A stretch of 54,419 nt of DNA, counting the filler, from Sphacelaria rigidula (taxonomy: Eukaryota), in NCBI GenBank assembly GCA_964200075.2. It is 5 parts of 5 records of this genome, joined end to end, with 100 filler letters (N's around TTAATTAATTAA, not from the genome) between each part and the next. Parts side by side here need not be neighbours in the genome. Positions count along the whole stretch, not along the records: positions 10,907 to 21,711 come from CAXNAA020005881.1; 4 more parts are not named here. One strand, given 5' to 3'. The number at the start of each line of letters is the position of its first letter. Positions within the stretch are counted from its first letter, which is position 1. The notes under the pieces are model-generated. The model was not told the origin of the DNA. It made no database searches and saw only the letters and a list, made by a program, of their open reading frames with translations. This document shows positions 1-54,419 of this stretch, one piece after another. A program made the position numbers and the translations under genes.

Positions 1-264
1 AAAAGAGAAATGCCACTTCAACCCCATATTTTGTATGAACCTCCTTTTCTAGGATCCACTGTTTGTTGTACTCATGTCGTGATTCATGACTTGGGGATTT
101 GAAATGTCAAGTATTTGCGCGGACATGCAGGTGATAAGCCGCTACTGTGTAGTGCGGCGACCTGGCGACAGACGAAGCACATTTCTGGTCCGCAACGGAG
201 CTGTTTGCACCGTGCGATAGCTTAGGCGATGACTTTTTTCTGTTCCGATGCTCATGCACGTGGC

Positions 265-746
265 AATTTCGCTCAACCAGGGCGAACATGCGTAGCTGAT
301 GTAGCTCTTTCCCACAGCTTACCGAGGGCAAACATGCGCGGATGAGCTACGGCAATTATGCGTAGCTCACCTAGCTCTCATAGCTCATCGAGGGCAAATA
401 TGCGTAGCTCATGTAGCTCTCATAGTTCATTCAGGATAAACGTGGGTAGCCAATGCAGCTCGCATAGCTCACCCAGGGGTAATGTGAGCTGATGAGCTAC
501 GGGTTAGTGGCTCACTTAAGGCAGACATGCGTGGCTCATGCAGCTCTTGTAGCTCACCCAGGGCAAATATGAGCTGATGAGCTACGGGTTGGTAGCTCAC
601 CTAGGGGTAACATGCGTAGCTCATGTAGATCTCCTAAACCACCCAGAAGGAACATGCATAGCTCATGTAGCTCTCATAGCTCACTAGGGAGCAACACTAA
701 AAATCAGCAAGGTCGAGCTACAGGGAGCTGATCTGTTCGACGTGTG
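265..746. repeat. Tandem array of ~42-43 bp GTAGCTC/GAGCTAC modules (left arm), ending in a unique tip ...GTTCGACGTGTG
   Basis: Repeated units such as ctcacccagggcaaacatgcgtagctcatgcagctctcatag and atgagctgatgagctacgggttggtagctcacc. The array is the reverse complement of the one at 4689-5465. The left boundary is approximate. Confidence 0.85.
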
Positions 747-2093
747 AAAACGTTCATGTATTCGGCGAGTACTGCTGAGCTCAAGCACATAGGGAAAAGA
801 CGCAACGAGTAGCTTTTCCGACCTGCTCGAGCACTCGTGGGAGTGTGGAAAACTCCAAAACAAATCATGCAAGTACAGCAAGTGCTTGCGGCGAGGTGCA
901 ACAGTCAGGCGCCGGCACCGAAACATACAGGAGCGGTGTGGGAATTTAATCTGTAGTACGATATGCTACCCGCACTTCCGCTCGTGACCTATTTCGCACC
1001 GTGTCATGTCGTACGCGATCGGTTCGTCGACAACGTCGTCGCTTGAGTAAACTGAGCTACGTTTCCATATCACCATATCTATGAGAACGATGACACAATT
1101 ATACTCTGCTCACAGTCACTACAAAATGCACCCCGTGTGGGGTACTCACAGTTGAAGCTAGGGGAAAATGTCCATACAAAAGACTCCGCAGCAGTACGGA
1201 ATAAATTTCCATTCACACGTTGGCAGAACAAGATACCGTCCTGCACAAACGAGTAAGCACACGACCAAACATGGGATTCCGAAGACATGGGAGGCCATAC
1301 TATCCAAAGTCGCGGTGACGAAAAAACGCGCTGTTTGCTGAAATGTTCCCACGATTTGGAGCCGCGAATTCCCCCCCAGAAAGTGAGTATTTCGGATACG
1401 ATTCGATCCACAGAGAACAAAAATACTCGCCATTGTTGACGTCATCTCCAACATCAGGTTGTTTTGACCATTCACAGCAACCGGTCAATTTTCGACAAAT
1501 CCGTGAACTGCGTGCGACTTCATCCTGACTCACTTTGGCGAACAACTTCACGAGCAATTTTCTACCCCGCCACCAAATATTTCAACATGTGAACATTCAC
1601 CACGTGACGTTCAGCATAACCTGAACTCCCTTCGCTTCAAATGGACGTGCATGGCGTTAGCCGTCTACCAAAGAATATTGACTCATCACCCAACATGATA
1701 TTTATCGCCAGTCACAAGACTGCGCGCTACACGCAACTCGCAGCTTGAGGCCGTATATATGACCATGATTGCGGGTGAGAGTCATCACAACATCAGCGGA
1801 CGTTCCAGCGATGACGGCCAGACCCCCTATCAACTGGGTTGCTTCAATTTCCCTTTTTTATCTCGAAAGATGAGCACAAAACCTTGCCGTGTACTTCACT
1901 ACTTCTATTTTTGTACAGCGCTTCCTACTGCACTCCATTGCCCCGTCTACTCAACATTGGGTTCCTTGAAACCTTGCGCAAACGACAGCTGTTGCGCCGA
2001 GGCAGGACACGCAAGCCGCCACAGAGGCTTGTCGCAATCTCGCCTGAAAATGAGCCATTGAACAAAGGCAGGTGACGCCACTTTCAAAACCAG

Positions 2094-3565
2094 TTACCAA
2101 TCCCCTTCGGGTCTGAGTAGCTGCAACGAAGCAGGCAAACTCCCCCTCTCCATCAAGCTGCTGCATGATACATATCCCAAACAGAGCTGCCGCAGGGAGT
2201 CAGGCCACCGCGCCTCCTCAACAGGCTGATTGAAATAGCTCCCGAATACGAGCTTATGCAAAGAGGCGGGCCACGTCACCCTCTCAACGGGCCGATTGAA
2301 GTACATCCCGAAAGTCAGCTCCTGCAGCGCAGCAGGCCACCGCATCCTCTCAATAGGTCGATTGAAAAGCACACCAAACCTCAGCTCCCGCAGCGCAGCA
2401 GGCCATTTTCCCTCCTCTATGGGCTGGTCGAAGCGCTCTCCAAACGTGAGACACTGTAGCGAAGCAGGCCACATAACACTTTCAACAGCTCGGTTGAAGT
2501 TACTCCCAAAGCGAAGCTTTTGCAGAGAGGCAGGCCAGGTTACCCCTTCAACGGGCTTGTTAAATCTCTCTCCAAAGGAGAGATACTGCAGCGAGGCGGG
2601 CCACTGCACTCCCTCAATGGGCTTATTGAAATCCACCCCCAAAACGAGACGCTGCAGCGAAGCAGGCCACCGCACTCCCTCAACTGGATGATCGAAATCA
2701 AACCCCAAATCGAGATCCTGCAGCGAGGCGGGCCACGTAACGCTCTCAATAGGATGATTGAACGACCCGAGGGAGAGCCCCCGAAGAGAAGAAGGCCACT
2801 CAACCCCCTCGATGGGCTGATTAAACATCCAGAAAGTAAGTTGTTGCAGCGAAGCAGGCCAAGTCACCCCCTCAATAGGGTGGTCGAAAGCCCCGTCGAA
2901 ATCGATACGCTGGAGGTGGGAAGGCCACACCACCTCCGCTATGGGCTGATTAAAATATATCCCAAAAAACAGACGCTGTAGAGAGGGAGGCCACACCACT
3001 CCATCAATTGGATGGTTGAAGTCAGAGTCTAAATTCATGTATTGCAGCGAAGAGGGCCACACCACCTGCTCGATGGGCTGGTCGAAGTCCCCTTGAATCA
3101 CAAGTTCCCGCAGTGACGCAGGCCACACCACCCGATCAATGGGCTGATTGAACTTTGGGAGTTCTTCACCCACGCTTGGAAATGTAATATTTTCAACTCC
3201 CCGCGGCCATACCACATTTTCCAAACTGCGGTTGAAGTCGGGCGAAAATTCCACGTGTTCCACGCGAGACAATATATCGTTCTCGCTACACATGAAGTGC
3301 GCTGGAGCGCACTCCATACACGTCACGCCACGCGCCCGCAACAACGGCACACGGCTCACAGCTGTAGAGGCTTCCTCGACGCTGGTCGCCCAAAGCCGTT
3401 TCGGTGTGTTTCTCCCCACGTTCACGTGAAGAGTGCTGACGCTACGGCAAGCCAGACAAAACTGTAGCGACGCCAGCTCCAAGTTCTTGGTTGACAAGTA
3501 CGGGTGTTGTACGGAGCAAGCTTCGTTGAGCAAGATGGTGATGGCGTCGAGACACAGACTGCGGC
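2094..3565 (-). CDS. FNIP (IP22, LRR-like) repeat protein, large terminal coding exon
   Basis: Stop-free ORF 2094-3533 with about 16 tandem 21-22 aa repeats FNxPIExVxWPxSLQxLxFGxx. The listed start is TTG. A polypyrimidine acceptor (gttttctcgcttcag|GC) lies at 3566, so the exon probably begins at 3565. The upstream exon/ATG was not identified. Confidence 0.9.
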
Positions 3566-4688
3566 CTGAAGCGAGAAAACAAATGGCAATGGCGCAGTCA
3601 ATGGACTAGTCGTGAATCGTGTTGTGTTGCGTTACTCAGGGATTGCATGGTATCATCGGCAATCAGCTCCGAGCAAGGTGGGAATTTGACACGCGGGAGC
3701 TCGAAAACGGCGCAATATCACCGAGTGGGAAAACGACCAGAGTGCGATGGTGGTCACTTAGGATATGTCTTGACGTGCCTGCGGGACCTACTTTTCTGTT
3801 TGACGAAAAATATTTTGGAGGGCTCGTGATCGGCGGGCCCCTAAATCCTTGCAGTAAACATGCCGGGTTGTTTGTATTATATTATACTGATCTGTACGCT
3901 TTTGCACAGTACACATACCGACCCGTCCTTCATCTTACGGTACTCTACCCTTTGATACCAAAACAATGGCACCGAATCGTCTTGTGTGGTCGGTAGTAAA
4001 TCATCCAAGGTCATTTTCTGTAGCGTTCGCCAGCTGAAACTAGGGTATTTACAGTACAAAACAAATACATTCGATCGGTTAATACCCTTGTGAACCATTC
4101 CGGACAATTCCGAACAGTTCTCGAGTTGCCAACGGAAAGGATGAACTGTAGGACTTGGGTCTGACTCGTTCTCGTTTTTCGAAATGACTCGTATCACTCA
4201 TCTCTGACTCCTTATTTTCGGAATGGATCGCTGGACGCAATACACCACGACCCATAGCTCGTTGGTTATGTGAAAGTGTTTCCAGGGCGCAAACTTGTAG
4301 CACGGACACGAACAAACGCAAGAAGGATCTCTGTTATCGCTCGATTGTCCCGGGGTCCACGGCACGCTATACTTCAGCATGGAGATATTGACGCCATGTC
4401 ATATCTCCAAGATAATTCATGAACAAGAACACTAGTTTTGCTGGCAAAATATCTTCTTCCATCCCAACGAAAAACAGGAGTATTCGACGGTACCATCAGC
4501 GGGTACACGAGATCTGCGGACTACGTGAGTAACATTCAGCGTCTTACCACACCGCACGACTGTGGCTGGGCGTGTAGACCCTCCCAGCCAACCGATGATT
4601 ACCTTGACCTTGCCAGCCAATCGATGATTGGAAAAAACTGTTGCTCCAGTACCGAAAACTGATAAATCAAGGGCGGTGTACGACTCCT

Positions 4689-5465
4689 CACACGTCGGAC
4701 AGGTCAGCGCCCTGTAGCTCGAGCCAGCTCTTTCTTAGCGTAGCTCCCTCGTTAGTCATGAGAGCTACATGAGCTACGCATGTTCCTCCTGGGTGAGCTA
4801 TGAAAGATTCATGAGCTACACTCATTTGCCCTGGGTGAGCTACCGGACGTAGCTCATCAGCTCATATTCGTCCTGGGTGAGCTGTGGGAGCTGTATGAGC
4901 TACACACATTTGCCATAGGTGAGCTACGAACCCATAGCTCATTAGCTCATATCCGTCCTGGATGAGCTATGAGAGCTGCATGAGCTACGCATGTTTGCCC
5001 TGGATGAGCTACGAGCCCGAAGCTCATCAGCTCAGATTCTCCCTGGGTGAGCTATGAGAGCTGCATGGGCTACGCATGTCTGCCCTGGGTGAGCTATGAG
5101 AGATGCATGAGTTACACATGTTTGCCCTAGGTGATCTATGGGAGCTGTATGAGCTGCACACGTTTGCTAGAGGTGAGTTACCAACCCGTAGTTCATCAGC
5201 TTATATCCGTCCTGGGTGAGCTATAAGACTGCATGAACTACGCATGTATGCTCCGCATGAGCTACCAACCCGTAGCTCATCAGCTCGGATTCTCCCTGGG
5301 TGAGCTATGGGGACTGCATGAGCCACGCATGTTCGTCCTGGGTGAGCTACCAACTCGTAGCTCATCAACTCATATTCGTCCTGGGTGAGCTACCGGACGT
5401 AGCTCACATGTACATGTTTGACTACAAGTGAGCTACGGCCCGCAGATGGACTAGCTCATGAGCTG
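4689..5465. repeat. Tandem array of ~16 mixed 42-bp (A) and 43-bp (B) GAGCTAC modules (right arm), starting with unique tip CACACGTCGGAC...
   Basis: A = cctgggtgagctatgagagctgcatgagctacgcatgtttgc. B = cctgggtgagctaccaacccgtagctcatcagctcatattcgt, which contains the hairpin gagctac-N6-gtagctc. The array is inverted relative to 265-746. Confidence 0.9.
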
Positions 5466-6479
5466 TCCTACGTGTGCAACTCTTGCAGAGACAGATGAAG
5501 GCTGGCCCTGGAGCACTACGCACGCAGCGAGAAGCACGCCGTGAGCCAAAGTACCTCCTTCTCATTCGAAACTGAAGTGCAGGCGATCATTGCAGAGAGG
5601 TCGTTCCAGGGATGTGTGAGCAGCGCGTCGGCCAAACGGAAGCAATAAAATCTGGCATCTTGAGGGAAACAAAAGCAGGAAATCGACATGACAGAGAATG
5701 GGGTCAACATTGCCCCAAATCGCCACAGTCACTGTAGCTGCTCTTCTCGGTCGAGGTTTGGAGGTCACGGCCTCAAATTTTGAGGAGAGTCGCGAATCGA
5801 CAACTTGGAGTCCATAAAAGCGGGCTTTATTGCTACTATCACTACTGTTCATCGTACCAAAGATGAGGGCAAATGTTTTCTCTATGGGAAACCCAGGCAA
5901 ACGGTCGTGACCTTTCCCCGGAAAACATTTTTGTGATGACCTCAAGAGATGCTAAACACGTACGTATCCTCGAAGCTTCTGTTCCCAATTTTCAAAACCT
6001 TAATCGGAAACTCGTAGGCGACACCTTCTCTTGTCTCAAGGAGGAAGACCAACCTGTGTGTATTGTCTCGGGGTTTTCAGTCATTGCGGAGAAAACGGAC
6101 AGTTGAGGGACCGTTGGCGGTCGAAATATTTGGCGCTCCGACGATCATATTGGTCGTGTGTTTCGTGTTTATTCCTTCAGTCGGTGCCGCTTTCTCTTCC
6201 CCTCTTTCAGCTCCCAAGATTGCTGAGCAACACTCGGAGCATGTCGTAAGGGTCGGTCTTTGTGAGGTGTGAAACATGAGGCGGAATTTGATGTGCGATT
6301 GCTACACCATTCCAGGACGTTTGGGTGAGTCAGCACAATTCCTGCCTTTCTGCGGTGTTCTTCATGTTATGTGAAGGTACAACCATGTCATGTCGATCAC
6401 CTGCTAGGATCGTCTCCTTTTGGGCTAAACGCGAGTTTCAAAGCCGTCCACCCTAACTATGCTGAATCTACATACTTCG

Positions 6480-8940
6480 TTCGTCCAAGGTCCCCCCTCT
6501 GCTGTGCAGTGAAGTATCGTGGGCACTGTTCCCATCGATGCAAACCGTCTGTATTCCCGGCAAAACACCAAACGGACAAGATGGGGGTATACGTGTTCAA
6601 CCCGTCGGATGACGAAGATAGGGCAGTAAAGAAGAATGATCGGATAGTCAAAATACCAGCGACATCCACTTAAAGGCATCAACGATGAAAGTACGCAATT
6701 TGATATTTAGTTCCACGAACGTTGAGTGTACCCCACCATTCATGTTTGCTAAAAATCTTGTAATCGTGCGGACATGCCCGTTAATAATCACAATCTGCGA
6801 ATTAGCGCACATCAATGGCGAACGATACAAAACTAGGTCATTTGGATCACCTTCGGCTGAGGTCTTTTTGCCTCGTTTGTCTTCGCTTCGGACAGGGGAA
6901 ACATTCTCCTCTGTAAATTCCATACGAATTACATGCAACCTGTGTTGGTGTACAGTGACATTCTCGTAGATGTTATTCTGTATACTGCGAATTGAGAGGG
7001 TGTGCCCACAAGGTCACAGGCTTCCGAACGTATACGTGATAGTGGGGAATACTCACGTTTGGCACAATAAGAGCTCCAACCGCATGATTTCATTTTCAGT
7101 AGCACCCCCTGCCCCCCTCGCACATTTGCAAAAACACCGGCACAAAGTTGCAAGGGTGGGTCTGGAAGATAAATACCCGGGTATTCACAGTTCCGGATTT
7201 TGTGCTGCGATGATCCCATCTCCGAACTGAGACCAAACATTGTGTCAAGTGAGGTGCCATCACAGTACTCTACTCCAAATCTAGGAAGAAATGAATACTA
7301 TTTTGCAACATACCCCAATGTAGGAAATACCCTACCCTAAACATGTACCCTTGGAAACTCGTCGAAAATATGGCGCAAGACTTGACGCAACCAGCCGCAA
7401 GCTGGGTTGGAAAAGGTTAGGCGGCATTCAAACCGCTCACGAGTGCCCTGTGCCAGGTCTTCTATACCCCCCCACCCCCAGTCACGACACCAGGCCATTC
7501 ATACAAAACCAAATCCTCGAAAATCGGCGCTGTGATTGGGCTGGTGCCCTGAACGCAACTCAACTGCGTCAGATTTCCAGAGATCGCGACAAATATCAAC
7601 ACATGCCAGACATGTAGAATTTTGCGTGGTCGTTGGTGCGTGTCAGAAGGTTCCTTGATGCAACCGAGATGTAAATGTATGAGTAACTCAGGAAACACAG
7701 CATCACGTACAGTACAAACACCCGCAAGAGACAGCGCGTGTATCTACAGATGGCTTGACTGCACTACAGCTGGCATCAGTTTTGTCGTCTCTTTCGACAC
7801 TCCAAACCCAAGCGGAGGTACCACTGCCGATTTGCCCTTCTAGTTTTTGTTCAAGGCTATGCCGTGAACAAGTGATTCATTTGAATGTTATCAAAGTCTT
7901 AACAGGCATCACCTCCGGGATGTTTAGTGATTTTCTTACCTTCCTCCGTCCACGGCGACGTACGTGTTAAAAATACAGCATTTCAAACATAGATGGGTGT
8001 TTATCCTGCATTGTCTTTATGGATTACAAAAAGTGCGCGTTCCGCACACCAACGATCAGCTCAGAGACCGCCATGTCATATATCGCGCAAGCTTCCTCAT
8101 GGTCATCGACACCGGCATCAGCTTCATCTGGAACTAGATATTCTCAAGCTATGTGCAAGCAAGCTTACTACCAAGTTATTGAAACACCCCGGCAGTCTAT
8201 CGTGTAGTCTTCTGATGCCTTCTTTCATTTCTCCGTGGTTATGCCCGCCATGTTACATCACTGAAGCTCTCACAGAAACCTTCCGAGAAATGTCACAGAA
8301 ACCTTCCGAGAAATGAATCAAAATCTGAGGGCTGTGTGGGCGAGAGGCCTAGAAAAATAGCGGGGTAAATAGATCTCTGTGCACGGAGCAAAGACATCTC
8401 AGCCTTCCTCGGTCATCGTTTGTAAGTTTTCCTTTTTATACGAGGACGTTCGCGACCCCATCAACCACACGACGGCCTGTACGACATGGATAATGCTGAT
8501 CCTCCGGTAGATGTCTTCCAGAGCTTCCGAAGAAAAAACAGAGTCCATCGGAGCACGTGCGCGGTGTGGTGCTTCCCTGCTGAAATGATGTTCATGGACC
8601 GTGATTCATTTCCGTTCATCAGGCAGCGCTCGTGCTACTGTCAATTTCTCCAGATAATTGGATTTTTCGTCCAGGTTCATCTCTGATGTGTTATCACAAC
8701 GATTGCATTTGTGGCCATACGAAAGCAAAGGCAACCCCGCAAAATCCACGCCATGTTTTGTGCCCGAGTGATGGTGCTATGTCAACGGTTCAGGTCTGGA
8801 AGACTTAGTGAAAGCGCGCGGCGGCGTAAAAATCCTCCACCGTTTTGCGAATCTCCCGCACAACGGATGTGATAGTTCAGGATACGCGTGAGTGTACTGA
8901 CCACACCGTGGAGCCAATTACTAAGTGGCCGTGCTGAAAC
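6480..8940 (+). pseudogene. Possible heavily decayed KDZ (Kyakuja/Dileera/Zisupton-like) transposase
   Basis: Frame-shifted fragments read by eye, in order: Cys/His clusters CCAVKYRGHCSH (~6500), CYSVYCELRGCAH (~6970) and CQTC (~7594); LHYSWHQFCRLF..YHC (~7760); AVWC (~8560); SSRFISDVLSQR (~8670); LHRFANLPHNGCDSSGY..Y.PHRGAN..VA (~8835-8930). The last resembles the KDZ DxFH..H..C..Y....N...EQ core. There are many stops. Confidence 0.4.
8270..8315. repeat. Perfect 23-bp tandem duplication
   Basis: tcacagaaaccttccgagaaatg occurs twice in tandem. Confidence 0.9.
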
Positions 8941-9109
8941 CAAGTACTATACTGAAACCAAGTAGTCAACGACTAATTTGAAATCAAATATATTTCATAC
9001 TATACTGAAACCAAGAAAGTCTATTTCCACACCAAGCTCAAGTTTTACCCTGGGCATGTAGACTATACCACACAAATGCCATGGTCCAAACGCGGATGCT
9101 GCTACGTCG

Positions 9110-10250
9110 ATCGTTGACGAGGGCGCCGGCGCTGCTAGCGCTGTCGAAGCCCATGCCCCTCCCCAACACAGGGAAGACACGAAAACTCCTCAATTTTGAG
9201 CTGATCATGCACCATCCAGGGTGGTGACGGCGTTCTACGATTGCGTGTACCGGTGGAGAGAGAGGAAGAATACAGTTTCTGTTCTACATTTTTCACACTC
9301 TCGATAGCCTCCAAGGGGGGGGGGGGGGGGGGTGACAAGTGATATTTTCCTTCAAGGATGCGCAAATCAGTTATGGCGGAAGGCATCCAGCGTAGGGATA
9401 TAGACTGTTCGGGAGCAAGTCCATACATGTGTTGATTTGGTGTTATAAAGCTTGGTTTGCTTACGCGGAGGGCCCTCCCGTCGGTGTATGGGTATTCATA
9501 TACACGTTATATACTAGTCAACTCGAGTCTTGACATGAACAAAAAAAAATGAAGGTAAGTACTCTTTTCGATACTACAGTAGGAAAATAGTTTTGGAGGA
9601 AACCATGTCATGGGGAAACATGTATTCCACACTCTAGAACATGGACCAAGTTGTCAAAAGGCGTACCACGTCAGGTATCGAAATGATTTCGGTGGCAACA
9701 GACTGAAGATTCGACACTGTATCCGACAACGTTTCGAGAATACATATGTTATCCGGGGTATAGCATAGCATTAGGAGTAGATCCATATATTCATTGACTA
9801 GCTAGGTATGGCAGCAGCGTAGCTTGCTAGCGTGGAGGGCCCTATCGTGTATGCCAAGCTTCGTACCACCGGAGTACTCACTGTTGTTGCCCCGCTGTTC
9901 TCCGGCAGATTCAACACAACCAAGACCCCATCAGAAGCCTGAAATTTAGTGCACGGCGAATACTTCTTCGTGGAAGCATATTCAGAGCATTGGTGAAGTC
10001 ACGTAAGGAGGGTGGGTCCATGGCTTCATCCAGCACAGCAGAGTAGCCATCCCAGGAACGTGGTACCCACCGTTTCGGCCTGTCGCAAAATAACCGTGGT
10101 GCCCCTCACCATCAGTTGCGTAGCTAGCAAGGGTGTCCATGTACTGATGATGCCTTCCATAGTACATTTGGTACCACCGTGTACTCCACCCGCAAACGGC
10201 TGACACGTTGGATGACATCCATTGGTAAGGTTGTTTTTGGATACTCTCAT
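9110..10250 (-). mobile_element. Degenerate non-LTR (LINE-type) reverse transcriptase remnant
   Basis: Minus-strand fragments occur in RT order: PPSLRDFTNALNMLP (~10000), ITPNQHMYGLAPEQS and TLDAFRH (~9400, cf. QxGF.PGRSTxD), AVTTLDG (~9225) and GHGLRQ (~9145, cf. GLRQG). The remnant is interrupted by a G17 run at 9316-9332. Confidence 0.4.
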
Positions 10251-10806
10251 CGTCGGGGAGGGGGGAGGGGAGGGAAGGGTGACCTAAAGGAGGCAAGTGG
10301 GATGCATACGTTCCAGTAACGACTCGCGTGTTCCGGGGCATCCCCGTCTGTATTTATAACCAGTCCTGACGGTAGACTAGAATGTTAGGGCGTACTCGGG
10401 AAATAAATTGGAGCAATATCTTCCTCGGGGTGCCTGTAGTCCCTTTGAGGAAAACAACAGGTATGGCGAGTGAGGAAAGGTTTGAGGCCTTTTTCTGGTG
10501 CCCATCACGCATTCCGATGCATTGTTGTCTAGCCGCAAACGACACACACGTCGGATAACACCCCCTGAGAAAGTTCGGGAAGGTAATACGTTGGCATTAT
10601 CCCCCGGAAAAGGGATGGCGGGTGGGAGAAGTCATCAGGCAGTCGGGTGGAGTGAATACATTCTAGCGATACATTCCTCATATTCAGGAACATCGCCATT
10701 CGTAGACAAAACTCTTGCACGGAATCAGTGAAGGGGAGGGGGGGGGGGAACGTACTCATTTGGTTGGTCGGAAGAGCGGCGGGTAGGGAAAGAGTGGAGA
10801 TCTCGG

Positions 10807-10906
10807 NNNNNNNNNNNNNNNNNNNNNNNNNNNNNNNNNNNNNNNNNNNNTTAATTAATTAANNNNNNNNNNNNNNNNNNNNNNNNNNNNNNNNNNNNNN
10901 NNNNNN
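10807..10906. other. Artificial contig linker (N44-TTAATTAATTAA-N44)
   Basis: 100-bp spacer with a six-frame stop sequence, repeated identically four times in the window. Confidence 0.98.
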
Positions 10907-11312
10907 TGCCTATCGCACCGTATGACGGCTGTTTGGAGCAGCCCTCCTGACCGCACCTCCTCCTGCTCAAGACATCCACCATGCCCGTGCCAGCATGTTG
11001 AGCGCAGAACTCTGCCTGCCTGCTGCCTATCGCACCGTACGACCGCCGTTTGGAGCAGCCCTCCTGACCGCACGTACTGCTCATGACCGTTAGCATGCCC
11101 GTGCCAGCATGCTTAGCGCAGAATTCCGCCCGCCTGCTGTCTACCGTAACGTATGGCGCTTGATTAGAGCAGCCTTCCATGCCGAACGTCTCACTCACGA
11201 CATCCGTCATGCCTGCGGCAGCATGTTGAGGGCAAAATTCGCCATTTTGACTACCCGCCGCACCCAAGGAGGGCTCTGTTGAGCACCCTACGGCGGAGCA
11301 CGGGACAGGCAT
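10907..11312 (-). CDS. EsV-1-7 cysteine-rich repeat protein (3'-truncated at contig edge)
   Basis: ATG at 11312, then about 3.5 repeats of CxxxGCxKxPSYGxxGSxxAEFCxxHAxxGMxDV. This is the EsV-1-7 motif known from the phaeovirus EsV-1 and expanded in brown algae. Confidence 0.88.
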
Positions 11313-11704
11313 CTCCTACACCGGGCAAGCATAGAGTCGCACATCACACAAGTCTTGTCGGCAGCAACTGCATAATGACCGCTCCGTCAGATCCGCTCCA
11401 CGACCAGGAGCTCCCCAGCTGTAGTTCAGAAGTTTATTTCGAGCACAAAGAGGAAGCGGGTCATTCAGCAGGGCGATACAGACGGTGCCAGCTTTCGCTC
11501 ACTCATTCGGTACAGTCAAGGGATGGGAGCAAGATTGTCAACGCAAGGCGCGAGATGCTCATACCGCAGAGATCGCTCACAGGCGTACCACAAGGAAGTT
11601 GTAAAACCTGTCACACGAATGACTCCTACGTTTTCGTCCATCCGTCTTTCTGCCGTTGCTTGCATAAACCAGCCCAAGCTTCAGCGAATGCAGCATTAGT
11701 GACA

Positions 11705-11944
11705 CCTTCTACGATACCCCCCCCCCTGAACCAACCCATAAGTGACACGAAAAAATAGTCAAACAGCGCCTGATGTTTGGGTTCAGGCTGCATGAAGCGT
11801 CTCACGTTGGCGACATTGGCGAGAACGAACCCAAGCGTGGGAATTCCCAGCTGCTCGTTCTGTTCGTTTTTCTCCATTCCGATTCACGTGAAGGTTTTGC
11901 CTCCCCAAACCAGGCACGTTTTGGGGGGGCGCTATCGTAGAAAG
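11705..11944. mobile_element. ~240-bp MITE, copy 1
   Basis: TIRs c(c/t)ttctacgata(g)cccccc ... ggggggcgctatcgtagaaag. Homologous along its full length, in opposite orientation, to 28184-28425. Confidence 0.85.
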
Positions 11945-13884
11945 CGTCCAGTTCAACCAGCAATGGAAGCCTGTGGGATGAGCACGTTAAGTCGTTACTC
12001 TTCATCTACAGATGGGCGTTAAATCGACTTCATTTCCGGGCTTCGAATGACATCGATTCAAAACGTCACCGTCGCTTGGATTTCTAGACACGATGAGCGC
12101 ATTTGTTCAAATGAGGGCGGTAAAGTGCAAAACGACTCAATGCCATACGGTTTGAAAAATACCATGGACGACGATGGCCAATTCACCATGTATGGCGAGA
12201 CGTACATGTTCTCACGAACTCGGTGGATTTCTTCAGGGATTCTACAAATTGGAAGGGCTTGGGAACTTTGGAGATTTTGTCTGTTGGGCGGCAGATACGG
12301 TCGATGACCTTGGACTGCATTTCCCGATAATTTTGGGGTGCTAGTTCGCAGTGTATGTAGTGAGTGACTCACAAAAATATGAAAGGAGCGTTGCCAGCTC
12401 TCGCCAAAACTTCGAGATTCAGCAGTCTCTTGCTCCATTTCCGCAAAAGTAGTACGTTGAAATATGGTCCTGAGTGTACTAGAAGTGGGAGTGTCGAATT
12501 TCTTCTCAGCTTTTACCGCAGACTCGCGAGGGGTGACTCTACGGCCCCGGCATGCAGGACCATCGCGCAGCCACGATGGAAAGCAGTGTCACACGAGCAG
12601 CCGTGGTTCACTTGCTGTCATCGCCGTTCCAGGCCGAATAATGCATTGTGAAGCGTGCTAAAACGTCAACGATCGAAAGTCAAGCCACCGTCACTTGTAC
12701 CCTCAGTTTCTCATCAACAGTCGCTGATGTCTTCTCCACGACTTTCTCAAGACAATCCACACATCCATGTGTCGGTCAGCTTTGTAGACGATCGACCTTA
12801 CAGTCTGTAGTGGCTGTATCCATCGTTTGTGGACCCCCTGTCACCATGAGGTCCTGGTCTCACTCAACCAGCCTCAGAATCGAAGCCGCCAGCACTGATG
12901 CGTCCAAAAACATGGAGCCTTCAGCATGAAAGCCTTGCTTGTACAGGCGTTCGCGAATACGGAATGTGAGGGCACGTGCAAATTCACATGCCCTCAGGTG
13001 GTCGACACAAGCACCATCAGTACGGTCGGTCACAGTGAGCACCACCTCAGGTGCTGAAAAATTCGAGAGCAGGGCGCACCTCCAGCACAAGGACGGCCTC
13101 CCCGCTCACCGCCGGCGACAAGTGGTACGACCATTCGTGAGAGTGGTCGATTTGGATCGTCGAAAAAAGGTGAGGGAAGTCCGAGGAGGATATTTCCCAC
13201 CGGTAGCCCTGCTGCTCGAGACAAGGGTAAAACAGGATTATACAAGTGGGCGTTGTAGGTATTCCTGCGGAGTGGATTTTGATGGGCTTGTAGCGAATCG
13301 CAGAAAATGTGATCGCCAGAGTTGAATGTCGGGTTAGTCTCGTCAATAGCAGGGGTTGGTTCCCGTTTTACCTGTGTATAGGTTTTGTGTTGCTCCCATG
13401 TTTTGCCGCAGAAAAAGAGGGGGATATCCAGCATGAACGCACACACGATTTGCCTACAGTTGCGAATGAATACGTGTAGGGTCCCTGGTTTACCATGGAA
13501 AAATGAGGCGAGGGGACTTTCATGCTACCGTTCAGTACAAATTTGCTCTTGTATGGGAGTGCGTAACCCATTCAGAAAATCAGAAAAATGAAAGGGAATG
13601 CGTAACGTATTCAGAAATCAGCGCGCGTTCATTTGTGCTGCAGGTCTCGCAATTCTTCGATTATTCAGTTCCGGACATTCAACCGTACGTCGGTAATAGA
13701 AAAAGCTGGTAGGTCCTGCCGCCGAAAAAATACGAAATAATATGGACAATAGTTCACATCCGTTCTGTGTACTGAACATGTGCCCAGGAATCAGCCTTGT
13801 AGTGCCTCGGAAACACAGTTCTGCACTCGAACACATACTCGCGTGAACCTGTCACAGGTTGGTTCAGACTTGTCACCCGAAAAA

Positions 13885-14640
13885 CACTCATCGGCAAACC
13901 CTCACGCCCTTTTAAGGCGTTAGACCCTGAAATTGTGCACAGATGTTTTTCACGCAACTTTCGAACGTCAAGGTGTATCGACCGTTTGATTTTTTCGCCG
14001 TTTTTCGGGGGTCTCAGTTTTTTCGCAGGAACATCAATTCAATTGTATCCCCGTAAACCGGTGAAGAAAAAAATAGAAAAAACTTCGTTCATGCTGAGTT
14101 GCGTAATGACCCATGGCACAGTTGTGCAAGGGTTCAGCGTCTAACTCCTCAAAAAGGCGTGAGGTTTTTTGCTTTCGTGCGATGAACCTTGACGTGCCGC
14201 GGTGAAATCGCAAACTACTTGATCTTAAAAAGAAACCAGCGTTTGTGGGCCTTGTTTGACGTTGACATGAAAACTCAAGCATCCGTTGACCGAGTTTTGC
14301 GGCGAAAGTTTGTGGGGCCCTTGCTTGGGTTATGCGGCGACAGCTCGTTCACGACAAAATGAAAAACAAGATCATAGTGCAGGTTTTCTGGGGTCTCAGA
14401 AAGGAGACTACTTCGAAAAACGACTTGGATCCCGTCGGACACGCGAAAAAAGGTGAAAAACTAAACAAGTAGAAAAAAAAACTCGCCCATGAAAAGTTGC
14501 GTAATGACACATGGCGTATTTGTGCATAGTTTCAGGCTCTAACTCCTGATTACGGCGTGAAGGTTTGCGCGTTTTGTGGACGACGTGGGCTTGAAACGTG
14601 CAACTCCTTACTACTTGGTTTTAGCATGAAAACATCTTCT
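13885..14640. repeat. Diverged ~390-bp-period direct repeat plus an inverted partial copy
   Basis: agttgcgtaatgac(c/a)catggc...tctaactcct...ggcgtga occurs at ~14097 and ~14494. A reverse-complement copy tcacgcc...gcgttagaccctgaaattgtgcaca lies at ~13902-13941. Confidence 0.7.
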
Positions 14641-17097
14641 GGGGTGAATTTCATGTCAAGGCAAGAAACACTGTATGAGGTTTTCAAGTTTCTCCTATCA
14701 AATTTGTATATGTGTCCCAGGACGCATCATTTTATTATTTTTCTTTCGGGGCCTCGTGTATCGCCTTCCGGGTTCCTTAATACTGGGACCCCCGGAAGCC
14801 GGTAGAGAGCGGAGAAACCATGCAATCTTGTCAAGAATACAACTTTTCGATTTGGAGCATCAATATCTACGGAACTGCCAAGTTTGAGAGCGATCTGAGC
14901 TTTTCTACAACAGACATCGGGGACACCGTCACGCGGCTCCCTGGGTCTTTCGTGCGTATCATTAGTGAAAATTAGAAGACACCAACACCCAACATCACCG
15001 AACTGTCACGGTTTCGGGTATAATTCGACCCCCGTAGTAACCGTTTCAAAATCTGTTGTTTTCGTGAGATTTCCGAGGCGATGAAGGTTACTACAATTTG
15101 AAGCGTGTGGAGATCATTGGATGAAATTGTGCTTGGGATTCGTCATTTCGATCTCGGAATCATTTGACGGGCGCTGATCGGTCGATATACCTTTTTGCCC
15201 TTAGCGCTACCGCTATGGTCTTACACACAAATCCGGTTATTCCACGCTCTTCACGTGTCCATGGCGGTTAGTATGATATCATGTATGCGACTATTGGGAG
15301 GGTATTGCGAAAGTCATTTCCTCATGACACAATTTTGGGTGATATGCGTGAACGAACCTATATGGTTTACCGGTGAGTATTCGAATACTTGTTCCAGTTG
15401 ATTTCGATTTCTTTTCAGGTTTTCCGGTCATCACGGGTTAACACGATTTCCGTTTGATCTCAAGCGTTGAGAAACGAGAGAAATAAATACCTGTCACAAA
15501 TCCGTAAAAAGCAACCTCCGACCTTAATCCTGCGAGCCTGGTGCGACGAAAAACTGGAGTGCTCCTTCCCGCCTTTGTAGGAATGCGAGGCTAATGGTCT
15601 CATGACTATGGCATGCACAGTGCTACAGCCGAAAAACCGTGTTCTTGGGGTCACATACATTCGATAATACTCCCTCGACAAAACGGAGTTCCGTCCGCGT
15701 TTGACACGACGAGATGGGGAAATGCGTCTTGAGCACAACCCGCTTCTTTTTCCAATGCCTTGCGATCCTCGATCTTTCGAGGTGAGGTGACATCGCCTGG
15801 GGAAAAAATCCCTATAGTGAACCACATGTTGAAACGTGAACTACTGCAACGCCTTGGCACTTCGACACTGCCGCCATGGTTGCAGGCTTCGTGGACCCCG
15901 ACGCGTCCACACCCAACAACACTGTTGTCTCATCATCCAGCTCAAAGGGTCACCATCATTGCACGCCCTACATCACAAAAGCAAAAGAGAGCCGCCTGGT
16001 AGTGACCCTTCTGCTGGTGTATGGACTAGAATGCTCGTGTCGCTGTTTCATCTTTTACTTCGTGCTCCTGGAAGGTCATCCGAAACCTCATCTCAGTTTC
16101 TTGTGCGTATAGGTCCACAGCTTGCGTTGTTTGTTAATAGTAATACTCGAATAAATATCCACGCTTGCGTACCCTCAACACCCCACGGCAGGTATTGCAG
16201 CCTTCAAGCACAGCACTTTAAATCGATGGCTTCATATGCACTCCCTTTGACTGATATGCTGTAGTGGGGAAGAAGTACTGCGTGTCATGTCGGGTCAAAG
16301 GACGTGGTTCGGGCATGGCCCTCAGGTAATTTTTCCACTTCACCCATGACGAGATAGTTGACGACTGTGGGAAAAATCCAAGCCCAAGAAGCTATTACTG
16401 CCAAAGCAGCCTGAATCGTGATTCATAGCGCGGAATCATGCTGACAGCCCATGCAACAAAGACGGCCGACAAAGTTGGCTGCGCCGCTGTCAGGTCAACC
16501 CGTTTCAGCGCACTTTCTGATAGGCCTGAATATCACGTCGCTGATAGCCGGGCGAAAGATTGAAGGATGTCCTCTTCGTAGGCGACGGTTGACGCACGTT
16601 GGACACGGGCGGATAGTGACAGTGTAGTTGATGAATATTTGTTTCGTATTAAGAAATACTTCGTCCCTGGACCATCACGTGGGAGTATAACGGAAAACAT
16701 CCCACCAGCGACCGTCCAGTTGTCGCCGACTCGATGCGTACCTATACACCACGGCATGCCAGGAGGCTAGGGTTGGCGACGTCTTCGCATACATGGGACA
16801 TTTGCTGCTGGCAGGATCATCGCCCATGGCGGTTTCCACGCGTCACGGCTGAACGTACAGGGGCAAAATATATGACTGAAGGCTATGATCGTTGCCCAAG
16901 GCGCGCTCGTTGATCCTCATGTCCTCTAGGCACGGAGCAGCGACGTTCTCGTTGCGGATATGAGTGTGGTTCATGGCTGACGAACGAGGGGTGCAGTCTA
17001 GCGTTATGGACCTTTCGAACTAATCGAAAAGCTGCTGCAGATTGGTCGGCAATGGAGGGATGAGAAACTACTCAACACGTTGTATACCATCTGTGGG

Positions 17098-17180
17098 AGG
17101 AGGGGGCGGGGGGCGTACTCATTTGTTGCTCGCCTTTGTCGTTTGACCATTGACCACGCATCCCTTTCGAGACGGGGCAC
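17098..17180 (-). mobile_element. Poly(C)-tailed short retroposon copy (subfamily 1)
   Basis: G-rich run followed by cgtactcatttgttgctcgcc...catccctttcgagacggggcac, flanked by the direct repeat tctgtggg. Confidence 0.8.
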
Positions 17181-18324
17181 TCTGTGGGGATATCTCAATG
17201 GTAGGACTTCGCACTCTTGCGACTACAAGGTGCCCGTATGCGTCCATGGTACTATGCGTCCATGGTACTATTGGAAACGTGTTGTGCCTTGTATTTCAAG
17301 TGCGAGTGCTCCCACAGGACAGATCCCAGAATTGGTGGCTAACGATCGCTTGGAAAAAAACGAAAACTAGAATCTTTTCAGTCGTCCTTCGGTATCACAG
17401 AGATGAAGACCAGGGACCTGTAAGAAATGCCCACCTGTTCTTACAGAGTGCATGTCCCGCCGCGTGTCGGGATCAAACGGGTGAATTAACGATCAGTCTC
17501 AAACGCTTTCGTGGGTTCGCTTCCCAACAGATCTGGTCTCGCTACACAGAATCCGGTTTCTGTCGTCGAAAAAGTGGAAAGTGGGTCCGAGCTGGGCCAG
17601 CCGAGAGTAGGTGTGAATCTTGCTCGGGCGAAGCACGGCGCGATATTAGGAGTTGGACGCTGAAATTTTTGACAGGAGCTTTTTATGATCGTAATGCAGA
17701 AGATCACGTGAGCAGCAAGGAATATATACATATATATATATATGAGCATTTAAAGTTTAAGCAAAAACAAGATAATGTCACAAGTCCAGGAAAAAAAGGA
17801 GAATCTGCAGCTGCCTACGTGAAGTATCAGTTCCTTTGGTGCAGAAGGTCTACGCGAAATTTCAGCTCGAGAGTCGTCGAATTGGGCCGTGCGTTTTACA
17901 TTTTCCGTAACGCTGCTGCACCCGTATAAATCAAGTGATGGGAGACTCCAATTATGGCGGTCATGGGTTCGAATCCCGACAGATTCTCTTTTTATTTTTC
18001 GTCCGTCGAGAAGGTCTACACTTCATAGTGTTACCAGGTTGTTCTACACTTCATAGTGATATGCTTACATCGGGTTCATTCGGGAAACTGGGAAAGATGC
18101 GGTGTGAGCAACTTCTAGTCGCTCTCGATCTGGTCCAGCTCGCAGCAGAAAAAAACTTCGGATGGAACCGACGAGCTGCGAGACTGCAGATCCAGTGCTG
18201 GATACACGTTACTTTGACACATGCACCGGGGAGGGGGTGGGTTGACACCTTGAGGCCATGACCTTGCCCCGGGAAGGGCAGGGGGTGTGGAATTGTGATG
18301 AGGAGAGCTACTAGAGCAATCCTC

Positions 18325-18875
18325 CAAGAGCAGGTCGGGTAGGGTATATACTTTTGAATACTCGGGCAAAATACCCGGGTATTTACTTTGCATCAGGTTT
18401 GGGTAGATTGGGTACGGCGTCAAATACTTGACTCAAATTCAAATAGATTCGGTCAGACCTCAACTACTCCACCCAACTATTGTGTAAGTACCCTCAGCAA
18501 AACCGGAGCATATAGTATCACTTGAGCATGACCTCAGTACACTACCCAAATTTAGGGTTAGGGTTAGGGTTAGGGTTAGACTATTGGGTACGACCTCAAA
18601 CACTCTGCCCATTTTTGGGGTAGATCGGGTACGACCTCAAATACTCTACTCGAATATTGGGTGAGCAACCCCTCAGCAACACCCGAGTATGGAGTATCAC
18701 TTGAGTATGACCTCCATACTCTACCCAAAATTTGAGCATCTTGGGTATCATCTAAAATACTCCACCAAACGTTTGGGTAGTTTGGGTGCGATTCCAATAC
18801 TCTACCCGACTGTTTGGGTAATACGAGTATAACTTTTCAAAAATACCAAGTATTACCCAACACGACCTGCCCTTG
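18325..18875. mobile_element. Non-autonomous hAT-like element (551 bp) with internal repeats and (TTAGGG)4
   Basis: Imperfect ~27-bp TIRs caagagcaggtcgggtagggtatatact / agtattacccaacacgacctgcccttg. 8-bp TSD caatcctc (18317-18324) / caatcctt (18876-18883). Internal ~60-bp direct repeat at ~18490 and ~18670. Confidence 0.8.
18552..18579 (+). repeat. Interstitial telomere-type repeat (TTAGGG)4TTAG
   Basis: ttagggttagggttagggttagggttag. Confidence 0.9.
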
Positions 18876-20914
18876 CAATCCTTCAATACTACTTACCGGC
18901 AACTATGCCCCAATATTTCGTCATGTTTGCAGGGATTGATTTTCCCAGTTCTAGTTGTAATACAACAGGGTCGATTACCGAGATGGCATCAAAAATCGAG
19001 AAAAAATATTTACAAACAATACCATCGTACTAGCACAGATGACGCCACATGAGCACTCGTGCAACGTAGCTCTTGTGAAGATTAGAGGAAGGAAGACGTT
19101 TCCCGACGCTGCAGCACAGCATCAGAAAGGAATGGTCAGATGCGGCACGGTACATTTCCTGTAGTGTCAAATGGTACGACGTAGCTTTTGCGACATAATA
19201 GTGGTCCTCCAGTAGGTTCCAACGCAGCTATGTCGTATCCACATGACAGAAATAACTTTTCACTCAAACCGTGAACCGTCTAGTAAGGTACGTGGCGGTA
19301 CGTCATAGCAGATGAATATGATGGGTTAGACAACAGTATTCATGAAAAGGTTGACGATGCCTAGACATTACAATTCTAGGTGCGACTCGTGGATACCCGT
19401 GAGTTACTAGTGAGTGGCTACAGCCTCCTGAAGAAATCCCCCAAGTACCAATGGAATGAACCACACCCTACCAGTCCGCGAGCACCCCCGGTGTCTTCGC
19501 GTGCGCCTAGTGTTTCAAACCCGTGTATTTCGGGAAGGGCCGGTGGATGCATAACCCCCATGACGCGCCCGCCAAGCAGCTCTTGCAGTTCAATGTACAA
19601 GACAGTACTTTGGTGCAACAAATGGCGGGTTGTTAGCTGGAGATCGTGAAAGACTTGTTTGTTATTTCTACGCTGCTCTGACTCCGCGTGTGCTCCACAT
19701 CACACGGTCCAAAGATCGTTCAGTTTTCTACGTTTCAACCCACATGATGGTGTCATGACGGTACCTGAAGCGGGCGGAGGAGCGTCAAGCTTAGCTACAG
19801 TGCTGAGTAGTTGTTTGTTTGGCACGACAAGCAAGACATGGAGATTTCCCCGAATTGTGACTTCACACATGTCGGGTCTATTCGACTCCGGGTGTATATT
19901 GGGGTACCGGAGCATGATACCTCATATCGTGTTTGCATTGTTGGTGAAGATCTTTTGACACGGGAGATAGCACCATTGTTTTCAAACGCACAACGAACAG
20001 CAACGCCGCTCGGCATGCAAAGCATACGTCCCCTGTAGTTGCACCATCTACTGACCGTGTGCAGCTAGCTGTTGGCTGCACGACTGCACTCAATATGGGA
20101 TAACGCTATCATCTCTGCCGTGAACCATGAAGGCATGTGGAGCAAATATGTTTGAAAAGATCAGTCATATTTACACAACAATCAACATTACCGCGGCACG
20201 GCAGGGTCAGCAGAAAGGACGGGGGGCGGAGTGCTCATTTGACCGCGTTCGCAGCTGCACTCCCCAGTGAAGTGCGCTCATTGAAGCAAGGAATATCACG
20301 GCTTACTTCGTAGCTGTAATTTGAATCTTTGCCAAAGCATGTGGATAGGTTGCACGATGCAGCTGAGATCTTTGCAGTCACGTCCGCCGATTCGACTCTG
20401 TGCTTCGTTTCTTTTGTGTAACGGGAGACACTTCACCCTTACTGGAACACCCGCCCGTCGTTCTTACAACAAAGGACCATTTTTCAGCAAACGAATTCGG
20501 TCTTTCGAATGTGTGTCTTGCCCGTTCAGTCCGCATTCATACTCTACTAAGCCGCCCCCAACATTTTCACGGCGCAGCTATGAGCATGCGACAAGGGATC
20601 AGCGGCGGTGATGTGGGTTGGGGTTCCACTGTGCCGGTGTGGCGTGTTTCGGTCACTTTCCTCGCGCTGCCACGTTCGAACGTCCACAGCTCAGAGCAAT
20701 CCTGTATAGATACACAGAGCCGCTCAGACCTACGTTGACTCCAATAAACTTCGATCTGGAAATTACATGTGTGTTCCCCATTGGACTCGGAACTGATCGT
20801 GATGACGAAAATCACGTTCCAAAAGCATTTCTGATCCTTCTTTTCCTGGCCAGACCCCTTCATGAAAAACGAAAAATACTCATGAAAGAGTACTTTCCCC
20901 CCATGTCGTATTTC

Positions 20915-20994
20915 ATGCTCCGTCTCGAAAGGGATGCGTGGTCAATGGTCAAATGACTAAGGCAAGCAACAAATGAGTACGCCCCCCCCCCCCC
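20915..20994 (+). mobile_element. Poly(C)-tailed short retroposon copy (subfamily 1) with clear TSD
   Basis: tgctccgtctcgaaagggatgcg...aaatgagtacg followed by C13. ccccccatgtcgtatttc is present on both sides (20897-20914 and ending at 21006). Confidence 0.88.
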
Positions 20995-21711
20995 ATGTCG
21001 TATTTCCAAAGGTAAAAATCTTCTCCACTGTGCGATCGATTGTGCACATTTCGGGCACAGGGGGGCATATTTTTATCGATCAGTGAAGTCGTGCATGCCC
21101 GAGTAAAACAGCACTGCATGGCAAAAAACGCATGGTGACAACAATTTCGGTAGCTATCTAAGTACGCCCACCCGATGATCAAGGCCAGCGTTGCTGGAAA
21201 CAGCGACGTCTAGCACCTACTGATATTTGCGAGAGCTTGCCACATCCAGCTAGGTATCGAATGATGGGTCACAGCTACGGATGGAATGCAAAACACTGAA
21301 GAAGGGTATGAGTACGGAAGATGACGCTTAGAGTCGTGATTTGGGTCCTCCGTTGTGGCTGAGCAGCCCAGCGACCCGCGCAAAGTTCCAGCGCATACGC
21401 AGTCGCACATACGTCCCTGCCCAGCTTCACATATCCAAGGCTCGTGTTAGTCAGAATCCATCCACTTCTTTGGGAACTACGGCAATCCGTGTTGGCGCCC
21501 AATTCACAACAGACGGTACATAGTTATCCGCGGTTGGAAAGGCCGCCTGAGAAGGGCTCTAAACGTACTGTAACTGGGGTAATGTACTGTTCGCTGGGGC
21601 AGTACAGTACCGGCCCGCTAGTAAGAAACGTGTCAGTAAGAAAATCGCCCTCAAATTTAGGCAAACTTAAGAAACGGCCCAGCCTCGGCATCTGCCGCAA
21701 GTTAAGAAAGA

Positions 21712-21811
21712 NNNNNNNNNNNNNNNNNNNNNNNNNNNNNNNNNNNNNNNNNNNNTTAATTAATTAANNNNNNNNNNNNNNNNNNNNNNNNNNNNNNNNN
21801 NNNNNNNNNNN
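21712..21811. other. Artificial contig linker
   Basis: N44-TTAATTAATTAA-N44. Confidence 0.98.
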
Positions 21812-22404
21812 GGTCAGGTGCTCCTTACGATTCTAGACCCACAAGAATATGAGTCAGGGCATCCCCGTTTGCAGATTTATTCGGGATATCCCCAGCAAAT
21901 TGGAATAATAGTAATCCTGACGTACTCTCGCATATTTGTATAACTCGTGTTTTGGATGAGATAAAGGGCTCCTAACAATTTTAACCCCAGGAAATATTTG
22001 TGTACCCCTACCGTAGCATCACTTCAGATCCCGAAAGTGCTGAATATGTTCCTTCGCGGGTGTATCCAATATATCTTGGCTGCACAACAGCTATGCGATG
22101 AACGAGCTCAGTATACATCGGAAAAACAATACTTTTGGATGGTTTGTGTTCAATATATATTATTGCAACAAAATATCATGCATCGCTTCGACGACATATA
22201 TATATATATATATATTGGCATTTCGATACATACAATTATTTTTCTCTTGTATCGCGACTGAGTGAATTTTTTCTCGGTCCGAATTTATTTTCAACTTCCT
22301 TTTACCCTATATTGAGGTAGTTAGCCTGTGACCACGGGAGGCGTACGCGTCAGATGCTCAGTACAGAGTACTACGCAGATATCGGAACGACCTTTATTGT
22401 GAAG

Positions 22405-22485
<81 letters not shown>
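22405..22485. repeat. (CAA)n microsatellite
   Basis: About 26 perfect CAA units. Confidence 0.97.
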
Positions 22486-22994
22486 CGGCCGGCATGAACA
22501 AAATATGTTGGACTTTTTTCCCCCGGAGCGGCATGCATTGCGTCACGACCATAATAAGAGGTCTATGTACAATCGCTTTAATATCCCCGAGGAGATCTCA
22601 ACACAGTAGTTTAACTGTCAGGGCAGTACTTGCGCTGTTCCCAGCATGAAGTATCGGGATCGTATTGGGGCGTACTGTATTGCTCAGGATAGAAGCAACA
22701 CAGCACCGGCGACCCGGGGGGTATTCAGAGGCGCAGATCGACCCGCGTTGTCTGCCGTGTTTAGCAACGAAACAAACTAGAAAACAGAGATATTTCGAAG
22801 GGATGATTCAACGACGCTTACCTCTTGTTTCTTTCGGAATGGGTCGGAATGATACTCGTGTAAAATCCTGTAGGCCAACAAAATATTTTCTTCTCAAATT
22901 GCATTGAATGCGATATTCGTTGCACGGGATGGCTTGTAGGATGCGGCAGAGTACAGCACTTGAACAGCTCGCTGAAACATATACTCGGCATGGA

Positions 22995-23425
22995 TGCGGC
23001 CGCTAAATGTATATCGGATGGGTGATATATTGTCGAACAAGCTACCCCGATATATACACTGGCCGGGCAATATCTTCTCATCCGTACGGCCGCAATATAA
23101 ATTGACCGGCCAATACACTTTCACCCGTACGGCCGCAACATATATATATATATGTTGACTGGCCAATATGCTGTCACCCACACGGCCCAATATATACTGG
23201 CCGGGCAATTTGTCGTCACCTAGGTGACCCCAAAATATATTGGTCGTGCAACATGTCAACGCCAACACGGCCTCAACACGTATTGATGGAACAATACGTG
23301 TGCAATCCCACGGTACAAAAATATATATATATATATCGGGCGGGCAATATGTTTGCAGTCCCATGACACCAATATATATTGGGCGGGCAATACGCGTGCA
23401 GCCGCAGCGTACGAACATAATATAA
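22995..23425. repeat. Degenerate ~42-bp minisatellite with palindromic core tattggccgggcaata
   Basis: About 9-10 units of aatatatattg(g/a)ccgg(g/c)caata-N~10-cc(g/c)(t/a)cggcc. Confidence 0.75.
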
Positions 23426-23435
23426 AATAATATAT

Positions 23436-23612
23436 ATTGATTGTCGCACTTTAAGTGACCACCCATGGGCCCAGCCGTAGTCGCATGATAGACGTACTCA
23501 AGAAAAGCAAAACTGAAACACTCTCTCAAGAAAAGAAGTAACATAAAAAAAGTCGAACAAGACGACATATTAGACGAAGACGTGAAAAAACAAAGAAACA
23601 AATATACGCCGG
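23436..23612 (-). mobile_element. 3' fragment of a dispersed retroposon-like family ending in gtgcgacaatcaat
   Basis: attgattgtcgcact...catgatagacgtactcaagaaaagcaaaa matches 36015-36198 (reverse complement) and 36265-36340. Confidence 0.65.
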
Positions 23613-23973
23613 CGATATATCGCCATATTCCAACATGATCGACTAGTATATATATATATATTAACATACTGTATTGTCCAGGGCGTGAACTATTTTGTAG
23701 ATGGCCTCGAAGTTCTGCTACGAGTACTGCAGTATCAGACGGTAAGTGATGATGATGTCCAACGAAGTAGTTGTTAAATATATATCTTCTTCAATGGCAA
23801 CAGACTGGAACGAAAAAAGCATCATATATCAGCGATCAATTTTCACTCTCTGGTCTCATATGCGGTTCAAATCTGAAACCGGTAGTTATTGCATGCGCTA
23901 TTATAGCGCCCAGTCATCTAACAGAGGTGAGCGATGTCAATCAAGATCTGGACGCCCTGACAATGCGACATAC

Positions 23974-26900
23974 CTTCCACATGCACCCCCGTCCCCCACG
24001 AAGGTGTAGTCCCATATCTTGACGTTTTTTTCGGCTTTGCCGCAGGTCACCACCAGGCCCCCAGCACTCCCGGTATTTCGCGACAAAGCATCCGCCAGCT
24101 CGTGTGCAGGCGCAGCACTCACAGAGGACAGCATGTTTGGGATGTTGGTTACGACGGACATACTCGCCACGCCACCCGGATGCGCCCTGAATACCCCAGC
24201 AGACACCGCACGCGATCGACCTCCCCCTATTTGCATGCTGATGCGGCGATCCTGTCTGGATTTGGCGTTCTCTGAAGGGGCACGGTCATATTCGTGGTAA
24301 AACACCATGCGTCAGGGCAGCTACTGTCGGATTTCAGGAGAATTGGGAGCGTCATATTGCGTAGAAATCTTTCAGATATGGTGTCCGCTTTCTTCCTCCT
24401 CCTCCTCCTCCTCCTCCTCCTCCTCCTCCTCCTCCCCGTCTCTTCTCTTTTATCGTCATACTTTCAACCGTTCCCCTTCCTTTTTCTGAACGAATCAATA
24501 GCCCTCGAGGAATCGACCCATCTCTCCCGTGCCCCAGTACACGCCTTACATTTTGCTATCGCAGTAATGGATCAGCTCAGCACTCCCGCATCGCGTCGAC
24601 TCGCTCTTACCGGAATAGTTATCTTTGCTAGGTACGCCCTCACATGACAGAGGTAAGAAACTACGTATCACGAGGGGAAAGTAACGGTTGGGCGCTGCGT
24701 GCAAAATGATATGCATAAAACAAATGGTTTAGGTATCTTCATGACGCGCACCAACGACGGTTAGAGTTCAGGGGCGCCCACACAAGGAAGGTATCCGCGA
24801 CGCCACAGTCCGTTATCCTCCAGGGCCACCTGAACCCAAACTGCAGAATGGGTTGGGAATACGCAGAGGTCACCTTCGAAGGCCAAGCAGGAAACGTTCC
24901 ATACTCGAACAGTGCCGTCGCAGCCCCCACTAAGGAGATACACTCCATCCGCAATCATCGCCTCGATGGCATCCGTATGCCCCTGGCGAGTGTAGGTCAC
25001 AAACGAGTCGACTTGGGGTTTTCTGAGGGTGCATTGCATATTTACTTGCTGGCCTGCCCAGTCCCTGAATATCACGCTTCACAGCAGTGCTTACAGCAGG
25101 GGAAAAGAAAGACTACCACATGCAGAACGCGTAATATTTTTGCGTATGCTGGCAAGGGAACAACTGCTCGTTAAACACGAGCATACAGATTTTAGCAGGG
25201 ATTGGTCACAGTGTGCTAGAGCAACAGGACAGCCTGTGCCATAATAGAACAACAACACAACAACAGGGTAATACGCGGGATTTCACCCCCCTGACCCTCA
25301 CTCAACACCAGTGAAGCCTTCAATTTTTCAAACAGCGGGTTCGTATATGATCGCGTGATTTAGAGACCAAACAAGCCAGAACTAGAGCTGACTTTGGGTG
25401 TGCTATTGCCTCAGTCTCCTCCCCCGATAATGACCTTGTCCCGGAGGAATGCGATCGGCCGACATTCCTTGGTCGACGGGAGACGTCATCTATGGACAGG
25501 ATAGCTGGCAGCGGGACTTTTGACCATGAGCGACGTCACCCTATAGGAGGGGTGGGCTCGTTTACCTTTCAGAGATTTTTTGGCCTGGACGACCCATTCC
25601 GGAAAGTTATTGACGGCAGAGATAGCCCAAACGAACAATGAGTGTCCCAGTTCTGTCATCCGTCGAACACACAAGAACATGTAGAACATTGATTGCTTAG
25701 GCCGGCGACGTTTCTCTTTCCCTCTCTCCAGTACTTTTTTCTTACCCTGGGCGACGTCGTTCCCATGGTGATGCCGCCCGTTGACCAAGGGCTTTTTGGC
25801 CAAATTAGATGCCTCTGGTACAGCTCTTTTGTTTTGGCCGGTGAAAAAACTGCCGGCAAACTGCGGGCATCTTTCACTCATCTCGCGCTTCAATGTATAT
25901 GTGCATACTTTCTCCGTTATCACTCACATGCGCAGCGGCGCAAGTCTAAGAGAATAAGTCAGTCCAAACTGTATGCCTTGTGTCTCGATGTAAGATCCCG
26001 TCTTATCGAGACAAAAATAGTGAGGATATAATTGTGATTTCGAGCATGGATGTATGTGACTGTTCACAGTTTTTTATCCTTCTCATTGGTTGAGGGCTGC
26101 TGCTTTATGCTCAACGACCTTTCGGAGCAAGCTACAAAAATGATCATTTTATGATGATACAATTTTCGCACAGAGGAACAACTTGTTGAAAATGCAAGAT
26201 GCAGAATAAAAGGGATGCCGTGTGTGGGTTGTTCGGCTCATCATGGGGCCTGGACCACACACCAGAGGTGCACAGTTATCTGCTGGACGTGTGACGCACT
26301 GGTCCGTTCGTGTGTTGTCTGTGACGTTTTAAGAGACAACCAACTAGACTACTGACCCCGTCACATGTCACATCGAAAACGTTGTCATAGTCGAAAACAT
26401 AATTCCGTCGCTAAGAAATTCGGTCGATTTTTGTCGTGATTATGAGGTTGTGAAAGATCACAATCATTCGCGAAAGCACCTTTTTCCTCGACTTGTTTTG
26501 TCTCGACAAGACTCAGCTAACCTCCTCTTTAACCGTTTCTGAATGTTGGGAATAACAGGAGAGCACTGTGAACTACGGTAAAGCTCTAGAGTTGAACATC
26601 TATCGTTACACCCAACAACATTTCTTCTCACCTGCAGGCCCGCCAAGAAGGCGCAGCTGCCATCTCGGATGCGCCAACAACGCACTACGAGATCGTTTCC
26701 GGCGCTCGCCAGCAACGGCGTTTCCGCAGGCACGAAGGCGAGGCACAGAATTTCGCAATCGGAGCCGTCAACTGCTCCGTGCGCATGTTCGACGATAGTG
26801 TCCACTTTCGGAACCTGTTCAATATATATATATATATATATGTGTGTGTTTGCGGTTGAAAAAAGCAAAAAGGTCGGAGATGCCATGATCGGCCATGCTT

Positions 26901-29900
26901 TGCTTCATTTTAACTTAAGGCACTCACTAGCTATACTCCCATGTCGAGTTTTTTTTGGGGGGGTTACGCTCGCGCTAGGAAGTGTGGACGTTTCTAGGAA
27001 GTAGTGTTGTCATTCGGGATATGTCGACGATCGACATTGCGGTCATGAGGAGTGAGGTTTAGTGAATCGGGTGGTGAATGTTGTTGGTAGCATCTGCCAG
27101 ACGATTTGGACAAGAGAACTTTCAACGAGGGACCCTTCCAGTATCACTGGCCTCGTGCTCGACAAGCCCTTTCTACCAATCTGTTATTATCTCGGGGTGA
27201 TCCTCAACAGATCACGAGCCAGACAGCGAGGGGCCACACGAGAAGGGGACATCGGTCCAGGATCCCCTTTCCCCTGCCACTGCTCCAATCATGCATGCGA
27301 TTATGCTGAAACCTACGGCTTGGGATCATTTGGCTACATGTTACAGGTATAGGCGCAAAACGGCACTCGTTTTCAACTGTCGAGCTCCAAAAGCGAGAGG
27401 AGCTGGATCTGTGTATAATTGCGATATTATGAGTGACGCGCCGAGTAATCAATCTCGTTACGACCCGCTCTGCTACGTAGTTTTTTCCATCTTCGCTAGA
27501 GATCTGGTGGTATTACAGCGCAGGAGGCACAAACCCAAAGCCCAAACACGACTACACAAGTGTGCAAATAGTGCTCCGAAAAAATATCTGCATACGCTAC
27601 GAAGGACAAGACGGAAAAGCAGTGCATTCCGGCGATCTTTCGAAGCCGGTTTCGAAGATCACCGCAAAGAAGTATGATTGTTCTCGCCCGCAGACTCTCT
27701 CACCCTGTTGTCGCTGACGCCGTCTTTGGCGTGTGCGGTCCACACCGCGATTGTCCCGCCGAAGCCCGCGCTGGCGAAAAGTAAAGATCCGCGACTATCC
27801 CAACAAGAGGCAAGGGCGCTAACGGTGTTTTCGTGGGCCTTGAATGCTTCACTTGCGCCGGTGTCTAGCCGCCAGAACCGTACGTTGCCGTTGTCAATTC
27901 CTGGAAGAAGACATTGTATTCAAGCGTACGCGTTGGTCAGAACAAGGTACATGCGGGCCTCACGTTCGGTAGTGGGGACATCCTCGGGTACAATGGATGA
28001 GTACGCTCTTCGGAGCGGGAAGCACGTCGAAGTTGGGAGAACTTGCTCCAAGAGAATGAAGGACGTGGTATCCCGCCGCGGAAGCCATACCATGCGTGCT
28101 GTTGAGTGTCGAATGTGATCGCAACTCAGACTCTCGGACATGCCTGTATGTTGCCGAATCGATGTACGCGAACGATCCCGATACTTTCTACGATAGCCCC
28201 CCCCCGAAAACGTGCCTGGTTTTGGGAGGCAAAATCTTCACGTGAATCAAAGTGGGAAAAGCCGAGCACAACGAGCAGCTGGGAATTCTCATGCTTGGGT
28301 TTGTTCTCGCCAATGCCGCCCATATGAGGCGCTTCATGCAGCCTGAGACCAGACATCAGGTGCTGTTTGACCATTTTTGTCGTGACACTTCTGGGCTGGT
28401 TTTGGAGGGGGGCTATCGTAGAAACTTTCTCCCAACGTCTACTTGTCTCCACAACCTTCATGGTTATGCCGAGGCTGGGTACTGGCGAGTACCCCCTCCC
28501 CCCCCGCGCTCTACCCCCGATATGCATGTCACACCCCCGTTCACACCTATATATTTATACAGGGTATGACTTTTAGTCGCCAACCTTGACCTTACCCGTG
28601 GCCATGACGGATCCACCGGGCAGCACCAGCATGCTCGTCACCTCCTCGTGGATAGGATGCCGCATGCGGTACTTTTCACTCATGCCGCGCGTCTCCCACG
28701 CCCTAACCGTTCCGTCCACACACGCCGACAGTACGACTAGTCCGAACACCTCCTCCTCCCCCTCCTCTTCTTGCTCTTGTCGACCTCGACTATCGTTTTG
28801 GCTCCCGCCGCCGCTCGGAGTGAGGGGTGTTGCGTGTCTCGCATCCCCGCCTAGACGAGAAGTGCTGCGTGAGTGGGCCTCCTTCTCCGCGTGTGCACTG
28901 CCCTTGTTGTTCGACTCCGGCGAGGGGGTAACGGCCTTGTCTTGATCAACTTTCGTAGCTGCATGGAGATCATAGGCAGCAGCGGCAGCGGCGCCCGCTT
29001 GAAAGGTTGGGTCGATGGCAGCAGCGGCAGCGGCCCGTCGGTCTGACGATTTCGCCCCTTCGAAGCCCATGCCCACTATGGTATCGTCGTGACGGCCGAG
29101 GACGGAATAGCCGTCTACTTTCACCTGACGCACGGTTCCCAACGGAAATGTTTTCAAAAACGCGCAAGATTTCGTTCACGTAGTTTACTCTGTACGTGGG
29201 ATTGATGGGTTGTGTAATCGATTACGCACATCAAGTCGTTCCCAAGGGATTCAGGCGCAATCACGAGATAACACATATGTGCCAAATGTACCGAACGTGA
29301 ACCAATCAGAACCACTCGCTTAAGGAAACTCGAGAAGAGGGGGGGGGGGGGCATACTCATTTATTGCTTGCCTCAGTCGTGTGACCATTGATCACGCATC
29401 CCTTTCGTGACGGAGCAAGAGGGGGGGGGGGGAAACACAAACAAAATGGCTAGGGGAAGAAGGACGAGTAAAACAAACAGAGTGAAGTATCTCAACAGAA
29501 ACGAGAGACATGAACGTGAAAGACAAGACCTGTGTTTTACTACAGTGATTTGACAAGGTCGAACAAGGTCCCGGCTCATCTGAGGCGGAGAAAGAAAGAG
29601 GTACGTGAATCTGATCGACGCCTGGTTGAACCGGCTGCACTGCGGGTGCCATTCCCGCTTCTGTGAACACGTAACAACACTGGCTGCTACACGGAACCAC
29701 TCATGCTAGGCCAGGAGGAACCAACACAGACGGTACCTTTGACACCAATCGCTACGGTCTCACAAAAGCGCAAAGTAATTCTGATGACAGAAAAGCCCAC
29801 CCTAAGACGACCTGATGGTCCAGTCGATGTTCGCGGCGGAGCACACCCACTGTATCCGGACTGCAGAGCTATTGTATGCAATATTCCAGCTCGATCCCGG

Positions 29901-31822
29901 AAAACACATAATTTCTACAGCCTTTGACTCAGATAACTAACTATCCTTCGTACAACCGTTGCGGTCGTCGTAAAAAAACGGGAAATATACTCAGGTTGCT
30001 CACGTCACACTGCTCGCACGCACGACAGTCACCACAACGTAAAGGCCGAGTGCTAGAGCCCAGCTAGACATTTGGCGATGGCTGGCGGAAAGAAATTCCT
30101 CACTTACCATTTTCCATCGGAAGAAGCAAGCCTCGGCCGGAGACATGGCGTACAGTGCACCCTCAGCCTTTGAAGAATGGAAGCCAAGCAATGCGGGCGA
30201 GCCGGGACCCCGGCGGGGCCCGGTGGCCGGGATAGCCTTGGCCACCTTTTTTCGCAGCAGTAGCTGCGTGATGTTTTGACGAATAAAATGCAACATGGCG
30301 TGATATACCATCAGAAAAAGACAAACACTGAAAACAGCCTTCGGAAATTCACGCGAGTGACGAGCAAAATGATATATATATATATATATACACACACATA
30401 AGTCTGACACCGTAAGTTTGCGGAGAGCGGAAACATGCACGAATGAAAGATCCGCACTCGAAATCACAAGGATCTGTAGTGACAGTTATAGGGTTCAAGG
30501 CCTGGTAGTGAGCACACGTCTTTCTTCTCGCCAGGTTAGCCGTGACGAGTGAAGGGACCCGTTGAGACCCATGGCAAACGCTCGCCCCAGCCTCGTCCCA
30601 AGCACCGTGCGGACCGTGCTCGATGAGCTTGACTGTTCAATTTCCGACGGACTCCGAAGTACTGTAGTGAGTCAGCTCCTTATAATTAGCGAAATAAAAA
30701 CTCTCGGAAAAAGTGTCTGTTTCATCCTTCTGCATTGGTTCGCACGCGACGAATGGTTCTGGCGGATTCTGACACCTCGGTAAAACTTGCTGCATATACT
30801 CTTTGAGACGGTTCCGGGACGTCCTTGCGTTATCCAGTGGCCGCAGGGAACTCTCTGGCCAAACTAGTAATTTCTTCGACGAACGGTTATATATATATAT
30901 ATATATTTACATCAGTTGTTTTTTTGGGGGGGAGCTCCTCCCCAGCAATCTGACGATTTTTGGTGATGAATGCGGAAAATCCCCGATTCGTTCCGAGGTC
31001 AAAAACTGCGTGCACCGGAAAACGCGGTGTCGAAATCGTCTCGGATAGGAGAGAAAATCATTCCGAGGTGGCAATAGAGCAAATCATTCCCAGTTTTCAG
31101 GATCTGTCTGGCCCTCTTCTCCGGGCGTAAGATGTGGCGGCGGAGTCAACAAGACATCTCCATCCACGTGTGTCTCTTTTCGAATAGTAAGAGGCGGCCT
31201 GCTGTATCCCTTGTTGCACAGGAAAATTTGTTCATTCATAGGCAGCTACAGAGTCATGCCACGGCAAGGGGGAGGATGTGTCCTTCCACGAATGAAGAAG
31301 GGCTCGTAGGTACGTCAGGCGGCCTAACACACTCGCGGTGCGCTGGTATTTGGGTAAAAACGGTGGCAAGCAGTATGAATGAGCGTTATTGAGCGTTATT
31401 TATCGGTAACAAGGGCGTTCGAACAACTGCTGCTGTTTTTGACGGCGATTTGAGGTGGAATTTCGCGGAGGAAACGGCCGATAATACCCCCCCGCGCGCC
31501 CCATGTGGTGCTCCGTCTCGAAAGGGATGCGTGGTCAATGGTCAAACAACTAAGGCAAGCAACAAATGAGTACGCCCCTCCCCCCCCCCCCCCCCCGCGC
31601 CCCATCGTAGAATGATTCTACAGGCTTCCGTTAGCTGCTAATTGCCGCTACCCATATTCGCCGTGGTACTGCGCCTGCCGCACTCACAGATTCAGTGTAC
31701 GTATTCCACACTTGTACAACACCCGAGGCATTGGCAAGCACCAGCTGCTCGTGCGCGAGATCCCAAGCCACCGACGTGAAGGGGGAGTGATCGTCGCTCT
31801 TGAGTGTCATGAACGTACTACC
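23974..31822 (-). CDS. WD40-repeat protein, seven internal exons (5' end beyond contig, 3' end unresolved)
   Basis: Phase-consistent GT-AG exons: 31822-31688, 30263-30108, 29124-28596, 27900-27704, 26814-26632, 24982-24874, 24271-23974. WD motifs include SACVDGTVRAWE, AHENTVSAL..ASAGFGGTIAVW, LLASAGNDLVVRCW, GHTDAIEAM..LLSGGCDGTVRVWN and NVKIWD. Confidence 0.88.
24394..24434. repeat. (TCC)n microsatellite (intronic)
   Basis: About 13 TCC units. Confidence 0.95.
28184..28425. mobile_element. ~240-bp MITE, copy 2 (in WD40 intron)
   Basis: TIRs ctttctacgatagcccccc ... ggggggctatcgtagaaac, preceded by TA. Homologous to 11705-11944. Confidence 0.85.
29339..29416 (-). mobile_element. Poly(C)-tailed short retroposon copy (subfamily 1)
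   Basis: G14 followed by catactcatttattgcttgcctcagtcg...gacggagc. aaga plus a G-run is duplicated on both sides. Confidence 0.82.
31505..31596 (+). mobile_element. Poly(C)-tailed short retroposon copy (subfamily 1)
   Basis: gtggtgctccgtctcgaaaggg...aaatgagtacg followed by a C-run. Flanked by cccccccgcgcgccccat / ccccccgcgccccat. Confidence 0.85.
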
Positions 31823-32138
31823 CTGAAGAAACAAAACCGAAAGTCGGTAGCGACAGACAAAAAAAAAAGCAAAAAATATTTTGAAGCGCACATGAGGCAG
31901 CTGTTACGTAAACAGATAAAACGCAGCTTGCCGATGGTTCGGCAGGGATTCAAGTGAATTGCAGGCCTCTCAAGGGGTTGTCTGTAGAGATATATCGCTG
32001 TGCCAGAATTTCTCCTTTTGACGTAGGTCAGTAACCGCGACAGCTGCTCTCATCCTTCTGTGTATGCTATTTTGCGGCGCCTTATACTCGTGCAAAAACC
32101 TTGTCAGACACACGCGTGAATGTTCCACGCGCGGGATG

Positions 32139-32535
32139 AGGGGGGAGGTGTACTCATGATCTTGCATGCCATAGTCATAGGACAACTGACCTCGCATCTC
32201 GACAAAGCCGGGACGGAGCACGCCGGGTCTTTGCCGGACCAGGCTCGCAATCAATCATCAAGAGCGAAGCGCCGTGACATGTTCGGCGAGTCGCATGAAG
32301 GGTGAGCTGCATGCTGCCAAGATTGTTCGGCCTGAAGCGGATTGATTATTTTACATACGGATGACAACCTCCAATGAATTTCTTCATTTTCTGGTATCGC
32401 CACTTCCAGAGACAGCCACGGGTTCCACACTACCTCATGGGTGTCTCACCATATAGACACTACGTGGTACGATCGTCCTCTTTGCGTGGAGTTGAGGTTC
32501 TCCACCCCGCAAAATGTGATCTAGCTCGATCGCAA
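32139..32535 (-). mobile_element. Poly(C)-tailed retroposon copy (subfamily 2, ~400 bp)
   Basis: G-rich run followed by tgtactcatgatcttgcatgcc...gacggagcacgccggg... Homologous to 37830-38149 and 41487-41885, and shares its terminal ~70 bp with subfamily 1. Confidence 0.82.
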
Positions 32536-32614
32536 TGATGCGAGGGTCGGACAAATAATGATTGGTCTAAAAATTACTTGGTTTTGGTATGATGAGTCGA
32601 CTCGTGACGAATCA

Positions 32615-32714
32615 NNNNNNNNNNNNNNNNNNNNNNNNNNNNNNNNNNNNNNNNNNNNTTAATTAATTAANNNNNNNNNNNNNNNNNNNNNNNNNNNNNN
32701 NNNNNNNNNNNNNN
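32615..32714. other. Artificial contig linker
   Basis: N44-TTAATTAATTAA-N44. Confidence 0.98.
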
Positions 32715-33054
32715 CCCACACACAACGTAGTACCCTCTACTCTGTACACTTTCGCACTTGAATACAGTTTGGTATTTCGTTTGATGAGACCTTGTCGGAT
32801 CGCAGTGCTATATGTATTTGAAGAGGCGCGCTGATTTGCCGATTCCCAGGATGAGTCATAGTAGGCACAACTCGCGATACATCGTGAGATGAAACGGGCT
32901 GAAGGAAGGTGAGCTTCTTGGGCGGCCCAGCGTGTAATACACAGAAAGCGGCGACTTGCCACTACTGAAGTTCAGCTAGACACTTGTGTGAACATGAAAC
33001 ACGTTATGCATTTCCACGCGCGGCCTGGTGGTTCTTGAAACTTGTGACGTGCAG

Positions 33055-33222
33055 GATCCCCTGGAGGCGACGACGGGACTGGTGCCCTTGCTGGGTATCG
33101 ACGTGTGGGAGCACGCCTACTACTTGCAGTACAAGAACGTCAGGCCTGACTACGTCAAGAGTATATTCAGTGTTGTCAACTGGGCGGACGTGCAAGAGAG
33201 GCTCACGGCCGCCATGAGCTGA
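33055..33222 (+). CDS. SOD2: Fe/Mn superoxide dismutase (Mn-SOD type), last exon
   Basis: Acceptor gtgcag| followed by [46 protein letters not shown]...TGA. Contains the DVWEHAYY signature. Confidence 0.93.
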
Positions 33223-34358
33223 ACGGCTCGGCGGAGATGCAAAAAAAAAGCACGCGGGGAAGAACCCAAAGAAGAAGCAGCAGCGTACTAAGAATGTTTT
33301 GAGGAGGGAGCTTGAGGAACGTCGATAGCGGTTGCCGCCCTACTGTACGATGCTGAGCCGACTACAAAACTTGCTAGCCATTCATTCCCGAAATGTCCTT
33401 GTCTTTTTGGTCCGTTTGTGTTGTAGCCTCTCCAACGCACACTCCTTATGTTGGGTAAGCGGTGCGTGCGTTGTTTTGAATGCCCATGCGTGTTTTACTC
33501 GCCTGTATTGGACCAAACTGTGCTGGGAAGAAGGAGCACGGGCAGGACCGTCTGTGTCGAGGAAATGTCGTTGGCAAGTTTGTCCACACTTGCCGAGCTT
33601 TGCGCGACGCCTTGCAATATCTAACTGGGCGAAAGTCCGGAGTTTAGATCCCGTTTTCAAATTGATGTACGGGATGACGGGCCTTGGTGTGACCTGATCA
33701 CCGGTACCGTGCCCTCCCTCACGTAAAATCATTTCGGCAGAGGTCGGAAGTACATGCCTCATCCATTTATTACCAACGTCTGGAACCCAGCCAACAGTAT
33801 TGAGGGGAAGAGCCACTCGAGTCTCTCAATCGGGAAAAAACAAAAACGAGCATGAAATAAGATCAATACGAAGTAAAAAGAAAAACAAACCCCATCGAAT
33901 GACACCGACCACAAAGCACGCGATTTTTTTCAAAGAGATCAGAGATATTACCCTTTGAAGATAGCACGCGTCGTGCAGATCATGATCCGTCTGAAAATTA
34001 CTTACTTTCAGTGTACTGATCCGCATCATTTGGTCCTCCGTTTTCATGTTTGCCGAGTAGCGCGGAGATTGATGGTTGTACTTCGGATTTTCAGACACCA
34101 CGGTCACATATCTCGTGTTTTTGAACCAACGCATCCCAGTGTCTTCTCTGATCAGCTATTTCAGATGGATCATGATCTGTCCCACGTGTGAGAAAGTGGG
34201 AACGACACATTCTGTCGCGGTCCCGTACTCCACAAATGCTGAAGGGTGCTACGCTCAGGGTTGAAGTGAACTAAAACATTCCCCAGATATTGGAGGGTTC
34301 CATCGACCCAGGTCTTCCCGTCATCCCCCTCCCCCCCTCTCCTGCTGCTTAGTGGCGG

Positions 34359-37300
34359 CTACTGTGGTGGTGGCGGCGGTAGTGAAGACAACGATATTCG
34401 CTGCCTTCTCTTCACCAACCGCGACGTCTTCCGTTCTCTCGGCATGAAGAACTGTCTTGTTTGCATTGCCCCGATTTTCTTCAGCTCCTCAGCGGTGGCC
34501 TTGGCCTCCGCCTTGCTCAGGCCTGCCAGCGTCGCGGACATCAGTATATGCCTATCGATAACGGTGCACCTCTGAATGGTTTCGTGAGGGCGAGAGATTC
34601 AGGGAGAATCACCGACCATGCATCCATCGGCGCCCGTTCAAACGTTTTTTCCGTGCAAGCGGTGGAGGGGAGGGGCAGGGGTCGGATACAGTAATGGAGG
34701 TGTGGTCAGATCTGCATGCAAATCTTAGACATCAGTTTCACCCCCCTCGAGGCGAAAGATAATCAGTAAGAGAGCGATGAAACAGATGGGCAGAGTTGAA
34801 AAAATTGCCGGAACGTGTCAGCTACTTTTCGGTAATACATCGACATTGGTCAGCTCAACTCTAGCAAGTACTTGGACGCAAATCATGTGGCTCAACCTAC
34901 GAGGGGGGCACGGACGGTACCCGCCTAGTCAGACGGGCGGAATCGGTGAGAACAATAGAAGGCTCTAGTAGACAGCAATGCTGTCAACGCGCACGCAGTT
35001 GGTGTCACAAAAAAAAACGCAATATTGCAAACTGTTTTCAATCCCTTGGGTGCAAGACCCCCTCAGATGGACCCAATGCGGATCAGTGGAGGGAAAATGG
35101 AGAAACATGGATGACATGAATCAGGGTCTGATCACCATGAGACACCCGGCATGATTTCGTCAGGGGTGCTGAGTGGTTGCGAACAGAGGGGAGCGAGTTG
35201 CTGAGCTGCAGCGACCGGCGTTCAGGTTTAGCCGATGATGTTGTCCTAGAAGGAGGCCTGGTGCCCAAAGGCGTGAACGGAGGAAAGTTCAGCATCGTGC
35301 ACGCGCGTTCCACGACCTCTAATCTTCAAAACGACTGCTAGGCCTTCGCCCGCTAGACTCCGAAAAAAAAGTGAAAAATCATGTACATGAAACACGTTTT
35401 TGGTGTGTTTTCTTCGGGCCGAGAGTACACGCTCCCGAAGAAAGTTTTGGTTTCAAGAATGGCGTTACGGAGCTAGCTCGCCAACAGAGAAAGCAGCAGC
35501 AGCAGCGTCTTTTTTCCATCAAACGAACCTCACGATCAATAAAAATAATGAGGTTAGATCTTGTTTTTCCAGCTGTTTCAAACTGCACGGTGAAGGTCCA
35601 GAATCCGCATAAAGCTGCACGAACTAAATCGTACTCGCATGTACAGCACACCCACCTTGCAGAACGTGGCGGCTCGTTTCTTTCCCTCGGAGCGACGCAT
35701 GTTGTTGGGAACTTGCCAGAAGACATGACCACGTTTACAGCGCCACTTATACTGTGTCGTGTGTGTATGTGGTGTTCCGTACATCAAACACGATCGAATG
35801 GGAAAACACAGCAATATTACAAAGGGAAACGCACGAGAGAACTGTAGAGTGAGCGAAAAAAAAGCGGAGCAACGACGCTACTTGTTCAGTGTGACGAAGA
35901 CATCTCAACAGCAAGATGAAAAAAATTGAAGAGGAGGAATTACAGTATCAAAAACACGGAACAATAAATGTTGACCAGCGATCCCTGGACAAGAAGCCGC
36001 GACAACAGCACACACACCAGGGTATTTCATTTTCCTTTTTTCGTCAGTCTTCTCTGTTTGTCTCATCTTTCTGTTTTTTTTTCATTTTTCTTCAGCGACT
36101 GTTTTCATTTTGTTTCATCTCGGGTAGGTCTATCATGTGTATAATTAACTCGGGGATCAGTGGCAGCAGTGCGACAATCGATCAATCGATCAATCAACTA
36201 GACCGCGGCAAGATTCGTTTCGGTCCCATCCTTGGCAGGACGCCTGCCTTTTTTCTTGATTCAATTATTGATTGTCGCACTTCAACTGCCTCCCTCAGGG
36301 ATCCAGTAGTGGCCACATGAAAGACGTATCCAAGGCAAACTACCTGTGGTGTCGAAAACTATTCAAACAGAAAATCTCTCATCATAGGCTTCGTATGGGA
36401 GACCTCCTTTATCCGTAAACCTAAAGGGTTCTGTTTCCGAGACGCTTGATAATGACATATTTCGCAAAAGAGATGAATATATTTTTCCTCGCACGCGACA
36501 CCAAAACAGCCATGTTGTCGCTGGTTGAAAAATGGATGGATGGACAGCCCGCGAGTATCTCTGTCGATCCATGAGTGCCTGGCTAGTGCTGTGAGTTGTG
36601 ATTCCGACGATCGGTTAAAAAAATCTCAAGAGAATACCGGTGAGGGTTCTGCCTGGCTATTATCCATTTCTTCGCTCTATTGTAGAACTTCGTACGCTGC
36701 AGTCAACACGCACGGCAGGCTATGAGCTCGCGGCCCAAAACGTACGGGAATTTGCTGTGTGACCAAGTGACCCGAATGAGAGGCTGTGCACCCGAATACT
36801 CTACAGCAGACATGGATGGGAAAACGGCCCCAATACGCGTCAGTTCGAATCCTTGAAAGTCAGCACACGGTCAATGTTTCTGGAAAAATCAAGTTTCGGG
36901 ACAAGGATCACATCAATCATACTCTTGAGGGGAACGGAGGGGGACGTAGGGGGGGGGGGGGGGGGGGCAATCTGCATGAAGACCACAGATATGGCTTACC
37001 TCACGGACCGAGCGTCTTCGTAATATCGAGTACAGAACAGCTTTGCCATCGCTTAGTAGATAGAGTACACGACATAGTCGTTAACAAGTTGCCACAACAT
37101 CAGTAAATTTACCAAGCACTGCGATATGCCTAGGTGTCAAACACGCTTTCAAACCTCAGGGTCATGTGATAACGACGAATCTGTATCGATCAGAGCGCGT
37201 GTGGGGGGGGGGAGGGGGACGGGGGATCCCATTAATGATTGAATGAGATGACGACTGTGGAAGCATCTTCGGTCTTCAAATTTCTACTCGTATCCGCAGT

Positions 37301-39721
37301 TATGAATCTAAAATAGACGCAGCGGCTTCATGCGTATAACCCCGTACGCTGTATACTGTACATTGTATGCTGTACGGTTGCATAGCCGTTCAATTTTCAC
37401 TCCATTGAGTGGGGAGTGAGAGTACCTTGGTCCTTGTCGACTCGTACTTTGTGCTGAGAAACTCGCCCCCGAATTGCTTGGCGGTGAAGTGCATGTCCTC
37501 TATGGTGAGTCTTTTTCGCACGGCACGCTGCGCAAATACACAGGCTGGGCACCACGTCTTCTCCACATGCATTTTTTTTCCCGTATTGTTGGTATACATG
37601 ATACAGGTTCAGGGACCGCCAAGGCAGGGACAGGCACAGACACAAAGACGAGGGGGGGGGAGGAGGCGCACACACACGCATACATACACAAACGGTTAAT
37701 ACCGGAGGGATGCGCACTCGTGATCTTGCATGCCGTGGACATACGAACAGCGGAGCGAGGGGCGGGGGGGGGGGAGGGAGGGGTGTACTTATTTGTTGCT
37801 CACCTTCGTCGTTTGACCATTGACAGAGCGGGGGGGGGGGAGGGTACTCATGACCTTGCATGCCATAGCCACAAGCCCTTTGACCTCGCATCCCTACAAA
37901 GCCGGGACGGCGCACGCCAGGTTTTTGCTGAACTAGGCTGGCAATCAATCACCAAGCGTGAAGCGCCGTGATATGTTTGGCGAGTCGCATGAAGGGTGAG
38001 CTGCATCCTGCTCAGATTGTTCGGCCCGATGGGGAAGCGTACTGATTATCTTGCATTTGGATGACAGCCTCCAATAAGTTGCTTCATTTTCTGGTGTTGC
38101 CACTTTCAGAGACAGCCACGGCTTATACTGCCTCATCAGTGTCCCACCAGGGGGGGGGGGGGGTTCGATTGACAAAAGCATAGTAAACATGCTGAATCTA
38201 TCGACCCGCGTATTCGATCATCACTCCCGCACCGCGTCGACTCTCACGGAAGAAAAATACCATGTTTGACACTCGCGTCCTCACATTTTCACCGACCCAA
38301 AAATCAGGTGACTATCCGGAGAAAAACCCATATGCGCCCGACTGGAATCAAACCCGCGTTTTCACCGACCTTGTGGGGGTACTGATCTCAGTTGTACCAT
38401 TAGACTACCGAGGCGCGGCGGCCTTGCGGGATAGGTCACGGTGTACTTCGGCTCAGTATCGTGGGATCAATTGCTTCTACCGCCGACACACGCGTTTAGG
38501 CGCTGCCGTGTCACTACGTCGTGCAGCACAGAGAGCTATCGGTCTAGTCGGGGCTCATGACTATCGTCGAAACGAAAATAAACTGTTTTGGAATATTGAC
38601 GGTGTAACGGTCACGTTGAGGCATGCGTACTTGCGGGACGATTGTAGGGACACCTGTGGTGGCAAACATGACTTGCCCCAAACATAAGTGCATCTGATTG
38701 GCCGAGACGGCAGAAGATCTGATCGCACAGAGACACGTACATCAGTCACCCCTGATGGGCGGGTGTGATGAATAGCGGTGAGCTCTCGATAACGCTGACA
38801 GTTTTGAGCTGGCAGCGCAGCGGGGATGTGCATCTCTGTGTGTTGTAGTGTAGGTGTCCAGGTCGTCGCTGGACTGTTCCCGCATCGAGGGGAACGTAAG
38901 GGCGCTGACCGTCACGGCACCATAATACATACAGTCATATTCAGTGTCATGTGTAGCAGTGCGTGTATGTTGTCGTCCCAACTACTCCGGACGCCGGTCT
39001 ACACTTTTCGGTATATGTGGGCGCACCAGCCGGGGTCACACAGGAGGAAGGCCAACACATTCGTTTTCATTTTTTTTGTTTGTTTCAGTTCTCCACCTTC
39101 CTCCTGCGGTATTTGTCTTTTTCTTTAACGCGAAAGGGGTTCAGCAGTCCCTTTCCCTCGTCGACAATTATGTCGAATTTTGTGTACCCACGACATAGTC
39201 GCTCTGCACTGTTGGGCGTTGTGTGAGAATAAAAAACATATCGCTCCGAGATTTGAACCCACGACCCAACTGTCAGAGGGTTTCGAGGTTACCAACTGAG
39301 CCACCGGGGCGACAGGTGTAGCAGTGCCATACAGAAACACCACAGTTTGTACAGGGGCGTTCCTCCGTGATTGTACCACGTATGGTTAAGGCTACTATCC
39401 GTAATGCGTGCACCGGAATTCTGATTATGTAGAATCTGCGGCGTTGCCAAACATGGAGAGCGAAGAGAAAAACATTTGGTGCACCCGAGGAGTTCTCTGA
39501 TACAGGTACCGCGTGAAAATGTCGGTACTCGCCGTTCGCCACTTTCGGGTACACGCGCCAAGATGGAGGTGCAGTCGGGGGGGGGGGGGGGGGAAAAAAA
39601 AAATCAACGGCCCCCCCAGTTGGGGTTCCCCAAGAGGGAAAGAGGCGCGGCNNNNNNNNNNCCCCCCCGCCCCCCCCCCCCCCCCCTCCGCGGCCGGCCG
39701 CGCGGGGGCGGGCCACCGGCG

Positions 39722-39756
<35 letters not shown>

Positions 39757-42700
39757 CGAAACACAGTTCCAGTCACACCTGTTGGATTTGCAGTCATGGT
39801 GAGGAGTTCTGCCGTCTCGGCTAATCAGATATAGCCGTACCTGCGGCAGTTCATGCCGCTACCAGAGCTATACCCGAACATGTCCGCAAAGTACTTCGGA
39901 ATACCTGGACGTGATTGTCACCTTTTGGGAACACTCACATTATGGTAAAATATGTTGTTCGGTGCAGTCTCCCACTCGTGACCCTCGGCACATCGGAAGC
40001 GAAGCTTCTCGACCATTCCTGGTTTTCGTTTTTCAATGAACAAATAAACAACGAACAGACGAAAGTCGAGACAAATAGCCGGCAGGTCAATTTCCATATA
40101 CATCAATATTTCATTTACCCATCGGGCAAACGGGATGGTAACTACAATAGGTCGAGCACCGTTGGATGCGACCTTCAAGCAGCAGCACAAACGGCCCGAG
40201 TAGCGTGAGTACGTAACTACAGTCAAGGACGGAAACTTCACGGAAAGAGTCCAACATGCATTCCCGAATACATATCTAGCAAAAGCAGGGTACGCCGTGC
40301 CAGGTATGACGTCAAAACCATCCTACTGATGATGTCGGATGCACTTGGATGGTCCACCTTGCTAGCCTTCCTGGCTTTCTGTTTCCCGGAAAGACTCTCT
40401 GTCTCTCCTCTCACACACACTCTCTCTAGGGCTGTCAACCTGCGTGCGCTCCACACTAATGCAGTAAATCCACGAACTCAGACTCTACACTACTAAAAAG
40501 GCACCGACACAGCGCCCGCGACCGCCAATCTTCTCCCGGGACATGAGTCTTGCTACATAGCCTCAGACACCAAAAATCATGTGACATCAACGTGCGTTTA
40601 TAGTCGAAAAATAGGAAGATTGCGTAACATACAGTGTTTTCAATATGTTTTAATTATACTTTTAGTAAAAGGTCAAATTAAAATACATAAAAAAATGTAA
40701 AAAAAAAAGAAGGGGAAAAAACATGATAATTAGATTTTGATTAATGGGCCTGCGCCGAGAAGTGCCTCTCCTGACACACCACTCGATCGAACCCCTTCCG
40801 TGGTTTTCAGTTCATTTGCACAATATACAGTAATACCTCTGAAGACGGTAGACAGGCACTCTCCTCCTTTATCCTTCGCGATTTGCTGCATGAGCGCAAG
40901 GTCTCGTTTTCGCTGGGTGGGCGCTTGCATTTGAACTTTATACACTCTCGAATCGGCACAAGTGGGACAATAGAAGCATACCGGCTGCCCGTTAGCCGCC
41001 CAAACGTGCCCTCTGTGGTCAGTTTGGACCGGAGATACAAGGGGGCAATGGTTGGGACGGGGCGGGGCGGGGGGGAGGGGGTCAGTTTTTCTTTTACATA
41101 ATTTCACAAGGGAAACAATTCAACGCAATATTTTATATATACACGAGCCAGCACTTTCGCACAGCGTCTATTATGACCCACCCCCCGAGACTGTGGTTTG
41201 GAGTATGATCCTAGTTCATTCCACTCCTTTCGTATCGTACCTAAAACACTCCTCACCCCTTATTTTATCATAGGGGAGGTGGAAGGGGGACAATCAGCAA
41301 TAAATACGTTTCAAGTTGAATCATTGTGGTGCAAGTATATGCTCAGGCGTCAAAACATGTTGAATTCTTGGGATAACTGGGAACAACTTTACAAGTTGAA
41401 TAATTGTAGCACAAGTATGTGCCCAAGCGTCAAAACATGTTGATTTTTTACGGAGACTTAGAACAACTCTCTGGGGCGAGGCGAGCGGGAAGGGGGGGGT
41501 GTAGTCATGATCTTGCATGCCGTAGTCATAAGACCATTGACCTCGCATCCCTACAAAGCCGGGACGGAGCACGCCGGGTTGTCGCCGGACCAGGCTCACA
41601 ATCAATCACCCAAGCGCGAAGCGCCTTGGTGTGTTCGGAGAGTCGCATAAAGGGTGAGCTGCATCCTGCTAAGATTGCCCGGTCCGAAGCGTACTGATTA
41701 CCTTGCATATGGATGACAGCCTACAATGAGTTGCTTCATTTCATGGTCGCCACTTCCAGAGACAGCCCCGGGTTGTACACTGCCTCATGGGTGTCTCACC
41801 ATTTACACACTACGTAGTATGATCACCCCCTTTGCGCGGAGTTGAGGTTCTCCCACCCCGCAAACTATCATGTAGCTCGATCACCACCATGGCTACCGCG
41901 AAAAAATGCGAGCGCACAACAGAAAACGGTAACTTGGTTGCCTAGCCTACACAATGAGTTGCGTGTTTACAGCGTCATCGCGAACCGACGTCAACCCCAT
42001 AGGGGGTCCGCCCTTACAAAGCCTGGACCGAGAACGCCGGGTTTTCGCCGGACCAGGGGGGGGGGGGGAGGGAAACAACGTGCGCCGGTACAGTAGTGTA
42101 GGTATCGGTATGATGACAAAATAATAGCACCAAGAACATTACAGTACAAGTACAACGTACCTACACTACTACTACAATGCCCACGCACAACAGGACGATT
42201 GGAAAAACACAAAAGCAGGTGAATATCACCCATCAACTCAAAGTACAGGTTAGCTGATTTCTCAGAAACCGGATTGACAATACTTGCAAGGTATCTGGCG
42301 ATTCTGATTCTGTAGCCTCAGGCGATACCCGAGTTTTCATCAATATCCCCAAAAACAAGTACTGGGGTGTTATTCAGGGGGTGTTATTCGGCGTAATGGT
42401 TCAAAACGGTATCGAATATGGTAAGTGTTATGCATATTATAGTGCGGTACGTGATACGTCCGCAACACAACAACACCACCATGACCACCAAAATGAGTGG
42501 TTCATGTTTCCACGTGTGCTAAACTGTTTTGATTATGGTAACGGAGAAAAGTGATCGGAACGAACGCACTTGCGGCCGTTCACCTACGGGAACTATTGTC
42601 AGTTTGTGAGCAAGGGAAAGTGGAACACAGAAGGGAAACACTAGACACGAGCAACGCCCTGTCCCGCACTAGCTTACGAGTACCAAGTTACGGTGTTCGT

Positions 42701-43370
42701 AGATATCGCGTGTGTTCGCTTTCCGGTTACCGGTTACCGGTGAACGACAAAGACAACGACAACTCCGCTTGAAAGGGAGGGAAAGTGTCGACTTGGCTTT
42801 GGGCAAACACTGGAACACCTTCGTACACAATTTCAGCAACAGTGCAGCAAGAGGAAAAACACGGGCGCAAACGGAACCCTTCAACAACCACATCAAAGCA
42901 CATACACAAGTGCTCTCCACACGAAACTTGAAAGTATATAGTAACGAGTTAGGGAGGGAGGAGGGAGAGAGGACGGACGGTCGGCTTGAGGGAATGAGGG
43001 AAGACAAGGAAAAATACAAAAAAAAGTCGAGGCAAATTACAATTTTCAGATGCTCAGTCGACTACCGAAATAGTCGGGTGGCCGAGAACTTTGGGAACAT
43101 ACGACAGATCAAGCACAAGCAGGACTCACACACACACACAAACGCGAAGAAGAAACTCACTTGTGACATCGGAAGGCAGTCAGAGGGCATTTCCCGTCCT
43201 TCACACAAGGCAAGTCGGAGGTAACTTTCGGACTGCTGGCCGTAGCACCATCTCCAACACCAGCTGTAATTTCACCACCACCACCACCACCACCACCATT
43301 TGTATGTACACCCGCGACGCCACCAATCGTCCCCACAGCTGGATCCGGTTCCTTGGCGGTTGTTACCCCT
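34359..43370 (-). CDS. Multi-exon protein with three zinc-ribbon repeats (C..GHxW/F...CxxC), two with GGx(C/F)LS linkers; 5' end uncertain
   Basis: Phase-consistent exons: ~43370-43161, 41012-40837, 40018-39939, 37557-37426, 35751-35656, 34571-34359. Spliced product: FRCHKGHVW..CPTC..AKDKGGECLSTVFRGMVEKLRFRCAEGHEW..TWCPAC..AKQFGGEFLSTKYESTRTKYKWRCKRGHVF..FCKRC. Confidence 0.85.
36015..36340. mobile_element. Two tail-to-tail fragments of the gtgcgacaatcaat-tailed dispersed family
   Basis: 36015-36198 (+) ends gtgcgacaatcgatcaatcgatcaatcaa. 36265-36340 is in the opposite orientation. Both match 23436-23612. Confidence 0.6.
37705..38163 (-). mobile_element. Head-to-tail stack of three poly(C)-tailed retroposon copies
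   Basis: Subfamily-2 stub (~37708-37745), G-run, subfamily-1 stub (~37783-37824), G-run, subfamily-2 copy (~37845-38149), G14. Confidence 0.8.
38165..38416 (-). mobile_element. Probable tRNA-derived SINE (family B)
   Basis: Minus-strand head gcgcctcggTAGTCTAATGGtac...gGGTTTGATTCCagtcgggcgc carries Pol III A and B boxes but has no canonical cloverleaf. The 3' limit is uncertain. Confidence 0.55.
38963..39315 (-). mobile_element. Full-length tRNA-derived SINE (family A, 353 bp) with 12-bp TSD
   Basis: A box TGGCTCAGTTGG and B box GGTTCAAATCT in 39241-39310 (-). TSD gtgtagcagtgc at 38951-38962 and 39316-39327. The 3' part recurs at 54320-54419. Confidence 0.88.
41312..41470. repeat. Diverged ~81-bp tandem duplication
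   Basis: caagttgaat(c/a)attgt...caagtat(a/g)tgc..a(g/a)gcgtcaaaacatgttga occurs twice. Confidence 0.75.
41487..41885 (-). mobile_element. Poly(C)-tailed retroposon copy (subfamily 2), with a further fragment at 42010-42072
   Basis: G-run followed by tgtagtcatgatcttgcatgccgtagtcataagaccattgacctcgcatccc... Homologous to 32139-32535. Confidence 0.82.
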
Positions 43371-43517
43371 CCACACACACACATACACATACACACGACA
43401 TCCCGCAACGCCATCCAAGAACGTAAATATCCCAAAAACGCATTTGTAAGTGCAGGAGAGGGGCACGCGCGCGGGGGGGTGGGGGGGGGGGGGGGGGGGT
43501 TGGGTTTTATCACGTGC

Positions 43518-43617
43518 NNNNNNNNNNNNNNNNNNNNNNNNNNNNNNNNNNNNNNNNNNNNTTAATTAATTAANNNNNNNNNNNNNNNNNNNNNNNNNNN
43601 NNNNNNNNNNNNNNNNN
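43518..43617. other. Artificial contig linker
   Basis: N44-TTAATTAATTAA-N44. Confidence 0.98.
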
Positions 43618-43854
43618 TTATTCACTGATTGACCGCTTTTCACTCTCAATCGTATCATCTACTCTCAATCTCACGAAAACACTGTTTATAGTAGAAAGTG
43701 TCTCATGTTCAAGCGAAAGTGTCTGTGCTCTGAGGTAATCGATGTTAACGGCTGTAACCCGGATGTTGGAGCGGGCGATGTCCATCAGACCTCGATTGAA
43801 CAAGTACTACTCTCGCTCTTCTCCTGGCTGAAGGAAAGTTTCAAGGTTGTGTTT

Positions 43855-44375
43855 TGTAGGGTACGGGCATTTCGTGATGTATGAGATTTCTCAGAATTTA
43901 TAGAACCTGTGGGGTATGGTAGTATGGAGGTTGTACGGAAATCCTTACCCCCGCAACTGGGTATGTATGCAAGGCTATACCGGCCCCATGGGTCAGGGTA
44001 AACATATCGTACACATCATACAGAGAGAATTATCGGGTACCAGTATGGGAGGCTTACAGAACTGACATAACTTATAGAATTGTCGGGTACGTACGAGCAA
44101 TACCCGGCTAGAACCTCCGGGTATGTTGAAAATGGGAACATACAGAGAACGACACAAACTAAAAAAAATCCAAAACAATGCTTCAATAAATCATGTTTTT
44201 TGTGCATCGTTGGGTTTCGGTTTGGCTTTTGGCCTTCGTTTTCCTCTGGGGTTCCCCCGAGAACGGTTGAAGGAAAAAAAGTCAGGGCTCACCGGCACGG
44301 TATGGGTATTTTTGGTAGGGTGTGATATTTCTTCCAGAAGTTTTAAAAACTGTCGGGTACAGTACGGAGGTACCA
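43855..44375. repeat. Degenerate GGGTA(C/T)G / AGAA(C/T)T-rich internally repetitive tract, probably a decayed non-autonomous DNA transposon
   Basis: Recurrent agaa(t/c)tt(a)tagaa(t/c)tgtcgggtac motif at ~43893, ~44028, ~44059 and ~44337. Confidence 0.45.
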
Positions 44376-45200
44376 TGCAAGATATAACCTTGGAAATTTC
44401 AACTTCGAAATATCGAAGTTGCGTAAGATACAGTCTGAACAAATACAGAGTAATGAAATCAAGTGTTAATTTAATTCAAAATGGAAACAAGTAACTTATG
44501 AAACCACCATGACCCCCTGTGGATCTCAACATCAAACAGATCACTATACCAATAATATTACCAAACAACTATGCAATGCGAATATCAAACCTTTCTTCAA
44601 GCGCCCTCAGATTTACACCTTAGCCCCACTGCCACTTTGCAAGCTAACACGATACATGATACCGATTCAGTGGACACACCTGGGCGGTCAAATACTACAA
44701 TTTAAGCTGTTTTGTGCATGAGCCAGGCGTTAACTAAAAACTTGACACACAGCAGATCCCACCACCAATGCTTGTATGCAAAACATGTAGATCACCTCCT
44801 GCTCATATTCGAAACGAGCATTCGCGACTGATCTTGCCTCGTGAACCCCATGACAGTAGCACCGCTTGTGTAACACCCACTACTCTGCCGCATGCCACTT
44901 CTCGTCCACGTGCATGTCCCCACATGATCGCGCATTGTGCAGACGTATCGTCCAACATGCACCCATGATAACAACGGGCCGTCTAACCAGACCTTGTCTT
45001 CCCCTCGTACTGATGATACTCATCCATCCCCGTTCTGTCTCCGCATGGCCTGCCGAAACCTCAAACGTATAAGCCGTCCCACAGCATATACCAATACCTC
45101 TCCTGTACACGAGCTGTAGCCCCGACCGGGTCGCGAGGTAAATTCGGAAAGCAAACTATTCACTTATAGCACAATCGCCAAGGACTCAAAAACATATCGT

Positions 45201-47162
45201 CTAAAGATCCGGGTCGTCGTCGTCCATGCCCGTCGCCCCTGCTGATGTGGCCGCGCCACCGGACGCCCCAGTACCCTCCGATGTTACACCCGCTCCCACA
45301 GAACTCCCAGCTCCTGTTTGTGATGCTGCGCCACCTACAGGATGTGCTGGTGGGTACTTCTCTCTCGTCATGCCAGCTGCTCGCTCGGCCTCTGCCTGTG
45401 TGTACTGTTCTTGCGCGACGTCTTTCATCCTAATGAATAAGTAAAACGAGGACAATTGAACAAAAGGGGCCACAAACTCCGTATACAGGACAGTATATTT
45501 CGAGGCTTGAATACCAGGTCTATGGTGGCAACGAAAGTGTTCGTGTTTAAAACCGACTGGTTTCTCTTCGGCACAGGATACTGTTTTCACATTCAGCTCA
45601 ACCAAGATCGTTAGCATGGCGAGGTTCCCCACAGCTTTCTTGATGCTTTGTCGCTGCTCTAGACAATTTTCGAGCCTCACAACAAACGTCGGAACGCCAA
45701 ACTCAGGCAATACATTGTGAAATAATTCAACAATAACTCGCCTTCGTTTGTGCAGCTTGGACTTGATGTGTACGCGCTTGGTTTCTGCGTCGGTAAAATG
45801 CCGAGCGCAGGGTGTGCAATAGAATTGGCCCTGCCCGGGTAAGTCATCATCAATTTCGAAAACTGTTTCCTCTCCTTTCTCCTCCTCCGCCGCCAGCTCG
45901 TCCTGAATCTGATCCACGTCTTTTCGTCTGTCGTGAAGGAATTGTAATACGTCAAGCGAAATGACAGGAGTGAAGGCGCGACGAGCAGCTCACCTACTGA
46001 GCTTGAATTCACTAATACGCGAGCGTGTGGTTAGCGAGTTGATACCGCGGGTATGCACCGAGCTGCACCAGGAAGAAGAAAACAACACAGGTAGCGTGTG
46101 ACCCATGCACCTTCGGTGTCCAATCAGAAAGCTGCTCATGCAGAGGTCCAGGATGGATACGTGTCTCGGCCCTAAGATGAACTTCACGAAGAAGTTACGG
46201 GGCACTAGAGCACACTGGTGCACGCTCATGTCGCTCTTGCTACGCGTTTGGTTGTTGGCAATGCACACGTCAACAGCGAACAGGGGTGTAAACAACAATA
46301 TCCAGGGCTGTTCTCGACTGTGGTATTTAGGAAGTTAATGCACGGTACAGTGCCTCGCTTTCGCGGGATCTCTGTGGAACATGGCATGCAGTATCTGTGA
46401 TATGCGGTACGGTGCACGGCTGGAATTTGATCACGACATCAAACACAACATTAGGGACCCCTCTCCCATCATCACACCAGCTACCATGCCCTGCAGTACT
46501 GCGGCAGCAAGCACGGGTGCAGCAACAGAGCGATCACCAGTAGCAGCAGTGTCGGCCGCTGAGACACCGGCCCTATTAATGAATTTCCTCAGACCCGCAC
46601 CCGCATACCGCAAAAGAAACCCGGAAACAATGAAACAAATGTAGCGGAGGCATCCCTCCTCATGTGCAATGGACACGAGTGTGGAACAAGAAGAAACATA
46701 AAAACAGGAGTCTGAATGCATTCGGTCTCTGTAATCCATATTTCCCGACTGCTTGCTCACCCGTGAGTCACAATGTCATGCATTTTCAAGAGGTTTCGGG
46801 TAGCACCTTGTGTATTGTGCAACCCAGTACCGGCATGTCGTGGTATTTGCGCTGAACGGCACGGTGTTTCATGGTACTGTCTGCACGGTTGACGGCAAGT
46901 ACAAGCTTTCGCAGTGTCGAGTTCGTGGTGCTGGAGTTCGCAAATCTGTGCGATACCCGCGGGTAGCATCCAAACACCGCAATGCACTGGCGTGAAATCA
47001 CTGGCGTGAAGGAACCGAGGACGGCGTTTCGTATTTTCGGCTAGTCGCATCTGGTACAACCGATACACACCTGTTCTTGGTGGCGTGGATCTTCTTGTAC
47101 ACCTTGTTCTTCGCCTTGTGGCCGCCCTTTCCGCCCTTGGACTTTCGCTGTCCAACTCCCAT
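45201..47162 (-). CDS. BUD20: BUD20/ZNF593-family C2H2 zinc-finger 60S ribosome biogenesis factor (168 aa)
   Basis: Exons 47162-47071, 45927-45742, 45429-45201. Spliced product: MGVGQRKSKGGK..TKNRRKDVDQIQDEL..DDDLPGQGQFYCTPCARHF..HIKSKLHKRRMKDVAQEQYTQAEAERAAG. Intron 2 has a GC donor. Confidence 0.92.
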
Positions 47163-48460
47163 CGTGAGCAACGCCCTACGCGATGAAGATTCTCGTCAGA
47201 GTAGTCTGACCTCACAATCGAGGTATATTCGGCACACTCAATGCGTGGTACGAAGACAAGTAGACCTGAAAGTTGGAGCGGGTACAGGACAAAATGCGCA
47301 CAAGCGCAGCAGCAAAAATTAGTGAGCCATGCGGCCTCGGAAGCATACACATACATATCAGCGCAGAGCGAGGTAGGCATGGGGGAACTTGCAGTTGGGA
47401 CGATTTATCCTGCGTTGCCCAGACTGGACGAACGTAAACCGTGCTGTTGATAAAAAACCTTCAAGTTTGAATGTTGATGAGAAACCAACCCGGGACTGTC
47501 ACCAGATCGAAAAGCTCGGGACTGTCAATTAAGGGCTGGCATACATGTACATTGTACATCACCCGAGTAGTACAAAACAACAGAAGTCCGAAACACTGCT
47601 GCACTATCTCTAATATTGTGTGTTGGCCACCCATGAGCAAGGAGACATAAGTTACCACCACCTTTGCGGGATATTTCAGTTGGTGGCTACAAACGCTCAC
47701 ATCAGGTCTGCGCCAAAGAACATGCAAATGCCTCTTGTTCGTAAAACGGTCGCACCAAGTTCCTCAATAATTCCGCTGTGCTTGCCCCTGGGTTCGGCGT
47801 ACGATGTAAAACCTCAGGCCTCCGGAAGAGGAAATCAGAGCACACCCCATGCCTGCTTGCACTGGTGCAGTTAGCTCGAGTTCAGCTCCAGCTTCCGCAA
47901 CGGTTGTGTACCGCAACACTGACAATCCTGTACTGTACTCAACTACTGCTTGGTAGTCCAAGTACTTCTTTCGTGGCTGCAACTAGTGCGGAAAACATTG
48001 TGGGAAACATACAGCATCGCCGACAGTTAGCTTCATTTTAGGGTAGGGTATTTACCTGAAAGTCGATTGGTAGCTTCGGGTTCCTTTCAACTTGACAGCG
48101 ACGACAGGGCAAGGGAAGTGGCGTGAAGAAAAAAGTCCCGGCAATGGGGAGCGAGGCATGGCTTGCCTCTCTAAAGTATCATGTTCCATTATTAATATCT
48201 GTGCACGCATCACTTCTAAATATCGCCTACGCATGTCTAGAATTGCGACTGCCTATTTAGTAACCAAGGATGAGTAACATGCTTTAGAGTTTTTTTCGCT
48301 CTCCATCTTCGAATTATTTTTTCTCCTCATAAAGGTCTCTGCTAGATCGGCCGCGGGACTGCTATTCGTGGACGAATATGTGTATGAAAAAACATACCCA
48401 AGCTCGTCCATCAGCTGTATCCTGTCCGTATCGGGTAGGGTGCTCCTTGTCACTGACACC

Positions 48461-51400
48461 ATGATCGGATGCATACGATCTACTATGATCACATGCGTGC
48501 GTCCGAGAGTGTCAGGCGGATTTATTTCTGTGAGCTCACGACTCGCGCCTCGGCGACAGTCTGCAGCTACCTCCTGCTGGCAGATGAGGGGCTCAACTGC
48601 AGTCAATCCACACCGCCCGGCCTCCACCAAGGCCGCTGATCATGCCGACACCACAACAAGTTTAGCATCAGCAGAGGCTTCGTTATCATTGCCTACTGGT
48701 CCATCGCGGCTCGGTGCTGGTGCTCATGAGTTATCTGCAGCTGAACCGGCTTCAACAGCTGGCAAGTCTATTCAATTGAGTGTTGGTGTAACGGGACTGT
48801 ACGGAAGTTGAGTCAGATGTGGTCCGCCAGACCAGCTCGTGTACCGAGAGTACTCCATCGGAGACAATGTTGCACAAATGCAGTGGTCGGCCTCTTCCCC
48901 ACCATATCGGCTTCAATTTTCTAGTAACCGACAATCCGGTGTGTTTGTTGATTGTAAACTACCATCCGCCGGCCAAAATCTGCGAGTGGGGTATGATACC
49001 TCAGATTCAGAGCAAGCATCATACACTACTGTTGTCGTCCACACGGGGAAACCGTCCTTCGAAAACCAACCGAGGATACGACCATGACCGGACACCTGCT
49101 CTCGATTTTGTACGGAACAGCCCACCACACTGCTGGGTCACAACGATGTGCTAAACCAGTGTACCCTTCTTCTTGAGGAAACTGCCGCGTGTTTTTTTTT
49201 TTGCCCTACGATAGACGCATCGCAGTTGGAGAACGTAATGTGCCGCACGCGAGTCACCGTGTCATCATGGCTGCAACTAGCTGGGTTAGATCCGCGATCA
49301 CGTACTACTGTAGGCCAGTGCCATCCACCGGGATTCTGAATCAAAATGAAGAGGAAGATGTGCGACTGAAAAATACAGATGATACTGCGAATCTGAGGTG
49401 AGAAATTCGAGAAAGAGTGGATAATGACTATTTTGAACATGTGACATGTAAAATTCGACGTATCGCAGATGAATGATTCAAGATTCCCAACCCGGAAATC
49501 GACTTTACGGCATCAAATTAGTGGAAGTAGACCTGAATTTTGTGAGACTTTGGTCGCATCAGCCAGTGCAGATGCCAGATGGGGGTTTCAGTTGCTACAA
49601 CCGATGGGTCATGCACATTTACCACACATATCCCCGAAAATAGTGGCGGAAAGTACGAACAGTAGACAATAACTTGCCTGTTCGTCAGCAGCAGCCTTTC
49701 TGTTGATATCGCTCTCGTTCCCTTGGGTATAGTCATTCGTAGGCAACAGGCCAAGAAACGGCAGATCACACCCCCTGAACGCATTTGGAGAGGGGATAAG
49801 ATGATTCCATCCCCGTGCGCGTCAAGGGCATCGCCGTTCGAAAGTTTCAGGTCAAAACGGTTGATATCACGCCCTGCAAGAGCATGGCAGGACCGGGGAG
49901 TATTGGTTACGCGTTTTCGTGGTGCATACCTCATCTCCAAGGTCATCAACGTTTGTAAGTCCAAGGCCAAAACGGTTGATATCTAGCGCACAGTCGGGAG
50001 GGAATGAGTTGATTTGGCCTCCGGGAGGTTTTCCCGTTTCTTCCTGTTCATGAATTCTTCAAATGTTTCGGTGCTCCAAGACCACCTCTGCTGTATTTAG
50101 AGTTGTGGGCATGAGTCAGCCTGCAAGAGGGCAAAACGGTAGATAGCAGCCCCCTCGATACGGCCGATATCACCCGTTAGAGATATCTATTTCCCTACCT
50201 TGCCGAACCATGCACCCCCAGACCAAACCCAACTTTGCCAATGTTGTTTTTTTACCAACACCTTTCATAAATCGAAACCTGGACTTCTCACGGAGTCGTG
50301 TAGTATGCTGAAGCTGACGGAAAAACAAAAGTGGCCTATGCGTACTTGATCGTGAAGCCACCCTGTAGCTGCTGTACATGTCCACATTACTGAACAGCAC
50401 CCTGGTCACCCTTGCGTCTTCCTGCCTTGCGCTTCCCGCCGTTTTTCTTTCCTGAAATCGACCAGGCACAGCCGAAACGGTTGCATCGTGGTGGATAGAA
50501 CATTCGGACGGATCCATACTGGGGACCTTTCAAGCGGGCTTGGAAGGTGTGCACGCTATCACAGGCTTGCCTTGGTGGGTCACGATTGCCTTGACTACGG
50601 TAGCGATAAAGGCTGCACTTTTCCCCTTCACCGTGGTACAGGCCAAGCATGCGGAAAGGTTGGGAGAGGCGTGGCCGGAGGTGAATATTCTCAGGGGGTA
50701 TCTACGAACGAAATTGGACGAGGTGAACAACAGCGGAGCGCAGAATGCCGCAGGATGTGGTGGTACACAATACCCTCGATTGATGTTTTTTTTTTTATCT
50801 CGACCTTTTCGATACGCGCAATGGCCACGACCTTACTCGTTGCGAGCCTTTGAATATCCGAACCTCTCTGGAGCTTCGGATCTTTTCCGCGATGTAACGG
50901 AGACCGGCACACGTGATCTCCACCCGGGGGTGGTATGCTCTGTCACTTATTACAGTATCAGTACTTCCCATTCAGTTTCCTGAGGAAGTTTCGGGAATTG
51001 CCCTTTACGGGTCCATCCCGTCCTCACGCGAACTCACCGCTACTGCAACACAGCGCACAGTGGTAGAATATTGAACATTATGGGAAGCATCAAGGTGCGC
51101 TGAAGTAGTGTTGCGTTCGGCACCGGCAAAGCTCCTCTGCCCGGTGGCTCTGCAGACAACCATTGAAATGATGTCCATGCGTCCTTCGATTTTGGGGCGC
51201 TGCCGGGTATTCGGAAATACGCCCGTGTCTCGTGAAGATTTGCTCGGGACCCGAGACTGTAATTGAAGTCATAATTCTATGCTTCACCGGATGTTGCCCC
51301 TTATTCGATCGATAAGCAGCTACCGCCGCATGCTGTGAACGAGACATCCAGAAAGGTTTGGAGCTTCGTAAAGGGAACCAGGGGTATTGTCGGCCTTCAC

Positions 51401-53003
51401 GGGTGAGTCAGTAGTGTTCGTGTCCGGTATGTTAACATTCGCTGAATCCATAACATCCACTGGATCGACGTCAGATTTCACATCCGAACGCTACCCTCTA
51501 GAGACGGTTTTTGCAACGATCACGTATGTAATGGCATGCTTCTGCGTTTGCTTTTAGTTTCCAGATTTTCGATCGGCAAGTATTTCCAAATTTGGTTTGA
51601 CCCGGTATGCTCCTTATGTTACGGTCTTTCTGCTTCGCATGCTGCTTGCAGGGCGCATCCACTGGGGTTGTTGGCAGCTCCTCTTACCAACATCCCGGTG
51701 TTCGTATCGTTTATCTGGGCTACGCGGAGGATGTTGCTCTCGGGGACAGTTGACGACTTGACCTCCGGTGAGGGTGAATGCAATTCAGAAAGACCGAAGA
51801 AGAGAACAGTGTGTAAAATTGCAAATCGAGTTCAAGTCGAGTCAAATCGCTACTTTTTGGCGGACCAGTCACAGCTTCATGAATCCCGTGCACGCGGGTC
51901 CGTTGTCACCCACAATCTCGTGGCATTTTTCGGCACACGGCACAGATACCAAGGTGCGTTCACGTGAGACCAGCCCCACACGGTACTAGTGCGCACCACA
52001 TGAGTCAATGACTGTTGTTGATGAGGTTCTGTCTGCTGTCACGTCGGCAACCACCGTGTAGGCCAACTTCGGCAACCGATATGTAGGCCATCGCTTGTCT
52101 TCCTTGTGACAGCCCGCCGGTCAAAGTCGGGGAGTTTCGAAAGTCTATTGTTGGTCGCGATAAAACATTGGCTTTGACCAACGTGCAAGCGGCATGCGAG
52201 GAAATGTTATTTGGTTGGTGTCTCCGTGTCGCCTCGTGGTGCCAAGGGTAATTCTCGAACAAATCAATGGTAATTCTCCACGTCTTTATCCGAAATTGAA
52301 ATCCAGAGGTGCACAAAACACTACAAGACTTAAACACGTGGTCTTTGCTTCCCGTTCCGGTGGTCTGTTGCCCCATGTACCATGCAAGTGATTCATTTCT
52401 GTGATCGTGTCTCTTTGCGCAATGCGACAGGTGGGTTGTTGTGGTTCCAGGACCTATCGTACCACGACACCAGCGGGGTGCTGCCCTTGACGGCAGTGAT
52501 GTGTACGTACGTGAGCACGGAGATCGCCTTGGCAAACTCTCCGACACCATTTATGCAGGTGAAAGTCGAGCAATTTGTGCTGTGCGATCGTCGGCGATAG
52601 CCTGCTTTTTTTTTCCGGCTTCTTCCCCCTCTCTTGGTTGTGCAACACATGCGACGACGACACTAACCATTTGTTCGCAGTTTTCTTTCCAAATCGTATC
52701 GAAGGCGGGGGTGATGTTGTACCACTAACCTGTGGAAAGAGAATGCGATTCCGACTAACTGTAGAACTTTGAAAACGATCGATATTCACTGGTTTCTGCA
52801 GACCTCGCTTTCACACACTACACTTCACCCGAGATCAATCTGGTCTAACCGAAGGATTCCCCCCCACTTTTCAGATATGGATTTATGCAAAGGCACCACC
52901 TCACAACACCCCATCGATTCTCTCGCCGTGTAGGCCCCTGCCTCTCTCTCTTCCAAACCTTCTTGGCCATGACGATGCGGTTGTCCCCTTTCGGATAGCT
53001 CCC

Positions 53004-53067
<64 letters not shown>

Positions 53068-53989
53068 CCTACGAAAGCGCTCTGCCCTAAAACGCCTGTT
53101 GTCCCTCCATCACCTCCCCGTCCCTTCCCGTGCGTTTTTCTCATGCAGAAAGTGAAGGATTTTCTGCAATCGCTCATCATCCTGAGCTTCCCCTTCGTCG
53201 TCACACTTCCGCAGGTACGGCGTTGAGACGCAGAAAATTACTCGAAAAAAGAACGGTGGGGCATGGAATAGCTGTCGAGTTTTGAAGAAACATTCGAGAC
53301 TTGCTTCCAGCAACGCTCTCGGCAGTAACGTGTTGTACCAGCTGCAGTGTCGTAGCGGAGATATATTTCAAGTACACGCGAGTGTCAGCGCCCAGTTCTC
53401 GTTTGATAGGAAGCAGGTGTCTCAAAAGATGTCGAGTAACGTGTACCCTATTGTTCGGGTGCGCTATTCCGTGGAGGGTTAGCTACCGAGTGCATGGATA
53501 TGCAGACCCAGGTCCCCAAAAAGTCGCGTACAACAGGTTTTTGCCGCTGTGTTGCTGATTTTTTCTCGTGTTGGTATCATGTCCGGCACTCGGTTTTACA
53601 CTGAAGCGATGGTGCCGACTGTCGTCCACTTCATTTGGAAGCCGCCCATGCACTGATCCTCATTCGTCCGCGTTCTGCTGGCGGTGGCCGCTACAACCGT
53701 TCAGGGAGTGTTCATGTACTGGATACCATCGTCTCTCTTCACCGGGGCCCAGCTTTTAACGATGCGTCATCCTGGCGTACGAGGAGTTTTTGGATTGAAG
53801 CCCCTAGCTACAGCGCGATTACCGCCACAGGGCCCTGCAGACGCTGACAGAAGTAGTCGTGGTAACAGCGGTGGAGAAGAGACGAATCGAGGGACGGTGG
53901 ATAATGGCAGGACGGCGGTAGGGAGTACGAACAAGTCCACTTCAACAACCGCGGCTGTTGGAGTCAGCTCTATGTCGCATGCACAATAA
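48461..53989 (+). CDS. OXA1: Oxa1/Cox18 (YidC/Oxa1/Alb3 family) mitochondrial inner-membrane insertase, ~411 aa
   Basis: Exons 48461-48761 (less certain; Arg/Ser-rich presequence-like), 50466-50722, 51320-51402, 51652-51767, 52431-52558, 53149-53214, 53705-53989. Motifs TGLPWWVTI, HPLG..P..NIPVFVSF, GGLLWFQDLS..D..LP and GVFMYW. OXA1 versus COX18 is not resolved. Confidence 0.88.
53005..53065. repeat. (TG)n microsatellite (intronic)
   Basis: About 30 TG units. Confidence 0.97.
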
Positions 53990-54319
53990 CACAGGGTCGC
54001 TTTTAGCCATGATGTGGAGGGTCAGCGGCTTGCATTGATTAGGCGGTGCTGGTGACCACGAGGGGAATGTAGTCGAGGGTCAGGATACGGATGCGAGGTA
54101 TTCGTGCGTCGTTTGGGATATATATTCTTCCCGTGCCCACTCTATTTTTGTCGCTTACGCGGGAGTGGAATTGGAACAAAGTGGCTTGCGATGATACTTC
54201 CCACGAATGTATGCTCGGTTGGAAGCTTCAATGCATGTGTTGTGCACAGTTCATCTCTTTGGTAGCGTGGAGCCATATCGATTTTCCGCTTACTAATGTA
54301 TAGAAGTTTTTCATCATGG

Positions 54320-54419
54320 TGTGTGTGTTGTCGTCCCATTTATTCTGGGCACCAGTCTACACCTTTCGGTTTATGTGGGTGCATCAGCCGGGGTCACACA
54401 GGAGGAACGTCAACACAGG
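54320..54419 (-). mobile_element. 3' end of SINE family A (cut by window end)
   Basis: tgttgtcgtccca...gtctacac(c/t)tttcggt..atgtggg.gca.cagccggggtcacacaggaggaa matches 38963-39059. Confidence 0.85.

Follow-up and report, generated by a model that had tools for sequence, protein, structure and literature searches.

The genome of Sphacelaria rigidula (assembly GCA_964200075.2) contains an FNIP-repeat gene that lies between two inverted modular arrays whose CAC...GTG tips face the gene, and the question raised by this locus is whether the gene travels within a single mobile element or merely sits between separate insertions. The stretch of DNA analysed, referred to here as the window, is 54,419 nt long and consists of five parts of five records joined with filler. 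Our reading, to which we assign a probability of roughly 0.86, is that the arrays are two independent and old insertions of one family of non-autonomous cut-and-paste DNA transposons, and that the FNIP-repeat gene is a resident bystander between them. A single element spanning both arrays and the gene is not supported.

The inverted arrays described in an earlier, sequence-only reading of the locus are real. Their similarity falls into two blocks, 352-684 against 4835-5167 (333 nt, 76%) and 591-747 against 4688-4844 (157 nt, 80%), and the same 42/43-bp A and B modules make up the left and right arrays alike, the first five modules being collinear between the copies. The common tip does end as sharply at 746 and 4689 as had been claimed, with 49 of 60 bases matching inside these points against 10 of 60 in the gene-facing flanks. 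The two facing tips are consequently of the same end type, and they point inward because each of the two copies has its first end turned toward the other, in a back-to-back arrangement. Coordinates are collected in Table 1.

Table 1. Features of the two transposon copies and of the gene between them, in window coordinates.
Feature	Position	Strand	Evidence
Right copy: complete non-autonomous TIR DNA transposon, 788 bp, hAT-2-like	4689..5476	+	TIRs at both ends, contig ends
Right copy, first TIR, CACAC terminus, then about 50 bp of end-specific sequence	4689..4706	+	16/18 against far TIR
Right copy, second TIR, GTGTG terminus	5459..5476	-	13/14 and 16/18 against first TIR
Right copy, eroded 8-bp target-site duplication, left half CGACTCCT	4681..4688	+	6/8 against 5477-5484
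Right copy, eroded 8-bp target-site duplication, right half CAACTCTT	5477..5484	+	6/8 against 4681-4688
Right copy, internal array of 42-bp A and 43-bp B modules	4746..5455	+	TRF periods 42/85/169, module map
Left copy: inverted, truncated second family member, first end present, without second	265..746	-	about 79% identical to right copy
Left copy, TIR of same end type as 4689	729..746	-	18/20 against right copy's first end
Left copy, target flank AAAACGTT, unlike that of right copy	747..754	+	
Open FNIP exon, probably terminal, 16 units	2094..3565	-	PF05725, homolog starts, pyrimidine tract and CAG
Two more decayed FNIP repeats, in frame past the stop codon	1950..2093	-	homolog matches

The right copy is complete by itself. 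Its array had been taken to end at 5465, but it closes at 5476 in its own inverted CACACGT.GGACAG terminus, a second TIR that had been missed and at which a 14-nt tip pattern matches exactly (5463-5476, minus strand). This pattern has five matches in the window against 0.68 expected, a number that 0 of 100 shuffles reached. A weak match to the tip, at 14 of 21 bases, is also seen at 10545. The flanks of the right copy fit a target-site duplication of 8 bp (6/8), whereas the nine other lengths from 2 to 11 bp match at 60% or less (1/2 at 2 bp, 1/3 at 3 bp and 3/5 at 5 bp); the chance of at least 6/8 is 249/52761 for the 8-bp length alone. Within the copy, where GAGCTA occurs 18 times forward and 9 times in reverse, the A modules contain direct motifs and the B modules an inverted pair, and the modules are likely to represent subterminal repeats to which the transposase binds. 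The proposal that the arrays belong to DNA-transposon ends with subterminal repeats is borne out.

Both ends of the right copy recur in unrelated surroundings. In the public runs X1, X3 and X4, 34-35 contigs leave into unrelated flanks before 4689 and 41-46 behind 5476, which bears out the high copy number that the sequence-only reading had set down as counting against a link between arrays and gene, and their exits fall exactly at 4689 or 5476, with a flank agreement of 0.39-0.41. The three runs are not independent, drawing for the most part on the same copies, and run X5 is too shallow for judging sites. The flank consensus on both sides of the family copies is about AAATATTT, the consensus before 4689 agreeing with that behind 5476 at 6, 7 and 7 of 8 positions in the three runs; at duplication lengths of 2 and 3 bp the agreement, by eye, is 0/2 and 0/3. 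A perfect 8-bp duplication was seen at no single copy. Contig depths summed at the tips come to about 380-1650 times that of single-copy sequence, a figure that serves as a rough sign only. Contigs of X4 cross 4689 by 20 nt and 5476 by 25 nt; both crossings fall under the 31-nt rule and therefore no shared insertion is claimed there. No empty-site allele was seen among the joints listed (15 of 594). Viral contigs gave 0 matches for the tip pattern or the module pattern, and the 20 exact 20-mer matches in metagenome contigs are attributed to chance because none of the 20 extends past 26 nt or carries the array. Our literature search did not find a description of this transposon family, although the Ectocarpus repeat library may contain it or a relative.

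The left copy shares the first end only. Within positions 1-300 the best match to a second TIR is at chance level (177 of 1000 shuffles score as well), and no partner for the target flank was found there at 6/8 or better; one single-copy contig spans 107-300. The presence of a partner end and duplication for each arm thus holds for the right arm and was not found for the left. The suspected outward similarity to about 140 and 5530 is chance, equalled by 710 of 1000 shuffles and by 214 of 410 real window pieces. Left and right copies are identical at 374 of 471 aligned bases (about 79%), corresponding to about 21% divergence. They were also compared by their variants, at no fewer than seven sites among the rows listed (40 of 639), all in the collinear tip region. 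The copies have no derived change in common at any of the 7 sites among those listed; six are private to the left copy and one to the right, and at each the other copy carries the family majority base.

These differences weigh against a local hop, in which one copy would have arisen when the other transposed over a short range; the resulting inverted pair could then delete, duplicate or invert the FNIP exon by sister-chromatid transposition (746 with 5476) or by ectopic recombination. The geometry would allow it, as the copies are inversely oriented, with 746 (a first end) and 5476 (a second end) pointing the same way, and the collinearity of the first five modules is in its favour. Inverted Ds pairs yield such rearrangements in rice (PMC3239180), and the orientation here resembles that of the inverted Ac/Ds pair at rice OsRLG5. 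Unlike a fresh Ds pair, however, the present copies have diverged by about 21% and include a truncated one; they also lack common derived bases, and the left tip disagrees with the first end of the right copy at 2 of its first 20 bases. No transposase is known to be active here, and no joint between 746, 4689 or 5476 occurs among the joints listed (15 of 594), which is also the extent to which rearranged molecules, proposed earlier as a signature of activity, are absent. We regard a local hop as improbable.

The gene is framed by long inverted similarity, and it had been suggested that the arrays are the arms of one Pack-type or Foldback element, the FNIP gene being the cargo between them. Non-autonomous DNA transposons of giant size that carry genes do exist in brown algae (PMC12477816 section 5), and FNIP paralogs at 80% identity or more are present in the genome, with a depth over the gene of 2-6 times background. 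The termini nevertheless point inward rather than outward, the right arm is a complete element with a duplication of its own, and no left outer terminus or duplication was found, the best outer match being 5/8 over 50 positions; the outward similarity, as stated, is chance. Most of the non-coding interior is single-copy by depth (bins 869-1736, 3690-3906 and 4341-4557). A 4524-nt paralog contig matches 1981-3630 only, that is, the FNIP gene, and its remaining sequence, 605 nt on the upstream and 1935 nt on the downstream side, includes no arm piece among the matches listed. The cargo explanation is accordingly largely refuted, and we hold it to be very improbable.

The CAC termini facing a repeat-protein exon had also invited a comparison with RAG- or Transib-like systems, in which the two tips would act as reversed signal ends that excise or shuffle the repeat cassette. 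Exon shuffling of LRR and TPR genes has reportedly taken place in brown algae (PMC3341825, PMC11378527), which counts in favour of this idea. Transib and RAG signals are associated with a 5-bp duplication and heptamer-spacer-nonamer ends. The target here looks like 8 bp (6/8) and not 5 bp (3/5), the tips, over 1 kb away from the exon, terminate an abundant dispersed family, and, being of one end type, they form a poor pair for reversed-ends transposition. That process works on ends of two kinds, one 5' and one 3' (PMC3744419), whereas no 5' end faces a 3' end at this locus; for Hermes, PMC10368747 reports that little mobility is kept with two left ends and none with two right ends. Shuffling by reversed ends is thus very improbable. 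The data favour the remaining earlier option, two unrelated neighbouring insertions, here of one family.

The family is probably of the hAT class. Short TIRs occur at both ends (13/14 and 16/18), within the hAT range of 5-27 bp given in PMC3517528, predicted binding motifs form subterminal repeats near them, and dispersed copies with the same ends lie in unrelated flanks in X1, X3 and X4. The 8-bp target-site duplication, though eroded (6/8 locally; 6, 7 and 7 of 8 in the consensus), points to hAT rather than to CACTA, Transib or RAG, with which the CAC termini had earlier been associated. The closest system by described termini, rather than by sequence identity, is hAT-2_Ec32 (Repbase hAT-2_ESi), an autonomous hAT of the brown alga Ectocarpus that likewise has CACAC-GTGTG ends and short TIRs, of 21 bp there (PMC12477816 supplement 1) and matching at 16/18 and 16/21 here. 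Its 8-bp duplication is assumed and unobserved (PMC12477816 supplement 1), whereas here the target is observed as an eroded copy and a consensus. In contrast to hAT-2_Ec32, which is 8945 bp long with a spliced transposase gene and 92 listed copies (PMC12477816), the family here is 788 bp, non-coding, almost entirely 42/43-bp array and apparently more abundant. It also resembles hAT MITEs such as Drosophila Mar (Buster family) in being short and non-autonomous with short TIRs and an 8-bp duplication, and the central TA of its flank consensus mirrors the nnnTAnnn consensus of Mar (PMC3517528).

The rival class is EnSpm. The CACAC terminus with subterminal repeats would suit EnSpm/CACTA, and the putative EnSpm (CACTA/CMC) elements EnSpm-N1/N2/N3_Ec32 have CAC-starting termini, with TIRs of 20-25 bp and, in EnSpm-N1, palindromes in the subtermini. 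They are 6.9-11.2 kb long with CACAG/CACCG ends and 2-bp duplications, and among Ectocarpus EnSpm elements the listed ends comprise CACCC, CACTG, CACAG and CACCG (PMC12477816 supplement 1). A 2- or 3-bp duplication does not fit here, either locally (1/2, 1/3) or in the flank consensus (0/2, 0/3). The hAT label is weakened, however, by a related 226-bp element at 33965-34190, which fits a 2-bp duplication (2/2, AG on both sides) and not an 8-bp one (3/8). Ectocarpus KDZ (Zisupton) elements also have 8-bp duplications, but were rejected as a match, their ends being complex, of GGGG or CAGTA type, mostly GGG-starting and with low-identity TIRs, in contrast to the clean CACAC TIR here. No curated transposase match was obtained in 110 window frames of at least 105 aa or in 75 frames below that length taken from four regions. 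A CxC6 (KDZ) match at 10854-11315 is below the cut-off and underlies a strong EsV-1-7 match.

From these observations, a high-copy family would have inserted twice, independently and long ago, on either side of the FNIP-repeat gene. A hAT-type transposase acting in trans may have moved it, with the short TIRs and subterminal GAGCTA motifs as binding sites and 8-bp, weakly palindromic, A/T-rich sequences as targets. With assumed values of 400-1600 copies and 150-500 Mb, a facing pair less than 4 kb apart is expected 0.3-17 times per genome.

As it stands, the locus adds little beyond one small transposon family for the brown-algal repeat library. It does give observed, if eroded, support to the assumption made for hAT-2 that CACAC-GTGTG ends accompany 8-bp targets, and it cautions against taking CAC ends by themselves as marks of CACTA, Transib or RAG-like systems. 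A larger importance would follow only if the family were enriched around FNIP genes, with rearrangement breakpoints there. Through sister-chromatid transposition or ectopic recombination, inverted pairs would then delete, invert and duplicate FNIP exons, and transposons would drive the expansion and diversification of a virus-related, LRR-like gene family in brown algae; we consider such enrichment distinctly improbable.

The gene itself is a member of a large family. The frame at 2094-3605 (minus strand) runs through 503 codons without a stop, contains 16 FNIP units and matches Pfam PF05725 at E=1.2e-60 (201.8 bits against a curated cut-off of 21). The earlier description of an intact FNIP exon holds for the open frame, but enclosure of the gene by the arrays is not shown, because the frame has the look of a last exon, the gene probably starting in a separate upstream exon. 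Homology starts at 3540-3599 in 86 of the 120 listed homologs, and a pyrimidine tract followed by CAG suggests a splice acceptor at 3567-3566. An upstream exon was not found: 43 homolog N-termini searched against 3566-20000 gave only two marginal matches, on the plus strand. Viral contigs contained no confirmed relative of the protein. It is 32-51% identical to the 120 listed homologs, for which all named species are brown algae, and 121 FNIP proteins are reported for Saccharina (PMC4421812). Compared with this brown-algal family, the only distinctive feature is the decayed repeats past the stop codon, where the region 1801-2093 is matched by 61 of the 120 listed homologs, at best with E=1.8e-6 over 1950-2090.

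The two inverted arrays on either side of the FNIP frame (2094-3605, minus strand) are best read, with a probability of about 0.86, as old copies of one common non-autonomous DNA transposon that inserted independently next to a resident FNIP gene. Each array is built from two module types, A (42 bp) and B (43 bp), and the inverted modular arms first noticed from the sequence alone were recovered by a repeat search of the window at 352-684/4835-5167 (333 nt, 76%) and 591-747/4688-4844 (157 nt, 80%), with TRF giving tandem periods of 42, 85, and 169. The first five modules are collinear between left and right, the position of the first right-hand module in the map being taken from the alignment; thereafter their order differs. 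The shared tip with its sharp stop at 746 and 4689 is equally real, as 49/60 bases are identical within the tips but just 10/60 in the gene-facing flanks. The outward similarity suspected to reach ~140 and ~5530 is attributable to chance, an equal score being found in 710 of 1000 shuffles and in 214 of 410 real pieces of the window.

The right array is a complete short element of 788 bp: it has a TIR at each end and is flanked by an eroded 8-bp duplication, and related copies are dispersed elsewhere. It does not end at 5465, as the sequence-only reading had it, but at 5476, an overlooked second terminus that is an inverted copy of the array's own first end (13/14, 16/18, and 16/21). Its 8-base flanks, CGACTCCT and CAACTCTT, are identical at 6/8 positions, and 8 is the best of the ten duplication lengths compared (2-11; 1/2 at length 2 and 1/3 at length 3). 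With the length fixed, a match this good occurs at 249 of 52761 window positions; since ten lengths were tried, it is suggestive of a duplication rather than proof.

The dispersed copies emerged when contigs from four of the ten listed public sequencing runs were aligned to positions 1-6500 of the window at 80% likeness. Runs X1, X3, and X5 come from one study and X4 from another; X5 is shallow, and X1 is possibly the source sample. Contigs leave exactly before 4689 (35, 34, and 35 in X1, X3, and X4) and exactly behind 5476 (46, 43, and 41), with a flank agreement of 0.39-0.41, so that many copies start and stop there in unrelated DNA. In the flank consensus, which resembles the palindrome AAATATTT, the 8 letters directly before 4689 agree with the 8 directly behind 5476 at 6, 7, and 7 positions in the same three runs; judged by eye, no position agrees at lengths 2 and 3, and 3-5 agree at lengths 7 and 9. 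The three runs overlap heavily in the copies they sample and therefore count as a single observation. At the tips, summed contig depth is ~380-1650 times flank depth, a figure that is no copy number and is read solely as a rough sign that the family is abundant. The summed depth at the second end (5449) is ~3-4 times that at the first (4725, 712), which may reflect further families or symmetric copies with the same second end, or a mapping effect.

The left array lies in inverted orientation and is a distinct copy, truncated but ending at 746 in the same first end as the right copy. It shares 374/471 aligned bases with the right copy, a divergence of ~21%. The copy fades at ~265 and gives way to a stretch covered by a single-copy contig (107-300). 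No second TIR was found within 1-300, the best candidate being equalled by 177/1000 shuffles, and the flank comparison gave no partner for its flank AAAACGTT. The pattern of a separate partner end and duplication for each arm, which the sequence-only reading had envisaged, thus appears on the right, while on the left neither was found. In the collinear tip region, among the 40 of 639 rows listed, the right copy carries the family majority base at all six left-private sites and the left copy carries it at the single right-private site. At these sites no derived change is common to both copies, and hence there is no sign of arms of one element or of recent sisters.

This absence, the complete right copy, and a largely single-copy interior favor unrelated neighboring insertions, one of three explanations first put forward. 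A single Foldback/Pack-type element with the FNIP gene as cargo is very unlikely in view of the same completeness and the same interior. In the run contigs, bins 869-1736, 3690-3906, and 4341-4557 are at single-copy depth, bin 3907-4123 is at about double that level, and the FNIP gene is 2-6 times higher than the single-copy bins. X1 record 5, a paralog contig of 4524 nt, matches 1981-3630 alone, and none of the matches listed places an arm piece in the 605 nt upstream of this part or in the 1935 nt downstream. An assembly artefact is ruled out by contigs that cross the facing tips, both of them in X1 record 4 (715-4783) and one each in X3 records 8 and 11; the arrays and the FNIP gene region are free of N stretches. 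One X4 contig (record 18) is missing 54 bp (4334-4387), likely an allele with a deletion.

The remaining proposal, transposition by reversed ends at the two facing tips, is not supported. Such transposition is described as using one 5' end together with one 3' end (PMC3744419), but 746 and 4689 are of the same end type, and Hermes with two like ends reportedly shows little or no movement (PMC10368747). No 746-4689 joint, or joint skipping the right copy, is present among the 15 of 594 joints listed; rearranged or empty alleles may exist beyond that sample. The tip at 746 and that at 5476 differ in end type and have the same direction, as described for inverted Ds pairs (PMC3239180), and might act together; given the 21% divergence and no known active transposase here, we regard this route as very unlikely. 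Under separate insertion, a hAT-type transposase would mobilize the element in trans by binding the TIRs and GAGCTA motifs, in keeping with the binding of subterminal repeats described for hAT BED domains (PMC10368747); two insertions would then have decayed, with one end lost on the left. If the genome is assumed to measure 150-500 Mb and to hold 400-1600 copies, the expected number of facing pairs within 4 kb is 0.3-17 per genome. A hypothetical enrichment of such pairs around FNIP genes is likewise rated very unlikely.

The element probably belongs to the hAT class; EnSpm is unlikely, and any other class more so. According to PMC3517528, hAT elements have 8-bp duplications and 5-27-bp TIRs, and the Buster target nnnTAnnn is fitted by the flank consensus here. 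As described in PMC12477816, hAT-2_Ec32, the sole CACAC-ended family listed in the curated Ectocarpus library, has CACAC-GTGTG ends, 21-bp TIRs, and a duplication assumed to be 8 bp. By the same account, Ectocarpus EnSpm families share the CAC start but have 2-bp duplications, KDZ shares the 8-bp duplication but has other ends, and P has CAAGG ends and a 7-bp duplication. The 788-bp element would work like a hAT MITE, as a putative member. No published description of the family was found in the literature; the Ectocarpus library was compared by description, not sequence, so the family or a relative is possibly catalogued there. A 226-bp element at 33965-34190 has 32-nt inverted ends (84%) and a tip 19/21 like the hAT-like TIR, and its flanks (AG/AG at 2 bp, 3/8 at 8 bp) count against a hAT label.

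The FNIP exon between the arrays was upheld, comprising 16 units (PF05725, E=1.2e-60). Homologs with species names are brown-algal, a group in which FNIP genes are described as a large family (121 in Saccharina, PMC4421812; also PMC2373305 and bioRxiv 10.64898/2026.04.27.720984). Together with the EsV-1-7 repeats present in the window, these homologs point to a brown-algal host. Homology sets in at 3540-3599 for 86/120 homologs, near a pyrimidine tract and a CAG ending at 3566, and the frame probably holds a terminal exon starting at 3565. A comparison of homolog N-termini with upstream DNA did not find the first exon, which may therefore be located on the far side of the right copy. Downstream of the stop codon, two decayed repeats in the same frame lie in a region matched by 61/120 homologs, so the FNIP array was formerly longer.

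Another repeat of very high abundance has its right end in positions 1-63 and ends in ...GGATCCACTG (57-61); contigs leave at 63 in all four runs (126 in X1, 80 in X3, 118 in X4, and 33 in X5). For Mariner-Tc1 families of Ectocarpus, PMC12477816 gives CAGTG-CACTG ends.

Further features of the window
Feature	Position	Strand	Detail
EsV-1-7 cysteine-rich motifs in 114-bp tandem repeat	10907-11240	minus	PF19114, E=7.6e-40; adjoins N stretch
Dispersed 320-400-bp repeat, three copies	32128-32531, 37826-38149, 41482-41882		83-85% identity
Second repeat, ~80 bp, ending in C run, shorter copies	17095, 20913, 29339, 31508		
240-bp element, two copies (86%)	11707-11944, 28184-28423		inverted ends TTCTACGATA...TATCGTAGAA
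Fe/Mn superoxide dismutase C-terminal domain exon	32998-33219	plus	ordinary gene
WD40 repeat exon	24764-25078	minus	ordinary gene
C2H2 (JAZ) zinc finger exon	45204-45989	minus	ordinary gene
N stretches	10807-10906, 21712-21811, 32615-32714, 39652-39661, 43518-43617		four interrupted by 12-nt spacer

Follow-up and report, generated by a model that had tools for sequence, protein, structure and literature searches.

A C-tailed LINE and its non-autonomous partner that probably insert at C-runs in the brown alga Sphacelaria rigidula

The mammalian L1 and Alu elements carry a poly(A) tail and insert at a TTTT/AA nick. In the so-called stringent LINE/SINE pairs, such as UnaL2/UnaSINE1 of the eel, and in elements with CR1/L2/RTE-type tails, the element ends in a short repeat. 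The landing site of a LINE is believed to be guided by base pairing between its tail and the nicked target, and to our knowledge almost all well-studied cases involve A/T-rich tails.

A number of LINEs with an apurinic-like endonuclease (APE) are described as targeting microsatellites, i.e., Waldo (ACAY), Mino (AC), Kibi (TC), Koshi (TTC) and Dong (TAA) (PMC3812793). RTE-X LINEs are described from Ectocarpus, where the non-autonomous RTEX-N1_Ec32 (~600 bp) shares the 3' end of RTEX-1/2; no statement on the tails or targets of the Ectocarpus LINEs was found in the main text of that paper (PMC12477816). Here, we describe a C-tailed LINE and a non-autonomous partner of the brown alga Sphacelaria (S.) rigidula, which probably insert by target-primed reverse transcription at C-runs.

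Two families with a common 3' module

The window, i.e., the whole stretch of S. rigidula DNA that was analyzed, comprises 54,419 nucleotides (filler included) and is composed of five contig pieces of ~10.8 kb apiece with N-spacers between them. An open reading frame with four EsV-1-7 cysteine-rich motifs, located at 10908-11315 on the minus strand, fits a brown alga, as do the best named protein hits, which are from Ectocarpus, and the labels of the matching public runs, among them 'algae metagenome'.

Ten significant copies of a ~65-nt 3' module were identified in these 54 kb by BLAST and by an nhmmer profile, with matches starting at 20916, 31509, 17115, 29353, 37785, 37844, 37716, 32150, 41501 and 15567, i.e., approximately one every 5 kb. 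Two lesser pieces add to these, a stub of 15 nt at 10751 and a fragment from the interior of an element at 42012. Every copy that has retained its 3' end terminates in ...ATGAGTAC(G/A) followed by a C-run, and a C-rich run is found behind the 3' end in 9 of the 9 window copies that have kept it. When 2 mismatches at most are allowed, the word ATGAGTACRCCCC is found 10 times compared to 1.93 times expected (100 shuffles; shuffle maximum 5), where one of the ten occurrences, at 27997, is chance-like. The shared fixed end and C-run that a first-pass annotation had reported across related copies are thus real, but while the common 3' module stands, the single family assumed there does not, because the copies belong to two families, referred to below as S and L. 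The S copies, some of them with target-site duplications (TSDs), are arranged as follows:

20897-20914, plus strand: upstream TSD of the S copy at 20916, C6 + ATGTCGTATTTC (exact 18-mer, second copy at 20989-21006)
20916-20981, plus strand: S copy, equal to the final 66 nt of the LINE (19 codons, TGA, GTACG; BLAST and tblastn)
20982-21006, plus strand: C13 (~7 C of tail and the C6 of the TSD) and the remaining downstream TSD
31487-31605, plus strand: S copy 31507-31574, TSD CCCCCCCGCGC(GC)CCCAT on both sides, tail C4TC17 (97% identity to the copy at 20916)
17090-17188, minus strand: S copy 17114-17180, C-rich tail, TSD CCCACAGA
29336-29432, minus strand: S copy 29352-29417, TSD C12TCT(T)
10730-10765, minus strand: 15-nt stub ..CAAATGAGTACG, then TT, C11, T, C4

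Together with a copy at 37784, these sequences (20916, 31507, 17114, 29352 and the stub at 10751) match one another at 88-100%. Four copies are 64-68 nt long, one is 41 nt and one is 15 nt. At 20897-21006 the layout is an 18-bp CCCCCCATGTCGTATTTC, an extra A, the 66-bp element, C13 and ATGTCGTATTTC; the element ends ...ATGAGTACG plus further C, and the final six C of the C13 open the second exact CCCCCCATGTCGTATTTC.

The members of the L family have a different sequence of ~400 bp, of which only the last ~65-70 nt are S-like (77-84% identity, BLAST). A single nhmmer profile recovers the S and L modules; in a MAFFT alignment S and L are out of register in the 5' third. The L features of the window are:

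32128-32531, minus strand: L copy (L32), full length (~400 bp), non-autonomous, C-rich tail, same 5' end as L41
41482-41882, minus strand: L copy (L41), full length (~400 bp), tail C8TTCCC
15531-15617, plus strand: old L fragment, 3' end and tail not preserved (nhmmer)
42012-42068, minus strand: internal L fragment, with C13 directly before it
37704-38163, minus strand: nested chain of L, S and L pieces

From 5' to 3', the chain at 37704-38163 is composed of a C14 target, a 5'-truncated L (37841-38149), a C-tail, a 41-nt S (37784-37824) that resides inside the tail of this L, another C-tail and a 41-nt L fragment (37706-37746). The 17-nt word CCCTCCCCCCCCCCCGC is found on both flanks of the S copy in the chain.

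The parent LINE, its putative passenger and its relatives

No reverse transcriptase (RT) or endonuclease was found in the window using Pfam, which covered 160 of the 173 stop-to-stop frames of at least 90 aa (the other 13 being overlapping frames). A 20-mer of the module was used to search public metagenome, viral and genome-contig collections. Genuine loci were 3 of 69 in the metagenome collection and 1 of 57 in prokaryote-labelled genomes, the rest being bare 20-mer matches, and the viral collection yielded 0 loci with this 20-mer. A longer 3'-end pattern returned the locus L110 alone. The bin that contains L110 has a single copy. Upstream of the module, the four genuine loci have one common sequence, which is also that of the loose ends before 20916 in public contigs.

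The autonomous RT/endonuclease frame is located outside the window, in two of these loci. One, L011, has an open 1253-aa frame with Exo_endo_phos (E=3.1e-11, residues 64-285), Exo_endo_phos_2 (E=9e-7) and RVT_1 (E=7.7e-33, residues 634-883) domains (Pfam), while L110 has a complete frame of 1360 aa, i.e., a coding sequence of ~4.1 kb. A Cys/His motif, read from the sequence, is found near the C-terminus, downstream of the RT. Both frames end ...APSRKGCVVNGQMTKASNK-TGA-GTACG-(C)8-13, such that the 65-bp module is composed of the last 19 codons of the LINE and the TGA, which falls within the ATGAGTAC word, and the "3' UTR" is GTACG + (C)n. In the four external LINE copies the tails after GTACG are C13, C8GCACC.., C11GC5.. 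and CCTC7... Because the frame runs towards the C-run and its stop codon lies only 5 nt short of it, the C-run must be the tail at the 3' end on the sense strand; the G-run end is therefore not the transcribed 5' end, in line with the orientation assumed in the first-pass annotation.

The RT domain and the N-terminal apurinic-like endonuclease, together with copies that have a fixed 3' end, a truncated 5' end and TSDs of variable length, are the features of an APE-type LINE. Searches of the PDB and the ESM Atlas indicate the class only as APE+RT LINE, where the best PDB match is the solved L1 ORF2p, a remote one that covers the RT domain only (E ~1e-20). A Penelope-like element was rejected because the domain is APE rather than GIY-YIG and no hammerhead was found in Rfam, and an L1-like poly(A)-dependent element because the tails are C-runs and the TSDs begin with C.

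Over 66 of 66 nt (query 2-67), the S copy at 20916 shows no difference from the 3' end of the L011 and L110 LINEs, and the C-terminus of the LINE maps to 20917-20973 (tblastn), i.e., to the same 19 codons. As judged from these sequences, the S copies are extremely 5'-truncated copies of the autonomous LINE. Recent activity is indicated by the copy at 20916, which is LINE sequence with a perfect TSD, and by the intact frame of L110.

For L, no match to the LINE protein was found using tblastn, and L41 has no Rfam match at E up to 10, where only chance miRNA/sRNA rows were seen. A tRNA-, 5S- or 7SL-derived head was found in L neither by Rfam (gathering score, whole window) nor by ARAGORN, which identified no tRNA, and L as a strict SINE was rejected on these grounds. 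Its identity to S of 77-84% over ~65 nt is the sharing of a 3' tail that is characteristic of LINE-dependent non-autonomous elements. L thus appears to be a non-autonomous passenger that shares only the 3' module of the LINE, by which it would be mobilized; the last ~70 nt of the LINE, borrowed by L, are presumably the recognition site for the reverse transcriptase. Folding of four modules gave z from -0.29 to +0.38, i.e., no support for a stable stem-loop in the 3' module.

Protein relatives of the LINE are found in marine contigs (88% and 73% identity) and in Ectocarpus (55-71%), where they are annotated only as unnamed protein products. A profile search identified 28 loci in prokaryote-labelled genomes, most of them in one eukaryotic-looking record of 16 Mb (G002), in which the LINEs have 33-48% protein identity and keep ...TGCGTGGTCAATGG...CATGAGTA / ...GGCAGCAACATGAGTA, with the TGA stop inside the same word. 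The tails of the G002 LINEs are (TAT)2-4 or (TTTA)3-4 in place of a C-run. A crude exact-word search at 30 loci yielded three credible TSDs of 14-15 bp, beginning TTTT, TTTA and TACT, in addition to 1 internal match and 2 long duplications. The presence of the same module with (TAT)n/(TTTA)n in G002 indicates that the module is ancient and that the C tail is a lineage-specific switch. The TSDs of both lineages seem to open with sequence that resembles the tail, for G002 as judged from three TSDs.

Tails, target sites and mode of insertion

The proposed TSDs of varying length beginning with the C-run were found in 5 of the 5 S copies, where they are 8-18 bp long, i.e., C6ATGTCGTATTTC, C7GCGC(GC)CCCAT, CCCACAGA, C12TCT(T) and CCCTC11GC, the last being nested in the tail of the L copy at 37841. 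The exact words are 18, 11 (16-18 with a GC indel), 8, 15 and 17 nt. Because the TSDs include non-C parts (ATGTCGTATTTC and GCGC..CCCAT), the duplications cannot be compositional. In an exact-word comparison of the flanks of L32 and L41, no clear TSD and no upstream C-run was found.

In the four non-nested S copies the downstream run is longer than the upstream run by ~7, 15, 16 and 1 nt. The copy at 20916 has C13 downstream and C6 upstream, that at 31507 has C4TC17 and C7, and that at 17114 has a C-rich tail of ~16 nt ahead of the TSD, so that an insertion usually supplies its own C. At 29352 the downstream run is only one C longer (C13 and C12), and a tail derived from the target explains this copy equally well.

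The W-W dinucleotide reported ahead of the upstream C-run is present at six sites (TT, TA, AT, TT, AA, TT), but at 20888-20896 and 10749-10750 the T's come after a GAGTAC-like word and may represent an older stub rather than a nick preference; a W-W preference drawn from 6 sites is suggestive only.

The fixed 3' end and cut 5' end are seen over a wide range of lengths, with window copies of 15, 41 and 64-68 nt at one extreme and the intact 1360-aa frame of L110 at the other. Taken together with the TSDs and the orientation of the frame, these copies support target-primed reverse transcription as the mode of insertion. We infer a poly(C) end on the RNA itself, a preference of the endonuclease for GGGG/WW (six sites) and priming by nicked G-runs on the C-tailed RNA. 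A bottom-strand nick where a G-run ends on its 3' side (5'-GGGG/WW, or WW/CCCC as read on the top strand) would free the G-run. This could then anneal to the (C)n terminus of the RNA and prime cDNA synthesis, and a staggered cut of the top strand 8-18 bp away would give a TSD that opens with the C-run. Every insertion would then plant a longer C-run, i.e., a fresh target, which could account for the nested and tandem copies and for the excess of C/G runs. In the window, 17 C/G runs of at least 10 nt are found compared to 5 for A/T; nine of the 17 are located at S or L tails or targets, one is in a MITE-like inverted repeat, and seven, which count against this account, are not adjacent to any recognized copy.

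Tandem copies are seen in public data, for which Logan contigs of four runs (X3-X6) were examined on 10907-21711. In all four runs contigs continue past 20994 as C15 or longer, and copies are found head to tail, connected via the C tail. Contigs stop at the repeat edges (ends at 20921 and 17128; starts at 20990 and 17152-17154), and they yielded no empty site. In X3 the element bin has a summed contig depth, which is not a copy number, of 592072 compared to ~10-20 in unique bins; the element is extremely abundant.

The 5' ends are less simply explained. Truncation of the 5' end as such holds, but the variability described in the first-pass annotation is not even, because for 4 of the 6 S copies of the window the first base lies no more than 4 nt from TGCTCCG, and this hot spot at 65 nt is not accounted for by simple random truncation. 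In the tandem joints (20994->20916 and 20994->20917) the following copy begins at the same place; among the joints listed, the two joints are found in 42 and 12 contigs of X4 (54 in all) and in 12 and 1 of X3 (13 in all). These starts suggest a discrete 65-nt unit, and it is conceivable, albeit rather doubtful, that the 65-bp units are a discrete mini-element, i.e., a processed or protected 65-nt RNA with a tail that is copied by the LINE RT and forms tandems by template jumps. However, neither a ribozyme nor any other Rfam family was found in the S copy at E up to 10 (chance miRNA/sRNA rows only), both shorter (41 and 15 nt) and longer (1 kb or more) copies exist, and in a large share of the contigs the loose ends before 20916 continue as LINE sequence.

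Less likely still is a microsatellite-specific LINE that targets existing (C)n/(G)n, where the "tail" would be target DNA extended by slippage and the RNA need not end in C. Such targeting would fit the C-run that opens each of the five S TSDs, the almost equal C12 and C13 around the copy at 29352 and the very common C/G runs in these 54 kb, and simple repeats are recorded as insertion sites of other APE-type LINEs (PMC3812793). On the other hand, the S targets at 17114, 20916 and 31507 are as short as C4-C7 and the runs downstream are 7-16 nt longer, with interruptions (C4TC17, C6GC5TCCT), and no C-run precedes L32 or L41. Since (C)n directly follows GTACG in all four near-full-length copies, C would be present in any read-through transcript, and the two readings, i.e., a C-tailed RNA and microsatellite targeting, overlap heavily.

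An untemplated C-run, whether attached to the RNA by a cytidylyl-transferase or acquired in the course of reverse transcription, would agree with tail lengths that differ between copies (C8 to C17 and more), and C-rich tailing of RNA is reported from the mitochondria of an alga (PMC5727444). This origin is nonetheless improbable, because (C)n follows GTACG in every near-full-length genomic copy, for which a templated origin suffices, and in the G002 relatives the templated-looking (TAT)n/(TTTA)n are found at the same place. Finally, the possibility that there is no 3' C tail, i.e., that the element starts at its G-run end or that the unit is a DNA transposon or satellite, which the C/G runs in the inverted ends of the MITE-like repeat in the window and the tandem copies in public contigs might suggest, can be dismissed, because the APE+RT frame enters the module and ends 5 nt before the C-run, an orientation that refutes it, and because the copies, which have a fixed 3' and a cut 5' end, lie between direct duplications that vary in length and lack inverted ends.

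Comparison with known systems

A bolder version of the C-tail model is that pairing between tail and target has been re-tuned from A/T repeats to C:G, yielding a self-targeting family that is the main source of G-runs and for which 65 nt is the minimal substrate. We regard this version as speculative and on balance unlikely; if true, the 65-nt unit would be among the smallest known mobile retro-units and the many long G-runs of this genome would be potential G-quadruplex DNA. More generally, a natural switch of the tail offers a ready-made test of whether tail-target pairing or the preference of the endonuclease alone directs a LINE. The element also seeds long C/G homopolymers that break short-read assemblies, and stubs of 65 bp are likely missed or misfiled in standard repeat annotation.

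The first-pass annotation knew of no such family in brown algae. This statement holds for the C-tailed type as far as our searches of the open literature go, in which no C-tailed or C-run-targeting LINE was found, including PMC3812793, PMC12477816 and the Saccharina genome paper (PMC4421812), although Repbase, Dfam or supplements may record one. It does not hold for the family as such, which is not new given the homologous proteins in Ectocarpus and the 3'-sharing partners described there. In Ectocarpus, too, LINE-dependent non-autonomous partners with a common 3' end are abundant, 5' truncation is frequent and the families are very short (PMC12477816).

Like Waldo, Mino, Kibi, Koshi and Dong, the algal elements seem to insert into one kind of simple repeat, by which they are then flanked. 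However, the targets described for these five LINEs (PMC3812793) are di- to tetranucleotide repeats, none of them a C/G homopolymer, whereas 4-7 C suffice here.

The stringent LINE/SINE pairs are similar in that a LINE and its passenger have a common 3' module followed by a simple repeat. In contrast, the repeat here is a single C, the module resides inside the coding sequence and no stable stem-loop is predicted.

With mammalian L1/Alu, the algal elements have in common the combination of APE and RT, the fixed 3' end, the 5' truncation and the variable TSDs that start with the base of the tail, together with a passenger that is non-autonomous and new insertions that land in older tails. They differ in that C rather than A makes up the tail and opens the TSD, in that the algal LINE has a single open reading frame with virtually no 3' UTR (GTACG), unlike L1, and in that what the passenger has in common with its LINE is a specific ~70-nt 3' module and not just a homopolymer.

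C-runs within the window

Copy 20916, an extremely 5'-truncated LINE copy, has AAGAGTACTTT upstream of its C6 target (window 20885-20902), which is similar to the stub at 10751, i.e., ATGAGTACGTT followed by C11 (window 10738-10765). The target C-run of copy 20916 may be the tail of an older, ultra-short stub, and the "TT" ahead of the C6 target may be part of that same older stub.

Seven long C/G homopolymers, each 10-34 nt, do not adjoin any recognised S or L copy (truncated LINE copies and ~400-bp non-autonomous elements, respectively):

9315-9332
36949-36967
37203-37212
39577-39593
39670-39686
39723-39756
43481-43499

One of the seven is preceded by a T10 run, and two border a 10-N gap at 39652. 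The homopolymers may have arisen by insertion of a tail alone, as tails that belong to other families, or through slippage.

Other features of the window

A MITE-like repeat of ~240 bp is present in two copies, which are 86% identical:

11701-11948, MITE-like repeat
28184-28423, MITE-like repeat

Its inverted ends (31 nt, 81% complementary) contain a C/G run (TTCTACGATAG + Cn). The summed contig depth in the public runs, which does not equal copy number, is likewise very high in the bin of this repeat. The window also harbors four host-gene fragments:

2094-3605 (-), FNIP-repeat ORF, 503 aa, 8 repeats
10908-11315 (-), EsV-1-7 cysteine-rich-motif ORF
45201-45989 (-), zf-C2H2_jaz ORF
24764-25078 (-), WD40 exon

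LINEs under bacterial labels

A 5259-bp contig (L110) of a 4.6-Mb bacterial bin carries the brown-alga LINE in complete form and, because this copy is the sole match within the bin, the contig is mis-binned. Its reverse complement harbors, at ~463-555, part of yet another 3' module in inverted orientation; this third module is more divergent, and the fragment is not directly followed by a C-run.

The 16-Mb record G002 (loci L128-L154 and L156-L185), which bears a Nitrospirales MAG label, has contigs of up to 2.7 Mb and at least 41 APE+RT LINE copies with TSDs and (TAT)n/(TTTA)n tails. The DNA under this bacterial label looks eukaryotic.

The LINE C-terminus

P0001-P0006 and the LINEs at the G002 loci share their final residues, ..G(C/R)VVNG.., as well as a TGA stop within ..ATGAGTA, although the overall LINE identity is only 33-48%. 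This LINE clade is practically devoid of a 3' UTR, and the presumed 3' recognition site of the reverse transcriptase resides inside the coding sequence.
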